Assembly (NCBI GenBank): GCA_008632985.1
Contig: QPGO01000084.1
Span: forward strand, 62,001-126,000
Direction of reading: 5' to 3'
Source: Psammoneis japonica
Lineage: Eukaryota
DNA: 64,000 nucleotides
Shown: positions 1 to 64,000 of the stretch, one piece after another
How the letters are laid out: the number at the start of each line of letters is the position of its first letter
How positions within the stretch are numbered: position 1 is the first letter of the stretch
The notes under the pieces: generated by a model
Database searches by the model: none
What the model was told of the DNA's origin: nothing
What the model saw: only the letters and a program-made list of their open reading frames with translations
Translations under genes and position numbers: made by a program

Positions 1-399
1 CGACCCACCGTTTCGAATAAAGTCAATCACGTGAAGGAGTTTTCGTACAGAAACGGGAGAAATCGATGAGAGACGCTCGAAATCTTTCTCTTCCAAAAGT
101 CCAAGATCATCGACCGTCTCAACCCCGAGCTCTGAAAACAGAATCGAGAGCTCCGCAGCGTCAGTAGATTCAAAACGAATTCCAAGAAAAGAAAACAGAT
201 TCATGAATGGAGTGGATTCGGTAGGAGACGACTCCGGCGTTGAGTCCGAGCTATCGTTCTCCTCAAACTGATGACGATTCGCATCGGAATACTTGGAGGT
301 GGGAGTCACAAGAGCGGCAGTCATATTTCCCTCTCTGCTTTCTTCCGTGGGAGCGGTCAAGGATGGTGCTGAGACGTTCGTTGGGATTGGAGTAGTCAT
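1..399 (-). CDS. Partial ORF running off the window edge; possibly the N-terminus of a retroelement Gag-like or SAM-like protein
   Basis: ATG at 399, open to position 1 (MTTPIPTNVS...LGVETVDDLGLLEEKDFERLSSISPVSVRKLLHVIDFIRNGGS). Not in the ORF track because there is no stop in the window. Identity is a guess. Confidence 0.35.
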   Translation of the reverse strand, partial: MTTPIPTNVSAPSLTAPTEESREGNMTAALVTPTSKYSDANRHQFEENDSSDSTPESSPTESTPFMNLFSFLGIRFESTDAAELSILFSELGVETVDDLGLLEEKDFERLSSISPVSVRKLLHVIDFIRNGGS

Positions 400-759
400 T
401 ATGATTCGACAGCGCGTCCGCAGTACGCTATCAACAAAGCCGAAACAAGCAAGACGCAACTCGAAAGTGTAAGTATAAGAGAACTAACATCTCAAGTCAC
501 TATTGAATCAAGTCTTACATTTACCAATCGATAGCTACAGAGAGGGAACCTATGGTATTGTTGCGTCGCGTTGGAGTTTTGATGCAACACAGAAATGACA
601 ACAACAACACTCAACACGCTCTACAGTACAGTACCTATCTGCGGCGGGCGGCGGCTCGTCGTGTTGCGTGTGCGCGCCATATTTTGGGCGCCGTAGAACC
701 GTATGTACTGTCGCACCATAGAGTTGGAACACAGTCGCCAACGACGGATAGAGCATGAT

Positions 760-3700
760 GCTTCCTCTACCACTCTCTCTGCTCTAGCTGCTTCCTCCGG
801 TGAGCGATAATTGTCCACGAGCAAACACCGTGTTGTCATTTTTGGGCCGCACATCTTGGTGCTGCTTCTGCTCAAAATGGCTCGGAGGGAAAAGCATCCA
901 CGACCCACGTCAAAACTGACGTGCAATTTGTCACTGTGCAGTGCAGCACCAGCACCTTGTTTTCGAAAGCCGATTCCTTTGAACAAGCACAGGAGCCAAG
1001 GCCATTCGTGCCCCACTTGCTGTGCTGGTGCCGAGAACTGTCTGCTTTAATGTTGTTGGGCAGTTGTCATTTACATTGCTGACACAATGAATCACTTTGC
1101 CGACGAAGATCAACAGACTCAACATGTCGTGAGTGACATCATGGGCAAGACGAGATGGGAAAAGACTGACCAAGACTTCTGCAACAAGTTGAAGAATGGA
1201 GCAAACGAGCTGACATCCTTTCCGAACACGATTTGCACCCATTCTTTATAAATCAGGTTTTCGGCAAGCCAAGGAGGTTGTCATCAAAACCGATCGCAAC
1301 TGCGTTTTCTGGTTCCATCCTTTTTCGACGATGCTGTGATTTCTCACGATGAAGCCACATCCATCAAAGTTGTCCGAAAAAAGTCCCAGTCCAGCATGCC
1401 ACCATTGGCTGTGAATGGACAAGATTGCAGGAGTGGCAGAAGTGGGAGGCTGACATTGTTGCCAAGTGGAACGACTGCAAAGGGGAACACAACGCAGTGC
1501 TGACGGAGCAATCCGACTGGCAAGCCATGGAAGTGAGAGCTCATGCAAAGGGAGCTGCCACTGTCAAGACTCGCTCTGAGGCTGACACATGCAATCAGGA
1601 GCTGCTCACCATGGCAACCTTGCCTGATGAGGAGAAGTCGTGCACTGCCAAGTCAAAGGAGGAACTCCAAGCAGTTGTTGGAGCCTCAAGTGCTGCTGAG
1701 CTCAAAGATGTGAGAGTGCTCGACATCTCACCAGTTGCACGCATGATTTCAAGAACAATGGCATTGGTGCAAACCTTGACATTTGTGGTGACACCCACGC
1801 ATTTTACCTTGGTGAAAACAAAGGACGGAAAGCTCAATTTGCTCCATGTTCTGGAGGCATTCGGCTTCAATGTCACTTTGGAGGCAGCGGAGTCAGAGCT
1901 CTTTGGCACAGACGGACAAGGTCAAGAAGCTGCTCTGTCTCTCTGCTCTCTCTGGCTGGAGGGCCTGCTGCACTCAATGAGGTTGTGACTGCCAACGTTT
2001 CTCCTCCCACTTGCAGGCAACTTGAGATTCAACGCCTCAAGGCCAAGTTGGAAGAGCTGAGAGCAAAGATTGCCCAGTGGTGAGTGAGGGTTGGGGCCTC
2101 CTGAAAGAATCTCACACTGTTGTCCCAACATGCTTTACTTCCAGCGATGCATTCTCCAGCAGCATTGCATTTCTTGTTGACTGTGCACTTTTCAACGTTG
2201 CGCTTGTGCTTTGTGCACGGCAGCATCATGTGTCACGAGTGCAGCACAATTGCAGTGAAACTGCAACACATCGGGGGGTCTGGATGATCCACGTTCCGCC
2301 TTTGGTGCTGGCACTGTGGAAGCCAGTGCTCTCAACAGAATGAATGTGTCATCTGCACCTGTCACCAGTGCTCTTCTGCCCCATTGCCTCCCAACACTCC
2401 ATTCCATCACTGCTTGGTGGTGATCAATGAGATGGCCCAAAACAAACAGGTGACCTGGTGCGATGGTGCTTGCGGCCAATGTCCGTCAATGTTTCAAAAC
2501 ACCAGAGCGCAGCAGAGCTTCAAACAACAATGCAGGCTAAAAAAGGAGCAAGGTCGCCTGCATCGCTGACAACTCAACACTGTCGATTGCACTTCACTGG
2601 TGGATCAAGCTGGCCGCAAGCTCTGCATCATTGATGAAATTGAAAGCCTTGAGAGATTTGAGTCAGAGCACTTTGACAAATGCACCTGCACATGTGGGAC
2701 CCAAGAGCACATGGACAAACTGGAGCGCGAAGTGCTCAATGCGTGAGAGGAAGCCAAACTGGACCTTGAAGCTCAAGTGGAAGTGAGCATGCTCAAGATC
2801 AGCTGAGGCAATGTTGAAACAAGCCAATGAAGTGCATCGACTCACAAATGACATGGACGTCAAGATGCCATGACTGGACATTGGCATGGAATGGCACAAT
2901 GGGAGTCATGCATCTTTTCATCGCTTTTGCCTTCTGAGCAGTGCAGCACGCACCAAGTGAGCACCTTTGTCACATTCTGCAGCGTGGTCGTCACTGTTGA
3001 AAGGAGCGCCAGTGCACAGCGGACTGCACTGACCAAGCAACTTGTGGTGGGATTCCAGCCAAGCTGCTTCTGTGTGACATTGCCAGCGACAATCTTGGTT
3101 GTGTTGTGTTTGGTTCCAATTCTGCCGACGGGATCAGAATTTCTTCCCAAGATCTTTTCCACCACATGGCATGCGTGGTTCTTCGCTTGTCCAAAAATGT
3201 TCACAACTGTGCTCCAAAGTGAAACTGCCATTTGATGATGGCACATGTCAACCTTGACAACTCTTGTTGGTGGGGTCAGCTGTTGTGCATTGGTTTGGTT
3301 GCATGTGTTCTCCAAGTGTGCAGCAGAAGTCTTGTCGAGAAAGCCCAGTCAAGGCCTTTCGCTTTTGCTTTTGTCCATGAGCACCAGCAGAGCCATGCTT
3401 CGCACTGACACAAGCACAGTGTGCTTGATGTGGCTTGAATCCAATGAACCTGCATGGCACAAAATCAATTTCAAAGCAACATGTTCCAATCCAGCCGATG
3501 GCAATGCACAGCGCAAAGGCGCGGTCTTGTTGCTTTGAGCGACACTTTCTGGTTTGAAAGGGAGCTCTGTTTCAGTTCACTCTGGTGGACCACCAGCACT
3601 CACCAAAACAATCGGTTTGTGTGGAGCCTCTCCAACACTGCTGAAGGCTCAAGAAAAAGTTCAACAGCACAAAAAAGTTCAGCATGAATCGCTGAGAAAG

Positions 3701-3880
3701 CACAGAATCCAGTTTCTAGAAGCGCTGTGTTTCACATCCATGAGACGGCGTGACATGCTGGCACTGACAACTGCAAGGTCTCAGATCTGCTGACATTGTG
3801 ATCTGACTGTCCTTTCTCAAATAAAATGAAAGCATCATCATCATCATCATCTCGCCGCGATGTTCTACACTGAAGAACAC
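760..3880. other. Decayed TpA- and CpG-depleted tract, probably a transposon or repeat relic
   Basis: About 3 TA dinucleotides in 1261-3700 by eye; Cys/His-rich ORFs in all frames; no recognisable domain. Confidence 0.55.
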
Positions 3881-5499
3881 GAGAAACCTCCGGATTTTTT
3901 CGAATGTACAATGTCAGGCGCTGTATGTTTGAAATGCATGATGCGATTTATATAAATCAACAATGATGTAGACCGCGGTAATGAGAATGTCATTTGCAGT
4001 CTTCAGGAAAAGATAAATCTGAATAGGTACACACTGACGATGTTGACAAAGGCAGGCAAATTCGCGCGATTGGAATTCATAACCTATTTGGTGACCACAC
4101 GACAGTGCCAGGTGCCATAATGTCGATGCGAATGTTCCGCCGACGAAGCGAAGTGGTGAGCAACGACGCCATTGCCATTACAGCATTGCTGTTGAATCCA
4201 GAGACAGGTTTTGGTGTTGTATCAACGACGGTGCAGTGTCGCCATGGCCATGCTGTTTCATTCTTGTTGGAATTATCGGAGAGCAGCAGTGGTGACAGTG
4301 CTACGGCAAGTGCAGATGCCTTCTCTGCCTTGGCCGATATGAATACAGCCTTGAAGAAGAAGAAGAACCGACGAACGGAGTAACGTTTGATCATGCCGAC
4401 AAATTCTTCTCAGTAATCTCTCGAGCGCAAATGAATAAATTCGTGATAGCGTACAACCTGCACTCCGAGATTTAAACGTAGGTATTTTGACACTGCATTC
4501 TCGTTGCTGCGGCAGTCTACTTTGTTGATGGCCGGAAGTACATATGCTGGTCAGGAAGGTTTCTCTCCGTATATCTGCTTACAACTTCCCTTCTGTCGCT
4601 TTTTTCTTTGCTATATGTTATAGATCGATCTCTCTTGACACCGCAAAGTAAGAAACTCCAAGACGGGTGTTCGGGAATACTAAGGATACGTTGTGGCCTC
4701 GACAACATGGCAAAGGTGGATGAGCCCTACTCGGTGGACGATTTGGCGAGAGGAGGAGCTGCCTTGAATACAATCGCTGCCTAGCTGTTTGGAGCCAATG
4801 ACGAGGGCAAGACCATGGCCATGACGACACCGGTACAAGTTGTAGCGTACTTCTTGGATCGAGAAATCAACTTGGAGGATATGCTAAGCATTTGGCGTCG
4901 GAACTTCGACAATCAAATCAACTTCAAGGGCTACCAGTATTGCCAGTATCCTGAATCATGTGCAGGTGTCCTTGGCGTTGAATCCTTCTTTCTATTACGA
5001 CTTCTACAAGACTACAACATGGACCGTCGTGGAGATGATTTCTGATGAATGGCGTGTATCTATCTGCTTCTTGTCTTCTCTTTGTGCTTCAGCTTACCTT
5101 TGCAACTCTCTTACCGTACAGCACTGGATACTCATTCGCCGGCCGAGCTAACCAATACGAGCAAAGCCGTAGCAAAGGTTGTTGACGAGGAACCTGTTCA
5201 CGAGAGTAATTGGAGCGATGCTGAAGCAGGTACGTCGACCTATTTACTGCTTATCTTTTCTTTGCCCGATGCACCTCGTTCACGTAAAATACAATCATGA
5301 AGCTTGCTCTCTACTTTGTAACCACGACAATCCTGAGAAATGAGAGAAACAGGTCATAAATGTTTGAAATCGTTATTCAACTACCCATGCTGTTCGTCCA
5401 GGCAGCAGTCTTGTTGCTAAAATATGTTGCTCACCCGTGTTGCAATTCGGGTTCTTTTTATGACAGATGCCGCCTTCACCCACAAGTCAGCCTCGAGGA

Positions 5500-6101
5500 A
5501 ATACCTCAACAGGGTGATTCACCCGAATTATTGATGGAGGACATTGTGCGTGCGGGTGCAGGCTTGTGTCGCATGGATGCTTTACAAAAAGTGGCCACCG
5601 AAGGCCGCAATGTCGTGGAGGAACTCTTGTCGAATACTACCAACAACAGCAGCTTTGCCAATTTCCCGTTTGATCGTAATCCAAACGGCAATAGTCTCAA
5701 GTGTTGTTTAGGTGCTTATTATTTGTTCATGTTGGTTATTATGCTGTGTTGATGGATGCTGCTTGTGTATGATTCTCACTTTAAATTCACACTCTATATT
5801 TCTTTTCACAGAAGCATCCCACGTGGCTCCCCGTATTATTCATTGCAAGGATCACACGGGCAAGGCAATTACACAGCATTTAGCCGAGGCCGCCGCACGT
5901 CACCCCTTGATTGAGCTTGTCCCCAATACTTTGGTCACGGATGTGCTAGTGGATGACGAAAAGTGTTTTGGCGTTTCGACTTTAAACACAGAAACAGTCA
6001 AATGGACAATCTCTATTCAAATTCGCGGCGCCGTCTTGGCAATAAATGGCGGATTGGCGGGTATTTATCAGCACTCGACCAATCCCTCGGGGTTTAGATA
6101 A
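5500..6101 (+). pseudogene. nadB: L-aspartate oxidase gene fragment that retains an intron
   Basis: GDSPELLMEDIVRAGAGLC...FDRN...CL|EASHVAPRIIHCKDHTGKAIT...GGLAGIYQHSTNP resembles NadB. GT-AG intron 5712-5811 restores the frame. Truncated at both ends, stop at 6099-6101. Confidence 0.75.
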
Positions 6102-6531
6102 TGCTCAATGCCGCAAGAGCCAAGTTAAACGTGTGGAATAGAAAAAACGAAAAAAAGTTAAAAGAGTAGTAGTATAATAGTAATAGTAATGCAAAATTGC
6201 AAAGCTTAAAATAAGAAGAAAATCAAGTTCTTTTCAAAAAGGATCCGCCACAACATTGTTGGATGCAGTTGCAGCCATTAATATATTCTTAGAGGAATGG
6301 TGATAAACGACAGGAAGCAAGCCAATTACACTTATCGGCTTGGCTACTCTCCCAACCGAGACGCACATTGAGGTGAACCAATGCAGGCGTTGGCCCGCGC
6401 TGCTACAATTTATGTTTGCAGTGCGTTCTATTTAGGCGATATTCATAACTGGGTGACAATGTATTGTACGTAAGTACTGTAGCACAGTGTTTTTCTAAAA
6501 GGTACGTGCCCCAAATAACGTACCGGCATTA

Positions 6532-8148
6532 TTAATCCCCCCTCTGTTCCAACACTACATCAACCTTGTCGTACATCGCGAGCTCCAGACTGGCACAAGT
6601 CCAGTCATCTTCAATTCGCTCACCGTCCAAAAGGAAACGGAGAGACGCAACACTCACACCTACCCTCTGCGCATACGACATCATCAATGTACCCATTCTG
6701 GTGTTGTGTTGAAGGCGGGATAAAGTCTCTTGTCCCATCTGATCTCGAAGTCGAATTATAAGATTTCTGTTGTCCCTTGCTTCCTTATCTGTCATATCAG
6801 AACCAAGAATTCGTAGCCAACGATTTGACACGGACGCCAAAAGAGCTCTAGGCGACATTGATTCAGCATTGTCATCCTGTGCTCTAGAGAGAGAAAGCAC
6901 GCTAAGATCAATCTGATAGAGAGCTGCATAACCCCGATCAGCATTGTCATCCTGTGCTCTAGAGAGGGAAGGCACGCTAGGATCAATCTGATCGAGAGCA
7001 GCTCCCCAATCAACACGAGAGGACTCTGCTGCGGGGATGCAAAGAGCCTCCATCCCGGCAATGCGTTTTAGGGACTGACATGTCTGACTCAGGCGAGCCA
7101 GATCACCAAGATCACGAAGCCAATCGAGAACCCCAAACAAGAGGTCAATCGGAAGGGTGAAGAAGATCCCTGCCGACTCATCCAGTGATGGAAGCTTTGC
7201 AGAAAGGGTTCTTGGCCCATTGCTCAACAGTGGCAAATTTTCGCCATTTGAGGGTGCATTGACGCTCGTGCAACAACGATCGAATTGCTCCATGATCTCA
7301 CCAACGTGAACAGCACCCTGTGCACCAATGTCTTGCGGCAAGTGTGCTCTGTGAGCAGGCGACACGAACACTGCCACGGAGGCAGGTCGCACCAAAAGAG
7401 AGGGATCCAGCCGAACCTTGAAAACTCGGGAGCGTCGCTCGCCTCGGTTTTGAACCCGGTGACTCACGGCACGGAACACACCGCCAGTTGCACGTTCGAG
7501 GGTGTAACCGCATAACACAGCACAGACACCAGGTGGCTGAGGTCCAAGATCAATCCACTCGTCGCGGACTCGAACTTGCAGATCATTTGGATTGATGCAC
7601 ACGGACATCAAACCTCTGTCAACATGAGCAGCAACATGGAGGCGTTCTGGATTGGACTCATGGTGCAGAAAGCCAGTCAAGAGATGCTTGTCGGAGTTGT
7701 TGTGTGCATTTGTCCATGCGAGGTGTTCGCCGTTGTTTGGGAGTGCATCCTCTGCAAATTCCTCACCACTGTCCTCATCGCTGTCCAAATGCCTCAAGAT
7801 GTGAACGTTTGTGCCATCAAACAAACTGCTGCGTGGACGCTTCATGCTGTCACAGCAGCCTCCAGCTGCAGTGGGAACATGCGAGCAGCTCGGCACCTGA
7901 CAAGAGTCAGACGTTGAAGTGCAGTGGAGCATGTCCTTGTGATTGCTGGGAGCGCATCCTTCCTCTGTTGCGGACATCAGGAGACTCTTTGTTGCAGATG
8001 AAAGCACAAAGCAACGTTCTTCAGCTGCATCCATCACAGCATCACTGACGTTCCTTGGTTGCACCAAGCAAAAAGAATGCTCTTGCAGAGCAAGAACAAC
8101 ATCTTCGGAGCAAGCGCTGCTGCTTCCCAACGGATGGACCCTCAGCAT
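6532..8148 (-). CDS. 2OG-Fe(II) oxygenase-like + F-box-like + C-terminal SUMO/ubiquitin-like fusion protein; 5' part TpA-hypermutated, may be non-functional
   Basis: HVD...HRV...RRS oxygenase motif; F-box-like LPIDLLFGVLDWL...LARLSQTCQSL; SUMO-like LMMSYAQRVG...LRFLLDGERI...LEQRGD. First ATG at 8148. Confidence 0.65.
   Translation of the reverse strand: MLRVHPLGSSSACSEDVVLALQEHSFCLVQPRNVSDAVMDAAEERCFVLSSATKSLLMSATEEGCAPSNHKDMLHCTSTSDSCQVPSCSHVPTAAGGCCDSMKRPRSSLFDGTNVHILRHLDSDEDSGEEFAEDALPNNGEHLAWTNAHNNSDKHLLTGFLHHESNPERLHVAAHVDRGLMSVCINPNDLQVRVRDEWIDLGPQPPGVCAVLCGYTLERATGGVFRAVSHRVQNRGERRSRVFKVRLDPSLLVRPASVAVFVSPAHRAHLPQDIGAQGAVHVGEIMEQFDRCCTSVNAPSNGENLPLLSNGPRTLSAKLPSLDESAGIFFTLPIDLLFGVLDWLRDLGDLARLSQTCQSLKRIAGMEALCIPAAESSRVDWGAALDQIDPSVPSLSRAQDDNADRGYAALYQIDLSVLSLSRAQDDNAESMSPRALLASVSNRWLRILGSDMTDKEARDNRNLIIRLRDQMGQETLSRLQHNTRMGTLMMSYAQRVGVSVASLRFLLDGERIEDDWTCASLELAMYDKVDVVLEQRGD
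6862..6995. repeat. 75-bp tandem duplication inside the ORF
   Basis: QIDPSVPSLSRAQDDNAD and QIDLSVLSLSRAQDDNAE, 25 codons apart. Confidence 0.8.
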
Positions 8149-8842
8149 GAAACGCAAAGAAGAGACACAGAGCCAGGAGTTGTGGAGTGCGAATGAGAAC
8201 AGTTGCTGTGATGTGAATTTGAGAAGAGTGGGTAGACTGCCGGCAAAGGTTCGAAGTTTGAACACTGAACACCAACTTGGGGGAAGTCTCCAGCCACCTG
8301 CTGGCTGAAGAATCTTGTGTAGAATTTGTACTGAACGAGTCTGTCAATCTGTGCGTTAGGGGGTTTGGTGAACGCTGGACAGAATCGTCGTGTTTTTTGT
8401 ACGTAAAAATTCTACTGGCAAAACCCCCATACGCACTGACGAACAGACTTTTTTTAGCCAGCAGCTGGCTGGAGTCTTCCCCCAAACTAACACCGCGACC
8501 GCCGACCGCGGCAAATCCTTGGACCGCGGGAAGTTCCATCACGTAGACTACCGGTACTACTGGCTGGGGGGGACACGTACCGTACTGTACTGTTGGCTTC
8601 TCACTAACTACCGGTACTTCAGCTTTACGCAAGCTTTTTTGGAGCTCGTGGAGACCTCGTCCTTGTAATTCCTACGTGATCGTTAGTACTGTACTATACG
8701 TAGTACGTAACATATCATATACAGTACTGTAAAAATTATGACATGAACATTACATCACCATGACATCACAACCATACTCTCCACTCGCGTGCAATGCGCG
8801 AGAACCCGGCTGAACCAATCAAATCCGACATCGTGTCAAGTA

Positions 8843-9137
8843 CTACAAATTGCAAGACAATTGCGCGATTCACGTGCCCGAAGGTGGAATATCGTTGCCC
8901 GAAGCAACATTCTCCCTTCGCGCAGATGTCAATTCTACGTATGATGTGGTATCAAAATTTTCATTTTGGTCCCAGTCATTTCATCAAATGACCTTGTGGT
9001 ACTCTCCTACGTGATCTACGAAAATCGGAGCTTCGGGCTGGCTGGTACATTTTCTACAGGCTCTACGTGCGCGAAGCTCGAATTTCAACAATCACCCTTC
9101 GGGCACGTGAATCGCGCAATTGTCTTGCAATTCGTAG
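8843..9137. mobile_element. MITE, Tc1/mariner-type, about 295 bp
   Basis: About 42-bp terminal inverted repeats (CTACAAATTGCAAGACAATTGCGCGATTCACGTGCCCGAAGG and its reverse complement, 1 mismatch), flanked by TA at 8841-8842 and 9138-9139. Confidence 0.85.
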
Positions 9138-9405
9138 TATTGTAGGACTAGAGTGCAACCGTGCGTCGCTCTCTCTATATTATATATTTAAAAAATGAGA
9201 ACCCTACCCATCAAATATAAACTCTTAAATTCTGTAGATCTCCTATTTGTGGTATCCATCGGCTCTTTTTGCAGAAAAAGATTCTTCACCACACCCACAC
9301 CACAAAACAAAGAACAACAACACCTCCTCCTCTGAATCTATCTATCTAGCTATTGCTATCACTGCTATTTCAAAAGGCTCCTTTTGCTAGTTGAACAACA
9401 TCATC

Positions 9406-12400
9406 ATGTTTCGCCATGGCGCCTTGAGGCGTGCCGCTACCCGCGTCGCTGGCCGTAGCGGTGCTCGTCGTCGATTGCTGTCCTGCAACAAGTCCACTCT
9501 GGCGGCCACTCGTCATCACGTTCCCGTTGCTACGCTTGGTACTACTACTTCGTCCTCTTTTGATTTCCAGCAGAACCGCTACAAGAGCACCGCCATGACG
9601 GTGGATGAAGTGTATGAAACCAAGCCCTTTGACAAGATCTTAGCCGCAAACCGTGGAGAAATTGCCACGCGCATCATGAGAGCTTCTGCCGAATTGGGAG
9701 TTGCTACCGCTGGTATCTATTCACATGAAGGTGAGAATGAACAAGGATGTATTGTACTGCGCATGATGGAAGCCATTGTTCTTGTCCTAGAGTAGTGATT
9801 GCGGTGTGGTCGGTCATTGTCGTGGCAAAGAGCAGATGCGAAGCCCAAACGGATAGATTTTTACGGAATTTCACATTTCGGAATGTCTGTGTCTTTATTC
9901 GTTCGTCGTACAATTCTACGTCCCCTAGTAGCATAGTGGACAAGCGAGATTCCCTTTTCCGAAAAATATCTTTTTGTTCTTGACGAAACTAGTAAACTAC
10001 CGTCTTGCTTTCTCAAACTCCGATTCTAATGGTACCTTTCTCTCTCTCTTCTTCAGATCGCTTCACACAACACCGTTACAAGGCCGATCAAGCCTTCCAA
10101 CTTGACTCGACGAAGTCTCCTGTCGCTGCCTATTTGGACATCCAAAACATTGTCGAAATTTGCAAGAAGAACGGGGTGCAGGCTGTGCATCCCGGTTATG
10201 GCTTTTTGAGTGAAAACCAAGGCTTTGCCGATGCCCTTGAAAAGGCTGGCATTGTCTTTGTTGGACCCACCGTCGAGAACTTGAATACCTTTGGAGACAA
10301 AACGTCGGCTCGTGAATTGGCCATTGCCATGAAGGTCCCCGTCGTGCCGGGAAGCGAGGATGCCATTGCCACCGTCCAAGGGGCACGAGAGTACATCGAG
10401 AACCCGGCCAATAATTGCGGTTATCCCGTCATTGTCAAGGCTGCCATGGGTGGCGGAGGGCGTGGTATCCGTGTCGTGCCCACGGCGGATGATTTGGAGC
10501 CCATGTTTACCCAAGCCTCCAACGAAGCCCTTAACGCCTTTGGTGATGGACGGTGCTTTGTTGAAAAGTATGTTGAATCACCCCGCCATATTGAAGTGCA
10601 GTGTCTTGGAGACGGAACGGGCAATGTCGTGCATCTCTATGATCGAGACTGCTCGGTGCAGAGGCGCCATCAAAAGGTCGTCGAGACGGCTCCAGCGGAG
10701 GGATTGGATCCCAATACGCGCCAGCAGATCCTTGACGATGCCAAGCGACTCCTTTCGGCCAACAATTACCGCAATGCGGGAACGGTGGAATTCTTGGTGG
10801 ACAAGCACGGAAAGCACTTCTTCATGGAGGTCAATCCCCGTGTCCAAGTCGAACATACCATTACAGAAGAAATTACTGGTGTGGACATTGTGCAGTCTCA
10901 AATCCTGATTGCTTCCGGCAAGACTCTACCGGAGTTAGGATTGGTTCAAGAAAACATAAACCCGCCCGACAATGTGTTTGCCATGCAGTGCCGTGTGACA
11001 ACGGAGAATCCCGCTCAAGATTTCCGTCCCGACACCGGCACCATTGACGTCTTTCGCATGCCGGCCGGAATGGGCATTCGTCTCGACGATGGTCCGGGAT
11101 TTCCCGGAGCCAAGATTACACCCCACTACGATTCTCTTCTCGTCAAGATTACCGCCAAGGCCAGGAACCGCCGTGAGGCTGCCGCCAAGCTGGTCCGTGC
11201 TCTCAAGGAATTCCGTGTTCGTGGTGTCACCACTAACAAGTCCTTCTTGTTGAATGTGTTGGAGAATGACCAATTCTTGACGGGTGTCGTGGACACTGGT
11301 TTCATTGCGGCCAACCCCGAGCTGCTTGCTCCGCTCAAGGAGAAGGATCGTGCGCAGAAGCTTCTACATTACATTGGGGAAATCATAGTCAATGGTACGC
11401 CCAAGACGCTGGGTGCGGTCGGACCGACTCCACCCAGTGTGACTGATCCATACATCCCCACCATTGAACCCGTGGCCAAGACCAAACCTTCCCTCAAGGA
11501 AATCTTTGACAAGGGCGGTGGCGAAGCCTTTGCCAAGGCGGTGCGTGAAAACGACGGGCTACTCATTACCGACACCACGTGGCGTGATGCGCACCAGTCA
11601 CTACTCGCGACACGTCTACGTACCATTGATATGCTCAACATTGCTCCAGCCACGTCGGTGGCGCTACGGAACGCGTATTCATTGGAATGCTGGGGTGGTG
11701 CGACCTTTGATGTGTGCATGCGTTTCCTTCGCGAGTGCCCCTGGAACCGTCTTGCCAGTTTTCGAGAGGCTGTGCCCGATATCCCCTTTCAGATGCTCTT
11801 GCGTGGCGCCAATGCTGTTGGTTATACCTCATATCCCGACAATGTCGGTGAGTACTCTTTGCATTGCTCAAATGGATGTGTGAAAGACCCACTTACAACT
11901 CCCCCCTTGTATTGTATCCAGTGTACGAGTTTTGCAAGCAAGCAAAGGAAACAGGTATGGATGTTTTCCGCGTCTTTGATTCCGTTAATTATATCGAGAA
12001 CATGAAGCTGGGAATCGACGCTGTTGGACAAGCTGGTGGAATTGTAGAAGCCGCATGCTGCTATACAGGTGACGTGTCAGATCCGACTCGTGGCATGTAC
12101 AATCTTGAGTACTACCTGAATTTCGTTCGCGAGCTAGAGGCGCTCGGTATCCATGTTCTCGCGATAAAAGACATGGCTGGACTCCTCAAGCCCGAGGCTG
12201 CGACCATGCTGGTCAGTGCGATTCGCCAAGAGCATCCGAATCTTCCCATTCACGTCCATACACACGACACCGCCGGTACTGGAGTCGCGTCCATGTTGGC
12301 GGCCGCCAAGGCCGGAGCAGACGCTGTCGATGCGGCTTCGGATGCCATGTCGGGAACCACTTCTCAGCCCTCTCTTGGTGCTATTGTAGCCAGTACGGCC

Positions 12401-13534
12401 GGAAGTGACCTCGATACGGGCTTGAAGCTGTCGGAAGTCAGTTCTCTCAACGAGTATTGGGAAGAATGCCGTGGATTGTACGGACCGTTTGAATCGGGCC
12501 AAAAGTCAGGATCTGCGGACGTGTATGTGCATGAAATGCCCGGGGGACAGTACACCAACCTGCTCTTCCAGAGCACTCAGTTGGGTTTGACTGGACAGTG
12601 GAGTCATGTAAAGAAGGCATACGCGTCGGCGAACCGCCTTTTGGGTGACATTATCAAGGTCACTCCGTCAAGCAAGGTCGTCGGTGATCTTGCACAGTTC
12701 TTGGTAGCGAACGATCTCACCGAGAAAGATGTGCTAGAAAAGGCTGAGACCCTAAGCTTCCCTAAGAGTGTCATTGAATACTTTCAGGGATACCTTGGAA
12801 TCCCGCCATTTGGATTCCCCGAAGATCTTCGTCAGAAGGTTGTCAAGGGAAAGACCATTGATGGACATCCAGAGTTGACATGCTTTGAGGGAAGGCCCGG
12901 TGCGGACCTCAAGCCGTTCGACTTTGAGGCTTCCAAGATCAAACTCGAGGAGAAGTGGGGACCCGATAGCCCGAATCCCAGTCACAACTTCCAGATTCGG
13001 GACGTCGACGTTATGTCGCATGCCATGTACCCCGACGTTTTTGACGATTACATGGAGCACAAGTCGGAGTACGGCCACGTTTCTTACTTGGACACTCGTA
13101 CCTTCTTGACTGGAATGAAGGTTGGCCAGGAGTTGACAGTTTCTCTTGAACCTGGAAAGCTACTTGTTGTCAAGCTCATTAGCAAGGGCGAACCCAACTC
13201 TGAGGGAATTGTGGATTTGCAATTTGAGCTCAATGGACAGCCGCGAATGGCGCACATCAAGGACAAGAGTGCCGGAGAAAGCATCAAGGAACGCCCGAAG
13301 GCTCTCATTGGCGTGGAGGGCAGCGTTGGAGCTCCAATGCCTGGAGTCGTCTTGGAAACTAAGGTCCAAAAGGGAGCGAAGGTGAAGATGGGCGACCCTC
13401 TCGTTTCTTTGTCTGCCATGAAGATGGAAACAATGGTGGCTGCACCTGTGAGCGGCGTCGTTGATAGGGTCGTTGTGACTGCAGGAGATCAGATTGAAGC
13501 TGGAGATTTGATTGTGGAAATCATTGAGGGTTGA
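9406..13534 (+). CDS. PYC: Pyruvate carboxylase, probably mitochondrial; exons 9406-9730, 10057-11847, 11922-13534 (about 1242 aa)
   Basis: [11 protein letters not shown] and [10 protein letters not shown] (biotin carboxylase), RDAHQSL and HVHTH (carboxyltransferase), AMKM biotin site. Two GT-AG introns keep the frame. Arg-rich, acid-free N-terminal presequence. Confidence 0.96.
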
Positions 13535-13848
13535 GGATGGCTCGCGAATGGTGCTTTTGCGTCTTTCTTATCTTTTTCACCCTCGGTGTAAATTTTAGTT
13601 CGAGTTTTGTATTCTTATATATCCTGCAAAAACACCTAGTAGCTAAGCCGATTCACGGCATACTTTTTCAGGCAACTACAGCACTGCAAAGGAGACGAAA
13701 AGCTAGTAGAAATACTTGTAAGAGAGTCTACAGTTTCCAGTGCAACTACTGGCATTAGTTTTAGAAAATGAAAGACAATCTCTTCCCTTCCACCTCTAGT
13801 AGTAAGTAGATTAGAGATAGAGTGTAGATTTCGACCCCTGGTTACTGA

Positions 13849-15819
13849 TCACGACTGTCTCGCCGAAAGGTCAGCGATTTCCTGCTTGTCGCATGGATCA
13901 AGCCTCCAGGATCGAAGGATTTTCTCAAAATGATCTCTGTTTCCGACAAAGACATCAGAGCTGCTGATGAAGGCATTTATTATCCACTCTTGCGTTCTTG
14001 ATGCCTGTGATACAAGCACGGAGCGAATCTCGTCGTACTGTGCGTCGCAAATATTAATGGTTTCAGCGAAGGCTTTGTCACCGACGTTGTGGTTCTTGTT
14101 TTGTCTCTCGAACGGGTCAAGGGGAGCTCCCAACTGGAGGAACTCTTGCATGTCGTCACGAAACCGTTGGGCTCTCTCTTCATCTTCGTCTTCGAGTTGC
14201 TCAAGTGAGTATAAGAACACCTTTGATGAAGTCGGTACCACCGCCATGTTGGGCTTCTTAGAGAGCGCTAACAGGTCTGATGCAGCCACATCTGTCTTGC
14301 CAAGCTGCATCAAATACAACTCAAATCTCGCGTTATCGGTAGATACGCCTTTCCATTCTCTGGAACCAACGAGGTCTTCTACAGATGGAATAGTCTCATC
14401 TGACGCGCCATTATTGTAAATTTCGGTGATTCGGTAATTGTAGAAGCTCTGAAAAAACTTGACAGGGTGTCGCACGCCAATTACAAGACGCGCATCTGGA
14501 GAATGATGATGTAGTCGTTCAAGACCGTGGAAGTTCTTGACGCCAGTTGGGCACTTCACCGCAGTCTTGACCGATGCGTCAGGCACGTCGAGCTTGTTCA
14601 AAGCTGCATTGAGCTTAGCAAATGCGTTCGAATCAGCAATGTTCGGATTAACAATATCGCATTGTTCCCTGTTGCCAATTGCTGTTTCCGGGTGGTTCTT
14701 CAATGTATACAACAGCGTGGTGGTGCCGCACTTGGGGAACCCTGCAACGAACAAGTCCAATGCCCGCCCAATGGAACCTTGATTCTGGACGATGGCACCA
14801 GAATCACTGACAAGGTTTCGCGCCCTGACACTCTGCGTCTGGTGAGCTTCTTCGTCTCGTTGAAGCTTCCTCTTGCCGTACCACCTGAGTCTTGACCACG
14901 GGCTGGTGTATCCTGATCGGAAGCGAGAGTGATTATTTCTGGAGTGATTCAACCAAGAAAGCGGCTTAGTGTATTGGGTCCGAGTATAAGTTGGCCGGAA
15001 TCGAGAAACGGTCGGCCGTGAATGGGACCGACTGCTGGTCCTGGACCGGCTACTCGTCCTGGACCTTGTTCGGGACCGAGAATGACTTGAGGGGTCTGAA
15101 GGCCTCGGAGTTCGACCTCGCCAACTCCTGAATCTTGAGCTCCAGCTGGTGTACCCGCTATTACGGTTGTTGTACCATTGGAAAAAGGTAGTAGAAGGAG
15201 TGCTGGAACTATTCGAAGGTGAGCGAGACTCGTTGTTTTCGGGAGTGCCAGACACCTCTTCGTCGGTGTCTCCTGGCTCTTCCCCAGTCTCGGTGTCAGG
15301 GTCTCCACTACTACCAGTTGGCATCGACATCCCTAATTCTTCACCACTTCCAGTTCGAGGCTGTGAAGTTGGCATCGACATCCCTAATTCTTCACCACTT
15401 CCGGTTCGAGGCTGTGAAGTTGCCATCGACATCCCTAATCCTTCACCACTTCCAGTTCTCATCGACATCCCTAATTCTTCACCACTTCCAGTTCGCTGCA
15501 CTGAATTTTCTGTAATCATTCTCATCCAATGTCGCATGTCTTCCTCTGTAACATTTTCTTCTTCCGGCGTCTTTCGTATCATTCCATTCTCTTGTGAATA
15601 CGAGCTGACAGTATTCTTTGCGACACGATACACAGCACGACGGAGACCTGTGGAAGCCCGAAATCTAACAGTTTCTCTCGGATCATTTTCTCCTCCCGCC
15701 GTGGGATCGTCAAATCCTCTCGATGAACTTTTCCACAAGTAGTTCACACCTTCATTAGTTACACAGACAAACACCAAACTAATGGTCAAAGACCCGATCA
15801 ACAACCTCAGAAGTCTCAT
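13849..15819 (-). CDS. Type-II membrane sulfotransferase-like protein, paralogue 1
   Basis: N-terminal hydrophobic anchor (MRLLRLLIGSLTISLVFVCV); PAPS-binding-like FVAGFPKCGTTTL and RHPVKFFQSFYNY; low-complexity stem. Confidence 0.8.
   Translation of the reverse strand: MRLLRLLIGSLTISLVFVCVTNEGVNYLWKSSSRGFDDPTAGGENDPRETVRFRASTGLRRAVYRVAKNTVSSYSQENGMIRKTPEEENVTEEDMRHWMRMITENSVQRTGSGEELGMSMRTGSGEGLGMSMATSQPRTGSGEELGMSMPTSQPRTGSGEELGMSMPTGSSGDPDTETGEEPGDTDEEVSGTPENNESRSPSNSSSTPSTTFFQWYNNRNSGYTSWSSRFRSWRGRTPRPSDPSSHSRSRTRSRTSSRSRTSSRSHSRPTVSRFRPTYTRTQYTKPLSWLNHSRNNHSRFRSGYTSPWSRLRWYGKRKLQRDEEAHQTQSVRARNLVSDSGAIVQNQGSIGRALDLFVAGFPKCGTTTLLYTLKNHPETAIGNREQCDIVNPNIADSNAFAKLNAALNKLDVPDASVKTAVKCPTGVKNFHGLERLHHHSPDARLVIGVRHPVKFFQSFYNYRITEIYNNGASDETIPSVEDLVGSREWKGVSTDNARFELYLMQLGKTDVAASDLLALSKKPNMAVVPTSSKVFLYSLEQLEDEDEERAQRFRDDMQEFLQLGAPLDPFERQNKNHNVGDKAFAETINICDAQYDEIRSVLVSQASRTQEWIINAFISSSDVFVGNRDHFEKILRSWRLDPCDKQEIADLSARQS
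15313..15495. repeat. Coding tandem repeat (RTGSGEELGMSM x4)
   Basis: ATCGACATCCCTAATTCTTCACCACTTCCAGTTC-type units at 36-54 bp spacing. Confidence 0.85.
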
Positions 15820-16410
15820 GTCTATATACCCCAAGTTATAGCCAAGTTTGGTCGTTGCAAAAAGTTTGCGGACAATACACAGATGACCCCTTTCCCTGCA
15901 ATAGCACAATCGGTTCGTTTAGTGGTCGGAGCTCTTCCAAAACTCTCTACTTTACGATCACCGCATTTATTACCTGGTCTTTTGTCATCGGTCATCGAGG
16001 CGATAGTGCCAAACAGACTAATCGTTTAAGCCTCAATCGTGGGAATAATTGTTTCTCAAGAGTTGTGAGGTCACTGTGACTAAAATGGTCATTACGTGCA
16101 TAATTCGCTTAATCACGTTTTTGTGACGATGACCAAAAATTTTTAATGAACTTTATTCGTGCTTTGTAAAGATGATAATGATCCCTGTTTAGCCAGGTGA
16201 CCACCAAATTTTCAAAAGATTAGTCCAGTTCCGTCGGTCCTACCGTAGGGGGTAGGGGGCCTATGTACCGGTATCCTGTCACGGACTGGGACAACAGTCG
16301 AACACGAAACGAAAACAGCTCGAAATTCGAAATGCTGTGCTGGCTGGTCCTTGGTCCTTGGCTCTGTCGTCAGCACTGAGTGACGTTTGCAAACTTGCTT
16401 CAGCTCTTGT

Positions 16411-16499
16411 CGTTCCAAATTATCATATCTATAGAAAGAAAGAGAGTAGCTACAGTACGTTCCAAATTATCATATCTCTAGAAAGACAGAGAGTAGCTA
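16411..16499. repeat. Intergenic direct repeat, 2 copies, 47-bp period
   Basis: CGTTCCAAATTATCATATCT.TAGAAAGA.AGAGAGTAGCTA at 16411 and 16458. Confidence 0.8.
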
Positions 16500-17127
16500 G
16501 AGTACACTATAGCATCTGTCACGTGTTCGCATTACCTCCGTTCTCCTCTCCGCTTGTTCTTTTTTGACCGAGGACTCGGCACTTGTCATCGGCTTCCGTG
16601 ATCCCTCCGCCAAAAGAATAGTATACGGTGGGTCAGGGCACGATGTTTTTGAACGCGAAGCCTTGAGCCAAAAACTTTGTATTATTTTGTTTTACTCTGC
16701 TTTTTGCAACTTATCAACTGGTGTATGTACGATTCTTTACGCTGTCTCTCCAATGAGAGTTTCAATTCCTGTTAATGTTTTAAAAGAACCGGAGCCTTTG
16801 CTCTATTAGTAGGACAGGAACTGCTGGTGGGGCAGGCCTCCGACGAATGTCTTTACCTTAGCTATTTTGTGCTTCAACCACTGTTAGCCGGCACTCTTGT
16901 TCGACATCCACAACCCACATCGCATGCTCTGTAGACCAGCTCACTTCTACTCTATCGGGGTGCTATCTTTTTACGCGGTCACCTTGGGTAATTCTGGGTA
17001 CATCTTGCTCGAAACAAACTAACACTTGTAATTTCATTTTTGAGATGCAAAAGAAGCACTCGTAGTCTTTAATCGTTCTTTACACTGTCTTTACACTTGA
17101 ACACAATCTCTCTTCACGAATATTAAG

Positions 17128-18897
17128 TTATGCCTCCAATGCTGTTTTATCCCCTATTGCTGTCATTGAACCTCTGATGCAAGGATCCTTTCCCCATGTG
17201 TCGAGAATCTGTAAGAAATGATCTTTGTTCCCCACAGACACGTCGGGATTCACTAGGAACTGATTCCTTATCCATTCTTCTGACTTCTTACCCTGATAGA
17301 CAAGTAAACCGCGAATGTGATCATATTTCGCATCGCAGATATCAATGGTTTCTGGGAAAGCTCTTTCGCCCACAAAGTGATTAATATTTTCCTGTTGAAA
17401 AGGCGCCAGTGGCTTCTCAAGTTGCAGAAATTCCTTCATATCTTGTCGAAACTTGCCACCTCTTTCTTCGTCGGTGTCTTCGAGTTGTTCCAATGAGTAC
17501 AAGAATATGTTAAAGGATGATGGGACCACAGCCATGCCCGGGTGTCCAATAAATTCCTTCCTGTCAGATACAGACATTTTAGTCTTTCCCAACTGCATCA
17601 AGAACGTTTCAAACCGAGCATTGTCGGTTGAAACGCCTTTCCATTCATCAGACCCAACAAGCTCCTCAACGGATGGGATGGGTTCGTCCTTTTTGCCCTT
17701 AGTATGAACTTCTGTGATTCGGTAGTTGTAGAAACTCTGAAAGTATTTGACAGGATGGCGGAGTCCAATCACAATGCGGGCATGCGGTGAGTGCTGGACG
17801 AGGCGCTTCATGCCATATGAATTCCGCAGTCCGGCGGGGCACTTGATGGCAGTCTTGGTAGCACCAACATTGGCTTCAGTTAGATCATCCATGGCATCGT
17901 CGAGCAGCATTAGAGCTTCTTCGTCGGAGAACTTGGGGCTTGTAATGTCACAATGCTCGCGTTCACCTATTGCAGTCTCTGGATGATTCTTGAGAGAGTA
18001 GAGCAATGTCGTTGTGCCACACTTGGGGAATCCTGCAATGAAAAAATCCAAGCGCCGAGATGCCTCGCCGCTATTAGTTGAGACAGCATCGATCTGCTCT
18101 GCAGGCCCTGAAGTCTCGACGGCAAGGTTTCTCTCCCTCCATTTGCCTCCGTACTGATAGTGATTGTACCTTGAAGAGCTGTATCTGCTTCTTGGGTATC
18201 GGCTGCTTTTACCGGTTGTCCACGAAGAGCTTTGGCGGACACGCGGACTATACTGGTATGTAGGTCTCCTCCAGGTACTCCAGGACAATCTCGACCACCA
18301 GCTGCTTCGTGAAGATGGAGATCTGGTAGAACTAGTTCGACTTTGAGTTCTTGTTCTCGAGCTCGATGATCTTGACAACCAGTTGCTTCCACCGCCACAG
18401 CCCGTTCCATACCATTTGCAAAAGAAAACAGAGGAAATCCGACCCCCCGTGCTTGGCTCGTTCCCACCCTCACCTTCACCCTCATCTGGAGGACCAGACA
18501 CTTCTGTAGGTGGTTGAGTTCCTGCATTTGTGGTGGGTGGCTCTGTCGTTGGGGTAGGAGTAGGCGGCTGAGTTTCAACAGGGGCGGCGGGAGGTGCAGT
18601 GGTGCTCTGTTGAAGAACTCGATTCCAGTACCTTGTCTCGTCGTTTCTAATGGAGTCGCCACGAGAGTTATATTTCACAGAGGCTTGTGTTCTACTCTCT
18701 TTCACGCGGTAAACCATCCGTCTCAACGTCTTGTTCTTGGTTGGATCATACTTTGTTGCTTGATTTTTCGCCTCAGCTCGTCGTTTCGAAAAAGGCAACC
18801 TCTCAACCAAATCTCCCGTCACATTTTCATGATGAACACTCACAACCAAAAAAGCAGCGAGGCACATGGCCCCGACGAAGGCAACGGGTCGAAACAT
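17128..18897 (-). CDS. Type-II membrane sulfotransferase-like protein, paralogue 2
   Basis: FFIAGFPKCGTTTL and RHPVKYFQSFYNY; colinear with paralogue 1; N-terminal hydrophobic anchor. Confidence 0.8.
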   Translation of the reverse strand: MFRPVAFVGAMCLAAFLVVSVHHENVTGDLVERLPFSKRRAEAKNQATKYDPTKNKTLRRMVYRVKESRTQASVKYNSRGDSIRNDETRYWNRVLQQSTTAPPAAPVETQPPTPTPTTEPPTTNAGTQPPTEVSGPPDEGEGEGGNEPSTGGRISSVFFCKWYGTGCGGGSNWLSRSSSSRTRTQSRTSSTRSPSSRSSWWSRLSWSTWRRPTYQYSPRVRQSSSWTTGKSSRYPRSRYSSSRYNHYQYGGKWRERNLAVETSGPAEQIDAVSTNSGEASRRLDFFIAGFPKCGTTTLLYSLKNHPETAIGEREHCDITSPKFSDEEALMLLDDAMDDLTEANVGATKTAIKCPAGLRNSYGMKRLVQHSPHARIVIGLRHPVKYFQSFYNYRITEVHTKGKKDEPIPSVEELVGSDEWKGVSTDNARFETFLMQLGKTKMSVSDRKEFIGHPGMAVVPSSFNIFLYSLEQLEDTDEERGGKFRQDMKEFLQLEKPLAPFQQENINHFVGERAFPETIDICDAKYDHIRGLLVYQGKKSEEWIRNQFLVNPDVSVGNKDHFLQILDTWGKDPCIRGSMTAIGDKTALEA

Positions 18898-19571
18898 CTT
18901 GCTTGATGTGTTCTCGGTTGAGGTGTTTTCAGAAAAATAGTTATTGCTTAGGCAGACCGATTCTACCTGCAGGGCAACAATAAACGCCAGGTTCTAACTA
19001 CTCCTTTGCCCGCCAAAAAATGAAATGTGGGGCTTTATAGTGCGCGGTCATGGACGCGGTCTTTTTTTACAGAAAAGTCTCATTTTAAACTCCGAGTCAT
19101 AGAGAGATGTCTGGCACTCCTAAATCATCGATGGAATTTCTGTCCGTTGTGATCTTGCGAAATTTCGGCACTGGGTAGGGCTATTGAGTATTCAGCACTT
19201 GGTACATGAAGAGAAGCGGTTCCTCTTGTTGGGCCTTCTCTAGAAATCGCTTCTCGACCAGTCTCGCGACGAGATTGTGAGTTGTGAACAAATGGGTGCT
19301 TGTTCTTCCGATGTGTACCCTTTTAGGTTTCGCAAGAACTCTCTACTAGTCTTAACATTTCGTGTATGATAGAGCGCGAAAAAAAGAAGCGCAACACTGT
19401 GTTTAGAGAGCTTGCCAGTGGTCCAGTTGGCTAGAGAGAGGCCCCGCAAAGATGAAACTCTCTCAGTTGACAAAAACAGCACGTTAATCGAGAGGTTAAG
19501 CATGACATCAAAAAACTGGCTTTCTGTGCCTCTAGTAGGCGCTTGTGAAGCCCATTCACATCGATAAAAAT

Positions 19572-21113
19572 CTAGGTGCTAGAAACCAAGCCAACCTCGA
19601 CCAACACCTCCATGATTTGTTCCACCATGCCAACCATCTGCTCCTCGTCCAAGTGTCCAAGGTTAAAGAGACGATGGCCAACCAACCACTGCTTTAGTTC
19701 GGGAACGCCCAACCATTTCTTGAGATTGCATGCTCGTTGCACGTATCCATGAGTTGAGGAAATAACGCCCACATCACCCCCCGACGGACCCAGCGGTTGC
19801 TTGGCTTGCATTGGATCTGGCTGCGGTGCCAGACACATTTCATTCTTTTCGTCATTGGACAGCTTGTCACCCAGAGATTCCAACTTGCCAAAGAGAGAGC
19901 CAACAAAGCAAAATCCAGGAGTGCCGTACACGTCTTGAATGGAAATGACCTCGTCCCCAAACACGGGTGGCGCTGCCTCGGGATGCTTAGAGTAGTTGAA
20001 TGCGCCCGCCGAGGCGTGAACAAAGGTAGTATCCGTCAATGTCCAGGGCAAGGGAGCCGTCGTGTTATCTTTGAATTCCAAGTCGCCATTGTCACGAATG
20101 GCTTTCACTCGACCGCAATGACGAATCACTCGGGTAACCTTGTTAATTACAGTCATTTCATGCTTACACAGCGTTGCATCCTTGAACTTTGTTGGCAATG
20201 CGTTTGCCTCGTTGCTCAATCGGTACACCTTGCCCATGCGTTCCCATTGCAAAAATCCTTCTTGAAAGAAATCCTCCGACGTGACTATCTCGTCAAGACT
20301 CTTTCCGCTTTTGCTGGATTCCGCCTTGGCAATCTCTGTGCACGTATGAAGGAACTCCATGCAGCTACCTATATTCTCTCGAGCAGTGATCCAAGCGTCA
20401 TTGGGAACGACCCACATGATATCGTCGTGTTTGATGTTCAATCGCGTTTGCAGGTATACAATGGCGTCCATGCCCGTCTTACCACCCCCAACGACCACGT
20501 AATGACTGCAAGGCTTGGATGATTCGTCCGACAGTGCATTGACCGGGACGCAGTGGATATGTTTTGGATCAAAAGTGAATTTCGGTGCCACATGGACGGG
20601 AAGATCGGGCTCGAGATAGCGTGCATCCACCACCTTTTTCAGCACACGTACTGTGGTAGTAGTAGCGCCTGGTTGTTGCAGTCGATAACAAGTACCACTA
20701 CCATCGTCTTCGAGTTGGGTGCTATTCAACTGAGAAAAGTCAAACCACCTTTCACCCTTAAACCGAAAGTCGAACGTTTTCTCCAGCCTGTGGGAAACAT
20801 TCTCGTAATAAGTCAGAATTTCTTCTCGCGTGGCAAGGTGCCCCGTATCATTGAGAGGTTCCAACCGTTCCGATTCCACACCATATCCTTTGGAAGGCTG
20901 ATGAAGTTGAACAAAGGAATAAGAATCGTTCCACTGTCCACCCGGATTTGCATGCTTGTCCACCATGAGAATACTCGGTGGCGGCGCAGAATGTGCGAGA
21001 AGCGAGTCCACAAATGCCATTCCCGTGGCTCCTGCACCAATCACGAGGTAGTCACATGTTGTGGCCCGTCTGGATGCCTCGTCATTATCCTTTTTTTCCT
21101 CTTGTTGTTTCAT
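19572..21113 (-). CDS. FAD/NAD(P)-dependent oxidoreductase
   Basis: DYLVIGAGATG and VVVGGGKTG Rossmann motifs, GGQWNDSYSFVQLHQP; single 513-aa ORF. Confidence 0.85.
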   Translation of the reverse strand: MKQQEEKKDNDEASRRATTCDYLVIGAGATGMAFVDSLLAHSAPPPSILMVDKHANPGGQWNDSYSFVQLHQPSKGYGVESERLEPLNDTGHLATREEILTYYENVSHRLEKTFDFRFKGERWFDFSQLNSTQLEDDGSGTCYRLQQPGATTTTVRVLKKVVDARYLEPDLPVHVAPKFTFDPKHIHCVPVNALSDESSKPCSHYVVVGGGKTGMDAIVYLQTRLNIKHDDIMWVVPNDAWITARENIGSCMEFLHTCTEIAKAESSKSGKSLDEIVTSEDFFQEGFLQWERMGKVYRLSNEANALPTKFKDATLCKHEMTVINKVTRVIRHCGRVKAIRDNGDLEFKDNTTAPLPWTLTDTTFVHASAGAFNYSKHPEAAPPVFGDEVISIQDVYGTPGFCFVGSLFGKLESLGDKLSNDEKNEMCLAPQPDPMQAKQPLGPSGGDVGVISSTHGYVQRACNLKKWLGVPELKQWLVGHRLFNLGHLDEEQMVGMVEQIMEVLVEVGLVSST

Positions 21114-21349
21114 CGTGTCTTCGTCTTTGGTGTGTGTGACCAGGTCGCATTTTCAATTCAATTCTTTCTCATTTTGGGAGATTTGGTGGTCTTCGTCGTT
21201 CGTGACTGTCGTGTGTCGTGGATGCATGCTCGTATTGTACCTGCTGCACGGTCGTTGCACCCGAAGATCGATGATTCACTCCCACCCCTACCTGCGCATG
21301 TGGAGAATGTGGTTTTGATGTCATGGTGATGTAATGTTCACGTCATGGA

Positions 21350-24300
21350 TTTTTCATATGCCATCACATCACCACTGTAGATTTTGCATTTGCACTTCTA
21401 GTGCACAAATGCCAACAGCAACAGGAAAAATCCTGAAACGAGTTTTTACCGACATGGGCCAGTGCTTGTTTGTTTTGATCATCTTGCTGATGTTGGTGAT
21501 GTTGACATGCCCTGACATCACCTGCACTGTGCCCTGAAATGGGCGTGCATGTGCAACATGTCCAGCGCACTTTTTGTCATTTGGCCAGGCAATGTGAGCA
21601 ACTCAAACCATGCCCGCCCCTGCTGATTTGGTTGTTGCCAGCACAACAACATGGTGTGAGCTCACACAGAAAAATCATGGATTCCTGACAACTCCACCTG
21701 CAGGAGGATTGTCTCCTCCTTTGGTCACAAATGGCAGCATCTGGGCAATTGACTTGCAGTTTTGAAAGTGTTGAAGGCAACACTGGGCTCAGCTGGAGGC
21801 TGCGCTTGCTTTTTGTTTTGGCTCACAAAATGCCCACTGGCAAAGGAAGAGCAATTTTGTCTTTCCGTGTCACCTTGGGGCGCAGCAAATCATCTGAATC
21901 ACATGGACACCTCCTGCTCAGAACACTCCACACCATGCTTGCAAAATGTTCCCTGGTCATGTTGGATGCAAGCCAAAGACAGAAATTGAGCAAAAAGCTC
22001 AAATGACAAATGAGAGCATGTGAAGGTTCTTTGCTTGGGGCCCCCAACATCCTGTGCCTCCAGCTGGTTTTTCAAGACTCTCGAGGTGTTGCTTGCACTT
22101 GGCGTCAAATGTTGGCACCACATCAACCAACATGCCATGGTCAACTTGGGTTTCATTGCATGCTTGCATTCTGAGAAAGGGAAAAAATGATGTTGTGGAC
22201 AGTGAATTTTTTTCTTGTGTGAAATCTCACAGCAGTGGCCACGCAGATTGACTTTGCAGTGATCAACCACAACAGTTCTTAAAGTGCTGCTTGGTGTCAG
22301 ACAAGACCTCCAATGCCCTCAGGCTGCTGTGGCTGCAGAAGCAGCTGGGGGGCACAACTGCACAAGAGGGGCTTCTTGTGACACTTCATCTGGGGGTTTG
22401 TGAAAGACCCTCAATGCCCTCAGGCTGCAGCTGTTGGGTTGACTGGCCCTTGAAGCAGGGGCACACCCAAATCTCACCCTTGCGGATGGACAAAATGACA
22501 GCTGTGTTAGATGGACTTTTCAATGTGCTCAGCCATGGCTGTCAAAATGCTCCCTTGTGCACACCAAAGATCCCAGCAAATGCCCTCACCCTGCAGTTGT
22601 TTTTGTTTTTTGGCCCCATCAGGGGGCCCAACAACTCTGGAGTTGGGGGGGGGGGCAACTCAAGTCTCCCTCCAGCACAAATGTGGCAACACAGTGCAAC
22701 AGGACAACAAGTGTGCTTCTCAACCATAGATGCCAGTGTGTTGCCTTGCATCCATCAAAGACCCCCAGTGCCCTCAGTTTGCAGTTGTTGGGCTGGCTGG
22801 CCCCAAGAGGGGGGCAACATTGCAAAAAAAGGGGGGGGGGGGGGCAACTCAAAAGAGAGCCTTCTCATTCTGTGCTGTCGCATCTCCACCCAGCAACACC
22901 AGGAGTGCAGGTCAAGAACCCAAACACTTTTTTCACACTGTGGGGTGTGGCAAATTGATTTCAGCGGTGCTCACCCAGAACAGCTGGCAACAATCTGCGT
23001 GCAGCGCAGCTCAAGAGAGAACCTTTGCCTGTCCGCATCTTCCTCCTTTTGCCATCCTTCTGCTGCCACCCTGTTTTGCCCACTTTGTCTTTGCTCCTCT
23101 GACTCCTGCCTGCTCTCCTCCTGCCTCTCTCTCCCACATGACTGTGCCATCTTCTCTTTTCATCCCACCCAACCCTTCCCCAGCTTCGGCAGCTCCTTTG
23201 ATGCCTGCTTCTGCCAGCCCTCCTGCTTCTCATTCATTTCACTGGGCTTTCCCAACCCTTGCTTGACAAACAAACAACCACGGAGAATGCCCAACGCAAC
23301 TGCTGTTTGTCAAGAGGAGTTGACATCCATTTGATCTTTTTCATCTTTTCTGTTTGCTGGCGAAAAATCAACAAAGCCAGAGATGGCACACAACAACACA
23401 CAACAAGTTGCAGTCATTCAAGGACCTGCTGGTGCAATGACTGTGCTCTTGTGAGCTGGATCTCAAGGATGCCATTTCACTCCTCATGGGTCATGATGAA
23501 CGCGATTGCAAATCTCCTGCACGGCACTTCTTTTGGCAAGCCATCATGAAGATTTCATGAAAGATCAAAGATTGGTTGATGCGCGTGTCCTTGGCCTGCT
23601 TTGTTGTCAGCCACTCATTGCAAAGGAGAGAATGAGTTTGTGGATCTCACATCAGCAACAATGGCAGCCACTCTCTGTGGGCATTTTTGCCATGCAGGGA
23701 TGCTTTTTGAAGGACACTCGGCCATGGGTGTCTCCACACTGTTGCTGCCAAACATTGAATGCACAGTTGCCTCAAATCCAAAGTTGAGCACAAAGGAAGA
23801 GGACATGGATGTGCTGTGCCCAGCTGTCCACACAGCTTCTCCATCTGCTTGTGCACAAGTTTTGGCTGGTGCTCTTTAATCATTCAGCTGTTTGGTCAGA
23901 AGGCGTGATTGACATCAGAGCTTTGCAGGAGCAAACCTTTTTGTAAAGACCAACTCTGTCATGCTCTTTGCAATGCCTTGGCTCAAAGATCCCTGTTGGC
24001 CTCTCCAGGAAGCACTTGACATTGTTTTTCAAATTGCCTGTTCAAGTCATTCAAGCAGAAGCATGATGCTGTCTTGCTCAGTGCACTTGCCATGTGTCTG
24101 TGAGTTTGCTCACCCTGAGTGAGGTGTTGAAGTTCCATCCTGCACTCAGAAGCAGGTTTTGAGACATTGCATGGGGATCAAATGGTGTGAGCATGTTCTG
24201 TCAAACGCACTCGGAGGAGATTGATTTGGCATGCCATCTTCTGTTGTCTGGAACAACAACTCTTGATGATCTGTTCGAATGTGGTTTTGGAGATCTCAAC

Positions 24301-26100
24301 AACCGTGAGCACGCAAAAAGATTCAGCATCTCTTGTGGCAGACAATGTCATTGCAAGGATTTCAGTGATCCTTTGTTTCAAAAAACCTTGTTTTTGCTGT
24401 TGATTTCCTTCCATCATGGAACAACAGAATTCACAAAAAAGAGCTTTGGCAGCTGGTGGGTTTTCATGGAGCTTTGCCCCCTGTCAATTTGCGTGCTGTT
24501 TGCTTGGTTCATGCCACAGAAAATGATGATTTTGTGAATGCAGCGGGTCTCTTCTTGATTGTGTTGTCATGAAAGGAAAAATGTGAGAAGAAATTGAGCC
24601 ACTTGGAATTGAGTGCACTTGTTTGACCAAAAAAACAATGAACTGTTAACATGGGCATGGAAAATTTTCCGTTCAGAGACAAAACACAGACATTTCAAGC
24701 GTTCCATCTGAGTTGGATGCTCATCAGGGAAAAGGTTTGGCTTGTCATGAGGGGAAATGCTGAAAAGAAAAAAAGCCCAAAAGCAATGGTTCTGGTTTTG
24801 TGCATTGTAAAAAATGGCATGTCAATCCACACTCTGATGGAGAACAAGCACTGTGTTCCCACAGGATCCGTCTTGGTGGAACTGACGGACGAGCATCTTT
24901 CAAAATTTGCTTCCAGTTCATTGAGTTGTTGTGTCTCCCATTGCATTTGTGCATCCATTTGCAGATGCCACTTTCAAGCCTTTGTTGGCATTGACAAACG
25001 CACTCTCAACAAAATGTGTGAAAGCAAGAAACCACAGACAAAGAGGAAACAGACTTGTTTTTGAATCTTCATTGTCTGAGACGTCAAAAACCAATGGCTC
25101 CTGTTTTCATGGGAAAAAAGAAGACAGTTTGAATTGAAAATGTTAAAATCAAGAAGAGTGTGATGGCATCAACAGGTGCAAGGGCAAAGAACTGCAGTGC
25201 TTGGAACATGATTCTTGTTGCCATTGTTTTGGATGTGAAGAGGAGCATCTCCGCACAACTCCCGGCATTTTGATTTCTTCGTGGGTTGAGGATCCACTGT
25301 CTCTGGAGCCTGTCCTCACCTGTGAACTTGGTTGTGCATTGCTTGATTGTTGTGACAAGGGACATGGGCCACATTGGAGATCAACTTGCTTCAGATTTAA
25401 TGGCTGTCACAACAGACGACACACCAATTGTCAAATTTGACCCTCCCTCTTCAAGACACAATTGCAAACCATCTTCGCAGACGATGATGACCAGGCAAGC
25501 ATCTGGCGGCACACCTGGAGTGGTGTTGTCAAGCCTCTGCCTTCTGCAGCTTTGTGCATCTCAGATTGACTCAACATCAACTGGGGTGCTCTTGGGTCTT
25601 GGGTCTTGGGTTTGAATGCACACACTTCTTTGTCTCTCTCTGACATGTCAACGCCTTGTCAGTTGTGTCTTTGTGATGCTTGTTCAGCTGCTCGGCACCA
25701 AACGCCATTCACAGTCAACAACACAGTGGTTGTCCACTGATGCACAATGTTTAGATGTGCTTTGCAGCATCATTTGCAAGCACATCGAAACCTTGGATCG
25801 CTGTCAAATCAAAATCCAAATGGGCTGCTCTTGAAGAATTGTGTTGAGTGCACTGTGGTCTTGAACAACAACAGCGGATGACAGACATCTTGACATTTTT
25901 CGTTTCTTTGTACATTGCATGTTGTTGTCACTCATCATCATGGTGATTTTTGTGTTGGGGTGGATGGGAGTTTCGCACATTTTTGAGTGAGCTTTCAGCA
26001 GTGCAGGGGGAAGGACAGATGCAGCCATTTCCGACCACACGCAGCCTTGAACGGACCGAAGTGCCAATGGCATTAACCACCAAAGGGGGCAAGAAACCCC
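21350..26100. other. Large decayed TpA- and CpG-depleted tract, probably a transposon relic, with internal degenerate repeats at 22300-22860
   Basis: About 11 TA in 21600-25920 by eye; CG also scarce; repeated AAGACC..CA.TGCCCTCAG and G-run-CAACTCAA motifs. Confidence 0.55.
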
Positions 26101-27959
26101 AGTAAAGCGCTGACACCTCCAGCCACCGCCTCCCAACTATGGCAGGACGCAACCCCCAGAGTTTGGTGGCGAACAGCCGTTGGCGATGAAAATGTGAGCT
26201 CGTGTCGCCAACCGTTGAAAAGGCGTTAAGTAGATAAATATAGTATCAAAATCTTTATAATAAATTATAAAATTCATCCGTTAGAACGATATGAGTCGAC
26301 TGAATCAAAGATCGGCCTGTGCTCACATGCAGCACGCAGCACACAGCACACCGCACACCATGATAAAATTGGAACAAACGCAAACGCAACACCATGAGCT
26401 ACATAAGCAAAACGCCGCCGCCGCCAACCGTGACGCCTTCTTTGGAGGATCAAGTGGCAAGAAAAAGAATTTTTGTGGTGGCCAGAAAGCAGAAACTGAC
26501 AAGAATAGAAAATCAAAGGTTGCGCAGCAAGAAGGAGAGTCCGGCAAAGTCAAGATTTACAGCAATCACGCCGAGAAAGGACGTGCGTTATTGAATCCCT
26601 CGATACTCCATGGTTGGGCTCTTTTAAAAAAGGAAAAGAACAGGGAATTCGGGTTTATTGATTTAGTAGTAGTAGTAGCAGCAGCAGATGGCAAGCAGTT
26701 CCAGTCAATTCAACGTCTGAGGGGACAATAGGCAATCAACTTGAGGTGACGGTTCGGAATATGAAATCGAAAAGTCGCGATAGAAGCATTCGTGTGAGGC
26801 TGACCTTTTTGTTGGAGCTCTGCAGTTAGAATCCCAGAAGTGTGCATCCTGTTGGAGCTCCTCCGTCTGTTCTCAGTGAAACGATGGACGTCGCCAGACA
26901 TTGGGTTGAGAATAAAGGTCAGTGGGGAAATACGATTTTCGACGAGGGAGTTCGTCTTGTCTATTTCTCACAGCAATTCCCACTTGACTATCCTGTAGGT
27001 GCTGCAATTTCCACCCAAATTTCCTATGCCACGCTCAGCCGTATCTGTCGTTCAAGCCGAGGGCCTGCGTACGTTTGCAATTCGCTCCATCAATACGGGC
27101 CTCACGAATCGAATTAGCTTTAGTGTAAAGACCGTCAAGGACCCCCACATGGTTTGATCCATCGATGTTTGGCAATTCAATAGTGAACGAGAAACAAACG
27201 CGTGGTTCCAAAAGGCGTTTCCGCGACTGAACATTGATGAATTGAGAGACGAAAAGAAATGGGGTCGGTTTGAAGCAGCAGAGGGTATCGCTTTTTCACC
27301 TTGTCTCGGTACACGCATTTCCACCAGATATTAGTCAGGTTCAACGTGGGACCGTCGGATGACGTATGACGTAGCTCTGGATCGGGCTCTGTGCGGGGAA
27401 AACATAATCACAGGGGAAGCTCCGAAAGCGATCATGCTGTTCCCAACTCTAGAGGAGCAGTGTTGAAAGATTACGGGCGCGTGCGGCTGCCTGAGGTACG
27501 TTTCCCAGTAAATTTAGTGACTTTTATCCAGGATTGATAGCTTCTCACACGTGTCTACTATTTGTTAGGTCAAAGCATAGATCCGAGTCGCTCGATTCGG
27601 CGCACCCTCTTAGAACAACCAATCTCTTCGCAAGGATCGAGTCGGCCGATTTCTGTTGACCCTCAATGTGATCCCGCGTGCTTTGATGGACATCAAAATA
27701 GTTTTTAGTCAATTTTCTACCCTGGAAACAAGGCAAAAACGGGCGAAGAAATATCCTCAAGGACTCGAACAACAAGAGCATACAGGGGACGACGTGAAAC
27801 GTTAAAAGTGAGCCGGATCTTTGCCACTCCAAGCCATACACGATGTCAAGGAATGCTCGAATACAGAAATAGAGAGGCAAGCCGGCTATTGGCAAGTTGG
27901 CCTCCTCGACAGCGGTACCCTTTCTCTCTTACCGACATTCTCGACTCGACTCCAACGGT

Positions 27960-29830
27960 GACAGTCATTAAATCGGCCCGTGTCATGAAGAAGGCGGTGG
28001 CGTACTTGCTCCCGTTCATGGAAAAAGAGAAGAGGGAGAACATGATTGCCCATGGGTTGAATCCAGATGATTTCGACGAGAATGATGATTCTAATTTTGC
28101 AGGTAAGAATTCGGCAGTGGCGAAAAAGTTTCTCTTGTGGGCATGGTAAGCTCGCCTTTGCTAACACTTTCCTTCGTGCACTAGGTAAGGTTCTGAGGTG
28201 ACGTCCATGATATCGGATAGAAAATCGTATCAGTTGTATTTGGTTGCAACAATTTCAAGGTTTACGACATTGGAGTTATGGTGTCATGCGAAACGATTCT
28301 AGAAAAGGCCAAGAGTACAATGATGAGGTAATTGGTCTGACTGGTCTCATCATGCCTTCCTTAGATGAGATGGTTGTTGTTGCTAAGAAAATGTCCAAAG
28401 GCGGGTTCAAGCAGCCTTTGTTGATTGGAGGTGCGACGACGTCCAAGATGCACACTGCTGTAAAGATCTCACCGAACTATTTCACTCTAGAACACCCTGC
28501 CATTCATGTCCTGGTCGCATCTCGATTTGTCACGGTTTTATCATCTCTTCTTAGCGACAGTAAGGAGGAGTTCTTAGAAGATATTATGGAGGAATGTGAC
28601 GAGGTGAGTTCACCCAAAAAGTGAAATCACGCCCCGAACAACATTGTCCTTGTTCGATTGCTGACGCCTCTTGACTTATGTTATACCCGTTTTAAGATGC
28701 GCGAGGAATACTATGCCGGTGTAGAGAACCGGTATTTTTTTCTCACATTTGAACAGGCCCAGGAGCAGAAATTCACAATTGACTTTGACTCATCGCCAGT
28801 TGCGCCTGCGCCTCCGCAAGATGGGAATTACTGTGATCGATACTGTCACGCTGGAAGATGTGGTACCATATGGATTGGGTAAGTATAGACACACGCGATC
28901 ATTCTTGCTATTATAATAATCCAGCATTCTTACAGCTCGGATCGTTTGTTCTCTACGATCAGAATCCTTTTTTCCGACTTGGGAGCTGCGTGCGGCCGGT
29001 ACACAAATCGTGGATATCCCAAGATTTCCAACGACGAGGCAGTCGGCGCTAAAGCCAAAAAACTGTTTGATGACGCCTAAGCCATAATAATAAAAATAGT
29101 TAGAGACGGTAGCGTGAATCTCAAGGGTGTCGTTGGCTTGTTCCCAGCCAATCGTAGCGTAGACGGATAGGATTTTATTGTGTACGCTTCCGAAGAAGAC
29201 CGAAACTCCAACAAGCTTATGAATAGCTTCTGCATGCTTCGCCGAGAACGAATCAGAGGACCCGGCCGTATTTTAGTCAAGCTGACTCCATCGCACCCAA
29301 AAGATACAATGATCACTTGGGTATGTTTGCCGTGTCTTGCTTTGGTTGTGAAGAACTAGCTAGTTGCAATGTACGAAGCCGAAAACGACGATTATTCCAA
29401 AATCATGTGCCAAGCGCTGACTGATCGTTTTGTCGAAGCTTTTGCGGAAAACTTGCACCTACAGATGCGTGTCGATTTGTGGGGGTATGCCAATTTCGAA
29501 CAGATCAACGAGGCGGACTTGTTCAAAATCAAATACGACAGGATTCGTCCTGCTCCAGGATACCCTTCCCAACCGGATCATACGGAGAAGACAACAATGG
29601 GGAACACGATTAAGGCCAAGGAGTTGGCGGTTATTGAATTGAGTGCATCTCTCAGTATGATGCCAGCAAGGTATGTATCGGCCTTAGTATTTGCCCACCC
29701 AGAATCTCAATACTTTGCGGTAGGACAGGTTTTGGCAATGATCAAGTCGAAAGCTACTCAAAGAGGAAGGCACTTGAGCGCGGCGTTGCCGAAAGATGGC
29801 TGTCTCCAATATTGAATTAATAACGTGATT
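27960..29830 (+). pseudogene. metH: Cobalamin-dependent methionine synthase, 3' half only (cap, B12-binding and reactivation domains)
   Basis: VIKSARVMKKAVAYLLPF, GDVHDIG* (premature stop), [34 protein letters not shown]. Several stops and frameshifts; apparent introns retained near 28103, 28604 and 28879. Confidence 0.9.
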
Positions 29831-30050
29831 GATTGTAGCTACAGTAGACTATGCAGAAAATAGACAATATGAACACATTCTTTGAGCTCTTCATCTATTT
29901 GATACTGTCCATCATGCTCGACTCAAGGAAACGCCAGAATACATTTTCTAAAAATGTAAACTATGCGAATATTGTGTTCGTGAATCGGATAAAGCGTGAA
30001 AGTATAGCAGCTACCAATTTAGCATTCATCTTCGGGAGCCAGAATAGTCT

Positions 30051-30935
30051 TCAAAGAACAATGGGAATACTCGCAGACTCTCCTTCGTGCAATTTGCAAT
30101 AGAGATTGGTTCCCTCAATGTATTCCTCTTGATTGATGTCTTCGGTATCGCCATCGTCATATTCAACGTGATACATGGGCGATCCGGTAGCTTCGTTCTT
30201 CGTCATGTATTTGACGACACCATCATAAGAAACTTTTTTGAAGTACTTGGAAAATGGGACATTCGCCATGGGTTTCTCATCCGTGTCTTTGGCTGGCATC
30301 TTGCCACCGCCATTCTCGGAACCGTCAGGAGTAGAGAGTAAAGTCTCCGTCTTCGCCGAGTCGGGTTTCTGATTCGGGTCTTTGGCTGGCATCTTGCCAC
30401 CGCCATTCTCGGAAACGTCAGGAGCAGAGAGTAAAGTCTCCGTCTTCACCGAGTCGGGCTTCTGAATCGGGTTTTTGGCTAGCATCTTGCCACCGCCATT
30501 CTCGGAACCGTCAGGAGTAGAGAGTAAAGCCTCCGTCTTCGCCGAGTCGGGTTTCTGAATCGGGTTTTTGGCTAGCGTCTTGCCACCGCCATTCTCGGAA
30601 CCGTCAGGAGTAGAGAGTAAAGTCTCCGTCTTCGCCGAGTCGGATTTCTGAATCGGGTTTTTGGCTGGCATCTTGCCACCGGAACCGTCAGGAGTAGACA
30701 GTAAAGTCTCCGTCTTCGCCGAGTCGGGTTTCTGATTCGGGTCTTTGGCTGGAGTCTCGCCACCGCCATTCTCGGGACCGTCAGGACTGGAGAGCAGTCC
30801 ACACTCACTCGGGCTTGGAGGAGGAGAAGGAAAAGTCACCGTCTTCATCGAATCGTGAGTTCCATTCAGCGATGCTTCCGACGACGTGTCCTTCGCACGC
30901 TTTGATGCATCAGGGTTTCGATTTTCACTGCCCAA
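30051..30935 (-). CDS. ORF or exon with about 5.5 copies of a 31-aa repeat and a C-terminal Tudor-like domain
   Basis: PDGSENGGGKMPAKNPIQKPDSAKTETLLST repeats (93 bp, about 30284-30786); YDGVV...YHVEYDDGDTED Tudor-like motif. Start uncertain. Confidence 0.5.
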   Translation of the reverse strand: MGSENRNPDASKRAKDTSSEASLNGTHDSMKTVTFPSPPPSPSECGLLSSPDGPENGGGETPAKDPNQKPDSAKTETLLSTPDGSGGKMPAKNPIQKSDSAKTETLLSTPDGSENGGGKTLAKNPIQKPDSAKTEALLSTPDGSENGGGKMLAKNPIQKPDSVKTETLLSAPDVSENGGGKMPAKDPNQKPDSAKTETLLSTPDGSENGGGKMPAKDTDEKPMANVPFSKYFKKVSYDGVVKYMTKNEATGSPMYHVEYDDGDTEDINQEEYIEGTNLYCKLHEGESASIPIVL

Positions 30936-31319
30936 CGCAGGACCTTTCTTGGCTTCAGAGAGGCCCTGTCTGATATAGCTGCCTCCATCCGGTCTATGTA
31001 GTGGAGAGAGGTGAAAAAAAAAGCAATGAACGAGTTAGGAAGATGATGCGGAAAGAAAAGGAGTGGAGATTGTTTGACTCACGATGGGATGAACGGACGA
31101 TTTTTCGACATGATCTTCGGATCCGGTCTGCATTGTATAGAGACGAGAATGCAAGCATTGAAAGAATGAGAAACATGATATAAAGAGAAAAGGAGTGGAC
31201 GTGATTTTTGTTGAAAAGTCCGTTACTCACGATGGGATGGATTCACGAATTTCCGTCGAGACCGGCGCCTTGTTGTTTTCTTCGTGTGAAAGCTTCATTA
31301 CAGTGAGATGCAGTCTCTA

Positions 31320-31985
31320 TTGTGCAATGGGGTGTACAAAGATGTCGGAGGTTGGCAGCAATATCAACAGCAACAGAGACAAACAGACTTGTCAAAGTCG
31401 TTCTCTTGAGATTATGGCAAAAGTTCGTTGGTGATTTTGAAAAAGCGACTTGTTTTCGGCTAAATAAATCGACGAGTCTGGGTTGTAGTCGTGTTCTATC
31501 TGCGACCAAATGGCGTTGAATCGTGACTGTCATGACCCAACAAGAGTTCTTGCAAATCACATGGGAAATGTTGTAAGACTGAAGCCTGCGCAATGGAAAG
31601 GAAAATTGTGACCTACTTTTCGAGGAGTCGAGGCGCATTGCGTCAATCAGAGGTCCGCAACATGACTGACTGAGACGACGTGTCGAAATGCTGCGAAGAG
31701 GGAATGACGAGGAAGAGCTCAATCGGTTGGCAGTCGAGTTGATGGGCTTGTCACATGAATCCGGAGTCCCCTGCGCCAGAGTGCATGATTCCTCGAACTT
31801 CGTAAGACGAGTTTACAGTGAGTGGTCCCGACCATGTCCCCACAGCTCACCCCGAAGTCATTGATCTCACGGGAACCGACAACGAAGTTATTGATCTCAC
31901 CGAAGCCGACAACGAGGTTGTTGATCTCACTGAAAGCGATGACCAAGATGATAAAAGAGAACAAGAAGCGACGGAAACCAGATGA
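31320..31985 (+). pseudogene. Degraded gene fragment ending in three tandem SUMO-interacting-motif-like peptides; partly paralogous to 36110-36320 and 43185-43395
   Basis: EVIDLTGTDNEVIDLTEADNEVVDLTESDD at about 31855-31945; upstream frame has stops. Confidence 0.4.
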
Positions 31986-34900
31986 ATGACGTCAGTTCTC
32001 TCCACTGGAGTGTTTGTTGCAATCTATGCCAACTTTCATTGTGGACAGTTTTTGTTGCGTGGAGTGGCGGTTTTACATCCTTTTTGCCATGCGAAGTGGG
32101 CTCTCTTGCGCTCCAATGTTATTGCGCATTCCGTGGCGTCTAGCAACAACCATTGGGACCGGGGTTTTATGCCGGCATTGCAGTCGACCACCCGACTCCA
32201 AAATTGATTGACATGAGTGTTTGTTATTTATCATTCCGTCCGGATCTCTAGGGCTGCTACTAGTTTGAATACCTTGGCCGGGACATAAACATCTCTGTGG
32301 GATCTAGGCTGTTGTAGAGAGATCTGAATAGAAGCCACAGCTGACGTTGGCCATTGTAGATCATCAGCGATGAGGTCGAGAGTTCAAGTTATTGGAATCG
32401 GCGGCCACTGCATCCCCGTCGATCCAACAACGACGGTCTCTGTTGTGATGATTCTATGGACACCGGTGAACACATTAATGGCTTGACGGCTTGCTGCTCG
32501 TTTTGCTTCTCTACTTCTGCATGTGCCGAACACGCGGATAGAGCGAAGAAGTCTAATGACGCATGGACAGACCGTGTTGGAGGGAGTTTCTGAATTTTCG
32601 AAAATTTTTGTACCGGAAGCCTCTGTACCAGGTGGATTGCACTGTACACGCGAAGTGTTTTTATACTCTCTACTCTAGAGTATTCGCCACGATCGCTGAA
32701 CACAGCAACAGAAAACAAGTAAAAACAACAACACGGAGCGTTCCTCTCGCAGCTACGGTGCAATTGGAAATAAACAAACCAAGAAGTTGTCCCTTCTGTG
32801 GAATCGACTGACTGCTGTTGCCGTGACGAGCCTTGAGAATCTGCAATTACGAGCACACCTGCTGGCATTACATGTTGTGTATTGTGGCCCCACTGGGTGT
32901 CACTTTTTGCTCACGACCATTGAAGAAAAGAGTTGAAGCGCAATACTGTAGCTCCTTTAAAAGACCAAGGCGGATCAGCTATTGATCTGGTTCTTGCAAT
33001 AAGAGAAATGCTGATTGCTCCAGCAGCGGTGTGTAGGCCTCCAGATTCATCGTTGGAATTGAACATGTCCCAGTCAGGCATACAGATTTCCCAGATAAAG
33101 AGTGAATTGTATGCACGGTGGGACTAGCCTCTGCATCTATACAAATTCTCGGTTGAATGACGCATGCAGTTTATATAACTAAAGCTGCTGTCCTGAAAGG
33201 CAAACCTTTTTGACACGGAATGCTCTAGAGCAGGCGCATACAGGCTAGCAATGCGACTACGCCGCTAAGCAATGTCGTTTGTTGTCGAAGGGAGCTTCTG
33301 ATACTTTATGGGAAACCACAAGATACTAATACTGATCGTTCCAACTACAATGACAAATTGGTCTTTTCAAGACGACGACTCATGAGAAACGACACCACGG
33401 CAGTCACCAATACGAAACTCAGATACTCAAGGCGACTTGACGAAACAATTGACTGCATACGTACAATCACTCCCGCTTCTACCGTCATCCATGAATGCCC
33501 TGCCCTGCTCGAGGTGGAACACAAAAGCACGAGCACTCTATGGATCTTTCGCAGTTTTATCAAGAACGGAAACCGAATTGAAACGCGCATGTGGTATACC
33601 GTAGTGTTGGACGACGCGACACAACCGGAAAGCCAGAAACTCACAAGTGTTGTTTTTGTCCTTGACGTCCGAAAGCGGGGTGCCGATCAATCCTTACTAC
33701 CGGACGTGTTTGCCGTCTTGACGGGACACGATTTATGATGATTCAACCGCAATACATTGCCACCACGAAGGCCACGTCGTGTCGATTTACACATATCCCA
33801 TGGCGTCTGACTCCATCACTTCAATACAGGGTACAAGACGTGGGGCTCTCAAGGTGCCGTGCATAACAAAAAGCAGTTCCCACCGTCACCGACACGTCAA
33901 GAAGCCACTGGCTGTGGACTTTTACTATATTTTCTTGGAGCTATGGGATGTACCAAAGCAGTTTGTCAAGGGCACGAGTACGGTCTTGAGAGCGGCTTTG
34001 CGACAAGTCGATTCGATGGCCAATGCATCTAACAAGGTGAATTTTCTGACAAACTCCTCGTTATTGCCGATGTTAGAACAATTGCATCATGTAGCCGACA
34101 TGACAACAATGACGAAATATCACGTGGAGCCCGTCGATGATACAAACCGTGGTGCTGAACCAAACACAAGTACTGATACAGATGCAGTTGACTGACCCAA
34201 ACCAATCTTTGGGGGGTTGGTAGTGTCGGGTTTGACGCGATTAGCCCAGCATGTGCTGATGGACGTGAAACGCCTTGGAGCGCGGTGTTGATGTAGCAAC
34301 AAGCATCGTAGCTGAGCGAGCTTCGAAACCCGGTTCGCTTCTTGGATGCTCCAGCCACGTTGGTGCATTCATCCTCGATAGAACAACAGTTCTAGTAGAC
34401 TCTTGACTGCAACTTGACAACAGGCTTGTATCGTTGCTGCCTTTCACAAAATGTACTGTCACGGCGAAAGCAAGGAGTACATAGACGGAACAGATGGGTT
34501 GATATTCCGGCTACTGCATCGACCTGACGTATCCGTTGCCACGTCTTCCTCTTCATCGCCAGTGCGGTGTTGATGTAGCAACAAATTTCGTAGCGGAGCG
34601 AGCTTCGAAACGTGACTAGCTTCTTGGATGCCTATAGAACAATAGTTCTTGCAGATTTGTAGACCCCCGTCTGTAACTTAACATTAGGGCCCTAGGCATG
34701 AATCGATACTGCCTTTCGCAAAATGTACTGCCCAGACAAAAGCAAGATGTAGATAGACGGAACGGATGGGTTGATATTCTGGCTAGTGCTGGATCGTCCT
34801 GACGTACCCCGTTGCCACTGCAACAGCCGCATGAAACTAATGGTAGAATACGGTAGTAGGACGCATGTATTGACGCGGTAGTCTAGCGCTCCTTCCAACA

Positions 34901-35075
34901 CTTTGGAATGCTGTAACATATCCGTCAGAGAACTTTAGCAATTGCAAAAGAGCATTACAATACAAGATACACAAAAATCACATCAATCGTTTCTATAGTT
35001 CTACTTTCTAGATGTAGTGTAGTCTACAATATCTGTTCGTTTCTCTCGCTCGGATCGAGTGGCGAAATCAGAAGA

Positions 35076-35410
35076 GTGGCAACAGACGTAGTCGCCGCAC
35101 AGAAAAAGACATCGTCGTGTTTTTGCAGTCGAGACAATCGACTGCAAATGGAATACTGACTTGAAATATCCAGAGGTGGCAACAGACGTAGTCGCCACAC
35201 AGAAAAAAAGACACCGTCGTGTCGTTGCAGTCGAGACAATCGACTGCAAACGCAATACCGACTTGAAAGACAACGCCGTGTAGTTGCAGTCGAGACTATC
35301 GACTACAAACGCAATACCGACTTGAAATATCCAGAGGTGACAACAGACATAGTCACCGGAGAAATAAGAGCATTGAAAGAATGCATCATCTTGTAGTTGC
35401 AGTCGAGTCG
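35076..35410. repeat. Array of palindromic units (second copy at 42150-42484)
   Basis: TTGCAGTCGA-GACAA-TCGACTGCAA hairpin at about 35123, 35225 and 35284, partial at 35396. Confidence 0.8.
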
Positions 35411-37551
35411 ATCAACCACAAACACAATGCCAACTTGAGAGATCAGCAGGCCCAAGGTGGCGACAGAATGCAGACACCAAAGAACCTAAACAGGGGATTG
35501 GAAGTAGCGGCTGGCTTCTTGTCTCCCTCCGGAGTGACGTCCATGCTCTCTTGTTGATCCCTCGCCTCCCGGCGATTGGGATGTAGGGAGGCTTTGCATT
35601 ATTGGGTGGCACAGCAAAGTTGAAAGTGTTGGAGCATACAGCAGCGGCCGCTTTGTCGTTGGTATCACCAAACCCGGGAGCGTTCACCGCGGCTGGAGCA
35701 GCAGTGGCCGCATTGTCGTTGGCAACAGTAGTGGTGCCAAACATGGTTGAGTCAGTAGGGTCAGCCACGTCCGGGCTCCAACCAACCAAGCGGGTAGGAG
35801 TGGCTGGAGCCGAGCTAGATGGAAACCCGGGAGAATCCGGTGAGGAAGAGCGGAGCGGTTCAATGGACCACGGGTCAGCTTCGCCTATTTGTGGCGCGAA
35901 CTTGCATCCCGCCAGGAGAAAGTCGTCCCAACCTGACAGTTGGAAATAAATCGCAACAAGCCAAAAAAAACGTCTTGTAACTGTAGTCTACATTGTGCAA
36001 GATTCGACCGATGGGAAAAGTTGCGCTGTGGAACGCTCCCTTGCCCTTGATCTGCGTCATGTGAGCGGGCATGGACGGACGAGACTATTTTTGGAGGATT
36101 TGTCGCACAAAGATCTTGGAGGTTGACAGCAATGGCAACAGAGACATTAACACTTGTCAGAGTTGTTCTCTTGAGATTGTGGCAAAAGTTCGTTGGGATT
36201 TTGAAGAAGGGCTGAATTGAAAATACCGGCAACCATCATCATGGGGTTGCAGTCGTGTCCCATCTGCGACCAAATGGAGTTGAATCGTGACTGTCGTAAT
36301 TTGATGCGTGCGCAATTGAAAGAAAGCAGGCCCCCTACGGAAACGGTGCCCTGTCGGTCTTGTATCCTAGCTGTCGTTGTTGTTGCTGCTGTTGTTTCGC
36401 TTTGTGTCGTTGCTCAGAACATGATGGAGTCCTTGGCGACTCCAAGTCATTCACGATGACAGGGAAATGCTCGAATGCAGCAATGGAGAAGCGGGGCCGG
36501 CTGCTGGCAGGTTGGTCTCCGACGACCCTGCTCGAAGGGTGGCAGCTGTCAAAACGTAGACTGTTTGCATGATTTCTTCGAGCGTGAAGACCAAGCATCT
36601 GTAAAAAAGTCCCGCTGAGTTCAAAAGGCTCTCAAACTAGACACCAGAACCAGCTTTTACCTCTCTCGGTTCGGCTGCAGCAAGCAGCCGTCATGTGCCA
36701 TCATTTCAGCACGCGCAGCATCGAAACAGCTGCTCAATCTCATCCACGCATCCTTTGAACGGCCCACTTTCCTTTCAACGCATTGGCGAAAGCGCGTTCC
36801 GTCACTGTCTTTTCCCAATCACTGAGTTCCGATAGAATCTTGTTCTTGTTTGTCGACAGGTCCACACAGCAGGGCAGCACCTTCTCCACCACAGTGGAGC
36901 GATTGCAATCAGATGAAACGCAAACTGCGGAAACGCAGCAGTCACATGAAAATTTGGAGGCCATTGCTTCTGCAATGCATTCGGCCACTTTTGGTTGATC
37001 AAAGTCAGAGTCGACCATTTGATTGTTTTTCCATGGTCAGCTGGCGTCATGCTGTCAATGCCGTCTCCCAATCACGATCGTTTGCTCTTTTTTTGACAAG
37101 ATCGTAATCATTGATAGATTCGTCCAATTCCTTGAGCAGAAGCGCCATGGAAGGCGTTGGTGGCTCCAAGGAGGGCGGAATGACCACATCTTCTTCTTCT
37201 TTCTGCCAACCACCACTGTGCTCGTGCGGCGATCCTCCAAATGCAGCAAAAGGTGATGAATGCGCAAGGGGTTCAGAAATGTTTGTGCCGTCCACAAAGC
37301 CAGCAGAAGGCTGCTGTTCGGAGGGTTGGGGGATGCGCCTGCTTGGAGGAACGGGTCCGGCTTTCACGGGGATTTCAATCTCGGGGTTGTCAATGCAACA
37401 ACCTGTCTTGACAACAATCTTGATTGCGTGTCGACACGAAATGAGTTTTCCTGTAAATTTGTCATTGGCGTCCTGTCAAACGTGGTTTGAAATGCGAAAA
37501 CAACAAGGGCGAGCTCCACATGGGCAATTGCCCACAGAGAAGACATTGGTC

Positions 37552-38438
37552 TTACCGTGCGACCGCACCAGAGTGCGTGCCATTCTCCAGCTCCTTTTGA
37601 ACATCTTGAAAGTCCTCCATGCTGCTTTTAGTGGATGCAGTTTCCCAAGCAAACTGGGGAAAGTCGACCGTCGCTAGTGTACGAACTTTAAATTCGCGGT
37701 GGCTCTGCGCAGACCATTCGAGTGTTTCTTGGGGGGTTGCTTGGATGGCAGTCACTGCAACGGTGGCGTGATTTTCGCAAGACATGCGAACTTTTGTCAC
37801 GCTCTCTCCCTTGTCCAACATGGCATCTTGTGCGCGTGCTCAGAAGAGAATCTGTCCTCGATTCCAGCAACAACACGAGCGGACCTGTTTCTCAACGGGC
37901 TCTCCGCGTTGTGGTGGCGCTTCCTTTGCAGGGGCTTTGCAACAATTGTCACTGGTTGCTTGGCTTTGTAGTCGCTAATCCATCCAGACCCTTTTAGCTG
38001 TGCACGCATTTCACAGGCAATGCTGCATTGGTCGGAAAACGAACGCCCCGTAGCCTCCATGGACGATGGCAACCCTTCTGGCAGATTCACTTGGAACTTC
38101 ATCTGGTGCCTTCCCACCTGGATCCCACTGTTTGCAATGACGTTTTCGTCAAGCGGTGTGTTAATTTGGATCAATGGTCGTGTCGCTTCTGGCATGCGCA
38201 TGTGACGATCTTGTTGTTGTGTGTCGCCTGATGATTGATGTACGTCTTCGCACTCCACCTTTGCGATTTCACATCCTTCCAGCAAAGCAACACATTCTTT
38301 CGCCGACACTTCCTTGTTAATGTCAAGGTGGACACTTCCCTCCAGCATCATGGAGCCTGCTTGAAAAATGCTCGATTCTATGGAGAGAAAGAGAGACGCA
38401 AATGTGACAATTACGTGAGAAAACCGGTGCTGGAACAT
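37552..38438 (-). pseudogene. Arrestin-domain gene, degraded, copy 1
   Basis: LEGSV.LDI...G.E...FQVNLPEGLPSSM...IA.EMRAQL Arrestin_N-like pattern; frameshifted; Tyr positions changed to Cys/His. Confidence 0.6.
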
Positions 38439-39215
38439 GTCCTGAACACCATCACTTCATCGTAAAAAATGAGCTGCCAATGCGGCGAGACGAAGAGAAA
38501 CTCACTCAAGCAGATCCCGAGAGGCATGGCACTGTTTCCAAACGAGCAGATTGCAGCTGCTGTGCAGAAATGAGCATCACGCTGATTGGAGCAACATCAG
38601 CGAGGATGAAAATGTCGCAGGTTCCCAGCGAAATGAGTGTCACGCTGATTGGAACAAGTTGTCGCTGATGTTGTTCCGAACAACATCAGCGAGGATGCAA
38701 GTGTCGCAGGTTCCTCTGCTAAAGAGCGGATGGGATGCTCAGTGCTCCTGTGCTGTGAAAGATCCTGATTGATTCTTCCTGACAGATGCCGGCATTGTCA
38801 TTGCGACGACGTCGAGCGAGATCGCTCCAGCTGACAAAAAAGAATTTGAAATTCCGACGTAGAGACGAGCAGCAATTGCCCCTTGAAGAAAGCCACGTCA
38901 TGCAGTGCTGCACTGCACTTGAAGTGATGACGTGTTCAGATGCTTCCATCATCTTTTCGCTCTCTTTCGAAACAAACACGACACGACACTTCGTGACCGT
39001 GCGATGAAACCTCCCCCCCCGTCCCGTTGCTGTAAACAATGCCTGCAGCATGACTCCAGTGGCCTCTCTAGCGAATCGCATTTGCTGCGTTTGATGAGCA
39101 ACAAAGGCAATGACAGTGCTTTTACCGTTCCCACTTGGGTGATGTTCCTGTTTGGTGTGGTGGCGAGACATTTTGTTCCTCATTTTCTTTTTGATTCTTC
39201 AGATCAATCTCGTCT

Positions 39216-39878
39216 TTGCTGGCATCTATCGGGCCATGTTGGTGCTCACATTTCCCACGCATGTTTTCACACGAGCCGGTTGTGCCATCAGTCTTGCACA
39301 CAGTCTTGGCTGCTGCTCCATCTCTGCTCTGGACACGCATCGCAAAGAGCTTGGTGTCTAGCATGACACAAGTCTCATCGATTGGATGCCTTCGGAAACA
39401 CGACGCCGTGGCCAACGTCATTCGCGATCAAAAGGTGGAGGCCATGATCATTCGGGCGTTTCTGGTCTTGCGCAAGGTTCTTTGCTCTGTGGAATCCGCT
39501 ATTGAGGGACGCCAAGATGCTACAACCACTTACAAGCATGAGCCTTTTGGCGAATTTACGAGAAGTTTGTCGACCCTGACGTCCAGGGAGGTGGAACGGA
39601 CGTTCAATGCTCTCGAAGAAAACAGCGACGGGCTGTTGGAGCCCAAAGAGTTCGCATGTTTACTCAACAAACTTGGCATTCCAATCACCATGGAAATGTC
39701 CAAAAAGATTGTCCAAGAGCTTGACACAGACGGGGACGGATTTGTGAGCAAAGATGAATTCATGATCTTTTACGAGCAATGTGTCGTCCAGAATAAAACC
39801 ACGCCATTCCCAAAGGAGAAGACAGAAGCATTGTTTGAGATGTTTGATGCCGATGGCAGTGGAGAGATCACAACATAA
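39216..39878 (+). pseudogene. EF-hand protein fragment, copy 1
   Basis: ELDTDGDGFVSKDEF, and FDADGSGEITT* truncated within the loop. Confidence 0.65.
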
Positions 39879-42800
39879 GGAGACGCTCGAAACCTTTTCC
39901 TTGGGCTTGCGTGAGCGCGGTGAAGACGGCAGTGGCACCATGCACTGGACATCTACAATGAAATGGGAGTGGAGCGAATTAGAGACGGCGAGTGCACTGG
40001 AAGAAATGCAGGAGCGTTCACTTGGATGCGTCTCTTGGGTGTAACGGGATTCATACTTGCCACAGGGCGCCCAAGGTCTCAAGGCGGTGATAAAATGCAA
40101 GCTTGGGCATGATCCAGTCGAGGTGGACACGGAAGACATGGTGCAAGTTGCGCAAGAACGACCGGTCGACATGGCGACCCATTCTGCGTCGGAAACCTGT
40201 GCCGACCTTTTCTCTCTATGAAAGCATGTTTACATGTTTATCTTTTGCATTTGCACCGTCATTCCCATGGGACCCGAAGGTGTCTTGCGCGAAGGGAGTG
40301 GCACTCTGTGTGAAACATTGCTCATGGTTCAAGCCGCAAAGAAAAATGTCGTTTGTCCCAACAAGCAAGTTGACGCCTTGGCCATCTTTCACGATGGGCA
40401 ATTACTGGAAGGTGAAACGTATGTTGGTAGAAAGGTGTGCATGGTGTCTCGAGACGGGTGTCTGTCGCTCGAACGTGGTTTGCAAGTTTGACTTGAAACC
40501 GAGCGCGTTTCAAGGTTTGATTGACAGTGTTGATCGGTGCCGGTTTCTTACCTTTGCGATTGAAATGGAGGGTGGTATGGATCGGACCTAGATTTGCAAC
40601 TATGATTAGGTACCGGTAAGTTCTTGTTGTTGATTAATGTTCTGCAGTTTTAGTGTTGTACTCGCGGTTTGCTGTCGTTTCCCCCCCTGTCAGATTCGTT
40701 GTCAGATTGTCGAGCAGCTCGAGATGCTTCGTGATCGACTCAGTTGGGTGGAAAAGCCGTATGTTTCCTACGCACGCACAAAAGCCAAACGTTCTTGGTG
40801 ACCTTTTCCTACGTTTACGGTGTAAAAAGCTAATAGGCCTCTGTCAAATATCTTGTTTTGTTTTCGTGGATGATAGACTTATCGCGAAACATGCAATTGA
40901 GCAACGTAGTTACTGAAACTGATGTTGTTTGTGGTATATCATAATCCATGATTTCTATACCTAAGCGCCTTCTGAACGGAAGTATGCAATTAGGAAGCAC
41001 TTCGTGAGAAGTAGGGACGGTAGCGCCGCTTTCTAGAGTCCAATTTGTACGTGTTCGTTCTCCCTTGAATTAAACCATCAGTACAGTCGCCCTGATGCTC
41101 AAAATACCGTATTTTCCCGTCATTTAAACCACCCCACAGAGTCGCTTTCCGTCATAGCCGCCATGAGTTGTCCAATCACATTGGCAGCCAGATTACATTT
41201 TTCACATGGTGAACGCAACAACTCAACCATCATGTTTAGATTGAACTCTGGGAGCTTGACATCGAAAACAGTCATTCATTTGATGTGCTTCAAAGCACTG
41301 CACTGTGCTTGGTGGAGCAATTGAGAGATGCCATTTTGTGGCATTGTGCACCTCAGAGACTTTAAACAGCAAAGAGGTTGACCATTGAAAAGGAAAGAGG
41401 TTGACAATCAAGTGGTGATTGGGTTTGCCAATTTCTGAAAATTGTGAAAATGACAATTGTGATGCTTGGCAACCAACAGCCAGAAGAAAGAAATGCTTGA
41501 GGCAGCTTCTTTTTGCAGCTGAATGTGAACTGTCACGGCGAAAGCAAGGAGTACATAGACGGAACAGATGGGTTGATATTCCGGCTACTGCATCGACCTG
41601 ACGTATCCGTTGCCACGTCTTCCTCTTCATCGCCAGTGCGGTGTTGATGTAGCAACAAATTTCGTAGCGGAGCGAGCTTCGAAACGTGACTAGCTTCTTG
41701 GATGCCTATAGAACAATAGTTCTTGCAGATTTGTAGACCCCCGTCTGTAACTTAACATTAGGGCCCTAGGCATGAATCGATACTGCCTTTCGCAAAATGT
41801 ACTGCCCAGACAAAAGCAAGATGTAGATAGACGGAACGGATGGGTTGATATTCTGGCTAGTGCTGGATCGTCCTGACGTACCCCGTTGCCACTGCAACAG
41901 CCGCATGAAACGAATGGTAGAATACGGTAGTAGGACGCATGTATTGACGCGGTAGTCTAGCGCTCCTTCCAACACTTTGGAATGCTGTAACATATCCGTC
42001 AGAGAACTTTAGCAATTGCAAAAGAGCATTACAATACAAGATACACAAAAATCACATCAATCGTTTCTATAGTTCTACTTTCTAGATGTAGTGTAGTCTA
42101 CAATATCTGTTCGTTTCTCTCGCTCGGATCGAGTGGCGAAATCAGAAGAGTGGCAACAGACGTAGTCGCCGCACAGAAAAAGACATCGTCGTGTTTTTGC
42201 AGTCGAGACAATCGACTGCAAATGGAATACTGACTTGAAATATCCAGAGGTGGCAACAGACGTAGTCGCCACACAGAAAAAAAGACACCGTCGTGTCGTT
42301 GCAGTCGAGACAATCGACTGCAAACGCAATACCGACTTGAAAGACAACGCCGTGTAGTTGCAGTCGAGACTATCGACTACAAACGCAATACCGACTTGAA
42401 ATATCCAGAGGTGACAACAGACATAGTCACCGGAGAAATAAGAGCATTGAAAGAATGCATCATCTTGTAGTTGCAGTCGAGTCGATCAACCACAAACACA
42501 ATGCCAACTTGAGAGATCAGCAGGCCCAAGGTGGCGACAGAATGCAGACACCAAAGAACCTAAACAGGGGATTGGAAGTAGCGGCTGGCTTCTTGTCTCC
42601 CTCCGGAGTGACGTCCATGCTCTCTTGTTGATCCCTCGCCTCCCGGCGATTGGGATGTAGGGAGGCTTTGCATTATTGGGTGGCACAGCAAAGTTGAAAG
42701 TGTTGGAGCATACAGCAGCGGCCGCTTTGTCGTTGGTATCACCAAACCCGGGAGCGTTCACCGCGGCTGGAGCAGCAGTGGCCGCATTGTCGTTGGCAAC

Positions 42801-44619
42801 AGTAGTGGTGCCAAACATGGTTGAGTCAGTAGGGTCAGCCACGTCCGGGCTCCAACCAACCAAGCGGGTAGGAGTGGCTGGAGCCGAGCTAGATGGAAAC
42901 CCGGGAGAATCCGGTGAGGAAGAGCGGAGCGGTTCAATGGACCACGGGTCAGCTTCGCCTATTTGTGGCGCGAACTTGCATCCCGCCAGGAGAAAGTCGT
43001 CCCAACCTGACAGTTGGAAATAAATCGCAACAAGCCAAAAAAAACGTCTTGTAACTGTAGTCTACATTGTGCAAGATTCGACCGATGGGAAAAGTTGCGC
43101 TGTGGAACGCTCCCTTGCCCTTGATCTGCGTCATGTGAGCGGGCATGGACGGACGAGACTATTTTTGGAGGATTTGTCGCACAAAGATCTTGGAGGTTGA
43201 CAGCAATGGCAACAGAGACATTAACACTTGTCAGAGTTGTTCTCTTGAGATTGTGGCAAAAGTTCGTTGGGATTTTGAAGAAGGGCTGAATTGAAAATAC
43301 CGGTGACCATCATCATGGGGTTGTGGTCGTGTCCTGTCTGCGACCAAATGGAGTTGAATCGTGACTGTCGTAATTTGATGCGTGCGCAATTGAAAGAAAG
43401 CAGGCCCCCTGCGGAAACGGTGCCCTGTCGGTCTTGCACCCTAGCTGTCGTTGTTGTTGCTGCCATTGTTTCGCTTTGTGTCGTTGCTCAGAACATGATG
43501 GAGTCCTTGGCGACTCCAAGTCATTTACGATGACAGGGAAATGCTCGAATGCAGCAATGGAGAAGCGGGGCCGGCCACTGGCAGGTTGGTCTCCGACGAC
43601 CCTACTCGAAGGGTGGCAGCTGTCAAAACGTAGACTGTTTGCATGATTTCTTCGAGCGTGAAGACCAAGCATCTGCAAAAAAGTCCCGCTGAGTTCAAAA
43701 GGCTCTCAAACTAGACACCAGAACTAGCTTTTACCTCTCTCGGTTCGGCTGCAGCAAGCAGCCGTTATGCACTGTTATTTCAGTGCGCGCAGCATCGAAA
43801 TGGCTGCTCAATCTCATCCACGCATCCTTTGAACGGCCTGCTTTCCTTTCAACGCATTGGCGAAAGTGCGCTCCGTCACTGTCTTTTCCCAATCACTGAG
43901 TTCCGACAGAATCTTGTTCTTGTTTGTCGACAGGTCCACACAGCAGGGCAGCACCTTCTCCACCACAGTGGAGCGATTGCAATCAGATGAAACGCAAACT
44001 GCGGAAACGCAGCAGTCACATGAAAATTTGGAGGCCATTGCTTCTGCAATGCATTCGGCCACTTTTGGTTGATCAAAGTCAGAGTCGACCATTTGATTGT
44101 TTTTCCACAGTCAGCTGGCGTCATGCCATCAATGCCGTCTCCCAATCACGATCGTTTGCTCTTTTTTTGACAAGATCGTAATCATTGATAGATTCGTCCA
44201 ATTCCTTGAGCAGAAGCGCCATGGAAGGCGTTGGTGGCTCCAAGGAGGGCGGAATGACCACATCTTCTTCTTCTTTCTGCCAACCACCACTGTGCTCGTA
44301 CGGCGATCCTCCAAACACAGCAAAAGGTGATGAATGCGCAAGGGGTTCAGAAATGTTTGTGCCGTCCACAAAGCCAGCAGAAGGCTGCTGTTCGGAGGGT
44401 TGGGGGATGCGCCTGCTTGGAGGAACGGGTCCGGCTTTCACGGGGATTTCAATCTCGGGGTTGTCAATGCAACAACCTGTCTTGACAACAATCTTGATTG
44501 CGTGTCGACACGAAATGAGTTTTCCTGTAAATTTGTCATTGGCATCCTGTCAAACGTGGTTTGAAATGCGAAAACGACAAGGGCGAGCTCCACGCAGGCA
44601 ATTGCCCACAGAGAAGACA

Positions 44620-45512
44620 TCAGTCTTGCCGCACGACCGCACCAGAGCACGTGCCATTCTCCAGCTCCTTTTGAACATCTTGAAAGTCCTCCATGCTGCT
44701 TTCAGTGGATGCAGTTTCCCAAGCAAACTGGGGAAAGTCGACCGTCGCTGGTGTACGAACTTTAAATTCGCGGTGGCTCTGCGCAGACCATTCGAGTGTT
44801 TCTTGGGGGGTTGCTTGGATGGCAGTCACTGCAACGGTGGCGTGATTTTCGCAAGACATGCGAACTTTTGTCACGCTCTCTCCCTTGTCCAACATGGTGT
44901 CTTGTGCGCATGCTCAGAAGAGAATCTGTCCTCGATTCCAGCAACAACACGAGCGGACCTGTTTCTCAACGGGCTCTCCGCGTTATGGTGGCGCTTCCTT
45001 TGCAGGGGCTTTGCAACAATTGTCGCTGGTTGCTTGGCTTTGTAGTCGCCAATCCATCCAGACCCTTTTAGCTGTGCACGCATTTCACAGGCAATGCCAT
45101 GTTGGTTGGAAAACGAACGCCCCGCAGCCTCCATGGACGATGGCAACCCTTCTGGCAGATTCACTTGGAACTTCATCTGGTGCCTTCCTGCCTGGATCCT
45201 GTTGTTTACAATGACGTTTTCGTCAAGCGGCACATTAATTTGGATCAATGGTCATGTCGCTTCTGGCATGCGCGTGTGACGATCTTGTTGTTGTGTGTCG
45301 CCTGATGATTGATGCACGTCTTCGTGTTCCACCTTTGCGATTTCATGTCCTTCCAGCAAAGCAACACATTCTTTCGCCGATGCTTCCTTGTTAATGTCAA
45401 GGTAGACACTTCCCTCCAGCATCATGGAGCCTGCTTGAAAAATGCTCGATTCTATGGAGAGAAAGAGAGACGCAAATGTGACAATTGCGTGAGAAAACCG
45501 GTGCTGGAACAT
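44620..45512 (-). pseudogene. Arrestin-domain gene, degraded, copy 2
   Basis: Duplicate of 37552-38438 with independent substitutions and an extra stop. Confidence 0.6.
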
Positions 45513-46334
45513 GTCCTGAACACCATCACTTCATCGTAAAAAACAAGCCACCAATGCGGCGAGACGAAGAGAAACTCACTCAAGCAGATCCCGAGAGGCA
45601 TGGCACTGTTTCCAAACGAGCAGATTGCAGCTGCTGTGCAGAAATGAGCATCACGCTGATTGGAGCAACATCAGCGAGGATGAAAATGTCGCAGGTTCCC
45701 AGCGAAATGAGCATCACGCTGATTGGAACAAGTTGTCGCTGATGTTGTTCCGAACAACATCAGCGAGGATGCAAATATCGTAGGTTCCTCTACTAAAGAG
45801 CGGATGGGATGCTCAGTGCTCCTGCGCTGTGAAAGATCCTGATTGATTCTTCCTGATAGATGCCGGTGTTATCATTGCGACGACGTCGAGCGAGATCGCT
45901 CCAGCTGATAAAAAAGAATTTGAAATTCCGACGTAGAGACGAGCAGTAATTGCCCCTTGAAGAAAGCCACGTCATGTAGTACTGTACTGTACTTGAAGTG
46001 ATGACGTGTTCAGATGCTTCCATCATCTTTTCGCTCTCTTTCGAAACAAACACGACACGACACTTCGTGACCGTGCGATGAAACCTCCCCCCCCGTCCCG
46101 TTGCTGTTAATAATGCCTACAGTATAACTCCAGTGGCCTCTCTAGCGAATCGCATTTGCTGCGTTTGATGAGTATCAAAGGCAATGACAGTGCTTTTACC
46201 GTTCCCACTTGGGTGATATTCCTGTTTGGTGTGGTGGCGAGACATTTTGTTCCTCATTTTCTTTTTGATTCTTCAGATCAATCTCGTCTTTACTGGCATC
46301 TATCGGGCCATGTTGGTGCTTATATTTCCCATAC

Positions 46335-46952
46335 ATGTTTTCACACGAGCCGGTTGTGCTATCAGTCTTGTATACAGTCTTGGCTGCTGCTCCGTCTCTA
46401 CTCTGGACACGTATCGCAAAGAGCTTGGTGTCTAGCATAACACAAGTCTCATCGATTGGATACCTTCGGAAACACGACGCCGTGGCCAACGTCATTCGCG
46501 ATCAAAAGGTGGAGGCTATGATTATTCGGGCGTTTCTGGTCTTGCGCAAGGTTCTTTGCTCTGTGGAATCCGCTATTAAGGGACGCCAAGATGCTACAAC
46601 CACTTACAAGCATAAGCCTTTTGGCGAATTTACGAGAAGTTTGTCGACCCTGACGTCCAGGGAGGTGGAACGGACGTTTAATGCTCTCGAAGAAAACAGC
46701 GACGGGCTGTTGGAGCCCAAAGAGTTCGCATGTTTACTCAACAAACTTGGCATTCCAATCACCATGGAAATGTCCAAAAAGATTGTCCAAGAGCTTGACA
46801 TAGACGGGGACGGATTTGTGAGCAAAGATGAATTCATGATCTTTTACGAGCAATGTGTCGTCCAGAATAAAACCACGCCATTCCCAAAGGAGAAGACAGA
46901 AGTATTGTTTGAGATATTTGATGCCGATGGCAGTGGAGAGATCACAACATAA
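46335..46952 (+). pseudogene. EF-hand protein fragment, copy 2
   Basis: ELDIDGDGFVSKDEF and FDADGSGEITT*. Confidence 0.65.
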
Positions 46953-49843
46953 GGAGACGCTCGAAACCTTTTCCTTGGGCTTACGTGAGCGCGGTGAAGA
47001 CGGTAGTGGCACCATGTACTGGATATCTACAATGAAATGGGAGTGGAGCGAATTAGAGACGGCGAGTACACTGGAAGAAATGCAGGAGCGTTCACTTGGA
47101 TGCATCTCTTGGGTGTAACGGGATTCATACTTGCCACAGGGCGCCCAAGGTCTCAAGGCGGTGATAAAATACAAGCTTGGGTATGATCCAGTCGAGGTGG
47201 ACACGGAAGACATAGTGCAAGTTGCGCAAGAACGACCGGTCGACATGGCGACCTATTCTGCGTCGGAAACCTGTGCCGACCTTTTCTCTCTATGAAAGTA
47301 TGTTTACATGTTTATCTTTTGCATTTGCACCGTCATTCCCATGGGACCCGAAGGTGTCTTGCGCGAAGGGAGTGGCACTCTGTGTGAAACATTACTCATG
47401 GTTCAAGCCGTAAAGAAAAATATCGTTTGTCCCAACAAGCAAGTTGACGCCTTGGCCATCTTTCACGATGGGCAATTACTGGAAGGTGAAACGTATATTG
47501 GTAGAAAGGTGTGCATAGTGTCTCGAGACGGGTGTCTGTCGCTCGAACGTGGTTTACAAGTTTGATTTGAAACCGAGCGCGTTTCAAGGTTTGATTGACA
47601 GTGTTGATCGGTACCGGTTTCTTACCTTTGCGATTGAAATGGAGGGTGGTATGGATCGGACCTAGATTTGCAACTATGATTAGGTACCGGTAAGTTCTTG
47701 TTGTTGATTAATGTTCTGCAGTTTTAGTATTGTACTCGCGGTTTGCTGTCGTTTCCCCCCCTATCAGATTCGTTGTCAGATTGTCGAGCAGCTCGAGATG
47801 CTTCGTGATCGACTCAGTTGGGTGGAAAAGCCGTATGTTTCCTACGCACGCACAAAAGCCAAACGTTCTTGGTGACCTTTTCCTACGTTTACGGTGTAAA
47901 AAGCTAATAGGCCTCTGTCAAATATCTTGTTTTGTTTTCGTGGATGATAGACTTATCGCGAAACATGCAATTGAGCAACGTAGTTACTGAAACTGATGTT
48001 GTTTGTGGTATATCATAATCCATGATTTCTATACCTAAGCGCCTTCTGAACGGAAGTATGCAATTAGGAAGCACTTCGTGAGAAGTAGGGACGGTAGCGC
48101 CGCTTTCTAGAGTCCAATTTGTACGTGTTCGTTCTCCCTTGAATTAAACCATCAGTACAGTCGCCCTGATGCTCAAAATACCGTATTTTCCCGTCATTTA
48201 AACCACCCCACAGAGTCGCTTTCCGTCACAGCCACCATGAGTTGTCCAATCACATTGGCAGCCAGATTACATTTTTCACATGGTGAACGCAACAACTCAA
48301 CCATCATGTTTAGATTGAACTCTGGGAGCTTGACATCGAAAACAGTCATTCATTTGATGTGCTTCAAAGCACTGCACTGTGCTTGGTGGAGCAATTGAGA
48401 GATGCCATTTTGTGGCATTGTGCACCTCAGAGACTTTAAACAGCAAAGAGGTTGACCATTGAAAAGGAAAGAGGTTGACAATCAAGTGGTGATTGGGTTT
48501 GCCAATTTCTGAAAATTGTGAAAATGACAATTGTGATGCTTGGCAACCAACAGCCAGAAGAAAGAAATGCTTGAGGCAGCTTCTTTTTGCAGCTGAGTCA
48601 ACAAAGATGAGCACACACCAGGGGCTTGTGGAGAACAGGAAGTTCTTGAATGCACAAAGTGAGAAGAGAGTCAGTGCACCACTCTTGCTTGTTTTGAATC
48701 TTGGGCAACCCTCTTCAGGTGGTGCACTCATTGGTTGACATCACTTTTTGCTCTGTGCTGGCTGGTTGAGAGGTTGGTGGCATTTTCATGATTCGCAGCT
48801 TGAGGCATGTTTTGATGCATGAGCACATCATGTGCAACGCCACCTTCAGAACATGCTGCTTGCCAGATCCAGAGTCAACAGCTCTCTGTGCTCAAGCTTT
48901 GCCAGCCAGACTTTTTGTCACAATGCACCTCTTCTCCTGTCACTGTGGTTGCCTCCATCAAAGCCCAAAGTCCACACAGCCCTGGCCATCTACAAAGCAC
49001 TCCTGCAGAACTTTTCTGCCAGCTTCCCTTGCACAAAGCAGCTCTTGGCAACAGCTCCACCCACGTGCTGGGCTGCAGCAAAAGACTGTCTTCCAAGCTG
49101 CCACATGAGGTGCCCAACTTGTTGGGGTTGTGCCAAGCTCTTCACATCACAAAACAAGGTGTTTCTGGCACTGGTGATGGCAATGTGGAGCCCTTCCTGT
49201 GCAGCTTTGCAGGGGCATGGATGCCTCCAGAGTGCCAGTCCAGCCACAAGCATCATGCCATCCTTGCCAGTGCTTTGCCAGCAGGGTGCAGCGCCAAAGC
49301 TGCCTGAGGAGCCTTGGACACCAGCAGATCAATGCCAGCGCAGTGCCGCTGGCACAGAGTGCAAGCTGGCTGGACTGCCCTGCCCCACACATGGTGCCCC
49401 CCTTTTGCAACTGGCAAGTGCCAACCTGATGGACACGCTGTCATGAAAACTCCCTGAGCCAAAGCAGGAGCTGGCATGTGAGCCCCTGTTGCCCCCCAAA
49501 ATGCCACGAAGCTGCAAAATGGCACAAGCATCCTCAAGCTTGCTTGTCCGTGCCACAGGCCAATTTGTTGACACACCACTCTGCCCCCCCCCCCCCCCCC
49601 CCCCCAGCACAAGTGGGAGAGTGCACTTTGCCGTGGCTCTGGCTGGAATGACAGATGTGGCTGCACTCCACACAAACAACAATGCATGCCCTCAAAGAAC
49701 AGCCAGTTGAAGGTGCTTTCTCACACAGCTGGCTGACACTTTCCTGTGGTTGACTGTCAAAAAAGAGCAAAGGTCAAGAAGGACAGATCATCAGCTGCAG
49801 CAGAGCATGAGCTCCCCACTGTGCTGTGCCCAGCCAAGGCACT

Positions 49844-50119
49844 TGACAGGATTTGAACAGGATTTAGGTGCGCGCGAAGTATCGCGCGCTGTTTAGTTTA
49901 CCGTGCACAGTTTTGTGTGCTTTAGTTCCGCGCGTTCACGCGCGATGTAGTTTGCTTTCGAGCCACAAGGCTCACAAGAATAATAACAGTAGCCCGATTA
50001 TACCGACTTACACGTCTTTCGGCTCCTGTAACGGTCTCTGAGCGGAGACTCATCTGCTATTTAGACAGCAGTAAGGAGTTATTGTTTGAATTCTTGCCAT
50101 TTGCCTTCAATTTCTATCA
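49844..50119 (+). repeat. 5' LTR (276 bp)
   Basis: TGACAGGATT...TTTCTATCA; matches the 3' LTR with 18 transitions and no indels. Confidence 0.95.
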
Positions 50120-51061
50120 GATTAACAGTCTTGCTCATTGTCAACCCATTGAGCAACCGCCATCGTCGTCGTTGATTTACCAACGACGCTATTTTTTTAA
50201 TTCTACGTGGACCTCCGTATATATTCTACATACATCGGCGAGTCTACGCGCATTCAATACCAGGGCATCGGCAGGAAGTTAACGTCACCGTCAAGTCTCC
50301 TTACCGCTGGATATCTGGATTGATTATACTACCTTTGATCGCTGAAGACATACATTCAACGGTCATATCCAAGTCTATCCTTGATCCTCATCCCTTGATG
50401 TACCTGTTCATCGGTTAACGGTCAAGAACCCTGCATGTTCAAGGATCTTCGTCGCTGAAGACATGTGTATATATACATGTCTTCACGGCCAAGAACCTGT
50501 ACCCACTCTTCGGACTGCGGTTTTGCCACCACTCTACAAGCACACCGAGTCCATTGTACCTGATCTACCCCGGACTGCTGGTGCTCTGCAGTTCTACTAG
50601 GTCCACGAGGACGACTGTGAGAGCAAGCAGCCGTGATTGCAGCCTGCGTTGGGGCGAGGGTGCTTTCCCGCGTTTGTTCGTTCGTCCACAGCGCCTGACG
50701 CCTGCGTCAACTGGCCAGCCTGATCGGGAAATCCAACCGACATAAAACAAGAACGGCTCGGGGGTCTTGTCCACCTCCAGTCAGCTCACCTGCAGGGGTT
50801 TACAACCCGCTGCTCCGCTCGCAAGCAACCCAAAGCGCCGCCAGCTGTGGGTTCGGACGTGCCGGCACAACTCTACGGACCGGACAGGAAGTTTGGCACT
50901 TGACAACAAACAGGATGACAAAGCCCGGCGACTTCTGATTTTAAGACAGTTCAAGATTTCAAGTCAAGTCCATTTCAAGTCAAGTCCATTCTCACCCAAG
51001 TTTCGAGTCTGCCTTCGCTTCCCAACCAGAATTGATTGTCCTGACACCATTTTTGTCTGCC

Positions 51062-54000
51062 ATGGTTCTCACTCGTCAGCAACAAACCGATGGTTTCGAG
51101 CACGTGGTTGGAACCGTGCTTGCCCAAGGTGCTGGGAGTCCTCTTCGTTTGGCTTTGGCCCAAGACGGCACGGACTCATGTCAGGAACTGTTCACGTTCA
51201 CACCGTCCCAAATCGACTCGCTTGAGTGCGACAACGGCGCTGATGCAATCCCTTTGCCCCGTGGTCATGAGAACATGTTAGCAGCACTGGTCAGTCTGTA
51301 CATTGTTAAAGCACACAAAGGTCTTGACGTTGCCAACGACTCCTCTTTGTTCACGCATGACGAGTTCCTTGCCCACCGCCTCAGCCCCGACCACATGTCT
51401 TCTGTGTCCATCGGCAGCTCACCCCTTGCACCTCCACATGTCACCAACCCGACCAAGGCACGCGACCCGGTGCGGGACTTCAAGCGAGGCATCAAGCGTG
51501 ATCCCACTGCTTTCACGGCTCTCAAATCCGACAAGCAGTGGCACACTTGGCACACCTCACTTGTGGCACAAGCCCATGCCCAAGACGTCGAGTGCACTCT
51601 AGACTCGTCGTACAAACCGACCAGCCCCGAAGACAAACTGCTCTTTGCTGAACAGCAAAAGTGCATGTTCGCCGTCTTCGAACGCATCCTTCTCACCGAC
51701 AAGGGCAAGGCTCTCATTCGCGAAAATGTGGGGTCTTCTGACGCACAGACCGTCCACCACTCCTTGTCTGAGTGCGCGCTTGCCTCCACCCGCGCATCTG
51801 TCGAGTCCTCCACCCTGCTCACGTGCCTCACCACCGCGCGTCTTGGTGATGGCACTTGGAAAGGTCCGACCCACGGGTTCATCCTTCATTGGCAAGATCA
51901 GCTGCGCAAGTGCGAGGCACTCATCCCGGCCAATGACCACTTCTCTGAAGGACAGAAGCGCGTCATGCTCGAGAATGCCGTGCACCCTGTCGAGGAACTC
52001 CGTGCTGTCAAGAACCAAGCTGATCAGCATCGCACGCAGAGTGGCAAGAGCCTCACATGCGATCAACACTGTGGCTTGCTCCTCTCCGCGGCAGCTCAGT
52101 GTGACAGCACGTTTCAACCCAAGACGACACCTCGAGCTCCCCGACGCGCCATGTGCGCACACGACGTCTGCTCCGAGGAACCGTCCGACGATGTGTTCTA
52201 CGACATTGACAGCGACGTTGACGTCCTTCAAGCCAATGCTGCCTGCACCCGCGGTCCCAGCCTCACCGGTGTCCAATGGAGACGTCTCCCTCCCAACCAC
52301 CAATGGCTCTGGGATTCGTTGCCCGATTCCTCCAAGGCGATCATCCTTGAGCATTCTCGTCCACCTCCCCGCAACCCGCGAGCCAGCAACTGCCATGAGT
52401 CTGTTACGGCCAACCTTCACGACCAACGCCTTGGGAGTGACGGTGATGTCCACTTGTCCAACACGACTCCTGCTGACTCTGGTGACTCCGCCCCACATGT
52501 GGACGCCACTTCGGATGATCCCATCCTGGCGCACCTCACCAAGCGCACGCCACTGCCACCCGGTGATCTGCAACGTCTGTTGTCTCCTGACCAAGCCCCC
52601 AATGCCAGTCGACCGGGGCCATCCGCCGCTTCCTCTGCCCCGCCAGCTTCTGCAGATGACACAGAACTCAACGGCGCACTTGCCGCCGCGTTGACAACCA
52701 CAATGTCATTTGCTCTGCCTCTGCTCATCGATCCACACGCACTGGCGCTCCAGTCGATCGTGGGGCCAACGGCGGCATTGCTGGCGACGACGTTCGCGTC
52801 ATTGCACGCACCTCTCGCCAAGTCGACGTTCAGGGCATTGACGATCATCAATTGGCAGACATCCCCATTGTCACCGCTGGTGCCGTCATTGAGACCCAGC
52901 ATGGTCCCGTCATCGCCATCCTCCATCAGTGCGCATGCACGGGAAAGGGCAAGACCATCCATTCCTGCGGCCAGCTCGAATGGTGCAAACAGGATGTCAA
53001 CGATCGCTCTGTCAAGGTGCCCAACGGCTTGCAACGTGTTGCCACTCCTGATGGCCATGTCATCCCCATTGACATCAAGGCTGGCCTGCCTTGTGTTGCC
53101 ATGCGACCTTGCACTGACGCCGAATGGGACACCCTGCCCCATGTCGTCCTCACCGGTGATGACACATGGGACCCTTCCGTCCTCGATCACTCTGTCACTG
53201 ACGACGACCAGTGGCACGACGCGATCTCTGACCCACAGGACGATCCCACTGCCAACCTGTTTGACGAGTGTGGCAACTGCCGTCATCGTGTCGTTGTCAA
53301 CGAGACCATCTTGTCCGCTTCCTTGTCTGCCGATCACGCGTCCGCCCTCGATGATCACCTCATTCCGAACGACGACATGTTCTGCGAATGTCATCTGCAT
53401 GCGATTGCCCCCCAGGGCGATGACGTTCCACCTCCGGAGCGCACTGTGCAGCCCAAGGATCCCCCCTTCGAGTCTCTTCGGCCTTGCTTTGGCTTCCTGC
53501 CTGCCGATGCGGTCCGTCGTACTTTTGACTGCACCACGCAGTGCGCCCGCATGCCCGCCGGCACACACCTTCGCAAGGCCTGCAAATCACCCAACCCCGC
53601 CCTTAATGTGCACCGCCGCAACGAGCCTGTCGCCACTGACACCGTTTGTGCCGACACCCCGGCCGTCGACTCTGGCTGCACCAGCACCCAACTGTTTGTT
53701 GGCACCGAGTCTACCGTCACTGACGTCTGCGGCACTGAGACGGACAAAGAGTTTGTCAACACACTCGAGGATCAGATCCGTGCACGTGGTGCCCCATCCA
53801 AACTCATCAGCGACCGTGCTCAAGTTGAGATCAGCAACAAAGTGCTCGGGATCCTGCGCGCCCTCTTCATCTCTAGCTGGCAAAGTGAGCCTCACCAGCA
53901 ACACCAAAACTTTGCCGAGCGTCGATGCCAGACCGTGAAGCGCATGGCGAACACTGTCATGGATCGTTTTGGTTCGCCCGCCCACACATGGCTGCTGGCG

Positions 54001-56730
54001 CTCATGCACGTGTGCTTCGTGCTCAACCATGCAGCGTCCCCACGTCTCCACTGGCGCACGCCCCTCGAGACTCTCACTGGCTCCACCCCGGACATCAGCC
54101 CATTGCTTCGCTTTCACTGGTGGGAACCCGTGTGCTTCCACCTCGATGACTCCGATTGGCCGTCTGAATCCCATGAGTTGCGTGGACGCTTCGTTGGCAT
54201 TGCTGAGCACGTCGGCCACCAGATGACCTTCAAGATTCTATCTGATGAGACTCAGAAGATCCTCCACCGGTCCAACGTCCGCTCCGCTACCCCCGATCCT
54301 GCCGTTCGAAACCTGCGTCTTGATCCTCCTGATGGGGAGCCACCTGAAACCATCATCAAATCTCGCCATGACGACAACCCCGTCGACTCTCCTGATGGGG
54401 AGATCAGGACACCCAAGATGCCAGTTTTCGATCCGCAAGACATCATTGGACGTACCTTCCTCATGCAGCCACAAGAGGACGGACAACACCACAGAGCTCG
54501 CATTGTCAAGGCCGTCGAAGACCACGAATGGAAAGTGAACGGCAATCCCGAGCTCACCAAGTTCGTCTGCTCTGTCAACAATGACGAATGCGAGGAAGTC
54601 CTTGCCTGCAATGACATCATGAATCACATTGAGCAAGAAGACGAAGACACCACTGTTTGGAAATTTCGACGCATCGTGTCACACGAAGGACCTCTGAAGC
54701 CTCACGACCCAACCTGGAAAGGCTCCAGCTACAACATCATGCTTGAATGGGAAAGTGGGGAGATCACGTCCGAGCCTCTTGCCATCATCGCCAAGGACGA
54801 CCCCGTCACCTGTGCCATCTGTGCACGAGAGAACGGACTCCTCGACACGGATGGCTGGAAGCGGTTCCGCACCATCGCGAGGCGCCAAAAGAAGCCATTT
54901 CGCATGGCCAACCAAGCCAAGCTTCGCTCCTTCCGCACTGCACCCCGCTGCAAGTGTGGATGCGAAGTTCCCCGCAACTACAAACACGCCATGTCACTGG
55001 ACGAACGCAACGGCAACCGCAAGTGGGGAGACACAACCAATCTCGAGATGGACCAACTCGACGAATGCGAAGTCTTCCATGACTGCGGGCCCTTCAAGTC
55101 TTCCACTCCTCCTGCGGGACACAAGAAGATCCGAGTGCACCTGGTGCACGATGTGAAACACGACGGTCGCCACAAGGCACGACTCGTAGCCGACGGGCAC
55201 CTCACGGACGTACCTGTCGACAGTGTCCACTCCGGAGCAGTCTCCCTCCGTGGCCTTCGGCTGATGATTTTCCTGGCCGAACTCAACGAGTTGGAGACAT
55301 GGGCCACCGACATTGGCAATGCCTGCCTTGAAGCCACCACCAAGGAGAAGCTTTACATTGCAGCTGGACCCGAGTTCGGCAAACTCGAAGGACACATCCT
55401 TGTCATCCACAAGGCACTGCATGGACTGCGCAGCTCCGGTCTCCGCTGGCACGAGCGCTTCGCCGACTGCCTGCGAGCTGAAGGCTTCTTCCCCTGCCGC
55501 GCCGAACCCGACATTTGGATGCGCAGGAACGGCGACCACTGTGAATGCATTGCCGTTTATGTGGATGACCTCGCCATTGCCATGAAGGACCCTCAATCTT
55601 TCGTCGACACTCTCACGGAAAAGCACAAGTTCAAGCTCAAGGGTGCGGGACCCATTGAGTTCCATCTGGGTTGCGACTTTTCCCGGGAACCCGACGGAAC
55701 CTTGTGCCTGTCTCCGCGCAAGTACATCGAGCGCATGGTCGACAGCTGTGCCCGACTGTTTGGGGAGAAACCTGCCACCAACGCCCTGTCACCTCTAGAG
55801 AAGGGTGACCACCCCGAACTGGACACTTCCGAACTGCTGGGACCCGATGGCATTCACAAGTTCCAGTCTCTTGTTGGTTCACTCCAATGGGCAGTGTCTC
55901 TTGGTCGAATTGACATTGCCATGGCCGTCATGTCACTCTCTAGCTTCCGAGCTGCGCCCCGTCAAGGCCACTTGGATCGTGCCAAACGCATCTGTGGGTG
56001 CCTCTCCAAGATGCGACACGGTGCTCTCCGCGTTCGTACGGAAGAGCCCGACCATTCGGATCTCCCTGCTCCGGCCTGTGAATGGATGCATTCCGTGTGT
56101 GGTGAAGCAGAAGAGATGATCCCGAAGGACGCTCCACCGCCCCTTGGCAAGTTCGTCACTGCCACCCACTACGTCGATGCAAACTTGTGCCATTGCATGC
56201 TCACCGGACGCTCTGTCATGGGAATGCTCCACTTCCTCAACAAATTCCCAGCTGATTGGTTCTCTAAGAAACAAGCCACCGTGGAGACTGCGACCTGCGG
56301 GTCTGAATTTGTTGCCGCAAGGACTTGTGTTGAGCAGATTGTCAACCTGTGCATCACCCTGCGCCACCTTGGCGTCCCGATCCGCAATGTCAGTTGCATG
56401 TTCGGTGACAACAAGTCGGTTGTAGACAGTGCCACCATCCCGCACTCCAAGTTACACAAGCGACACACCGCACTGTCGTTCCACCGTGTGCGTGAGGCAA
56501 TTGCCTCTGGTTGCCTTGAGCTCCACTTCATCGAAGGCTCCCGCAACCCTGCTGACATTCTCAGCAAGCATTGGGGTCACTCCCAAATCTGGGACCTTCT
56601 CCGCCCCCTCATGTTCTGGAACTTCATTCCATCCGAAATCGAATCTGTTTCTGTGGCTCCTCAAGCAAACTGGGGAGTGACAGGATTTGAACAGGATTCA
56701 GGTGCACGCGAAGCATCGCGCGCTGTTTAG
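51062..56730 (+). pseudogene. gag-pol polyprotein with a frame change near 52675 and heavy Tyr->Cys/His conversion
   Basis: Gag DFKRGIKRD; protease VDRGANGG; integrase LISDRAQVE and QNFAERR; RT HKARLVA and YVDD; RNase H GSEFVAAR and NPADILSK. Confidence 0.9.
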
Positions 56731-56953
56731 TTTGCCGTGCACAGTTTTGTGTGCTTTAGTTCCGCGCGTTCACGCGCGATGCAGTTTGCTTTCGAGCCAC
56801 AAGGCTCACAAGAACAACAACAGCAGCCTGATTGTGCCGACTTGCATGTCTTTCGGCTCCTGCAACGGTCTCTGAGCGGAGACTCATCTGCTGTTTAGAC
56901 AGCAGCAAGGAGTTGTTGTTTGAATTCTTGCCATTTGCCTTCAATTTCTGTCA
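56678..56953 (+). repeat. 3' LTR (276 bp)
   Basis: TGACAGGATT...TTTCTGTCA followed by GCACT. Confidence 0.95.
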
Positions 56954-58416
56954 GCACTGGCACATTGGAGACACTGCATTTTTGAGCGAGAGCACAACAC
57001 TGCTTGCAAGTGTGGCTGTGCAGGTCAAGTGACATGCCCAACATGAGCATGTCCACAAGCAGCTGAGAGCTGTCGGCAAGGGCGTCTTAGAGGTGCAGCC
57101 ACTTTGGGCCAGTGAGAAGCTTGCAAAACTCTTGTCCTGGCTGTGTGGTTGAAAAAAAAAGTGAAAAGCTCAGAGCAAAGCTGGTGGGTCCAAGAGTCAT
57201 TGAGCATGCCAACTGTGGCTGCTCCCTGCACAGATCACTGCAACACCTCCAATGTTTCCTCAAGAGCTTGATCACAATGCAAGCAGTCAAGTTGGCAAGT
57301 TTTGCTTCTCCCTGGCGCTCTGCAAATGTGGTGGCGCACAATCATTTTTTGTCATCCGTCGCATGTTTCGCACGCACATTTCTGCGTGTTCCATCATAAA
57401 AAATTGTTCCACACTGCCTGTTTTGCGAAGCCAAAGGCTTTCTGTTGTCTGCACTCATGTCAACAAAAATGCGCTGGGCATGTTCTTTGATGTCTAAAGA
57501 ACACACCCGGGCATGCTGCAAAGAATGCACTTCAAGTGTGGAGGAGGAGATGCGTTCGCAAAATTGCCTCTTTTTCTGTTGGCGATCATTCATGCATCCA
57601 TTGCTCAACAATTTTACTGCGGAGCTCGCACGCAGAATTCTGCGGGCCCAATGTCACAAAAAGTCCCACCCAGGACTGGAACCCGTCAGCCAAACCATGC
57701 TGGAAGAGGAGCACATGTGGAGCTGCCTGGCAGCTGGTGGGGTGCTCAGCTTGGTGGAACAGCACACTCAGTGTCACATTGTCACACTGCAGCTGCGCCA
57801 TGCATGCCCACCCTTTGCACCGCTGCAGCAACTGCCTCGATGAAGAAGAAGCCAATGAGCCTCTCTTTCCCTGCTTCATGGTCAATTTTGCGTGCGTTTT
57901 CAATGGCTCGAATCCCCCCCTTTTTCCCTTTTCCTTTTGTTCAGCCACGCATGCTCAATGAACGAGTTGTTTGCCTTGTGAACGCGTCAGCGCAGTCGGT
58001 CTGGTTTGACTTGACCGCCATTTTTTGAAACCGACGCCGTCCAAATTGTTTTGTCGTCCATTTTTTTGTGTTGATTTTCGCACCCAAACAAACCGCCAAG
58101 CGAACTCACAAGGATACGGCGAGCAAGAAAAAGAAGATGGGTCGCTCACCTTCATACGGTACCCTGATTGCCCACCCCGCCTGTGACAGGGGAGCTGTGT
58201 GTGTGTTCGTGGTTGCGCGAGCACGGCTTCGCCGTGCGTTGAGTTTCAATGTTAATGTGCACATATATGTGTATATTCCTGCTACTGTTAGCATTATTTG
58301 TCTATTAATGTATAAATAAATGTAAGTACATTTATATAAAATTATAATGAATAAGATATAAACTGCCACGCAACCATGACATCACCATATTCTCCCCTAC
58401 CGGTACCACAGGGGTG

Positions 58417-58728
58417 CTGAGTATCATAGAAAATCTGTACCCCAGATTTTGGTTAAAAATAGGTACAGATTTTCAAGGCTTCCGGAGAAATAGGTACAGA
58501 TTCTGAAAAAGTGCAGATTTTCATTGATTTCGCTAAAACTGGCTTTGGATTTTCTCAGATTTGAAAAACCCCTTCCCAGTAGGCCTGGCGCGTTCTACGT
58601 AGATCCTACGTAGACTTGTACTGGGATACAGATTCCAGATTTCCGTTCAGAATAGGTACAGATTTTTTCAAGCCCCTCAAAAATAGGTACAGATTTTGAT
58701 TTTCGTACAGATTTTCTATGATAATCAG
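58417..58728. mobile_element. MITE-like element with 24-bp terminal inverted repeats and internal repeats
   Basis: CTGAGTATCATAGAAAATCTGTAC and GTACAGATTTTCTATGATAATCAG (1 mismatch); four internal AATAGGTACAGATT motifs. Target-site duplication not clear. Confidence 0.75.
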
Positions 58729-59279
58729 GGTACGTCCGCTCTCACACCGCATACCAAACCTTGTTCATCACCTCCTGCTGACTTTTGGTCACCCCGAGGA
58801 GGCAGCAGTCGCAGTACTCGAGGAGTATGTCGAGGACGGCATGGAGGAGACGCTTGGTGGAGGAACATAAGTGGATACCAACCATTTGTTGCGATACAAC
58901 AAGGCCGAGGACGTGATGCGATTGGAGCAACCAAACCTTTCTTCTGTACAAGACTCGCGCGGGTTTTGAACTACCGTGCTACTTTGTAGGGTTGGACATT
59001 GCTTTTGAAGGAATATCCCAGCGGGAGGGCGGGAATGTGAATCCGATCCTAAACCTATATTTGCTGTTCTTGTTCTCATCGATCGGAGGCAGCAAACAAA
59101 CACATTCGCCGGTATCCGACGAGGCATGCCTTCGGCTATACCAACTGACATTGGTACAGAAGCACGAAGAATCACGTGGCAGTGTGCCATCAGGAACGAC
59201 GAGTAGGGTCGAAAGAAAACAACGGAAATTACCGTTGAACCGTAGATGAAATCTCGGTCGCTGCTGTTGCTGTCTCTCT

Positions 59280-60110
59280 GTGATGCCGGCTCCGGTGCGC
59301 GCTTCTACCGATGTAACGCTCGAGTCCAATGACTTGTCTGTCACAATTTTCCTACCAAAGTCAGTCAAGCCGGATGAAATGCCTTACTACGAGTCTTCTC
59401 GGCAAAACAACGGCGAGCCCTTTCTCAAGATTGGCATTGGAGTTTTGAAAAGGTGCTACGAGTGCGATTATTCTAACGAGTATAAATGTATTTCTTCGTG
59501 TACCTTTGCAGAAGAGCCAATCTGGACCATGGAGCAGGCGGACAGCACGCAGCTGTTTTGTACGTCAAGCGTCTGTACCGGTATGGATACAACCTCAAGA
59601 AAATAATCGTATGGGGGGACACGTTAACGGTCACTACAACTCTCACCAACCAAGGACAAGACGCCTTTACGACGACATGGTATTCTCATCATTTGTTTTC
59701 ATTCAATGACAGATTCATTGGAGAGGGCTATTCAGTCGATTTGGATACCAAGACTTCCTCCAGACAGATATTTGAAGAACCGAGCTTGTGGGTCATGATC
59801 ATTGCCACTTCGGGACTACTCCGCAGTCACCACAAGGGCGACTCTTTCCACGTAGAAATGGAACCGCACGTGGAGCCGGGCGTACTTGCGAATAAAGGCT
59901 GAGATTCCTCGAGAGGACACTCCAGGCGGGAGCTTCACGTTGCATGAATGTGGCACCTCGATTCACGAAAGCATTCCGCAAGTCTCTTTGGCCGGAGTAG
60001 CTGGTAGCATCAGCAGTGTTCCCTGTATGCCTTTCTTTAATCTATTCTGTCACCGGAACCACAGTATTTGATTCATTTGGAACCGGGAAAAGCACGTCGT
60101 GGAAAGAGGT
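59280..60110 (+). pseudogene. Frameshifted fragment of a galactose-mutarotase-like protein
   Basis: LSVTIFLP...YYESSR, GEPFLKIGIGVL and LTVTTTLTNQG...TWYSHHLF spread over several frames. Family assignment is from memory. Confidence 0.35.
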
Positions 60111-60499
60111 ATGATGAGAAGGCAAGCATGGTGATGCCATTGCCCCAAGCTCTAGCAGGAGCTTCCGTTACACCGACAAACCACGACAGTGCGTGGCACT
60201 CATTGCGGTCGAGTATCCACCATGGTTCATAAAAAAAGAGCTGTCATGCTGCAACTCTTGACCTCGGATTGCGAAGTATCATTCGAAATGACGTCGTCTT
60301 TGACGAGACTGCAGGTGGCGTCACACCACTCTATCATGCTCTTGAACCGGTTCCGGGCGATTTTTTCTTCTCTGGGACCAACTATCAATTTATTGCAGCC
60401 ATGCAAGGTAAGAACAATGTTTCAAGCTCATTTTTATCGAAAGGCTTGATAGAGACACCAATTTTGTGATCTTATATTCTTATCATAACTTCTTATCGT

Positions 60500-61100
60500 C
60501 GCTTCTCTTATGAATCAAATCCTCGCGTGGTTGGCGTCGACAATGCGTCGGACGAAGACAAACCTCTGGCTCTATTGTACAGGAGATTTTCTCGTCAGTT
60601 TGACTTTTTGGAAAAGCTTTTTGACAGTGACAATAGCTGGAAGGAAGTCGTGGAGTACCGACGAGAGTATAAGTGCGCTGCTGGCAATACGTCGAAGTTG
60701 ATTGAGTTGCTGCTGCGACCCGAAACGGTAAAGGGAACGTGGAGAGGTGTTTAGCGAGCAGTCCAAGTCGATACTCCACCAGCTTTGTTGCATTACATCG
60801 TTGAAACCAATGCTGAAGATCTAACCAAGCCAGATGAGACGGGCAATCTTCCCTTGTACTATGCTGCCATGTCCAAACCGACAACCGCCACCACAACAGA
60901 CAAGACAGCGTCATTTCCGTTTTTTATAGCAAGTACATCCGGGACGAGTTGCTGCACGAATTCTCAGAAGGAGCTTCGATTCGGAACCACAATGACAATT
61001 ATGCTCTCGCGCTCGTGGTGGAAAGTGGTAACCTCTTTATCGGTGGCGGAGTTAAGAGTTTGTATGACGCGTATCCTGCTGCTTTGGAAGCAATCAATTG
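60500..61100 (+). pseudogene. Possible ankyrin-like repeat gene fragment
   Basis: PDETGNLPLYYAA and LYDAYPAAL-type segments in broken frames. Confidence 0.25.
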
Positions 61101-61899
61101 AAAGATGATCACCTAGTCCTGCAAACGGCTCTAGAGAAGATGAGGCACAGATGGAGATGGAAAGCGACGCGGGTGGCGAAGACGCTGTTCAAAAGGACGA
61201 ACGGCATGATGCAAATCAGGTTGGTACAAAAGGAGGACGCGGCCGTGAGTGAGGTTGTGACCGCCATGTGGGCCATTGAGGCGGATGTGGGAGTACAGAT
61301 GTTGCGATACATGGCCACTTCTCGCATGGGAAAGTCGTCAAATCATTTCAATGGCGTTCTACGAATGGCAATCTCTGCTGTAGGTGCGGCGTTAAGGATG
61401 GATCGTCCAGATGAAGTATTTTTTTTTAATTAGCTCATGATTTTGCAATTTTCTCGTACTTCGCCCGTGTTATTTTGCGATGCCTCTGAGAACCCCCAAA
61501 CACTTCTGAGTGTGTCCAGCCCCCATCAGGGCTGTTAGACCTTTATGTGAACTGCGCTTTTCAGGCGCATCCCAACGAGGCAGCAGTGGAAGGCAAGGTG
61601 TGCACACCACCACGCAAGTCCTTGGCAAGAGCGGAAGGCCAACGAGAAGCCACCTTTGTTGCGCGCAGTGCAGTTGGTGCAATTGTCAGCGCCGCACAAG
61701 CACACATGAGCGACCGTTGTGCAGGAAAAGGCATGCGGGGCCTTTGCTGAAATTCTTTAAATCCTGCTTGCATCAACATGAATGTCTCATGAAAATGTCA
61801 AATCGCCTTGTAAATCACACCAGCACATGACGGCATGGCACGCATGCTGTCGGCATCACTTGCCTTTTTGGTGGCATGGTGCCGTGTCAGAAGAGAGAG

Positions 61900-64000
61900 A
61901 TGCCATGCAGTCAGGGCCAACCATTTCAACTCAACAACTCAACATGCAATGGTGCTCCAGTGGACCACAGTGCCAATGTGACGATGTTTGTGTCATTGCC
62001 CTTGTTGCTGCTCACAATGGGATTGACGACCACCAGCTGGTTGGCATTCCTGTTGTCACTGCCAGCGGTGTCATCCACCCTCAATGTGGACCTGTCATTG
62101 CCATCCTTCACCAGTGTGCTCACACTGGAAATGGCAAGACCATGCACTCTTGCTTCCAGCTCCAGGGGCACAAGCATGATGTCAATGACCAGCTGACCAA
62201 GGTCCCCAATGGCTTGCAGTGCATTGCTGCCATTGACAGCTGTGTCACCCCCATCAATGTCAAAGGCACCATTGACGGCTGCATCATTCCCATCAACATC
62301 GAAGGCCGAAGCCAAATGGGGAGCTTTTTTCCCCATGTCATTCTTGCTGGCAATGACACCTGAGACCCATCTGTCCTTGACTGCCAGCTCACCAACAATG
62401 AGAAATGGCATGATGCCATGTCCAACCTTCAAGCCAACCCAACCACCAACCTCTTTGACAAGTTTGGCAACTGTCATGATCACTGGCATGTTGTTGACAA
62501 TGCAGTGCTTGTGGACCCTGTCCTTGATGACCATGTCCTCCAATTTCTTCTGTGGGTGCCACAAGCACAAGATCAACCCCAAGGATCCCAACTGTGAATC
62601 CCTGTGCACCTGCTTGGGCTTTCCTCCTGAAGGATGCTCTTTGCCACACTTTTGATTGCACCACACAGCATGCTTGAATGCCTGCCAGTGCAAACCTGAA
62701 GAAGGTGTGCAAGTCACCCAAACCAGCTCTCAATGTGTCCACCAATGCAGTGAACCAGTTGCTGCTGACACTGTGTGCTCTGACACCCCTGCCATTGACT
62801 CTGGATGATGTGTCAGCACATGGCTCTTTGTTGGCACAGAGTCCCTTGTCGCTGATGTGTGAGGCACCAAGGCTGACAAGGGGTTCATCAACATGCTCAA
62901 AGGCAACATTCACAACCCTGGTGCTCTGTCCAAGCTCGTCAGTTGTTGTGCTCAGGTTGAGATCAGCAACAAGGTCCTTGACATCCTCTGAGCTCTCTTC
63001 ATGTTCAGCTGGCAAAGCAAGCCCACCTCACCAACAGCACCAGAATTTTGCTGAAAGCTGCTGCCAAACAGTGAAGAACATGGCCAACACCATTGTGGAT
63101 TGCTTTGAATCCCCGGACTGCACTTGGCTCCTTGCCCTCATGCACGTGTGCTTTGTGCTCAACTGCGGGGCTTCTGCCATGCTCTGCTGGCATGCCTCTG
63201 CCAAGGTGCTGTCTGGATCTACTCCCAAAGTCAGCCCCCTCCTCCATTTCAACAGTGGGAACCCTTGCACTGCCACCTGGACAATTCTGACTGGCCGTCT
63301 GAATGCTGCAAGTTGTGCTGTCACTTTGTTGGCACCGCCAAACATGTCAGCCATCAAATGACACCAAAGAGATTCTCTCTGACAACACTCAGAAGATGCT
63401 TTGCCACTCAAGTGTCCATTCTGCTGCTCGCAACCTGTGCTGTTGTCTGCTTGCAACCTGTTTCTTGATCCTCCTTGAAAAACATCTGCTGAACCCATCA
63501 TCAAATCTGACACCAACTCCAAGGATTCACCAGATTTGCCAGATGGGGAGGTGATCAGAATGCCCAAAATTCTGGTTTTTGACCCCAAGGACATCATTGG
63601 ATGCACCTTCCTCATGAAGCCACAAGAGGACAGACAGTGCTGCAGAGCCCACTTTGTCAAGGCCATTGAAAACCAAGACTGGACAAAAATTGGTGACAAC
63701 CAAGAACTCATCAATTTCATTTGCTCAGTCAACAACAAAAAGTGCACAAGGAAATCCTTGTCTGTGATGATGCCATGCACCACATGGAGCAAGAAGATGA
63801 GGATGCCACCATCCGCGGAAGTTCCAACACACCGGCTCACACAAAGGGTTGTTGAGACCTCACATGACCCCTCACTGAAAAGGCTCAAGCTGCCATGTCA
63901 TGCTTGAATGGGAGAGTGGGGAAATCACTTCTGAGCCTCTTGCCATCATCGCCAAAGATGACCATGCCACTTGTGCCATCTGCACATGCAAGTGCAGATT
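61900..64000 (+). mobile_element. Second, older copia pol remnant (protease-integrase region) related to the 49844 element; continues past the window
   Basis: GPVIAILHQCA, KSPKPALNV, HQQHQNFAE, FDPKDIIG and EWESGEITSEPLAIIAKDD, colinear with 52750-54830. Many stops and frameshifts; almost no TA, few CG. Confidence 0.9.

Follow-up and report, generated by a model that had tools for sequence, protein, structure and literature searches.

Probable TpA-targeted hypermutation of DNA after the tandem duplication of host-gene remnants

In the 64,000-nucleotide stretch of DNA analysed here (the window), both copies of a 7-kb tandem duplication of host-gene remnants appear to have undergone, after duplication, a DNA-level and region-targeted hypermutation of TpA to CpA or TpG, a reading to which we assign a probability of roughly 0.8. 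In the proposed course of events, a segment carrying arrestin-like and membrane-segment/EF-hand remnants would have been duplicated in tandem, and TpA would then have been converted to CpA or TpG, one A:T-to-G:C change viewed from either strand, over tracts of 4.5 kb in copy 1 and 2.6 kb in copy 2. Roughly 60–75% of the TAs would have been changed per copy, and because the process would be TpA-specific and nearly saturating, the same TA would often have been changed in both copies, events on opposite strands leaving CA in one and TG in its partner. The process would have acted on further tracts of the window too, an integrated copia element among them, with a smaller CpG-to-TpG/CpA component alongside. 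Hypermutation of DNA from A to G is barely known and has to date been reported in one preprint only (Mettrop et al., bioRxiv 10.64898/2026.01.13.699255, April 2026); it concerns a distantly related alga, Bigelowiella natans, and in the available part describes TpA-restricted A:T-to-G:C hypermutation of integrated viral DNA.

Distribution of the changes in the duplication and along the window

The duplicated unit is 7074 bp long, and its copies (Table 1) align with zero indels by identity at an offset of 7074 and by BLAST. Its arrestin-like remnant consists of four segments over three frames with one stop common to both copies; the EF-hand frame ends in a frameshift that is also common to both, and reading goes on in another frame to ~40040. 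Both remnants have cellular relatives, so the unit is not foreign by content, in agreement with the claim of an earlier sequence-only reading that host-gene-derived DNA was targeted, at the level of DNA.

Table 1. Features of the window (coordinates count from its first letter)
Feature	Position	Strand	Evidence and details
Third paralogous stretch, ~200 bp, 77% identical	31336..31531	.	TA at 31486 and 31497, against CA and TG in the tandem copies
Tandem unit, copy 1	34452..41522	.	Offset-7074 identity, BLAST, junction letters
Hypermutated tract, copy 1	36230..40689	.	TA to CA/TG at ~94 sites
Arrestin-like gene remnant, copy 1 (copy 2: 43847-45473)	36773..38399	-	Pfam Arrestin_N; tblastn with P0001-P0005
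Membrane-segment and EF-hand protein, open frame, copy 1 (copy 2: 46269-46952)	39195..39878	+	Pfam EF-hand_7; homologues aligned, residues 16-226
Intron, 93 nt, GT..AG	41047..41139	+	Skipped by the junction-crossing read contig
Tandem unit, copy 2	41526..48596	.	Offset-7074 identity, BLAST, junction letters, X2 read contig
Hypermutated tract, copy 2	43304..45868	.	~42 visible TA-to-CA/TG changes
Copia-type LTR retrotransposon	49844..56953	+	RVT_2; LTR alignment; target duplication
Copia LTRs, 276 bp, TG..CA	49844-50119 and 56678-56953	+	LTR alignment
TA-depleted tract	50601..58251	.	TA observed/expected 0.12, CG 0.86
Further TA-depleted tracts	751-3901, 6951-8351, 21351-26201, 48201-49901, 61451-63951	.	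Dinucleotide composition

Within 34460–41500 the copies differ at 161 positions (158 transitions and 3 transversions), 152 of which lie in YpR dinucleotides and 9 outside them; about 88% of the differences are TA-type and about 8% involve CG. The central 4.5 kb holds 158 differences, against 1 in the left 1.78 kb of the repeat and 2 in the right 0.8 kb, and in this mutated span (36226–40700) 150 of the 158 fall in YpR, which makes up 49% of positions (binomial P ~7e-37). At 31 aligned dinucleotides one copy reads CA where the other reads TG; 30 of these lie in the 2.4 kb of 36226–38660, where we also counted 16 shared TAs, 20 sites with TA against CA/TG, 129 shared CGs and 9 sites with CG against CA/TG, and 1 lies in 38661–40700. 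Over this latter stretch the relation is one-sided: copy 1 reads CA/TG where copy 2 reads TA at 54 sites, the reverse occurs at none and 35 TAs are shared, so that 54 of 89 TAs changed, in copy 1 alone. The remainder of copy 2 (45869–48596) retains its TAs. The observed/expected ratio of TA is 0.19–0.29 in the copy 1 tract versus 0.67 in the identical flank, and copy 2 has 0.65 across the positions equivalent to 38690–40700; the latter two values represent ordinary TA composition. The CA/TG examples cited earlier (36230/43304, 36250/43324, 36261/43335 and the 23-mer at 36690) were reproduced, and the alignment, the spectrum table and polarisation with protein relatives agree with the central claim made from them, that both copies were independently mutated at the same ancestral TpA sites after duplication.

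The same tract-like depletion recurs along the window, where 1-kb segments ordinarily have TA ratios of 0.5–0.8 and the tracts 0.0–0.2, with CA/TG at 1.5–2.2. Six tracts outside the duplication, ~21 kb in sum, have TA ratios of 0.05–0.12 and sharp edges; CpG is low in the older tracts (0.18–0.48) and stands at 0.8–0.9 in young ones. The copia element, whose 5-bp target duplication GCACT is intact, has its interior and 3′ LTR inside a TA-depleted tract and its 5′ LTR outside; the spared part is this LTR and the next ~480 bp, ~750 bp of the element altogether. Its LTRs differ at 18 sites, every one toward CA/TG in the 3′ LTR and 15 of TA-type, and TA counts are 18 in the 5′ LTR versus 3 in the 3′ LTR (CG counts 20 versus 17). 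Since these are the differing LTRs of one integrated element with an intact target duplication, the change came after integration. In the 1356-aa frame of the element Tyr makes up 0.4%, His 5.2% and Cys 3.8% of residues.

Silenced, foreign or redundant DNA probably bears some mark that directed the targeting. The process had been called repeat-induced, and as stated this is not supported. As trigger we lean towards a mark of chromatin or small RNA, placed on DNA that is silenced, foreign or decaying and merely carried by the gene remnants, over duplication itself. As under the duplication trigger of RIP, both copies are changed in this window, yet 2.6 kb of perfectly repeated DNA on the two sides of the mutated span and half of copy 2 (the equivalents of 38661–40700) are untouched, neither edge of the mutated tracts coincides with the edges of the repeat, and the 5′ end of the copia element is spared while the rest is changed. 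A host-like open frame at 6978–8233 contains a tract, without any repeat within the window, and the sole published case concerns, in the available text, a single-copy NCLDV region of B. natans (10.64898/2026.01.13.699255). Against such a mark, the same arrestin-like part is changed in both copies, and the tracts of the window whose content could be identified, namely the duplication and two copia-like elements, all consist of repeated DNA.

Target preference and probable chemistry

The preferred target is 5′-TAY-3′ with A before T, while CTAG, CTAA and GTAA are mostly spared. In the duplication, hit rates by 3′ base are 0.48 for C, 0.29 for T, 0.18 for A and 0.16 for G, and by the base 5′ of T 0.50 for A and 0.14 for G; in the LTR pair, 14 of 15 events have a 3′ pyrimidine; and among the residual TAs of the depleted tracts (88 in 21 kb), ATAC/GTAT (ratio 0.14) and ATAT (0.17) are scarce and TTAA (3.3) and CTAG (2.4) enriched. 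The preference was found three times independently in these sets.

Strand use in copy 1 is even, with T-to-C and A-to-G changes at 47:47. Such changes are one event from two strands, and R before a target T is another reading of the flank preference, as would suit a thymine-modifying enzyme (JBP/TET-like, producing 5-hydroxymethyl- or 5-formyluracil) acting on T in 5′-RTA-3′ in place of an adenine deaminase. Oxidised thymines of both kinds can mispair with G. Such an enzyme nevertheless seems unlikely: no sequence feature favours thymine oxidation over adenine deamination, and an ADAT2-like candidate, although a candidate only, was found in their alga by the preprint authors (10.64898/2026.01.13.699255, available part). 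We infer that a targeted deaminase enzymatically converts adenine to hypoxanthine within DNA, the chemistry proposed for B. natans.

Judged by its sequence signature, the process here would be of the same kind as the TpA-targeted regional hypermutation of B. natans. In mutation-accumulation lines of that alga, the available part of the preprint reports 231 new mutations in two integrated viral regions, 230 of them A-to-G or T-to-C and all of these on TpA, and gives the rate in culture as ~1e-7 to 1e-6 per site per generation, with only some lines affected (10.64898/2026.01.13.699255). Both systems have nearly exclusive A-to-G/T-to-C change on TpA, yielding TpG or CpA by strand; here this polarity is supported by protein relatives and the LTR pair, and 54/54 one-sided TA-type changes in 38661–40700 fit TpA. 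In both, discrete regions of nuclear DNA are affected, and the long-term trace is clustered 1-kb windows that are TpA-poor and CpA+TpG-rich, in which reverse-transcriptase and transposase domains are over-represented in B. natans (10.64898/2026.01.13.699255). From the figures in the accessible preprint text (211 mutations, 6169 TpA, 3132 generations) we computed ~1e-5 per TpA per generation, a rate at which the ~70% loss of TA here would be reachable in ~1e5 generations; the near-identity of the unmutated flanks would allow the same order.

As far as the preprint text available goes, the systems differ in several respects. The ordinary TA frequency is 4.3% here versus 6.0% there, genes here are nearly intron-free, and the family of the arrestin-like protein is indicative of diatoms; the organism is probably one. 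Targets here are tandemly duplicated gene remnants of host origin and a copia element, whereas those in B. natans are giant-virus or virophage insertions. With respect to viral or foreign origin, the copia element fits and the content of the duplicated unit is cellular. TA ratios fall to 0.0–0.2 here, near saturation, versus 0.45 in their NCLDV region. The 5′-TAY-3′ and ATA flank preference and the CpG component are features here; flanks are not reported in the available text of the preprint.

Reality of the duplication

If two haplotypes or population variants of a single-copy locus had been assembled in tandem, the mutation would be real and would not have followed duplication. Diploidy is probable if the organism is a diatom, and the copies are exactly equal in length; we nevertheless consider this explanation very unlikely. 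In read data from three runs of a single sample, which may be the source of the window's assembly, a contig of run X2 (41140–41636) bridges the junction and joins unit end to unit start with 386 + 111 letters either side of 41525/41526; a contig of run X1 terminates at 41522. Word depth, a crude figure as taken from contigs, is 117–120 for long contigs inside the unit versus 59 for the one that covers the flank downstream. A 3-nt filler (41523–41525) is particular to the junction, and a transversion near it (34454/41528) separates the copies.

Polarity of the changes

The comparison of the copies indicates that TA was ancestral at the CA/TG pairs and excludes a CG ancestor, because 129 CpGs are intact in both copies over the same stretch. 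The CG-ancestor alternative had been named beforehand, and it failed when checked: with only 9 sites of CG against CA/TG, ~0.07 opposite-strand double events are expected versus 30 found (Poisson P ~3e-67). A RIP-like cytosine deamination, with CpA-to-TpA change in copy 2 at 38661–40700 and CA/TG pairs arising by CpG deamination on opposite strands, is largely refuted and highly improbable. It would fit the near-restriction to transitions, the EF-hand profiles that favour copy 1 by ~3 bits, and three CpG-to-TpG/CpA changes in copy 2 that are real by outgroup, and the TAs that the third paralogue keeps at 31486 and 31497, as had been pointed out, could be CGs deaminated twice. The 30 double events are impossible under independence, however, and the affected tracts are TA-poor, the opposite of RIP, with the untouched parts at the window's ordinary composition; the LTR pair would need changes of opposite sense in both LTRs.

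Protein relatives also argue for TA. Arrestin-like relatives have Tyr where the copies show Cys/His or His/Tyr: six columns hold Tyr in three or more of the five relatives, and the copies there have H/Y, C/H, H/H, C/C, Y/Y and Q/stop. The two arrestin-like readings given earlier, LLEGCEIAKVECEDV in copy 1 and LLEGHEIAKVEHEDV in copy 2, were recovered; of the two Cys/His sites for which an ancestral Tyr had been proposed on their basis, relatives support one (Y F Y Y Y) and are uninformative at the other (K E E V E). Conserved Tyr, Ile and Leu codons likewise indicate TA: ATA (Ile, 5/5 relatives) became ACA/GTG in the copies, read as Thr/Val, and CTA (Leu, 5/5) became CCA (Pro) in copy 2; AGC (Ser, 3/5) became GGC. 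The summed BLOSUM fit over 26 homologue columns is 43.6 for the TA/CG ancestor versus 1.1 for an all-C-to-T ancestor, with 27.3 for copy 1 and -1.2 for copy 2. CA/TG shared at old Tyr codons may in part predate the duplication, or may reflect same-strand double events.

In the EF-hand region copy 2 agrees with relatives at residues 19 (F 22, Y 3), 35 (Y in 23 of 29 non-gap) and 31 (hydrophobic), and also at residues 22 and 65, where Tyr is found in P0019 (the closest relative) and in P0028 and P0086 (close relatives), respectively; the fit over 12 columns is 6.4 vs 2.7. These relatives were retrieved with copy 1 as query, so any bias opposes copy 2 as the ancestral state in 38661–40700. Counter to the proposed polarity, Pfam scores are higher for copy 1 than for copy 2 (EF-hand_7 58.3 vs 55.6 bits; EF-hand_1 49.7 vs 46.2), and the Ser and Thr of copy 1 at residues 18 and 178 are likewise present in relatives; the polarity of 38661–40700 therefore rests on the five columns and on composition. 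A stop-codon simulation had no discriminating power (no new stop under the C-to-T direction, P = 0.23).

Like RIP in Neurospora and other fungi, the proposed TpA-targeted process is a transitions-only hypermutation of nuclear DNA in kb-scale tracts with a dinucleotide preference, affecting transposons and both copies of a duplication. Unlike here, RIP converts CpA to TpA and makes TAA/TAG stops; in this window TpA is lost, stops disappear, Tyr codons turn into His or Cys and tract edges are independent of the repeat. RIP also requires a RID/DNMT4-type protein, takes place at a premeiotic stage and mutates across the duplicated segment. The fungal RIP spectrum (C:G-to-T:A, raising TpA) is rejected on this opposite polarity and the depletion of TA. 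ADAR hyper-editing of dsRNA fixed via retrotransposition also gives clustered A-to-G changes with U/T 5′ of the edited A. Because such editing acts on an RNA intermediate, it would leave a single strand changed and the LTRs identical upon integration. ADARs favour G as 3′ neighbour, whereas here it is a pyrimidine, and the tandem unit retains its intron and is not a retrocopy; the even strand use and the LTRs that differ despite an intact target duplication reject this source.

Some sequencing platforms make systematic, strand-specific errors at modified motifs. That a long-read platform took a modified base at the TAs of silenced DNA for CA/TG, or that the assembly is at fault, is exceedingly improbable, since read-derived 31-mer contigs at depth ~110–120 match the copy-specific 37055–37378 and 38297–38700 with 0 other letters, the copies differ from one another at the same sites, and the LTR and Tyr-loss patterns are consistent with real sequence change.

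Deamination of 5-methylcytosine turns CpG into TpG/CpA and depletes CpG, and it explains a minor share of the sites, namely the CG-to-TG/CA changes, which number about 13 in the duplication (9 + 3 + 1) and 3 in the LTR pair. The low CpG of the older tracts is explained likewise. As the cause of the CA/TG sites it is rejected; it cannot produce the loss of TA, and young tracts keep their CpG. Relatives polarise at least three of the CG differences in the duplication as CpG C-to-T changes in copy 2: Arg became a stop at 38180 and Cys at 37836, and Ala became Thr at 36793. The CG-involving differences imply that the process is not purely TpA or that two processes overlap. At 37952 there is one apparent T-to-C change at TpG.

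Structure of the tandem duplication and differences between its copies

Self-comparison of the window aligned the two units gap-free with 98% identity at an offset of 7074, with three extra letters (41523-41525) at the junction between the end of copy 1 and the start of copy 2. The tandem arrangement has read support. A contig derived from read run X2 spans 40868-41636, placing 386 and 111 letters on either side of the junction, and this same contig skips a 93-nt GT..AG intron at 41047-41139, while a contig from read run X1 ends exactly at 41522. Word depth was 117-120 for long contigs within the unit and 59 for the downstream-flank contig. Since all three read runs are contigs from one sample, possibly the assembled one, the reads support the junction but do not represent independent material. 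The contigs, which covered parts of the stretch, carried alternative letters at nine places, eight of them cross-placements of the other copy. At the ninth, position 36375, both copies read C within a CpG of a low-complexity GTT/GCT-rich stretch but one read contig reads T, perhaps from a third allele or a paralogue.

Several defects are common to the two copies: frame changes between the four arrestin-like segments, one in-frame stop and, where the EF-hand frame ends (39876), a frameshift. The unit therefore seems to have held arrestin-like and EF-hand gene remnants already at the time of duplication; the sequence-only reading was right to describe this DNA as host-gene-derived, though the genes need not have been functional. 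In its unmutated left part, the unit also contains four repeat copies at 59-113-bp spacing, each with a short inverted repeat.

Across 34460-41500 the copies differ at 161 positions, comprising 158 transitions and 3 transversions. One difference lies in the first 1.78 kb of the unit and two in the last 0.8 kb, with the other 158 falling within 36230-40689. Pyrimidine-purine dinucleotides hold 152 of the 161 differences, and in the mutated span they hold 150 of 158, compared with the 49% of positions so placed (P about 7e-37). The pattern is genuine and far outside what chance would give, and every example quoted in the sequence-only reading is there in the sequence. When aligned TA, CA, TG and CG dinucleotides were tabulated, the left zone of the mutated span (zone A) had 16 shared TA and 129 shared CG sites. 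Between the copies of this zone, TA faced CA or TG at 20 further sites (11 and 9), CA faced TG at 30, and CG faced CA or TG at 9. In the right zone (zone B), 54 TAs of copy 2 face CA or TG in copy 1, 0 sites show the opposite arrangement, and 35 TAs are shared.

Positions of the duplication, the depleted tracts (defined by observed/expected TA) and other features of the window
Feature	Position	Remark
Copy 1	34452-41522	
Copy 2	41526-48596	
Zone A	36226-38660	coordinates of copy 1
Zone B	38661-40700	coordinates of copy 1
Arrestin-like segments	36773-38399	minus strand; Pfam Arrestin_N
EF-hand frame	39195-39878	plus strand; EF-hand pair
Four repeat copies in unit	35102-35442 (and 42176-42516)	
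TA-depleted tract	751-3901	long, TA-free, CpG-poor; open frames without Pfam match
TA-depleted tract	6951-8351	
TA-depleted tract	21351-26201	long, TA-free, CpG-poor; open frames without Pfam match
TA-depleted tract	48201-49901	
TA-depleted tract	50601-58251	contains copia-type retrotransposon (RVT_2)
TA-depleted tract	61451-63951	
Copia 5′ LTR	49844-50119	276 bp, TG..CA ends; target duplication GCACT
Copia 3′ LTR	56678-56953	276 bp, TG..CA ends; target duplication GCACT
Spared start of copia element	49844-50600	5′ LTR and next ~480 bp, ~750 bp in all
Second copia-like relic	61451-63982	67-70% identity to 52834-54821
Host-like open frame	6535-8343	minus strand; TA-poor part 6978-8233
Tandem array of 93-bp units	30177-30818	
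Pyruvate carboxylase gene	9996-13531	frames 9996-12002 and 11852-13531

Ancestral state of the altered sites

The window's background composition settles that TA is the ancestral state. Observed/expected TA in 1-kb steps is bimodal across the window: in ordinary DNA, to which the pyruvate carboxylase gene and sulfotransferase-like genes belong, TA is 0.5-0.8 and CG near 1, while depleted stretches have TA of 0.0-0.2 and CA and TG of 1.5-2.2. Ordinary TA values are seen in the unmutated parts of the duplication (0.67) and in copy 2's zone B (0.65), whereas values like those of the tracts are seen in zone A of either copy (0.19) and in copy 1's zone B (0.29). The alternative, an ancestral CG from which each copy lost one or the other base, is ruled out, because with 129 shared CpGs intact and 9 single changes about 0.07 opposite-strand double hits are expected, against the 30 seen. 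The sequence-only reading, which had named a CG ancestor as what would overturn its claim, therefore had the polarity right.

For zone A, we compared the arrestin-like frames with five relatives (P0001-P0005, 24-62% identity over aligned segments). Where the copies read CAC/TAC, all five relatives have Tyr, and at TGC/CAC they have Y F Y Y Y; ACA/GTG faces Ile (ATA) in 5/5, CTA/CCA faces Leu in 5/5, AGC/GGC faces Ser in 3/5, and the pair GAT-GCC/GAC-ACC faces Asp-Thr. At the six columns with Tyr in at least three relatives, the copies have H/Y, C/H, H/H, C/C, Y/Y and Q/stop, and overall they retain 2 and 4 Tyr per 497 residues, compared with 9-16 in the four full-length relatives and 9 in the 289-residue P0005. 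Two scripted reconstructions of the ancestor were scored against 26 informative homologue columns, in which an ancestor with TA (and CG where CG faces CA or TG) scored 43.6 and an ancestor built on all-C-to-T change scored 1.1, with copy 1 at 27.3 and copy 2 at -1.2.

For zone B, the EF-hand frame had no homologue in a word-based search and matched only generic EF-hand clusters, with scores under 0.9, in the Atlas. An exhaustive search found many longer proteins that align over residues 16-226, and 34 of them were used for the alignment. Copy 2 has Tyr and copy 1 His at residue 19 (relatives F 22, Y 3) and at residue 35 (Tyr in 23 of the 29 relatives that cover this residue); at residue 31, copy 2 has Leu and copy 1 Pro where the relatives are hydrophobic. 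Copy 2 also has Tyr at residue 22 (Arg in copy 1), as does the closest relative, P0019, and at residue 65 (Cys in copy 1), as do the close relatives P0028 and P0086. The summed fit over 12 columns was 6.4 for copy 2 versus 2.7 for copy 1, and since copy 1 was the query that found these relatives, any bias works against the TA-ancestral reading. On the other side, the EF-hand profile score is ~3 bits higher for copy 1, whose Ser18 and Thr178 are also present in relatives. A stop-codon simulation of zone B polarity did not tell the two directions apart (P = 0.23). Some of the CA and TG sites shared by the copies may be older than the duplication.

Timing, strand use and flank preference

A copia-type retrotransposon provides an independent clock, as the LTRs of one element are identical at insertion. 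Its two LTRs differ at 18 sites, 15 with TA in the 5′ LTR and CA or TG in the 3′ LTR and the other 3 with CG in the 5′ LTR and CA or TG in the 3′ LTR, leaving 18 TAs in the 5′ LTR versus 3 in the 3′ LTR. Since the LTRs were alike at insertion and 18/18 changes run toward CA or TG, all of them in the LTR within the tract, the change took place on integrated DNA. Being later than both the duplication and the integration, it reflects a process that acted on DNA. The start of the element has ordinary TA (0.73 for 50001-51000) and the rest is depleted; the element itself sits in an older tract that has also lost CpG (0.18). The process had already acted, at an earlier date, on a second copia-like relic (TA 0.05, CpG 0.25).

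Both strands were used equally in copy 1 (47 T-to-C, 47 A-to-G). Strand-run tests revealed no clear single-strand tracts, with 42 runs versus 48 expected in copy 1 (P = 0.13) and 15 versus 21.8 in copy 2 (P = 0.02), an ascertainment that is biased because same-state double hits are invisible. A mutated site is no longer TA, and second hits are rare, with one TA/CG site. Taking copy 2 as the ancestor of zone B, the hit rate depended on the base 3′ of the target A (C 0.48, T 0.29, A 0.18, G 0.16) and on the base before T (A 0.50, C 0.28, T 0.29, G 0.14), such that ATAT was hit at 7/7 sites, GTAC at 6/8 and CTAG at 0/3, and GTAA/TTAC sites were mutated on the TTAC strand only (6/16). In the LTR pair, a pyrimidine lies 3′ of the target A in 14/15 events. 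The depleted tracts, 21 kb in all, retain 88 TAs, which, as a ratio to ordinary DNA, are scarce in ATAC/GTAT (0.14), ATAT (0.17) and ATAG/CTAT (0.30) and enriched in TTAA (3.3), CTAG (2.4), CTAA (1.7) and GTAA (1.6). As expected near saturation, the preference is weaker in zone A, with a 3′ pyrimidine in 54/80 events. Arithmetic on the zone A site table gives ~16 shared TAs, 20 single and an estimated 60 double hits, versus ~7, 38 and 51 expected; hits in the two copies are thus non-independent, which fits site-specific susceptibility. As for chemistry, the sequence would agree with adenine deamination and with thymine modification alike.

A minor component concerns CpG, with about 13 differences between the copies setting CG against CA or TG. 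By comparison with relatives, three changes in copy 2 are C-to-T at CpG (38180, Arg to stop; 37836, Arg to Cys; 36793, Ala to Thr), while 37952 resembles T-to-C before G. Observed/expected CpG is 0.8-0.9 in young tracts and 0.18-0.48 in older tracts, a loss that would be explained by ordinary decay of methylated CpG in silenced DNA, on top of the TpA process.

Known systems, the role of duplication and effects on reading frames

What the window shows adds an instance to a class of hypermutation first reported in 2026. In the literature searched, TpA-to-CpA/TpG hypermutation was found neither in diatoms nor in other organisms, except for a preprint on Bigelowiella natans (Mettrop et al., 10.64898/2026.01.13.699255). 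A term search of Maumus et al. 2009 (PMC2806351) returned no relevant passage, and one of a 2025 preprint on diatom transposable elements (10.1101/2025.10.24.684338) returned no occurrence; in the portions consulted, Hoguin et al. 2023 (PMC9998398) mention repeat-induced point mutation (RIP) for fungal DNMT4 only and Krasovec et al. 2019 (PMC6604790) describe an ordinary GC-to-AT bias in Phaeodactylum. In B. natans mutation-accumulation lines, 231 of 302 new nuclear mutations fell in two integrated viral regions, 230 of these 231 being A-to-G or T-to-C and all 230 on TpA, at ~6e-7 per site per generation and in some lines only; the genome has 124 clusters of TpA-poor, CpA+TpG-rich windows, and a DNA adenine deaminase is proposed, with an ADAT2-like candidate named (10.64898/2026.01.13.699255). 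The signature is the same as here. The two cases differ in organism, in ordinary TA frequency (6.0% there, 4.3% here), in degree of TA loss, in target (integrated viral regions there, a host-derived duplication and a copia element here) and in the CpG component of the window, and the flank preference seen here was not found in the abstract, Results or Discussion of that preprint. TpA-specific regional A:T-to-G:C hypermutation has one earlier report, on one alga, and the same signature occurs here probably in a different major lineage, near saturation and on three kinds of target. Genes in the window are nearly intron-free, and the Atlas cluster closest to the arrestin family is commonest in diatoms. 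Together with the ordinary TA frequency, these features make a diatom the probable source. The two copies, together with an LTR pair of known starting identity, form a natural experiment that fixes the polarity (TA ancestral), the timing (later than duplication and integration) and the flank preference (TAY and ATA), all of which provide concrete tests for candidate deaminases and for duplication as the trigger.

The sequence-only reading had called the process repeat-induced, a view that is unproven. Both copies are mutated over the same part, but the process left untouched 2.6 kb of the perfectly repeated DNA as well as half of copy 2. The tract edges are also not aligned with the repeat edges, the start of the copia element was spared, and the published B. 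natans case is a single-copy region. We put the chance that duplication was the trigger at about one in three. A repeat-sensing defence, a ‘reverse RIP’ in which at least two copies would direct a 5′-TAY-3′ DNA adenine deaminase to the repeated DNA and erase TpA, is possible but less likely than not. If true, it would remove Tyr codons and TAA/TAG stops and create no stops, and its presence in a probable diatom and a chlorarachniophyte would mark an old, widespread SAR-lineage system targeting host-derived duplicates, retrotransposons and viruses alike. ADAR editing brought in by retrotransposition was rejected because both strands are mutated and the LTRs diverged after integration, and RIP was rejected because the direction is opposite and TA falls rather than rises.

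Affected DNA loses TAA and TAG stops, and spurious open frames of great length appear in all six frames; affected proteins lose tyrosine, and RIP indices would read such DNA backwards. Because TAA and TAG are erased, each strand of the depleted tracts carries extended open frames, in several reading frames, a pitfall for gene prediction. Over the copia element, plus-strand examples are 997 and 1356 residues long and minus-strand examples 368 and 389. The 1356-residue frame, still open since the process removes these stops rather than creating them, has 0.4% Tyr, 5.2% His and 3.8% Cys, with Tyr at 2.4-3.4% in five host frames. A host-like minus-strand frame of 603 residues, with 2OG-Fe(II) oxygenase, F-box and SUMO-like domains, contains 1.25 kb with 3 TAs only, and its residues include 5 Tyr, 21 His and 19 Cys. 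Possibly it is a gene that was hypermutated yet stayed open, with no repeat partner within the window. Elsewhere, the two overlapping frames of the pyruvate carboxylase gene point to a short intron or frame change near 11900, and the array of 93-bp units (63-92% alike) lies within a minus-strand frame of 327 residues with a Tudor-like domain at its end (PTM/DIR17-type, slightly below the Pfam cut-off).

What the first reader, a model, noticed from the sequence alone, without database searches (positions are those of the whole stretch)
49844..56953. Post-integration TpA->TpG/CpA hypermutation of a retrotransposon: candidate 'reverse-RIP' genome defence
Seen: the two 276-bp LTRs differ at 18 sites, all transitions and all polarised. 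Fifteen are TA in the 5' LTR versus TG (7) or CA (8) in the 3' LTR, e.g. GAATAATAACAGTAG vs GAACAACAACAGCAG and TTATAC vs TTGTGC. The other three are CG->TG/CA. No transversions or indels. Established: LTRs are identical at integration; fungal RIP is CpA->TpA; CpG decay follows 5mC. Inference: adenines in TpA are converted to G on both DNA strands after insertion, far above background. The direction is fixed by conserved Pol tyrosines becoming Cys/His. I know of no described eukaryotic defence system with this signature, but cannot search the literature here.
Basis: partly seen in the sequence, partly recalled or inferred. Interest (0 to 1): 0.95.

Follow-up and report, generated by a model that had tools for sequence, protein, structure and literature searches.

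The report
TpA-to-TpG/CpA hypermutation in a diatom
A copia-type retrotransposon and several other stretches of this diatom genome have had nearly every TpA turned into TpG or CpA after they arrived, the same odd mutation process first reported in 2026 in an unrelated alga.

Summary
The two 276-bp LTRs (49844-50119, 56678-56953; 5-bp target duplication GCACT) differ at 18 sites, all transitions: 15 are TA in the 5' LTR against TG/CA in the 3' LTR, and 3 are CG against TG/CA.

The direction is TA->TG/CA.
- Of 34 Pol columns where 60 relatives conserve Tyr, this copy keeps 6; 18 are Cys and 8 are His.
- A 7,071-bp tandem duplicate in the window has 31 sites with CA in one copy and TG in the other. 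In one sub-region 50 of 75 TpA changed in copy a and none in copy b.
- The change happened on integrated DNA, on both strands, about 1,600 times faster than in neighbouring duplicated DNA.

About 21 kb of the 64-kb window is nearly TpA-free.

The host is a pennate diatom.

The signature is not unprecedented. A 2026 bioRxiv preprint reports de novo TpA->TpG/CpA hypermutation in Bigelowiella natans. I found no diatom report in six full-text searches.

New here are the LTR-retrotransposon, duplicate and cellular-gene targets, a 5'-TAC-3' preference and co-located CpG decay. The enzyme (a DNA adenine deaminase?) is inferred, not shown.

The parts
49839..49843 (+). Target-site duplication GCACT, 5' side
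   Evidence: Same 5 bases directly after the 3' LTR at 56954-56958. Shows that the two LTRs belong to one insertion event.
49844..50119 (+). 5' LTR, 276 bp, TG...CA, unmutated state (18 TpA, obs/exp 0.92)
49844..50600 (+). TpA-normal island: 5' LTR plus about 480 bp of leader. It starts exactly at the element's 5' end. Partly mutated near its 3' edge: 6 of 6 displayed variant places in 50400-50479 are TG here and TA in other copies.
   Evidence: TpA positions; read laying variants and their contexts
50600..56953 (+). Hypermutated body of the element including the 3' LTR: TpA obs/exp about 0.10, TG 1.57, CA 1.39, CpG 0.85, GC 56-60%
51062..52609 (+). Gag-like part of the polyprotein (35-40% identity to residues 1-550 of relatives)
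   Evidence: tblastn with 4 relatives
52675..56730 (+). Pol (protease-integrase-RT-RNase H region; Pfam RVT_2 = Ty1/copia type), in the -1 frame relative to gag. Open for 1356 codons. Tyr 0.44%, Cys 3.76%, His 5.16%.
   Evidence: Some other copies carry one extra C after 52674, which would join the frames.
56678..56953 (+). 3' LTR, mutated state (3 TpA left; 15 TA->TG/CA and 3 CG->TG/CA relative to the 5' LTR)
56954..56958 (+). Target-site duplication GCACT, 3' side
48311..49843 (.). Older TpA-free and CpG-poor block into which the element inserted, upstream part (2 TpA in 1.5 kb; CpG obs/exp 0.10)
56959..58110 (.). Downstream part of the same older block (4 TpA; CpG obs/exp about 0.5)
34452..41522 (.). 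Copy a of a 7,071-bp tandem duplicate. TpA-hypermutated over about 35952-40452.
41526..48596 (.). Copy b of the duplicate. TpA-hypermutated only over about 43026-45776. 45776-47526 keeps normal TpA and serves as the unmutated reference for copy a.
61687..64000 (+). Older fragment of a related copia pol (67-70% nucleotide identity to 52834-54821), TpA obs/exp 0.02, CpG 0.19; runs off the window
7080..8207 (-). TpA-free block (obs/exp 0.03) inside a non-transposon gene (ORF 6535-8343: 2OG-Fe(II) oxygenase + F-box + SUMO-like domains). 6 of 7 Tyr-conserved columns are lost, all 6 inside the block.
1199..3757 (.). Old TpA-free (0.04), CpG-poor (0.44) block with no recognisable coding content
21508..25988 (.). 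Old TpA-free (0.04), CpG-poor (0.22) block with no recognisable coding content

Best explanation
This is a Ty1/copia LTR retrotransposon in a pennate diatom. After integration it was hit by a DNA-level, domain-restricted hypermutation that converts TpA to TpG or CpA, that is A->G on one strand or the other. The same process has acted on at least eight other stretches of the window: an older copia fragment, part of a recent tandem duplicate, part of a cellular gene and several old anonymous blocks. It is the same kind of process as the TpA hypermutation seen de novo in Bigelowiella natans (2026 preprint).

Shown:
- Direction, timing after integration or duplication, and action on both strands.
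- A rate about three orders of magnitude above neighbouring DNA.
- Sharp but copy-specific domain borders.
- A strong preference for 5'-(not G)-T-A-C/T-3' around the changed A.
- Slower CpG->TpG/CpA decay in the same domains.

Inferred:
- The chemistry is deamination of deoxyadenosine to deoxyinosine by a TadA/ADAT-like or other deaminase-superfamily enzyme. My odds are about 0.5.
- The enzyme is aimed at silenced, probably cytosine-methylated chromatin rather than at sequence homology.
- The effect is to disable invaders. It removes Tyr codons, TATA-like and AATAA-like signals and TAA/TAG stops. Unlike RIP it never creates a new stop, because the only in-frame route to TGA is from TAA, which is already a stop.
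For: (1) LTR pair. 15 of 18 TpA sites changed in the 3' LTR against 0 of 113 other A/T bases, and there were no other non-CpG substitutions, so the insertion is young. The intact 5-bp duplication shows one insertion event.

(2) Direction from protein.
- In 668 columns conserved in at least 80% of 60 relatives, Tyr is kept in 6 of 34 (18 Cys, 8 His, 2 Phe). Every other residue is kept in 75-100% of its columns.
- Tyr is 0.44% here against 3.85% (range 2.86-4.51) in the 120 relatives listed. Cys is 3.76% against 0.92%.
- 29 of this copy's 51 Cys align to a Tyr majority.

(3) Direction and timing from the tandem duplicate (7,071 bp, no indel, 162 mismatches).
- 31 dinucleotide sites have CA in one copy and TG in the other, plus 1 CG/TA pair.
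- 75 sites are TA against TG/CA.
- 13 are CpG-type, 6 are other transitions and 4 are transversions.
- In 38702-40451, 50 of 75 TpA changed in copy a and 0 in copy b. In the duplicated left flank 69 of 69 TpA are kept and 2 of 1,500 bases differ. That gives a per-site rate ratio of about 1,650.

(4) Both strands are hit: 7 TG to 8 CA in the LTR, and 22 TG to 28 CA in the duplicate.

(5) Other copies in the same sample carry TA where this copy has TG, at 8 of 8 displayed G>A places.

(6) None of 78 metagenomic relatives is TpA-poor (obs/exp 0.49-1.00, against 0.10 here).

(7) Context. The changed A is followed by C in 51% and by T in 29% of 65 polarised events. Where only one strand offers TAC, that strand was hit 28 times and the other strand once (p = 1e-7). 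In the old blocks ATAC and ATAT survive 0 times, against 250 and 106 in the background.

(8) Precedent. The B. natans preprint reports 230 of 231 mutations in two viral regions as A->G/T->C, all at TpA, at about 6e-7 per site per generation. It also reports 124 TpA-poor clusters enriched in RT/DDE domains.
Against: - No whole genome is held. Genome-wide spectra, copy number of each target and the presence of a candidate deaminase could not be examined.
- The 15 LTR sites themselves were not polarised with other copies, because the read-laying table was cut. Their direction rests on the rest of the element, on the normal TpA level of the 5' LTR (obs/exp 0.92) and on the duplicate.
- The runs found are one sample of one study and may be the assembly's own data, so sequencing artefact is excluded only indirectly.
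- The tandem 'duplicate' could be two haplotypes placed in tandem by the assembler. That would not change direction or rate, but it would remove any argument about duplication as a trigger.
- Why the 5' LTR and leader escaped is unexplained.
- TpA is its own complement, so sequence alone cannot say whether A or T is the base attacked.
- 0 of 78 environmental relatives show the signature, so it is not general among such elements. That search kept the 80 best matches to an intact query, which disfavours mutated copies.
Confidence: 0.85

Rival explanations
1. Ordinary RIP-like C->T mutation (CpA->TpA) hit the 5' LTR and leader of a family that is naturally TpA-poor. On this reading the 3' LTR and body show the original state.
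For: The LTR comparison alone is symmetric. RIP-type CpA->TpA would give the same 15 differences, and only 15 of 52 CA+TG sites would need to change.
Against: - 28 of 34 conserved Tyr are lost in this copy, 26 of them to Cys/His, which no functional Pol could have had.
- All 78 relatives have normal TpA.
- 31 CA-versus-TG sites in the duplicate cannot arise by CpA->TpA.
- Copy b of the duplicate and the 5' LTR sit at the genome's normal TpA level.
- The host is a diatom, not a fungus.
Confidence: 0.02
2. The changes were made before integration, by A-to-I editing of the element's RNA (ADAR/ADAT-like) or of the cDNA during reverse transcription. They were then fixed by integration, as with APOBEC-edited retroviruses.
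For: Editing enzymes of this kind prefer a U/T before the edited A (stated in the preprint's Discussion). The target is a retroelement.
Against: - Reverse transcription makes both LTRs from one template, so 18 differences between LTRs of one insertion must be later (established retroelement biology; duplication intact).
- Both strands are changed about equally (7:8 and 22:28), whereas RNA or minus-strand editing gives one type.
- The same signature is in non-retroelement DNA: the flanks of the insertion, a tandem duplicate and a cellular gene.
Confidence: 0.03
3. The pattern is a base-calling, polishing or assembly artefact, for example a modified base at TpA in silent chromatin read as G/C by a long-read platform.
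For: Modified bases can cause systematic errors in some long-read consensus sequences (recalled, not tested). All runs found are from one sample.
Against: - Contigs built independently from a public run hold 66% of the stretch's 31-mers, and one matches 56927-57200 exactly.
- Contigs of the same run show many copies differing by the same kind of transitions (A>G 95, T>C 108, C>T 77, G>A 82, against 44 transversion places).
- The two copies of the duplicate differ in which strand changed at 31 sites, which a deterministic miscall would not give.
- The B. natans result rests on Illumina mutation-accumulation data.
Confidence: 0.03
4. Same phenomenon but different chemistry. Thymine in TpA is the target, for example through oxidation to 5-hydroxymethyluracil or another T modification that mispairs with G, giving T->C rather than A deamination.
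For: TpA is palindromic, so T->C on one strand equals A->G on the other. Nothing in the sequence decides between them. T-modifying dioxygenases exist in several protist groups (recalled).
Against: - No simple chemical route from T to C is known, whereas A->I->G is direct (established chemistry).
- The TAC preference around the changed A resembles the U33-A34-C35 anticodon context of TadA substrates (recalled, not tested here).
- The preprint found an ADAT2-like candidate with the DNA-editing residues in B. natans.
Confidence: 0.12

Closest known systems
TpA hypermutation of integrated viral DNA in Bigelowiella natans (Mettrop et al., bioRxiv 10.64898/2026.01.13.699255, 2026)
   Same: Almost only A->G/T->C, all at TpA giving TpG/CpA. 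Confined to domains. About 1000-fold above background. TpA-poor, CpA+TpG-rich clusters elsewhere in the genome, enriched in reverse-transcriptase and DDE domains. Acts on integrated DNA.
   Different: - Host is a diatom (Stramenopiles), not a chlorarachniophyte (Rhizaria).
- Targets here are a high-copy LTR retrotransposon, a tandem duplicate and a cellular gene, not a giant-virus or virophage insert.
- Depletion is near saturation (obs/exp 0.02-0.10, against 0.45 for their NCLDV region).
- A flanking preference (TAC, not G at -2) and co-located CpG decay are seen here. The words 'diatom', 'LTR' and 'retrotransposon' do not occur in the preprint's main text.
- Their evidence is experimental (de novo mutations); mine is comparative only. 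Its supplements are closed, so a motif table may exist there.
Repeat-induced point mutation (RIP) of Neurospora and other fungi
   Same: Dinucleotide-specific transition hypermutation of integrated repeats on both strands, far above background. Leaves a strong dinucleotide skew.
   Different: - Opposite direction (RIP: CpA->TpA, AT-enriching, creates stops; here TpA->TpG/CpA, GC-enriching, creates no new stops).
- Not confined to the duplicated length: large parts of the duplicate are untouched.
- Non-fungal host.
5-methylcytosine deamination (CpG decay) in methylated transposons
   Same: Accounts for the 3 CG->TG/CA LTR differences and for CpG obs/exp 0.1-0.5 in the older blocks. Converges on the same TG/CA products.
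   Different: Cannot produce TA->TG/CA. It is much slower here: 3 of 20 CpG against 15 of 18 TpA in the LTR, and 12 of 252 CpG sites against about two thirds of TpA sites in the duplicate domains.
APOBEC3 / ADAR editing of retroviruses and retrotransposons
   Same: Deaminase-type, context-dependent transition hypermutation that cripples retroelements. ADAR-type enzymes favour U before the edited A.
   Different: Those act on RNA or on single-stranded cDNA before integration and mark one strand. Here both strands of integrated DNA are hit, including non-retroelement DNA.
Ty1/copia LTR retrotransposons of diatoms (the element itself)
   Same: TG...CA LTRs, 5-bp target duplication, gag-pol with Pfam RVT_2. 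54-66% identity to about 1,850-1,900-aa polyproteins from aquatic metagenomes.
   Different: This copy is dead: 28 of 34 conserved Tyr are lost and gag and pol are in different frames. Assignment to a named diatom lineage (CoDi) is recalled, not tested.

Membership tests
TpA-targeted A:T->G:C hypermutation (B. natans type) | Substitutions almost exclusively A->G / T->C | tested here: met
   LTR: 15 of 15 non-CpG differences. Duplicate: 139 of 162 mismatched bases are of this type once polarised, with 4 transversions.
TpA-targeted A:T->G:C hypermutation (B. natans type) | All changes fall on TpA, giving TpG or CpA according to strand | tested here: met
   15 of 18 TpA against 0 of 113 other A/T bases in the LTR. 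50 of 75 TpA in region II of copy a.
TpA-targeted A:T->G:C hypermutation (B. natans type) | Confined to domains, with a rate about 1000-fold above the rest of the genome | tested here: met
   Nine blocks with sharp edges. Ratio about 1,650 against the duplicated flank. This is comparative, not a measured per-generation rate.
TpA-targeted A:T->G:C hypermutation (B. natans type) | Targets are integrated foreign or mobile sequences | tested here: inconclusive
   Two copia elements are targets. So are arrestin-like and EF-hand ORFs in a duplicate and a 2OG-oxygenase/F-box gene. Three old blocks have no recognisable content.
TpA-targeted A:T->G:C hypermutation (B. natans type) | Seen arising de novo during vegetative growth | not testable with these tools
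   Needs mutation-accumulation lines or time-series resequencing.
Fungal RIP | C->T at CpA (to TpA), AT-enriching | tested here: not met
   Direction is the reverse. The element body is 56-60% GC against 48% background.
Fungal RIP | Triggered by sequence duplication and covering the duplicated length | tested here: inconclusive
   Mutation of the duplicate began after duplication in both copies: about 100 TpA existed in region I at that time. But 1.5 kb and 1.07 kb of the repeat are untouched, and region II is hit in one copy only.
Pre-integration editing (ADAR / APOBEC type) | One strand edited; LTRs of one insertion identical | tested here: not met
   7 TG to 8 CA in the LTR and 18 LTR differences; 22 TG to 28 CA in the duplicate.
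Ty1/copia LTR retrotransposon | Paired LTRs with TG...CA ends and a 5-bp target duplication | tested here: met
Ty1/copia LTR retrotransposon | Copia-type reverse transcriptase (Pfam RVT_2) in a gag-pol polyprotein | tested here: met
   RVT_2 E = 1.4e-25. Collinear with 1,850-1,900-aa relatives over residues 1-1850.
DNA adenine deaminase of the TadA/ADAT kind as the agent | A deaminase gene in the genome that edits dA in T-A-C context | not testable with these tools
   No genome is held. Only the TAC preference and the preprint's ADAT2-like candidate in another organism point this way.

The most novel reading that the evidence does not exclude
Diatoms, like the distantly related chlorarachniophyte B. 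natans, carry a natural 'adenine base editor': a DNA deaminase with 5'-(A/T/C)-T-A-C/T-3' specificity. It is aimed at newly silenced or newly duplicated chromatin and erases TpA from transposons, duplicates and occasionally cellular genes within a time too short for ordinary substitutions. If so, it is an ancient SAR-wide genome defence that is the mirror image of fungal RIP. Here its onset after a duplication would make it at least partly repeat-induced.
Probability: 0.3. Interest if true: 0.92.

Novelty: new member of a known kind. Interest (0 to 1): 0.8.

Why it matters
- If the process is shared by diatoms and chlorarachniophytes, it is not an oddity of one alga. It would be a widespread, unrecognised way by which eukaryotes disable invading DNA.
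- It runs against the universal GC->AT mutation bias.
- It would shape GC content, dinucleotide skews and gene prediction in diatom genomes. Hypermutated DNA keeps long open frames in all six frames (25 frames of at least 100 codons over this element), which invites false gene calls.
- It can hit cellular genes.
- Some diatoms can be transformed and edited, so the responsible enzyme could be hunted by knockout.
- A natural enzyme that turns A:T into G:C in double-stranded chromosomal DNA with a defined context would interest base-editing research.
- The window offers clean natural experiments for that work: an LTR pair with one side untouched, and a duplicate with one side untouched.

Tried and rejected
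- No whole genome is held for the window. Genome-wide LTR-pair spectra, family consensus, copy number and a deaminase search were therefore impossible.
- Earlier-findings look-ups by place, words and sequence returned nothing.
- The look-up of sequencing runs listed 4 runs of one sample and one study, with no RNA holder listed.
- Read laying at 80% likeness showed a very abundant family (14,397 contig pieces in X1).
- Pfam on 105 stop-to-stop frames from the TpA-poor blocks found only arrestin-like and EF-hand matches in the duplicate, plus chance-level hits.
- The protein atlas gave no usable hit for frame 22252-23331. The atlas call on pyruvate carboxylase gave no useful taxonomy.
- Metagenome scan with a Pol alignment: 0 of 78 loci TpA-poor, so there is no second example from that source.
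- No terminal repeats mark the hypermutated part of the duplicate as a mobile element.
- GC-biased gene conversion and selection against TpA were considered and rejected. Neither is TpA-specific on this scale, neither works within a time with about 0.1% other divergence, and neither would replace conserved Tyr.
- Recombinant RNA templates were rejected as the cause of the LTR difference, because both LTRs of a new insertion are copied from one template.
- Literature: six full-text searches found only the B. natans preprint with this signature. One hit (PMC9258296) was checked by passage search and is unrelated.


Full report
OBSERVATION

The region holds one direct-repeat pair, 49844-50120 and 56678-56954. 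Read base by base, these are 276-bp LTRs with TG...CA ends. They are flanked on both sides by the 5-bp target-site duplication GCACT, so the two LTRs stem from one insertion.

They differ at 18 places, with no indel and no transversion. At 15 places the 5' LTR has TA and the 3' LTR has TG (7) or CA (8). At 3 places the 5' LTR has CG and the 3' LTR has TG/CA. TpA falls from 18 to 3 between the LTRs. 15 of 18 TpA sites differ, against 0 of 113 A/T bases outside TpA (Fisher p = 4e-17).

THE ELEMENT

- Frame 52660-56730 is open for 1,356 codons and carries Pfam RVT_2, the Ty1/copia reverse transcriptase (E = 1.4e-25).
- A search of 5.8 billion proteins gave 1,386 relatives. The best 120 are 54-66% identical and mostly 1,850-1,900 aa.
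- tblastn with four of them shows a collinear gag part (51062-52609) and pol part (52675-56640) in different frames.
- Some other copies in the sequencing run have one more C after 52674, which would join the frames.

DIRECTION

Four independent lines agree.

(a) Protein.
- Tyr is 0.44% of this Pol, against a mean of 3.85% (range 2.86-4.51) in the 120 relatives. Cys is 3.76% against 0.92%, and His is 5.16% against 3.56%.
- An alignment with 60 relatives has 668 columns conserved in at least 80% of them. Tyr is kept in 6 of 34 such columns; 18 are Cys, 8 are His and 2 are Phe. All other residues are kept in 75-100% of their columns.
- The codons are TGC 13, TGT 5, CAC 5 and CAT 3.
- Tyr is coded only by TAY, so the ancestor had TA and this copy has TG or CA.

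(b) Relatives. All 78 related loci fetched from metagenomes have ordinary TpA (obs/exp 0.49-1.00; lowest 1-kb window 0.34), against 0.10 here.

(c) Other copies in the same sample.
- Contigs of run X1 laid at 80% likeness gave 14,397 pieces. Variant places were A>G 95, T>C 108, C>T 77 and G>A 82, with 44 transversion places.
- All 8 displayed G>A places are TG in this copy and TA elsewhere.
- Three displayed adjacent pairs are CA here and TG elsewhere.
- That table showed only 40 of 418 places, and none of the 15 LTR sites.

(d) A tandem duplicate. This is the strongest line and is described in its own section below.

THE WINDOW AS A WHOLE

Nine blocks, 21.4 kb of 64 kb, are almost free of TpA (obs/exp 0.02-0.10) and rich in TG/CA (1.25-2.2). 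The rest of the window has TpA 0.58, CpG 0.96 and 48% GC.

The element sits inside an older block (48311-49843 and 56959-58110) that has lost both TpA and CpG. An older fragment of a related copia pol lies at 61687-64000. Blocks poor in CpG are all poor in TpA, but not the reverse. So TpA loss is the faster process.

THE TANDEM DUPLICATE

34452-41522 and 41526-48596 are 7,071 bp each, without an indel, and have 162 mismatches. The mismatches break down as follows:
- 64 lie in 32 adjacent pairs (31 CA against TG, 1 CG against TA).
- 75 are TA against TG/CA (63 with copy a changed, 12 with copy b changed).
- 13 are CpG-type.
- 6 are other transitions.
- 4 are transversions.

A site with CA in one copy and TG in the other can only come from an ancestral TA changed on different strands in the two copies. 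The alternative is an ancestral CG, but CpG is not depleted here (obs/exp 0.8-0.9).

By sub-region:

| Sub-region | TpA kept in both copies | TpA changed |
|---|---|---|
| Left flank, 34452-35951 | 69 of 69 (2 of 1,500 bases differ) | none |
| 35952-38701 | 22 | 9 in copy a only, 11 in copy b only, 30 CA/TG pairs |
| 38702-40451 | 25 | 50 in copy a, 0 in copy b |
| Right flank, 40452-41521 | 42 of 47 | 5 |

Three things follow.
- Most of the change came after the copies separated.
- It ran about 1,650 times faster per site than other change.
- Its borders differ between two nearly identical sequences.

The borders are therefore not set by sequence or by homology alone. If the assembler placed two haplotypes in tandem, the same conclusions hold, read as allele-specific mutation.

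TIMING AND SUBSTRATE

Reverse transcription builds both LTRs from one template (established retroelement biology), so the LTR differences arose on the integrated copy. Both strands are hit about equally: 7 to 8 in the LTR and 22 to 28 in the duplicate. Non-retroelement DNA is hit too. This excludes editing of the RNA or of the minus-strand cDNA as the source.

CONTEXT

I oriented 65 polarised events (50 from the duplicate, 15 from the LTR) so that the changed base is A.
- The next base is C in 51% and T in 29%.
- The base before the T is A in 43% and G in 9%.
- Where only one of the two strands offers TAC, that strand was hit 28 times and the other strand once (p = 1e-7).
- In the old blocks ATAC and ATAT have vanished (0 left, against 250 and 106 in the background). 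TTAA, CTAA, CTAG, GTAA, GTAC and CTAC partly survive.
- Tyr->Cys (18) outnumbering Tyr->His (8) fits the same rule, since TAY always offers a pyrimidine after the A.

The likeness to the U33-A34-C35 context of TadA substrates is recalled, not tested.

NON-TRANSPOSON TARGETS

- The hit part of the duplicate carries arrestin-like frames and an EF-hand frame.
- Block 7080-8207 lies inside ORF 6535-8343 (minus strand), which has 2OG-Fe(II) oxygenase, F-box and SUMO-like domains and five relatives in the database.
- Of 7 columns where those relatives conserve Tyr, 1 is kept, and it lies outside the block. Two are Cys, 2 are His, 1 is Met and 1 is Glu.

CONSEQUENCES READ FROM THE SEQUENCE

- In the 3' LTR the AATAATAA stretch became AACAACAA and TTATAC became TTGTGC.
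- TA->TG/CA removes TAA and TAG and cannot create a new in-frame stop. That is why 25 frames of at least 100 codons overlap the element on both strands.
- Inactivation is therefore by missense and loss of signals, not by nonsense as in RIP.

THE UNMUTATED 5' END

TpA density is normal from the first base of the element to about 50600. It is then low (4 TpA in 350 bp) and then about 0.5%. Six displayed places at 50400-50479 are already TG here and TA in other copies, which suggests a graded border.

I have no tested explanation. A variable border of a silencing mark, as in the duplicate, is my preferred guess. Gene conversion from an intact copy or cDNA is the alternative.

HOST

- The window carries a pyruvate carboxylase gene (9996-13534) and sulfotransferase-like genes in long uninterrupted frames.
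- The carboxylase's nearest named relatives are all diatoms: an MMETSP transcript of Asterionellopsis glacialis at 87%, Nitzschia sp. Nitz4 at 81%, Pseudo-nitzschia and Mayamaea at 79%, and Seminavis at 78%.
- The host is therefore a pennate diatom, not Bigelowiella.

WHAT IS KNOWN

A full-text search found bioRxiv 10.64898/2026.01.13.699255 (Mettrop et al., version of April 2026). I read the abstract, the whole Results and the Discussion, and searched the text for terms. Its supplements are closed. It reports the following:
- In 15 mutation-accumulation lines of B. natans, 231 of 302 nuclear mutations fell in one integrated giant-virus region and one virophage region.
- 230 of those 231 were A->G/T->C, and all of these fell on TpA.
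- The rate was about 6e-7 per site per generation, against 3.5e-10 elsewhere, and only some lines were affected.
- There are 124 TpA-poor, CpA+TpG-rich clusters and 324 TpA-poor coding sequences, enriched in reverse-transcriptase and DDE domains.
- The authors propose an ADAT2-like DNA deaminase.

The words diatom, LTR and retrotransposon do not occur in its main text. Five further searches found no other report of this signature and none in diatoms or other stramenopiles.

VERDICT

It is a second, independent lineage showing a process that was described only months ago.

Features not in the preprint's main text:
- Saturation of LTR retrotransposons.
- A clean LTR-pair and duplicate-pair demonstration of direction and rate.
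- A TAC preference.
- Hits on cellular genes.
- Co-located CpG decay.
- Copy-specific domain borders.

The enzyme, the targeting signal and the defensive role are inferred.

Noticed in passing
window 34452-41522 and 41526-48596: A 7,071-bp tandem duplicate without indels, 3 bp apart, 97.7% identical. Its right end lies inside an old TpA/CpG-poor block. It could be a real recent duplication or two haplotypes placed in tandem by the assembler.
   Followed up: partly
window 6535-8343 (minus strand): A 603-codon open frame combining 2OG-Fe(II) oxygenase, F-box and SUMO/ubiquitin-like domains, with only five relatives of similar length found in 5.8 billion proteins. Its 5' two thirds are TpA-hypermutated, so it may be a fresh pseudogene.
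   Followed up: partly
window 52610-52675: Gag and pol of this copy are in different frames (-1). Contigs holding 18% of the depth in X1, and the single contigs of X2-X4, carry an extra C after 52674 that would fuse them. Relatives have one frame. Whether most copies use frameshifting or share a deletion is open.
   Followed up: no
window 9996-13534 (plus strand): Pyruvate carboxylase gene in two long frames overlapping at 11852-12005 (a short intron or a frame change). Two paralogous sulfotransferase-like genes lie at 13849-15918 and 17128-18993 on the minus strand (67% nucleotide identity over about 580 bp).
   Followed up: no
window 30270-30794: Tandem array with a period of about 93 bp (85-91% identity between copies) inside a frame with a weak Tudor-like match (30051-31034, minus strand).
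   Followed up: no
window 1199-3757, 21508-25988, 48311-49843: Old blocks with TpA obs/exp 0.03-0.04 and CpG 0.10-0.44 and no recognisable protein domain in any frame. They are presumably transposon remains degraded beyond recognition by the two decay processes.
   Followed up: partly
window 49600-57200 in run X1: The family is very abundant in the sample. Summed contig word depth is about 60,000-130,000 over the body and about 250,000 over the LTRs, against about 60 for the single-copy flank. This depth is not a copy number, but it points to many copies and many solo LTRs.
   Followed up: no

Follow-up and report, generated by a model that had tools for sequence, protein, structure and literature searches.

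Known hypermutation systems and the present locus

The closest described system is that of the chlorarachniophyte Bigelowiella natans, in which integrated giant-virus and virophage DNA undergoes A>G/T>C hypermutation at TpA only, which mutation-accumulation lines showed arising de novo (Mettrop et al., bioRxiv 10.64898/2026.01.13.699255). According to this preprint, the changes occur in local regions of foreign DNA at about 1000 times the background rate; its authors remark on TpA-poor reverse-transcriptase genes and propose an ADAT2-like deaminase. The main text of the preprint reports no preference for the base 3' of the mutated adenine (position +1); its Figure 2B and Table S2 may bear on this point. 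Our search of the literature yielded neither an account of TpA>TpG/CpA hypermutation in diatoms nor one of a +1 preference, the B. natans preprint being its only relevant find. TpA hypermutation itself has been reported in this one preprint of 2026, and the flanking-base preference is the new part of the present analysis.

The locus described here lies in a 64,000-nt stretch of contig QPGO01000084.1 of Psammoneis japonica (hereafter the window). As in B. natans, so far as the preprint describes it, nearly all changes are A>G/T>C at TpA, giving TpG or CpA, and they are local and chromosomal. Unlike in B. natans, the host is a pennate diatom, and the targets are not viral but comprise LTR retrotransposons with their flank as well as duplicates of host-like genes.

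In Neurospora and other ascomycetes, repeat-induced point mutation (RIP) changes C to T at CpA and creates TpA. The process described here resembles RIP in that its transitions are specific to a dinucleotide and saturate tracts of repeated DNA, but it destroys the TpA that RIP creates.

DNA polymerase eta (Pol eta) is responsible for WA>WG mutagenesis in somatic hypermutation. In the native target of TadA and ADAT2-ADAT3, a tRNA, the deaminated A34 follows U33. The motif of TadA/ADAT2 is given as 5'-ACG and the hotspot of ADAR as 5'-UAG in Table 1 of the review PMC10661471, and a TadA-8e variant is described as editing A within YAC (PMC13109818). In dinoflagellates, 5-hydroxymethyluracil (5hmU) is made by a TET/JBP homologue and is found mostly in transposable elements; older work cited there has it replacing T preferentially in TA and TC (PMC11572971).

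The LTR pair of the Ty1/copia element

The window contains a Ty1/copia element with a match to RVT_2 (PF07727, E = 1.3e-25), the polyprotein of which has at least 120 homologues of about 1,880 aa, with 53–66% identity among the matches listed. Its parts are:

49839–49843 (+): left target-site duplication, 5 bp, GCACT, adjoining the 5' LTR and repeated immediately beyond the 3' LTR
49844–50119 (+): 5' LTR, the unmutated reference copy, with 18 TA and 20 CpG
50120–56677 (+): copia interior, gag-pol with the integrase before RT; frames 51032–53938 and 52852–56730
56678–56953 (+): 3' LTR, the hypermutated copy, with 15 of 18 TA and 3 of 20 CpG changed to TG/CA
56954–56958 (+): right target-site duplication, GCACT

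The LTR proper is 276 nt long with TG...CA ends, and the alignment of 49844–50120 with 56678–56954 (277 nt) shows 94% identity. All 18 differences are transitions, 15 at TA and 3 at CpG, and none is of another type. At the 15 sites, the 5' LTR has TA and the 3' LTR has TG or CA, a loss of 83% of the TA sites; the three CpG have become CA or TG, and 17 of 20 are intact. The target-site duplication is identical on both sides, which implies a single insertion in situ, and since it is intact, the divergence of the LTRs arose in DNA after integration.

The seven TA>TG changes in the 3' LTR are followed by C, T, C, C, T, T and T, and the eight TA>CA changes are preceded by T, G, G, A, A, G, G and G. 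In 14 of these 15 cases, therefore, the base next to the mutated A on its 3' side is a pyrimidine, a count already made in the sequence-only reading and reproduced here. A preference for the adenine in 5'-T-A*-Y-3' has the consequence that YTAY becomes YTGY, RTAR becomes RCAR, and YTAR (TTAG, TTAA, CTAG, CTAA) lives longest. All 12 informative LTR sites (6 YTAY, 6 RTAR) obey this rule (p = 0.00024 under random strand choice). The three TA left in the 3' LTR are, as also first noted from the letters, every one TTAG, and YTAR survived at 3 of 4 sites against 0 of 14 for the other TA contexts (hypergeometric p = 0.005).

Polarity from conserved tyrosines

The copia polyprotein of the window contains 0.5% Tyr against a homologue median of 3.8%, and 3.8% Cys against 0.9%. 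Tyrosine columns were defined as those with Tyr in 60% or more of the aligned homologues; there are 61 such columns, 53 of them usable. In the window, these 53 codons are TGY (Cys) in 33 cases, CAY (His) in 13 and TAY in 7. Conserved tyrosines that are now Cys or His in the window copy and Tyr in 120 unmutated homologues establish the direction of change as loss of TA. Tyr is likewise retained in 46 of 49 environmental relatives. Among the changed codons of the window, a pyrimidine is found at +1 of the mutated adenine in 40 of 46. The flank rule predicts not only which TA survive but also the amino-acid drift of dead elements, in which Tyr turns into Cys more often than into His.

Mutated tracts across the window

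A two-state HMM contrasting TA with CA/TG delimited 13 sharp-edged tracts that make up 29.3 of the 64 kb. The stretches used below are:

49865–50599: unmutated island of 735 nt with the 5' LTR (HMM)
50604–58110 (no strand): hypermutated tract that takes in the 3' LTR, most of the copia interior before it and some 1.15 kb of flank; TA observed/expected (o/e) 0.11 (HMM)
61546–63996 (+): fragment of an older second copia-type element, used for Tyr-codon counts; TA o/e 0.02, CpG o/e 0.23
20932–26072 (no strand): old saturated tract with 22 TA left; CpG o/e 0.29 (HMM)

Within the tracts, TA o/e is 0.01–0.13. The mutated tracts lose CpG too (o/e 0.13–0.3 in the old ones), so that both processes share territory, and CpG decays more slowly than TA is lost within the same tracts. 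The tract at 50604–58110 records a local hypermutation after insertion, A:T to G:C at TpA only and on either strand, that covers about 7.5 kb including the 3' LTR. Its targets are an LTR retrotransposon and its flank; elsewhere they are duplicated host-like genes.

The TA surviving at 21600–25920 (n = 11) are TTAA (5), TTAG (2), GTAA (2), ATAG (1) and GTAC (1), and their earlier description as mostly TTAA, TTAG or GTAA fits 9 of 11. Among old-tract survivors, TAT/ATA contexts are depleted and TAC contexts are not, as measured against the window's own unmutated DNA, which is a poor baseline. The non-depletion of TAC fits an equal effect of C and T at +1 poorly; some of these TA may be newly created.

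For annotation, TA-poor tracts devoid of TAA and TAG stops mean long false reading frames. The window also contains a pyruvate carboxylase frame, the best named homologues of which (78–81% identity) belong to pennate diatoms, among them Nitzschia, Pseudo-nitzschia, Seminavis and Mayamaea.

The tandem duplication

A second comparison of mutated and unmutated copies is offered by a 7,071-nt tandem duplication:

34452–41522 (+): copy A, with an HMM mutated tract at 35991–40400; 38650–40700 is mutated in copy A only
41526–48596 (+): copy B, with mutated tracts at 43065–43588 and 43781–45773; the ancestral TA are kept opposite 38650–40700 of copy A

The copies differ at 162 sites, namely 139 TA sites, 13 CpG, 6 other transitions and 4 transversions, so that 158 of the 162 are transitions. 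Where one copy alone is mutated (38650–40700), TA differ at 56 of 91 sites, CpG at 3 of 119 and other bases at 5 of 1,632, a rate of change at TA about 200 times that of other bases. The limits of this one-copy tract were picked after the data had been seen; the tests of strand choice are independent of them. The non-transposon genes of the duplication (arrestin-like, EF-hand) are mutated as well. Unlike in RIP, the duplicated DNA is mutated unevenly, 34452–35990 and 40400–41522 being untouched.

Single-hit events in the duplication have a pyrimidine at +1 in 55 of 75 cases and a purine in 20 of 75, and changes at TAG and TAA, which had been noticed from the sequence, are thus real. Counted per adenine over the 90 ancestral TA of the one-copy tract, changes amount to 28 of 57 with C at +1, 16 of 53 with T, 7 of 38 with A and 5 of 32 with G; the odds ratio of pyrimidine to purine is 3.2 (p = 0.0016) and is stable to other tract limits. 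By tetranucleotide, the mutated fraction is 0.83 for RTAY, 0.67 for RTAR, 0.48 for YTAY and 0.20 for YTAR.

Size and shape of the preference

With the duplication and the LTRs taken together, a pyrimidine stands at +1 in 69 of 90 single-hit events and a purine in 21 of 90. The rule is obeyed at 58 of 78 informative YTAY and RTAR sites (p = 1e-5), the three independent window datasets giving 12 of 12, 28 of 42 and 18 of 24. In a joint competing-hazard model, in which the two strands compete at each of 161 ancestral TA sites, the effect of the +1 base is significant (LRT p = 4e-8), so that the NTAN spectrum is not the flat one that would have spoken against a preference. The relative rates by +1 base are 1 for A, 5.0 for C, 1.0 for G and 6.3 for T, and the ratio of pyrimidine to purine is 5.8 (bootstrap 3.3–11.4); by dataset it is 3.8 in the duplication (p = 3e-5), 3.2 in the Tyr codons (p = 0.006) and unbounded in the LTRs. 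The adenine in 5'-T-A*-Y-3' is thus changed about 4–6 times faster than that in T-A*-R, with C and T about equal. The bias is real but graded, and the strength of 14:1 that the LTR pair had implied is not sustained in the larger samples.

A table of bases from −5 to +5 deviates at −2 and +1 alone. Preference for A at −2 is confined to the duplication (p = 6e-6; LTR and Tyr data, p = 0.28), and at +2 there is no excess of G (10 of 71 changes against 39 of 216 in the background). The strands of the changes are interleaved (runs tests, p = 0.66, 0.52 and 0.93), and strand-coordinated, kataegis-like mutation is thereby ruled out.

The survivors in mutated copia copies tell the same story when set against 9,437 TA of 42 unmutated relatives, YTAR being 2.1-fold over-represented and RTAY reduced to 0.53-fold (p = 5e-8). 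Three TA-poor environmental relatives (L018, L029 and L036) have the same survivor bias as the window. Their Tyr codons do not show the strand rule in what is a small sample (YTAY became TG 10 times and CA 15 times), and the fitted ratio of pyrimidine to purine is 0.93; L029 and L036 are sister copies, 93% identical. No unmutated DNA relatives of more than 70% identity were found for these three loci.

The nature of the mutator

The sequence-only reading had taken the TAY preference as a pointer to an enzyme. In this form the argument does not hold, because polymerase errors and spontaneous lesions have context biases too and a flank bias is by itself insufficient. The observations behind it are upheld: the changes are restricted to TpA, their polarity is TA loss, and the bias recurs in three independent datasets. 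Stronger arguments for a directed enzyme than the flank bias are the exclusivity for one dinucleotide, the sharp-edged tracts on a kilobase scale and the near-saturation within them.

The explanation that we consider somewhat more probable than all others together is a TpA hypermutation with TAY preference by a chromatin-targeted enzyme acting on DNA, most simply an adenine deaminase, which is our best guess as to the agent. Such an enzyme would convert A to hypoxanthine, which is read as G; it would require T at −1, would be helped by a pyrimidine at +1, and would act site by site on both strands in silenced or repeated DNA. A TadA-like deaminase, named as a candidate at the outset, agrees with the data in part. 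A-to-I deamination reads as A>G, all changes here have T 5' of A, and C at +1 is favoured; measured against the motif 5'-ACG, however, T at +1 serves equally well, and no enrichment of G is seen at +2. Unlike the tRNA target of TadA and ADAT, the substrate would be chromosomal DNA on both strands. A scan of 91 open frames for deaminase, adenine methyltransferase and Y-family polymerase domains found none in the window, in keeping with the initial impression that it holds no evident candidate.

An unlikely alternative is that the thymine of TpA is the target. A TET/JBP-type dioxygenase, for example, would produce 5-hydroxymethyl- or 5-formyl-uracil in silenced repeats, and mispairing with G or misrepair would yield T>C with the motif 5'-R-T*-A-3'. 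Both the changes and the flank bias are mirror-symmetric, so all counts fit this reading equally well. However, 5hmU pairs normally with A and is abundant in dinoflagellates. The dinoflagellate system is a precedent from another SAR lineage, likewise directed at transposons and with a TpA preference, but the relevant passages of PMC11572971 make no mention of TpA erasure, and what it describes is a base modification, not a recorded mutation. Moreover, TC is targeted there and spared here, with 0 C/T differences at TC/GA of the one-copy tract. Among the window frames scanned, none has a Tet_JBP domain, and the sole 2OG-Fe(II) oxygenase match (6532–8265, PF03171) belongs to a different family.

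Error-prone repair synthesis in methylated chromatin, also among the candidates first proposed, is less probable still. A Pol eta-like polymerase, filling repair patches that damage to 5mC had set off, would place G opposite T at WA motifs, and both the A>G changes at WA typical of Pol eta and the loss of CpG in the same tracts (3 of 20 in the LTR, and the low o/e of the old tracts) are in its favour. It fits badly, because WA includes AA, and AA/TT dinucleotides of the one-copy tract differ at 2 of 324 sites; changes at AA and GA are near zero against 56 of 91 at TA, and the equal A>G rates expected of a generic process are not observed. Nor does the loss of TA follow CpG lesions, since the LTR has most of its TA changed and most of its CpG intact, and transversions make up just 4 of 162 differences.

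It is very improbable that the TAY bias arose by chance in sampling or as a side effect of generic GC-biased conversion. The LTR sample comprises 15 events and the environmental Tyr codons lack the rule, but the three window datasets agree independently, and the changes are confined to TA.

Editing of the element's transcript by an ADAR-like enzyme before reverse transcription scarcely deserves credence. Like the changes seen here, ADAR editing gives A>G and favours U 5' of the edited A (review PMC10661471, Table 1). It is contradicted by the LTR asymmetry: both LTRs derive from one template and would carry any pre-integration edit alike. The intact target-site duplication, the interleaved changes on both strands and the mutated arrestin-like and EF-hand genes and 1.15-kb flank likewise place the event in DNA, and the 5'-UAG hotspot is at odds with the low rate at TAG (5 of 32).

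The reverse polarity would make the 3' LTR the ancestral copy and have the 5' LTR altered by a RIP-like process, with C>T at CpA/TpG and also T>C at TpG. It could be entertained for the LTR pair taken without an outgroup, but it is practically negligible and contradicted. The interior, which adjoins the 3' LTR without a break, reads Cys or His at 46 of 53 conserved Tyr codons, where 120 homologues have Tyr (which 46 of 49 environmental relatives also retain), and the tracts are depleted of TA, which RIP enriches.

Significance

To our knowledge, hardly any natural enzyme is known to deaminate adenine within chromosomal DNA, and current adenine base editors are evolved forms of a tRNA enzyme. 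In the locus analysed here, which comes from a major marine algal group, TpA is rewritten within defined tracts hundreds of times faster than background. More tentatively, one may picture a chromatin-guided DNA adenine deaminase of diatoms that recognises T-A-pyrimidine and erases TpA from transposons and silenced duplicates. Diatoms would share this "reverse RIP" defence of the genome with Bigelowiella, where it would show as TpA hypermutation, and it might therefore be old within SAR; the flank fingerprint (C or T at +1, perhaps A at −2) would be the enzyme's own specificity and could be used to identify it. The flank rule turns the signature into a test, as a candidate enzyme must favour T-A-C/T over T-A-A/G on DNA. 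The process would represent genome defence of a new kind, from which DNA adenine editors might be drawn.

Direction of change in the copia element

The Ty1/copia-type retrotransposon in the window is 7.1 kb long and encodes an integrase followed by a reverse transcriptase (RVT_2, E=1.3e-25). Its interior has at least 120 homologues at 53-66% identity, each about 1,880 aa in length.

49844-50119, 5' LTR
56678-56953, 3' LTR

An identical 5-base flank lies beside both LTRs, which indicates a single insertion still at its landing site and hence an LTR pair that was identical when integrated. The neighbouring pyruvate carboxylase frame shares 78-81% identity with named Nitzschia, Pseudo-nitzschia, Seminavis and Mayamaea sequences and is less similar to those of centric diatoms and other stramenopiles, which marks the host as a pennate diatom.

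The complete list of LTR differences has 18 entries (7 TA>TG, 8 TA>CA and 3 CpG>TG/CA), all with the TG/CA state on the 3' LTR side. C or T comes next in all seven TG changes and a purine precedes seven of the eight CA changes; a pyrimidine thus stands 3' of the mutated adenine (position +1) in 14 of the 15 TA hits. The three TA sites surviving in the 3' LTR are each TTAG. These counts are exactly those of the sequence-only reading, which had proposed a mutator preferring 5'-TAY-3'.

Because the LTR pair lacks an outgroup, the interior of the element was used for polarising. In the pol protein of the window, Tyr makes up 0.5% of residues (median of 120 listed homologues 3.8%), Cys 3.8% (0.9%) and His 5.1% (3.6%). 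In both copia copies of the window, 61 conserved Tyr columns (Tyr in at least 60% of aligned homologues) were inspected, of which 53 were usable; the others read TTC (five), TGG, GTG and TGA (one each). The usable codons are TGY (Cys) in 33 cases, CAY (His) in 13 and TAY in 7, never Arg (CGY), and 46 of 49 environmental relatives keep Tyr at these columns. The direction is loss of TA, not gain. A RIP-like process is ruled out by the Cys and His found where homologues conserve Tyr.

The tandem duplication as a larger sample

A gap-free tandem duplication of about 7,071-7,074 nt provides more sites.

34452-41522, copy A
41526-48596, copy B
37797-38438, minus strand, arrestin_N-like frame
39216-39878 and 46335-46952, plus strand, EF-hand frames

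The copies differ at 162 positions: 139 at TA sites, 13 at CpG, 6 other transitions and 4 transversions. In 31 places CA in one copy faces TG in the other; these are separate hits on opposite strands of a single ancestral TA. At 39258-39259, hits on both strands have turned TA into CG, which happened at none of the other changed TA sites of the duplication (107 in all). CAC faces TGT at 38126-38128 and 38251-38253, and similarly at 36363-36365, with an additional pyrimidine transition immediately 3' of the discordant TA site.

The stretch 38650-40700 is mutated in copy A only (the one-copy tract), so that copy B gives the ancestral state, with 90 TA sites. Differences affect 56 of 91 TA sites here, 3 of 119 CpG and 5 of 1,632 other bases. 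AA/TT dinucleotides show only 2 differences at 324, and this near-absence makes generic GC-biased conversion, for which equal A->G rates outside TA had been expected, and WA-type polymerase error poor fits.

Strength of the pyrimidine preference

In the one-copy tract, adenines were hit in 28 of 57 cases before C, 16 of 53 before T, 7 of 38 before A and 5 of 32 before G. The odds ratio of pyrimidine to purine at +1 is 3.2 (p=0.0016), or 2.7-3.1 under two alternative tract limits, and the mutated fraction declines from RTAY (0.83) through RTAR (0.67) and YTAY (0.48) to YTAR (0.20). Among duplication events in which the other copy is still TA, 55 of 75 have a pyrimidine at +1 (69 of 90 with the LTR added). 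A Tyr codon has a pyrimidine after its coding-strand A in every case; at these codons Cys outnumbers His by 33 to 13, and 40 of 46 hits have the +1 pyrimidine.

At YTAY and RTAR sites, the choice of strand tests the rule. It is obeyed at 12 of 12 such sites in the LTR (6 of each; p=0.00024 if the strand were random), 28 of 42 in the duplication and 18 of 24 in the Tyr codons, or 58 of 78 in the three pooled (p=1e-5).

A hit on one adenine of a TA takes the other out of its TpA context, and a model of competing adenines was therefore fitted to 161 ancestral sites. The +1 effect is strong (LRT p=4e-8), with relative rates of 1 for A, 5.0 for C, 1.0 for G and 6.3 for T and a Y/R ratio of 5.8 (bootstrap 3.3-11.4), far from a flat NTAN spectrum. 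Separate fits put this ratio at 3.8 for the duplication and 3.2 for the Tyr codons; for the LTR it is unbounded. The duplication also shows a strong bias towards A at -2 (p=6e-6), which the LTR and Tyr data together lack (p=0.28); this second effect is therefore tentative, and the remaining positions from -5 to +5 around the hits are unremarkable.

The strands of successive hits are interleaved as in a shuffled order, and runs tests on the hits detected no strand-coordinated clustering (p=0.66, 0.52, 0.93). A single exposure of ssDNA or the editing of one RNA strand would cluster hits by strand and was rejected. There is evidence that the strand hit at each TA is decided site by site by local sequence.

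Mutated tracts and spared islands

A two-state HMM delimits 13 sharp-edged tracts covering 29.3 of 64 kb, with TA o/e of 0.00-0.20.

50604-58110, young hypermutated tract (HMM): most of the copia interior, 3' LTR and 1.15 kb of flank
49865-50599, unmutated island of 735 nt (TA o/e 0.99): 5' LTR and first ~480 nt of the interior
48204-49859, old mutated tract (CpG o/e 0.13), left neighbour of the island

Either the promoter-proximal end, represented by the island, is protected, or the tract 50604-58110 begins within the element. In the duplication, the mutated tract starts on the left near the equivalent point in both copies (~36,200 and ~43,300) but extends ~2 kb further in copy A, leaving one EF-hand copy mutated and the other intact; the outer parts are unmutated and 100% identical. 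As this tract holds arrestin-like and EF-hand genes without a recognisable transposon, and other duplicated parts are untouched, the target is not simply "transposon" or "any repeat".

Loss of TAA and TAG from TA-poor tracts (50604-58110, 61546-63996 and others) gives rise to long open frames, a pitfall for gene callers. The stretch 49500-57200 has 21 open frames of at least 100 aa, spread over both strands and several reading frames. One minus-strand frame (6532-8265) combines a 2OG-Fe(II) oxygenase domain (PF03171) with F-box and SUMO-like domains. Most of it falls within a TA-poor tract (6984-8319, TA o/e 0.05), and it represents either a host gene that was hypermutated or several frames joined for want of stops. 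A Tudor-like-domain frame (30051-30935, minus strand) contains six tandem 93-nt units at 30177-30818, with 63-92% identity to the reference (186-nt comparison window).

Metagenome relatives

Three of 49 metagenome loci encoding relatives are TA-poor (L018 0.31, L029 0.27, L036 0.13). Their Cys/His counts at conserved Tyr columns are 10/6, 8/9 and 8/6, respectively, which extends the process beyond this assembly. Against a baseline of 9,437 TA sites in 42 unmutated relatives, surviving TA in these loci, pooled with the copia copies of the window, is 2.1x enriched in YTAR and reduced to 0.53x in RTAY (p=5e-8); L029 alone gives 3.1x and 0.22x. Of the 25 single-hit sites in a comparison of the sister copies L029 and L036, 14 are YTAR.

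The strand rule is absent from the Tyr codons of the three loci, a small and partly non-independent sample (YTAY to TG 10, to CA 15; fitted Y/R ratio 0.93), which speaks against a universal strand rule. L029 and L036, TA-poor and 93% identical, share seven Tyr-codon states (four RTAY>RTGY, three YTAY>YCAY), all with a purine at -2 of the hit adenine. This is the mirror image of the window rule, perhaps because the specificity differs in another organism. In the old tracts of the window, survivors lack TAT/ATA contexts yet retain TAC, which fits poorly with equal C and T rates.

Nature of the agent

The process acts after integration, in tracts and exclusively at TpA, and it hits both strands, changing A:T to G:C with a pyrimidine favoured at +1. 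The agent would be an enzyme guided to silenced chromatin, and the simplest candidate is an adenine deaminase acting on DNA. The native site of TadA/ADAT is U33-A34, with U before the target A. A TadA/ADAT-like enzyme would account for T at -1 and C at +1, but not for the equal T rate and the missing +2 G seen here. The TadA/ADAT motif is given as 5'-ACG (PMC10661471), and a YAC context is described for the TadA-8e variant (PMC13109818). Alternatively, the target may be thymine, modified with a purine at -1. This mirror of the deaminase reading predicts identical sequence data and has a precedent in the 5hmU described in dinoflagellates (PMC11572971).

As the sequence-only reading had stated, no such enzyme is evident in the window: deaminase, adenine methyltransferase and Y-family polymerase domains were absent from 73 of 136 stop-to-stop frames (at least 110 codons) and 18 frames with an ATG, GTG or TTG start (16 with a length of 200 aa or more, plus both large copia-element frames).

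TpA-only hypermutation has a single prior report, in Bigelowiella natans, and the main text of that preprint does not mention flanking context (10.64898/2026.01.13.699255). Literature searches found no published description in diatoms. New here are a measured strength for the T-A-pyrimidine preference, which held in three window datasets, and evidence that strand choice is made site by site by the local sequence. Taken by itself, the flank bias is no proof of an enzyme; it is useful as a fingerprint against which candidate enzymes can be tested.
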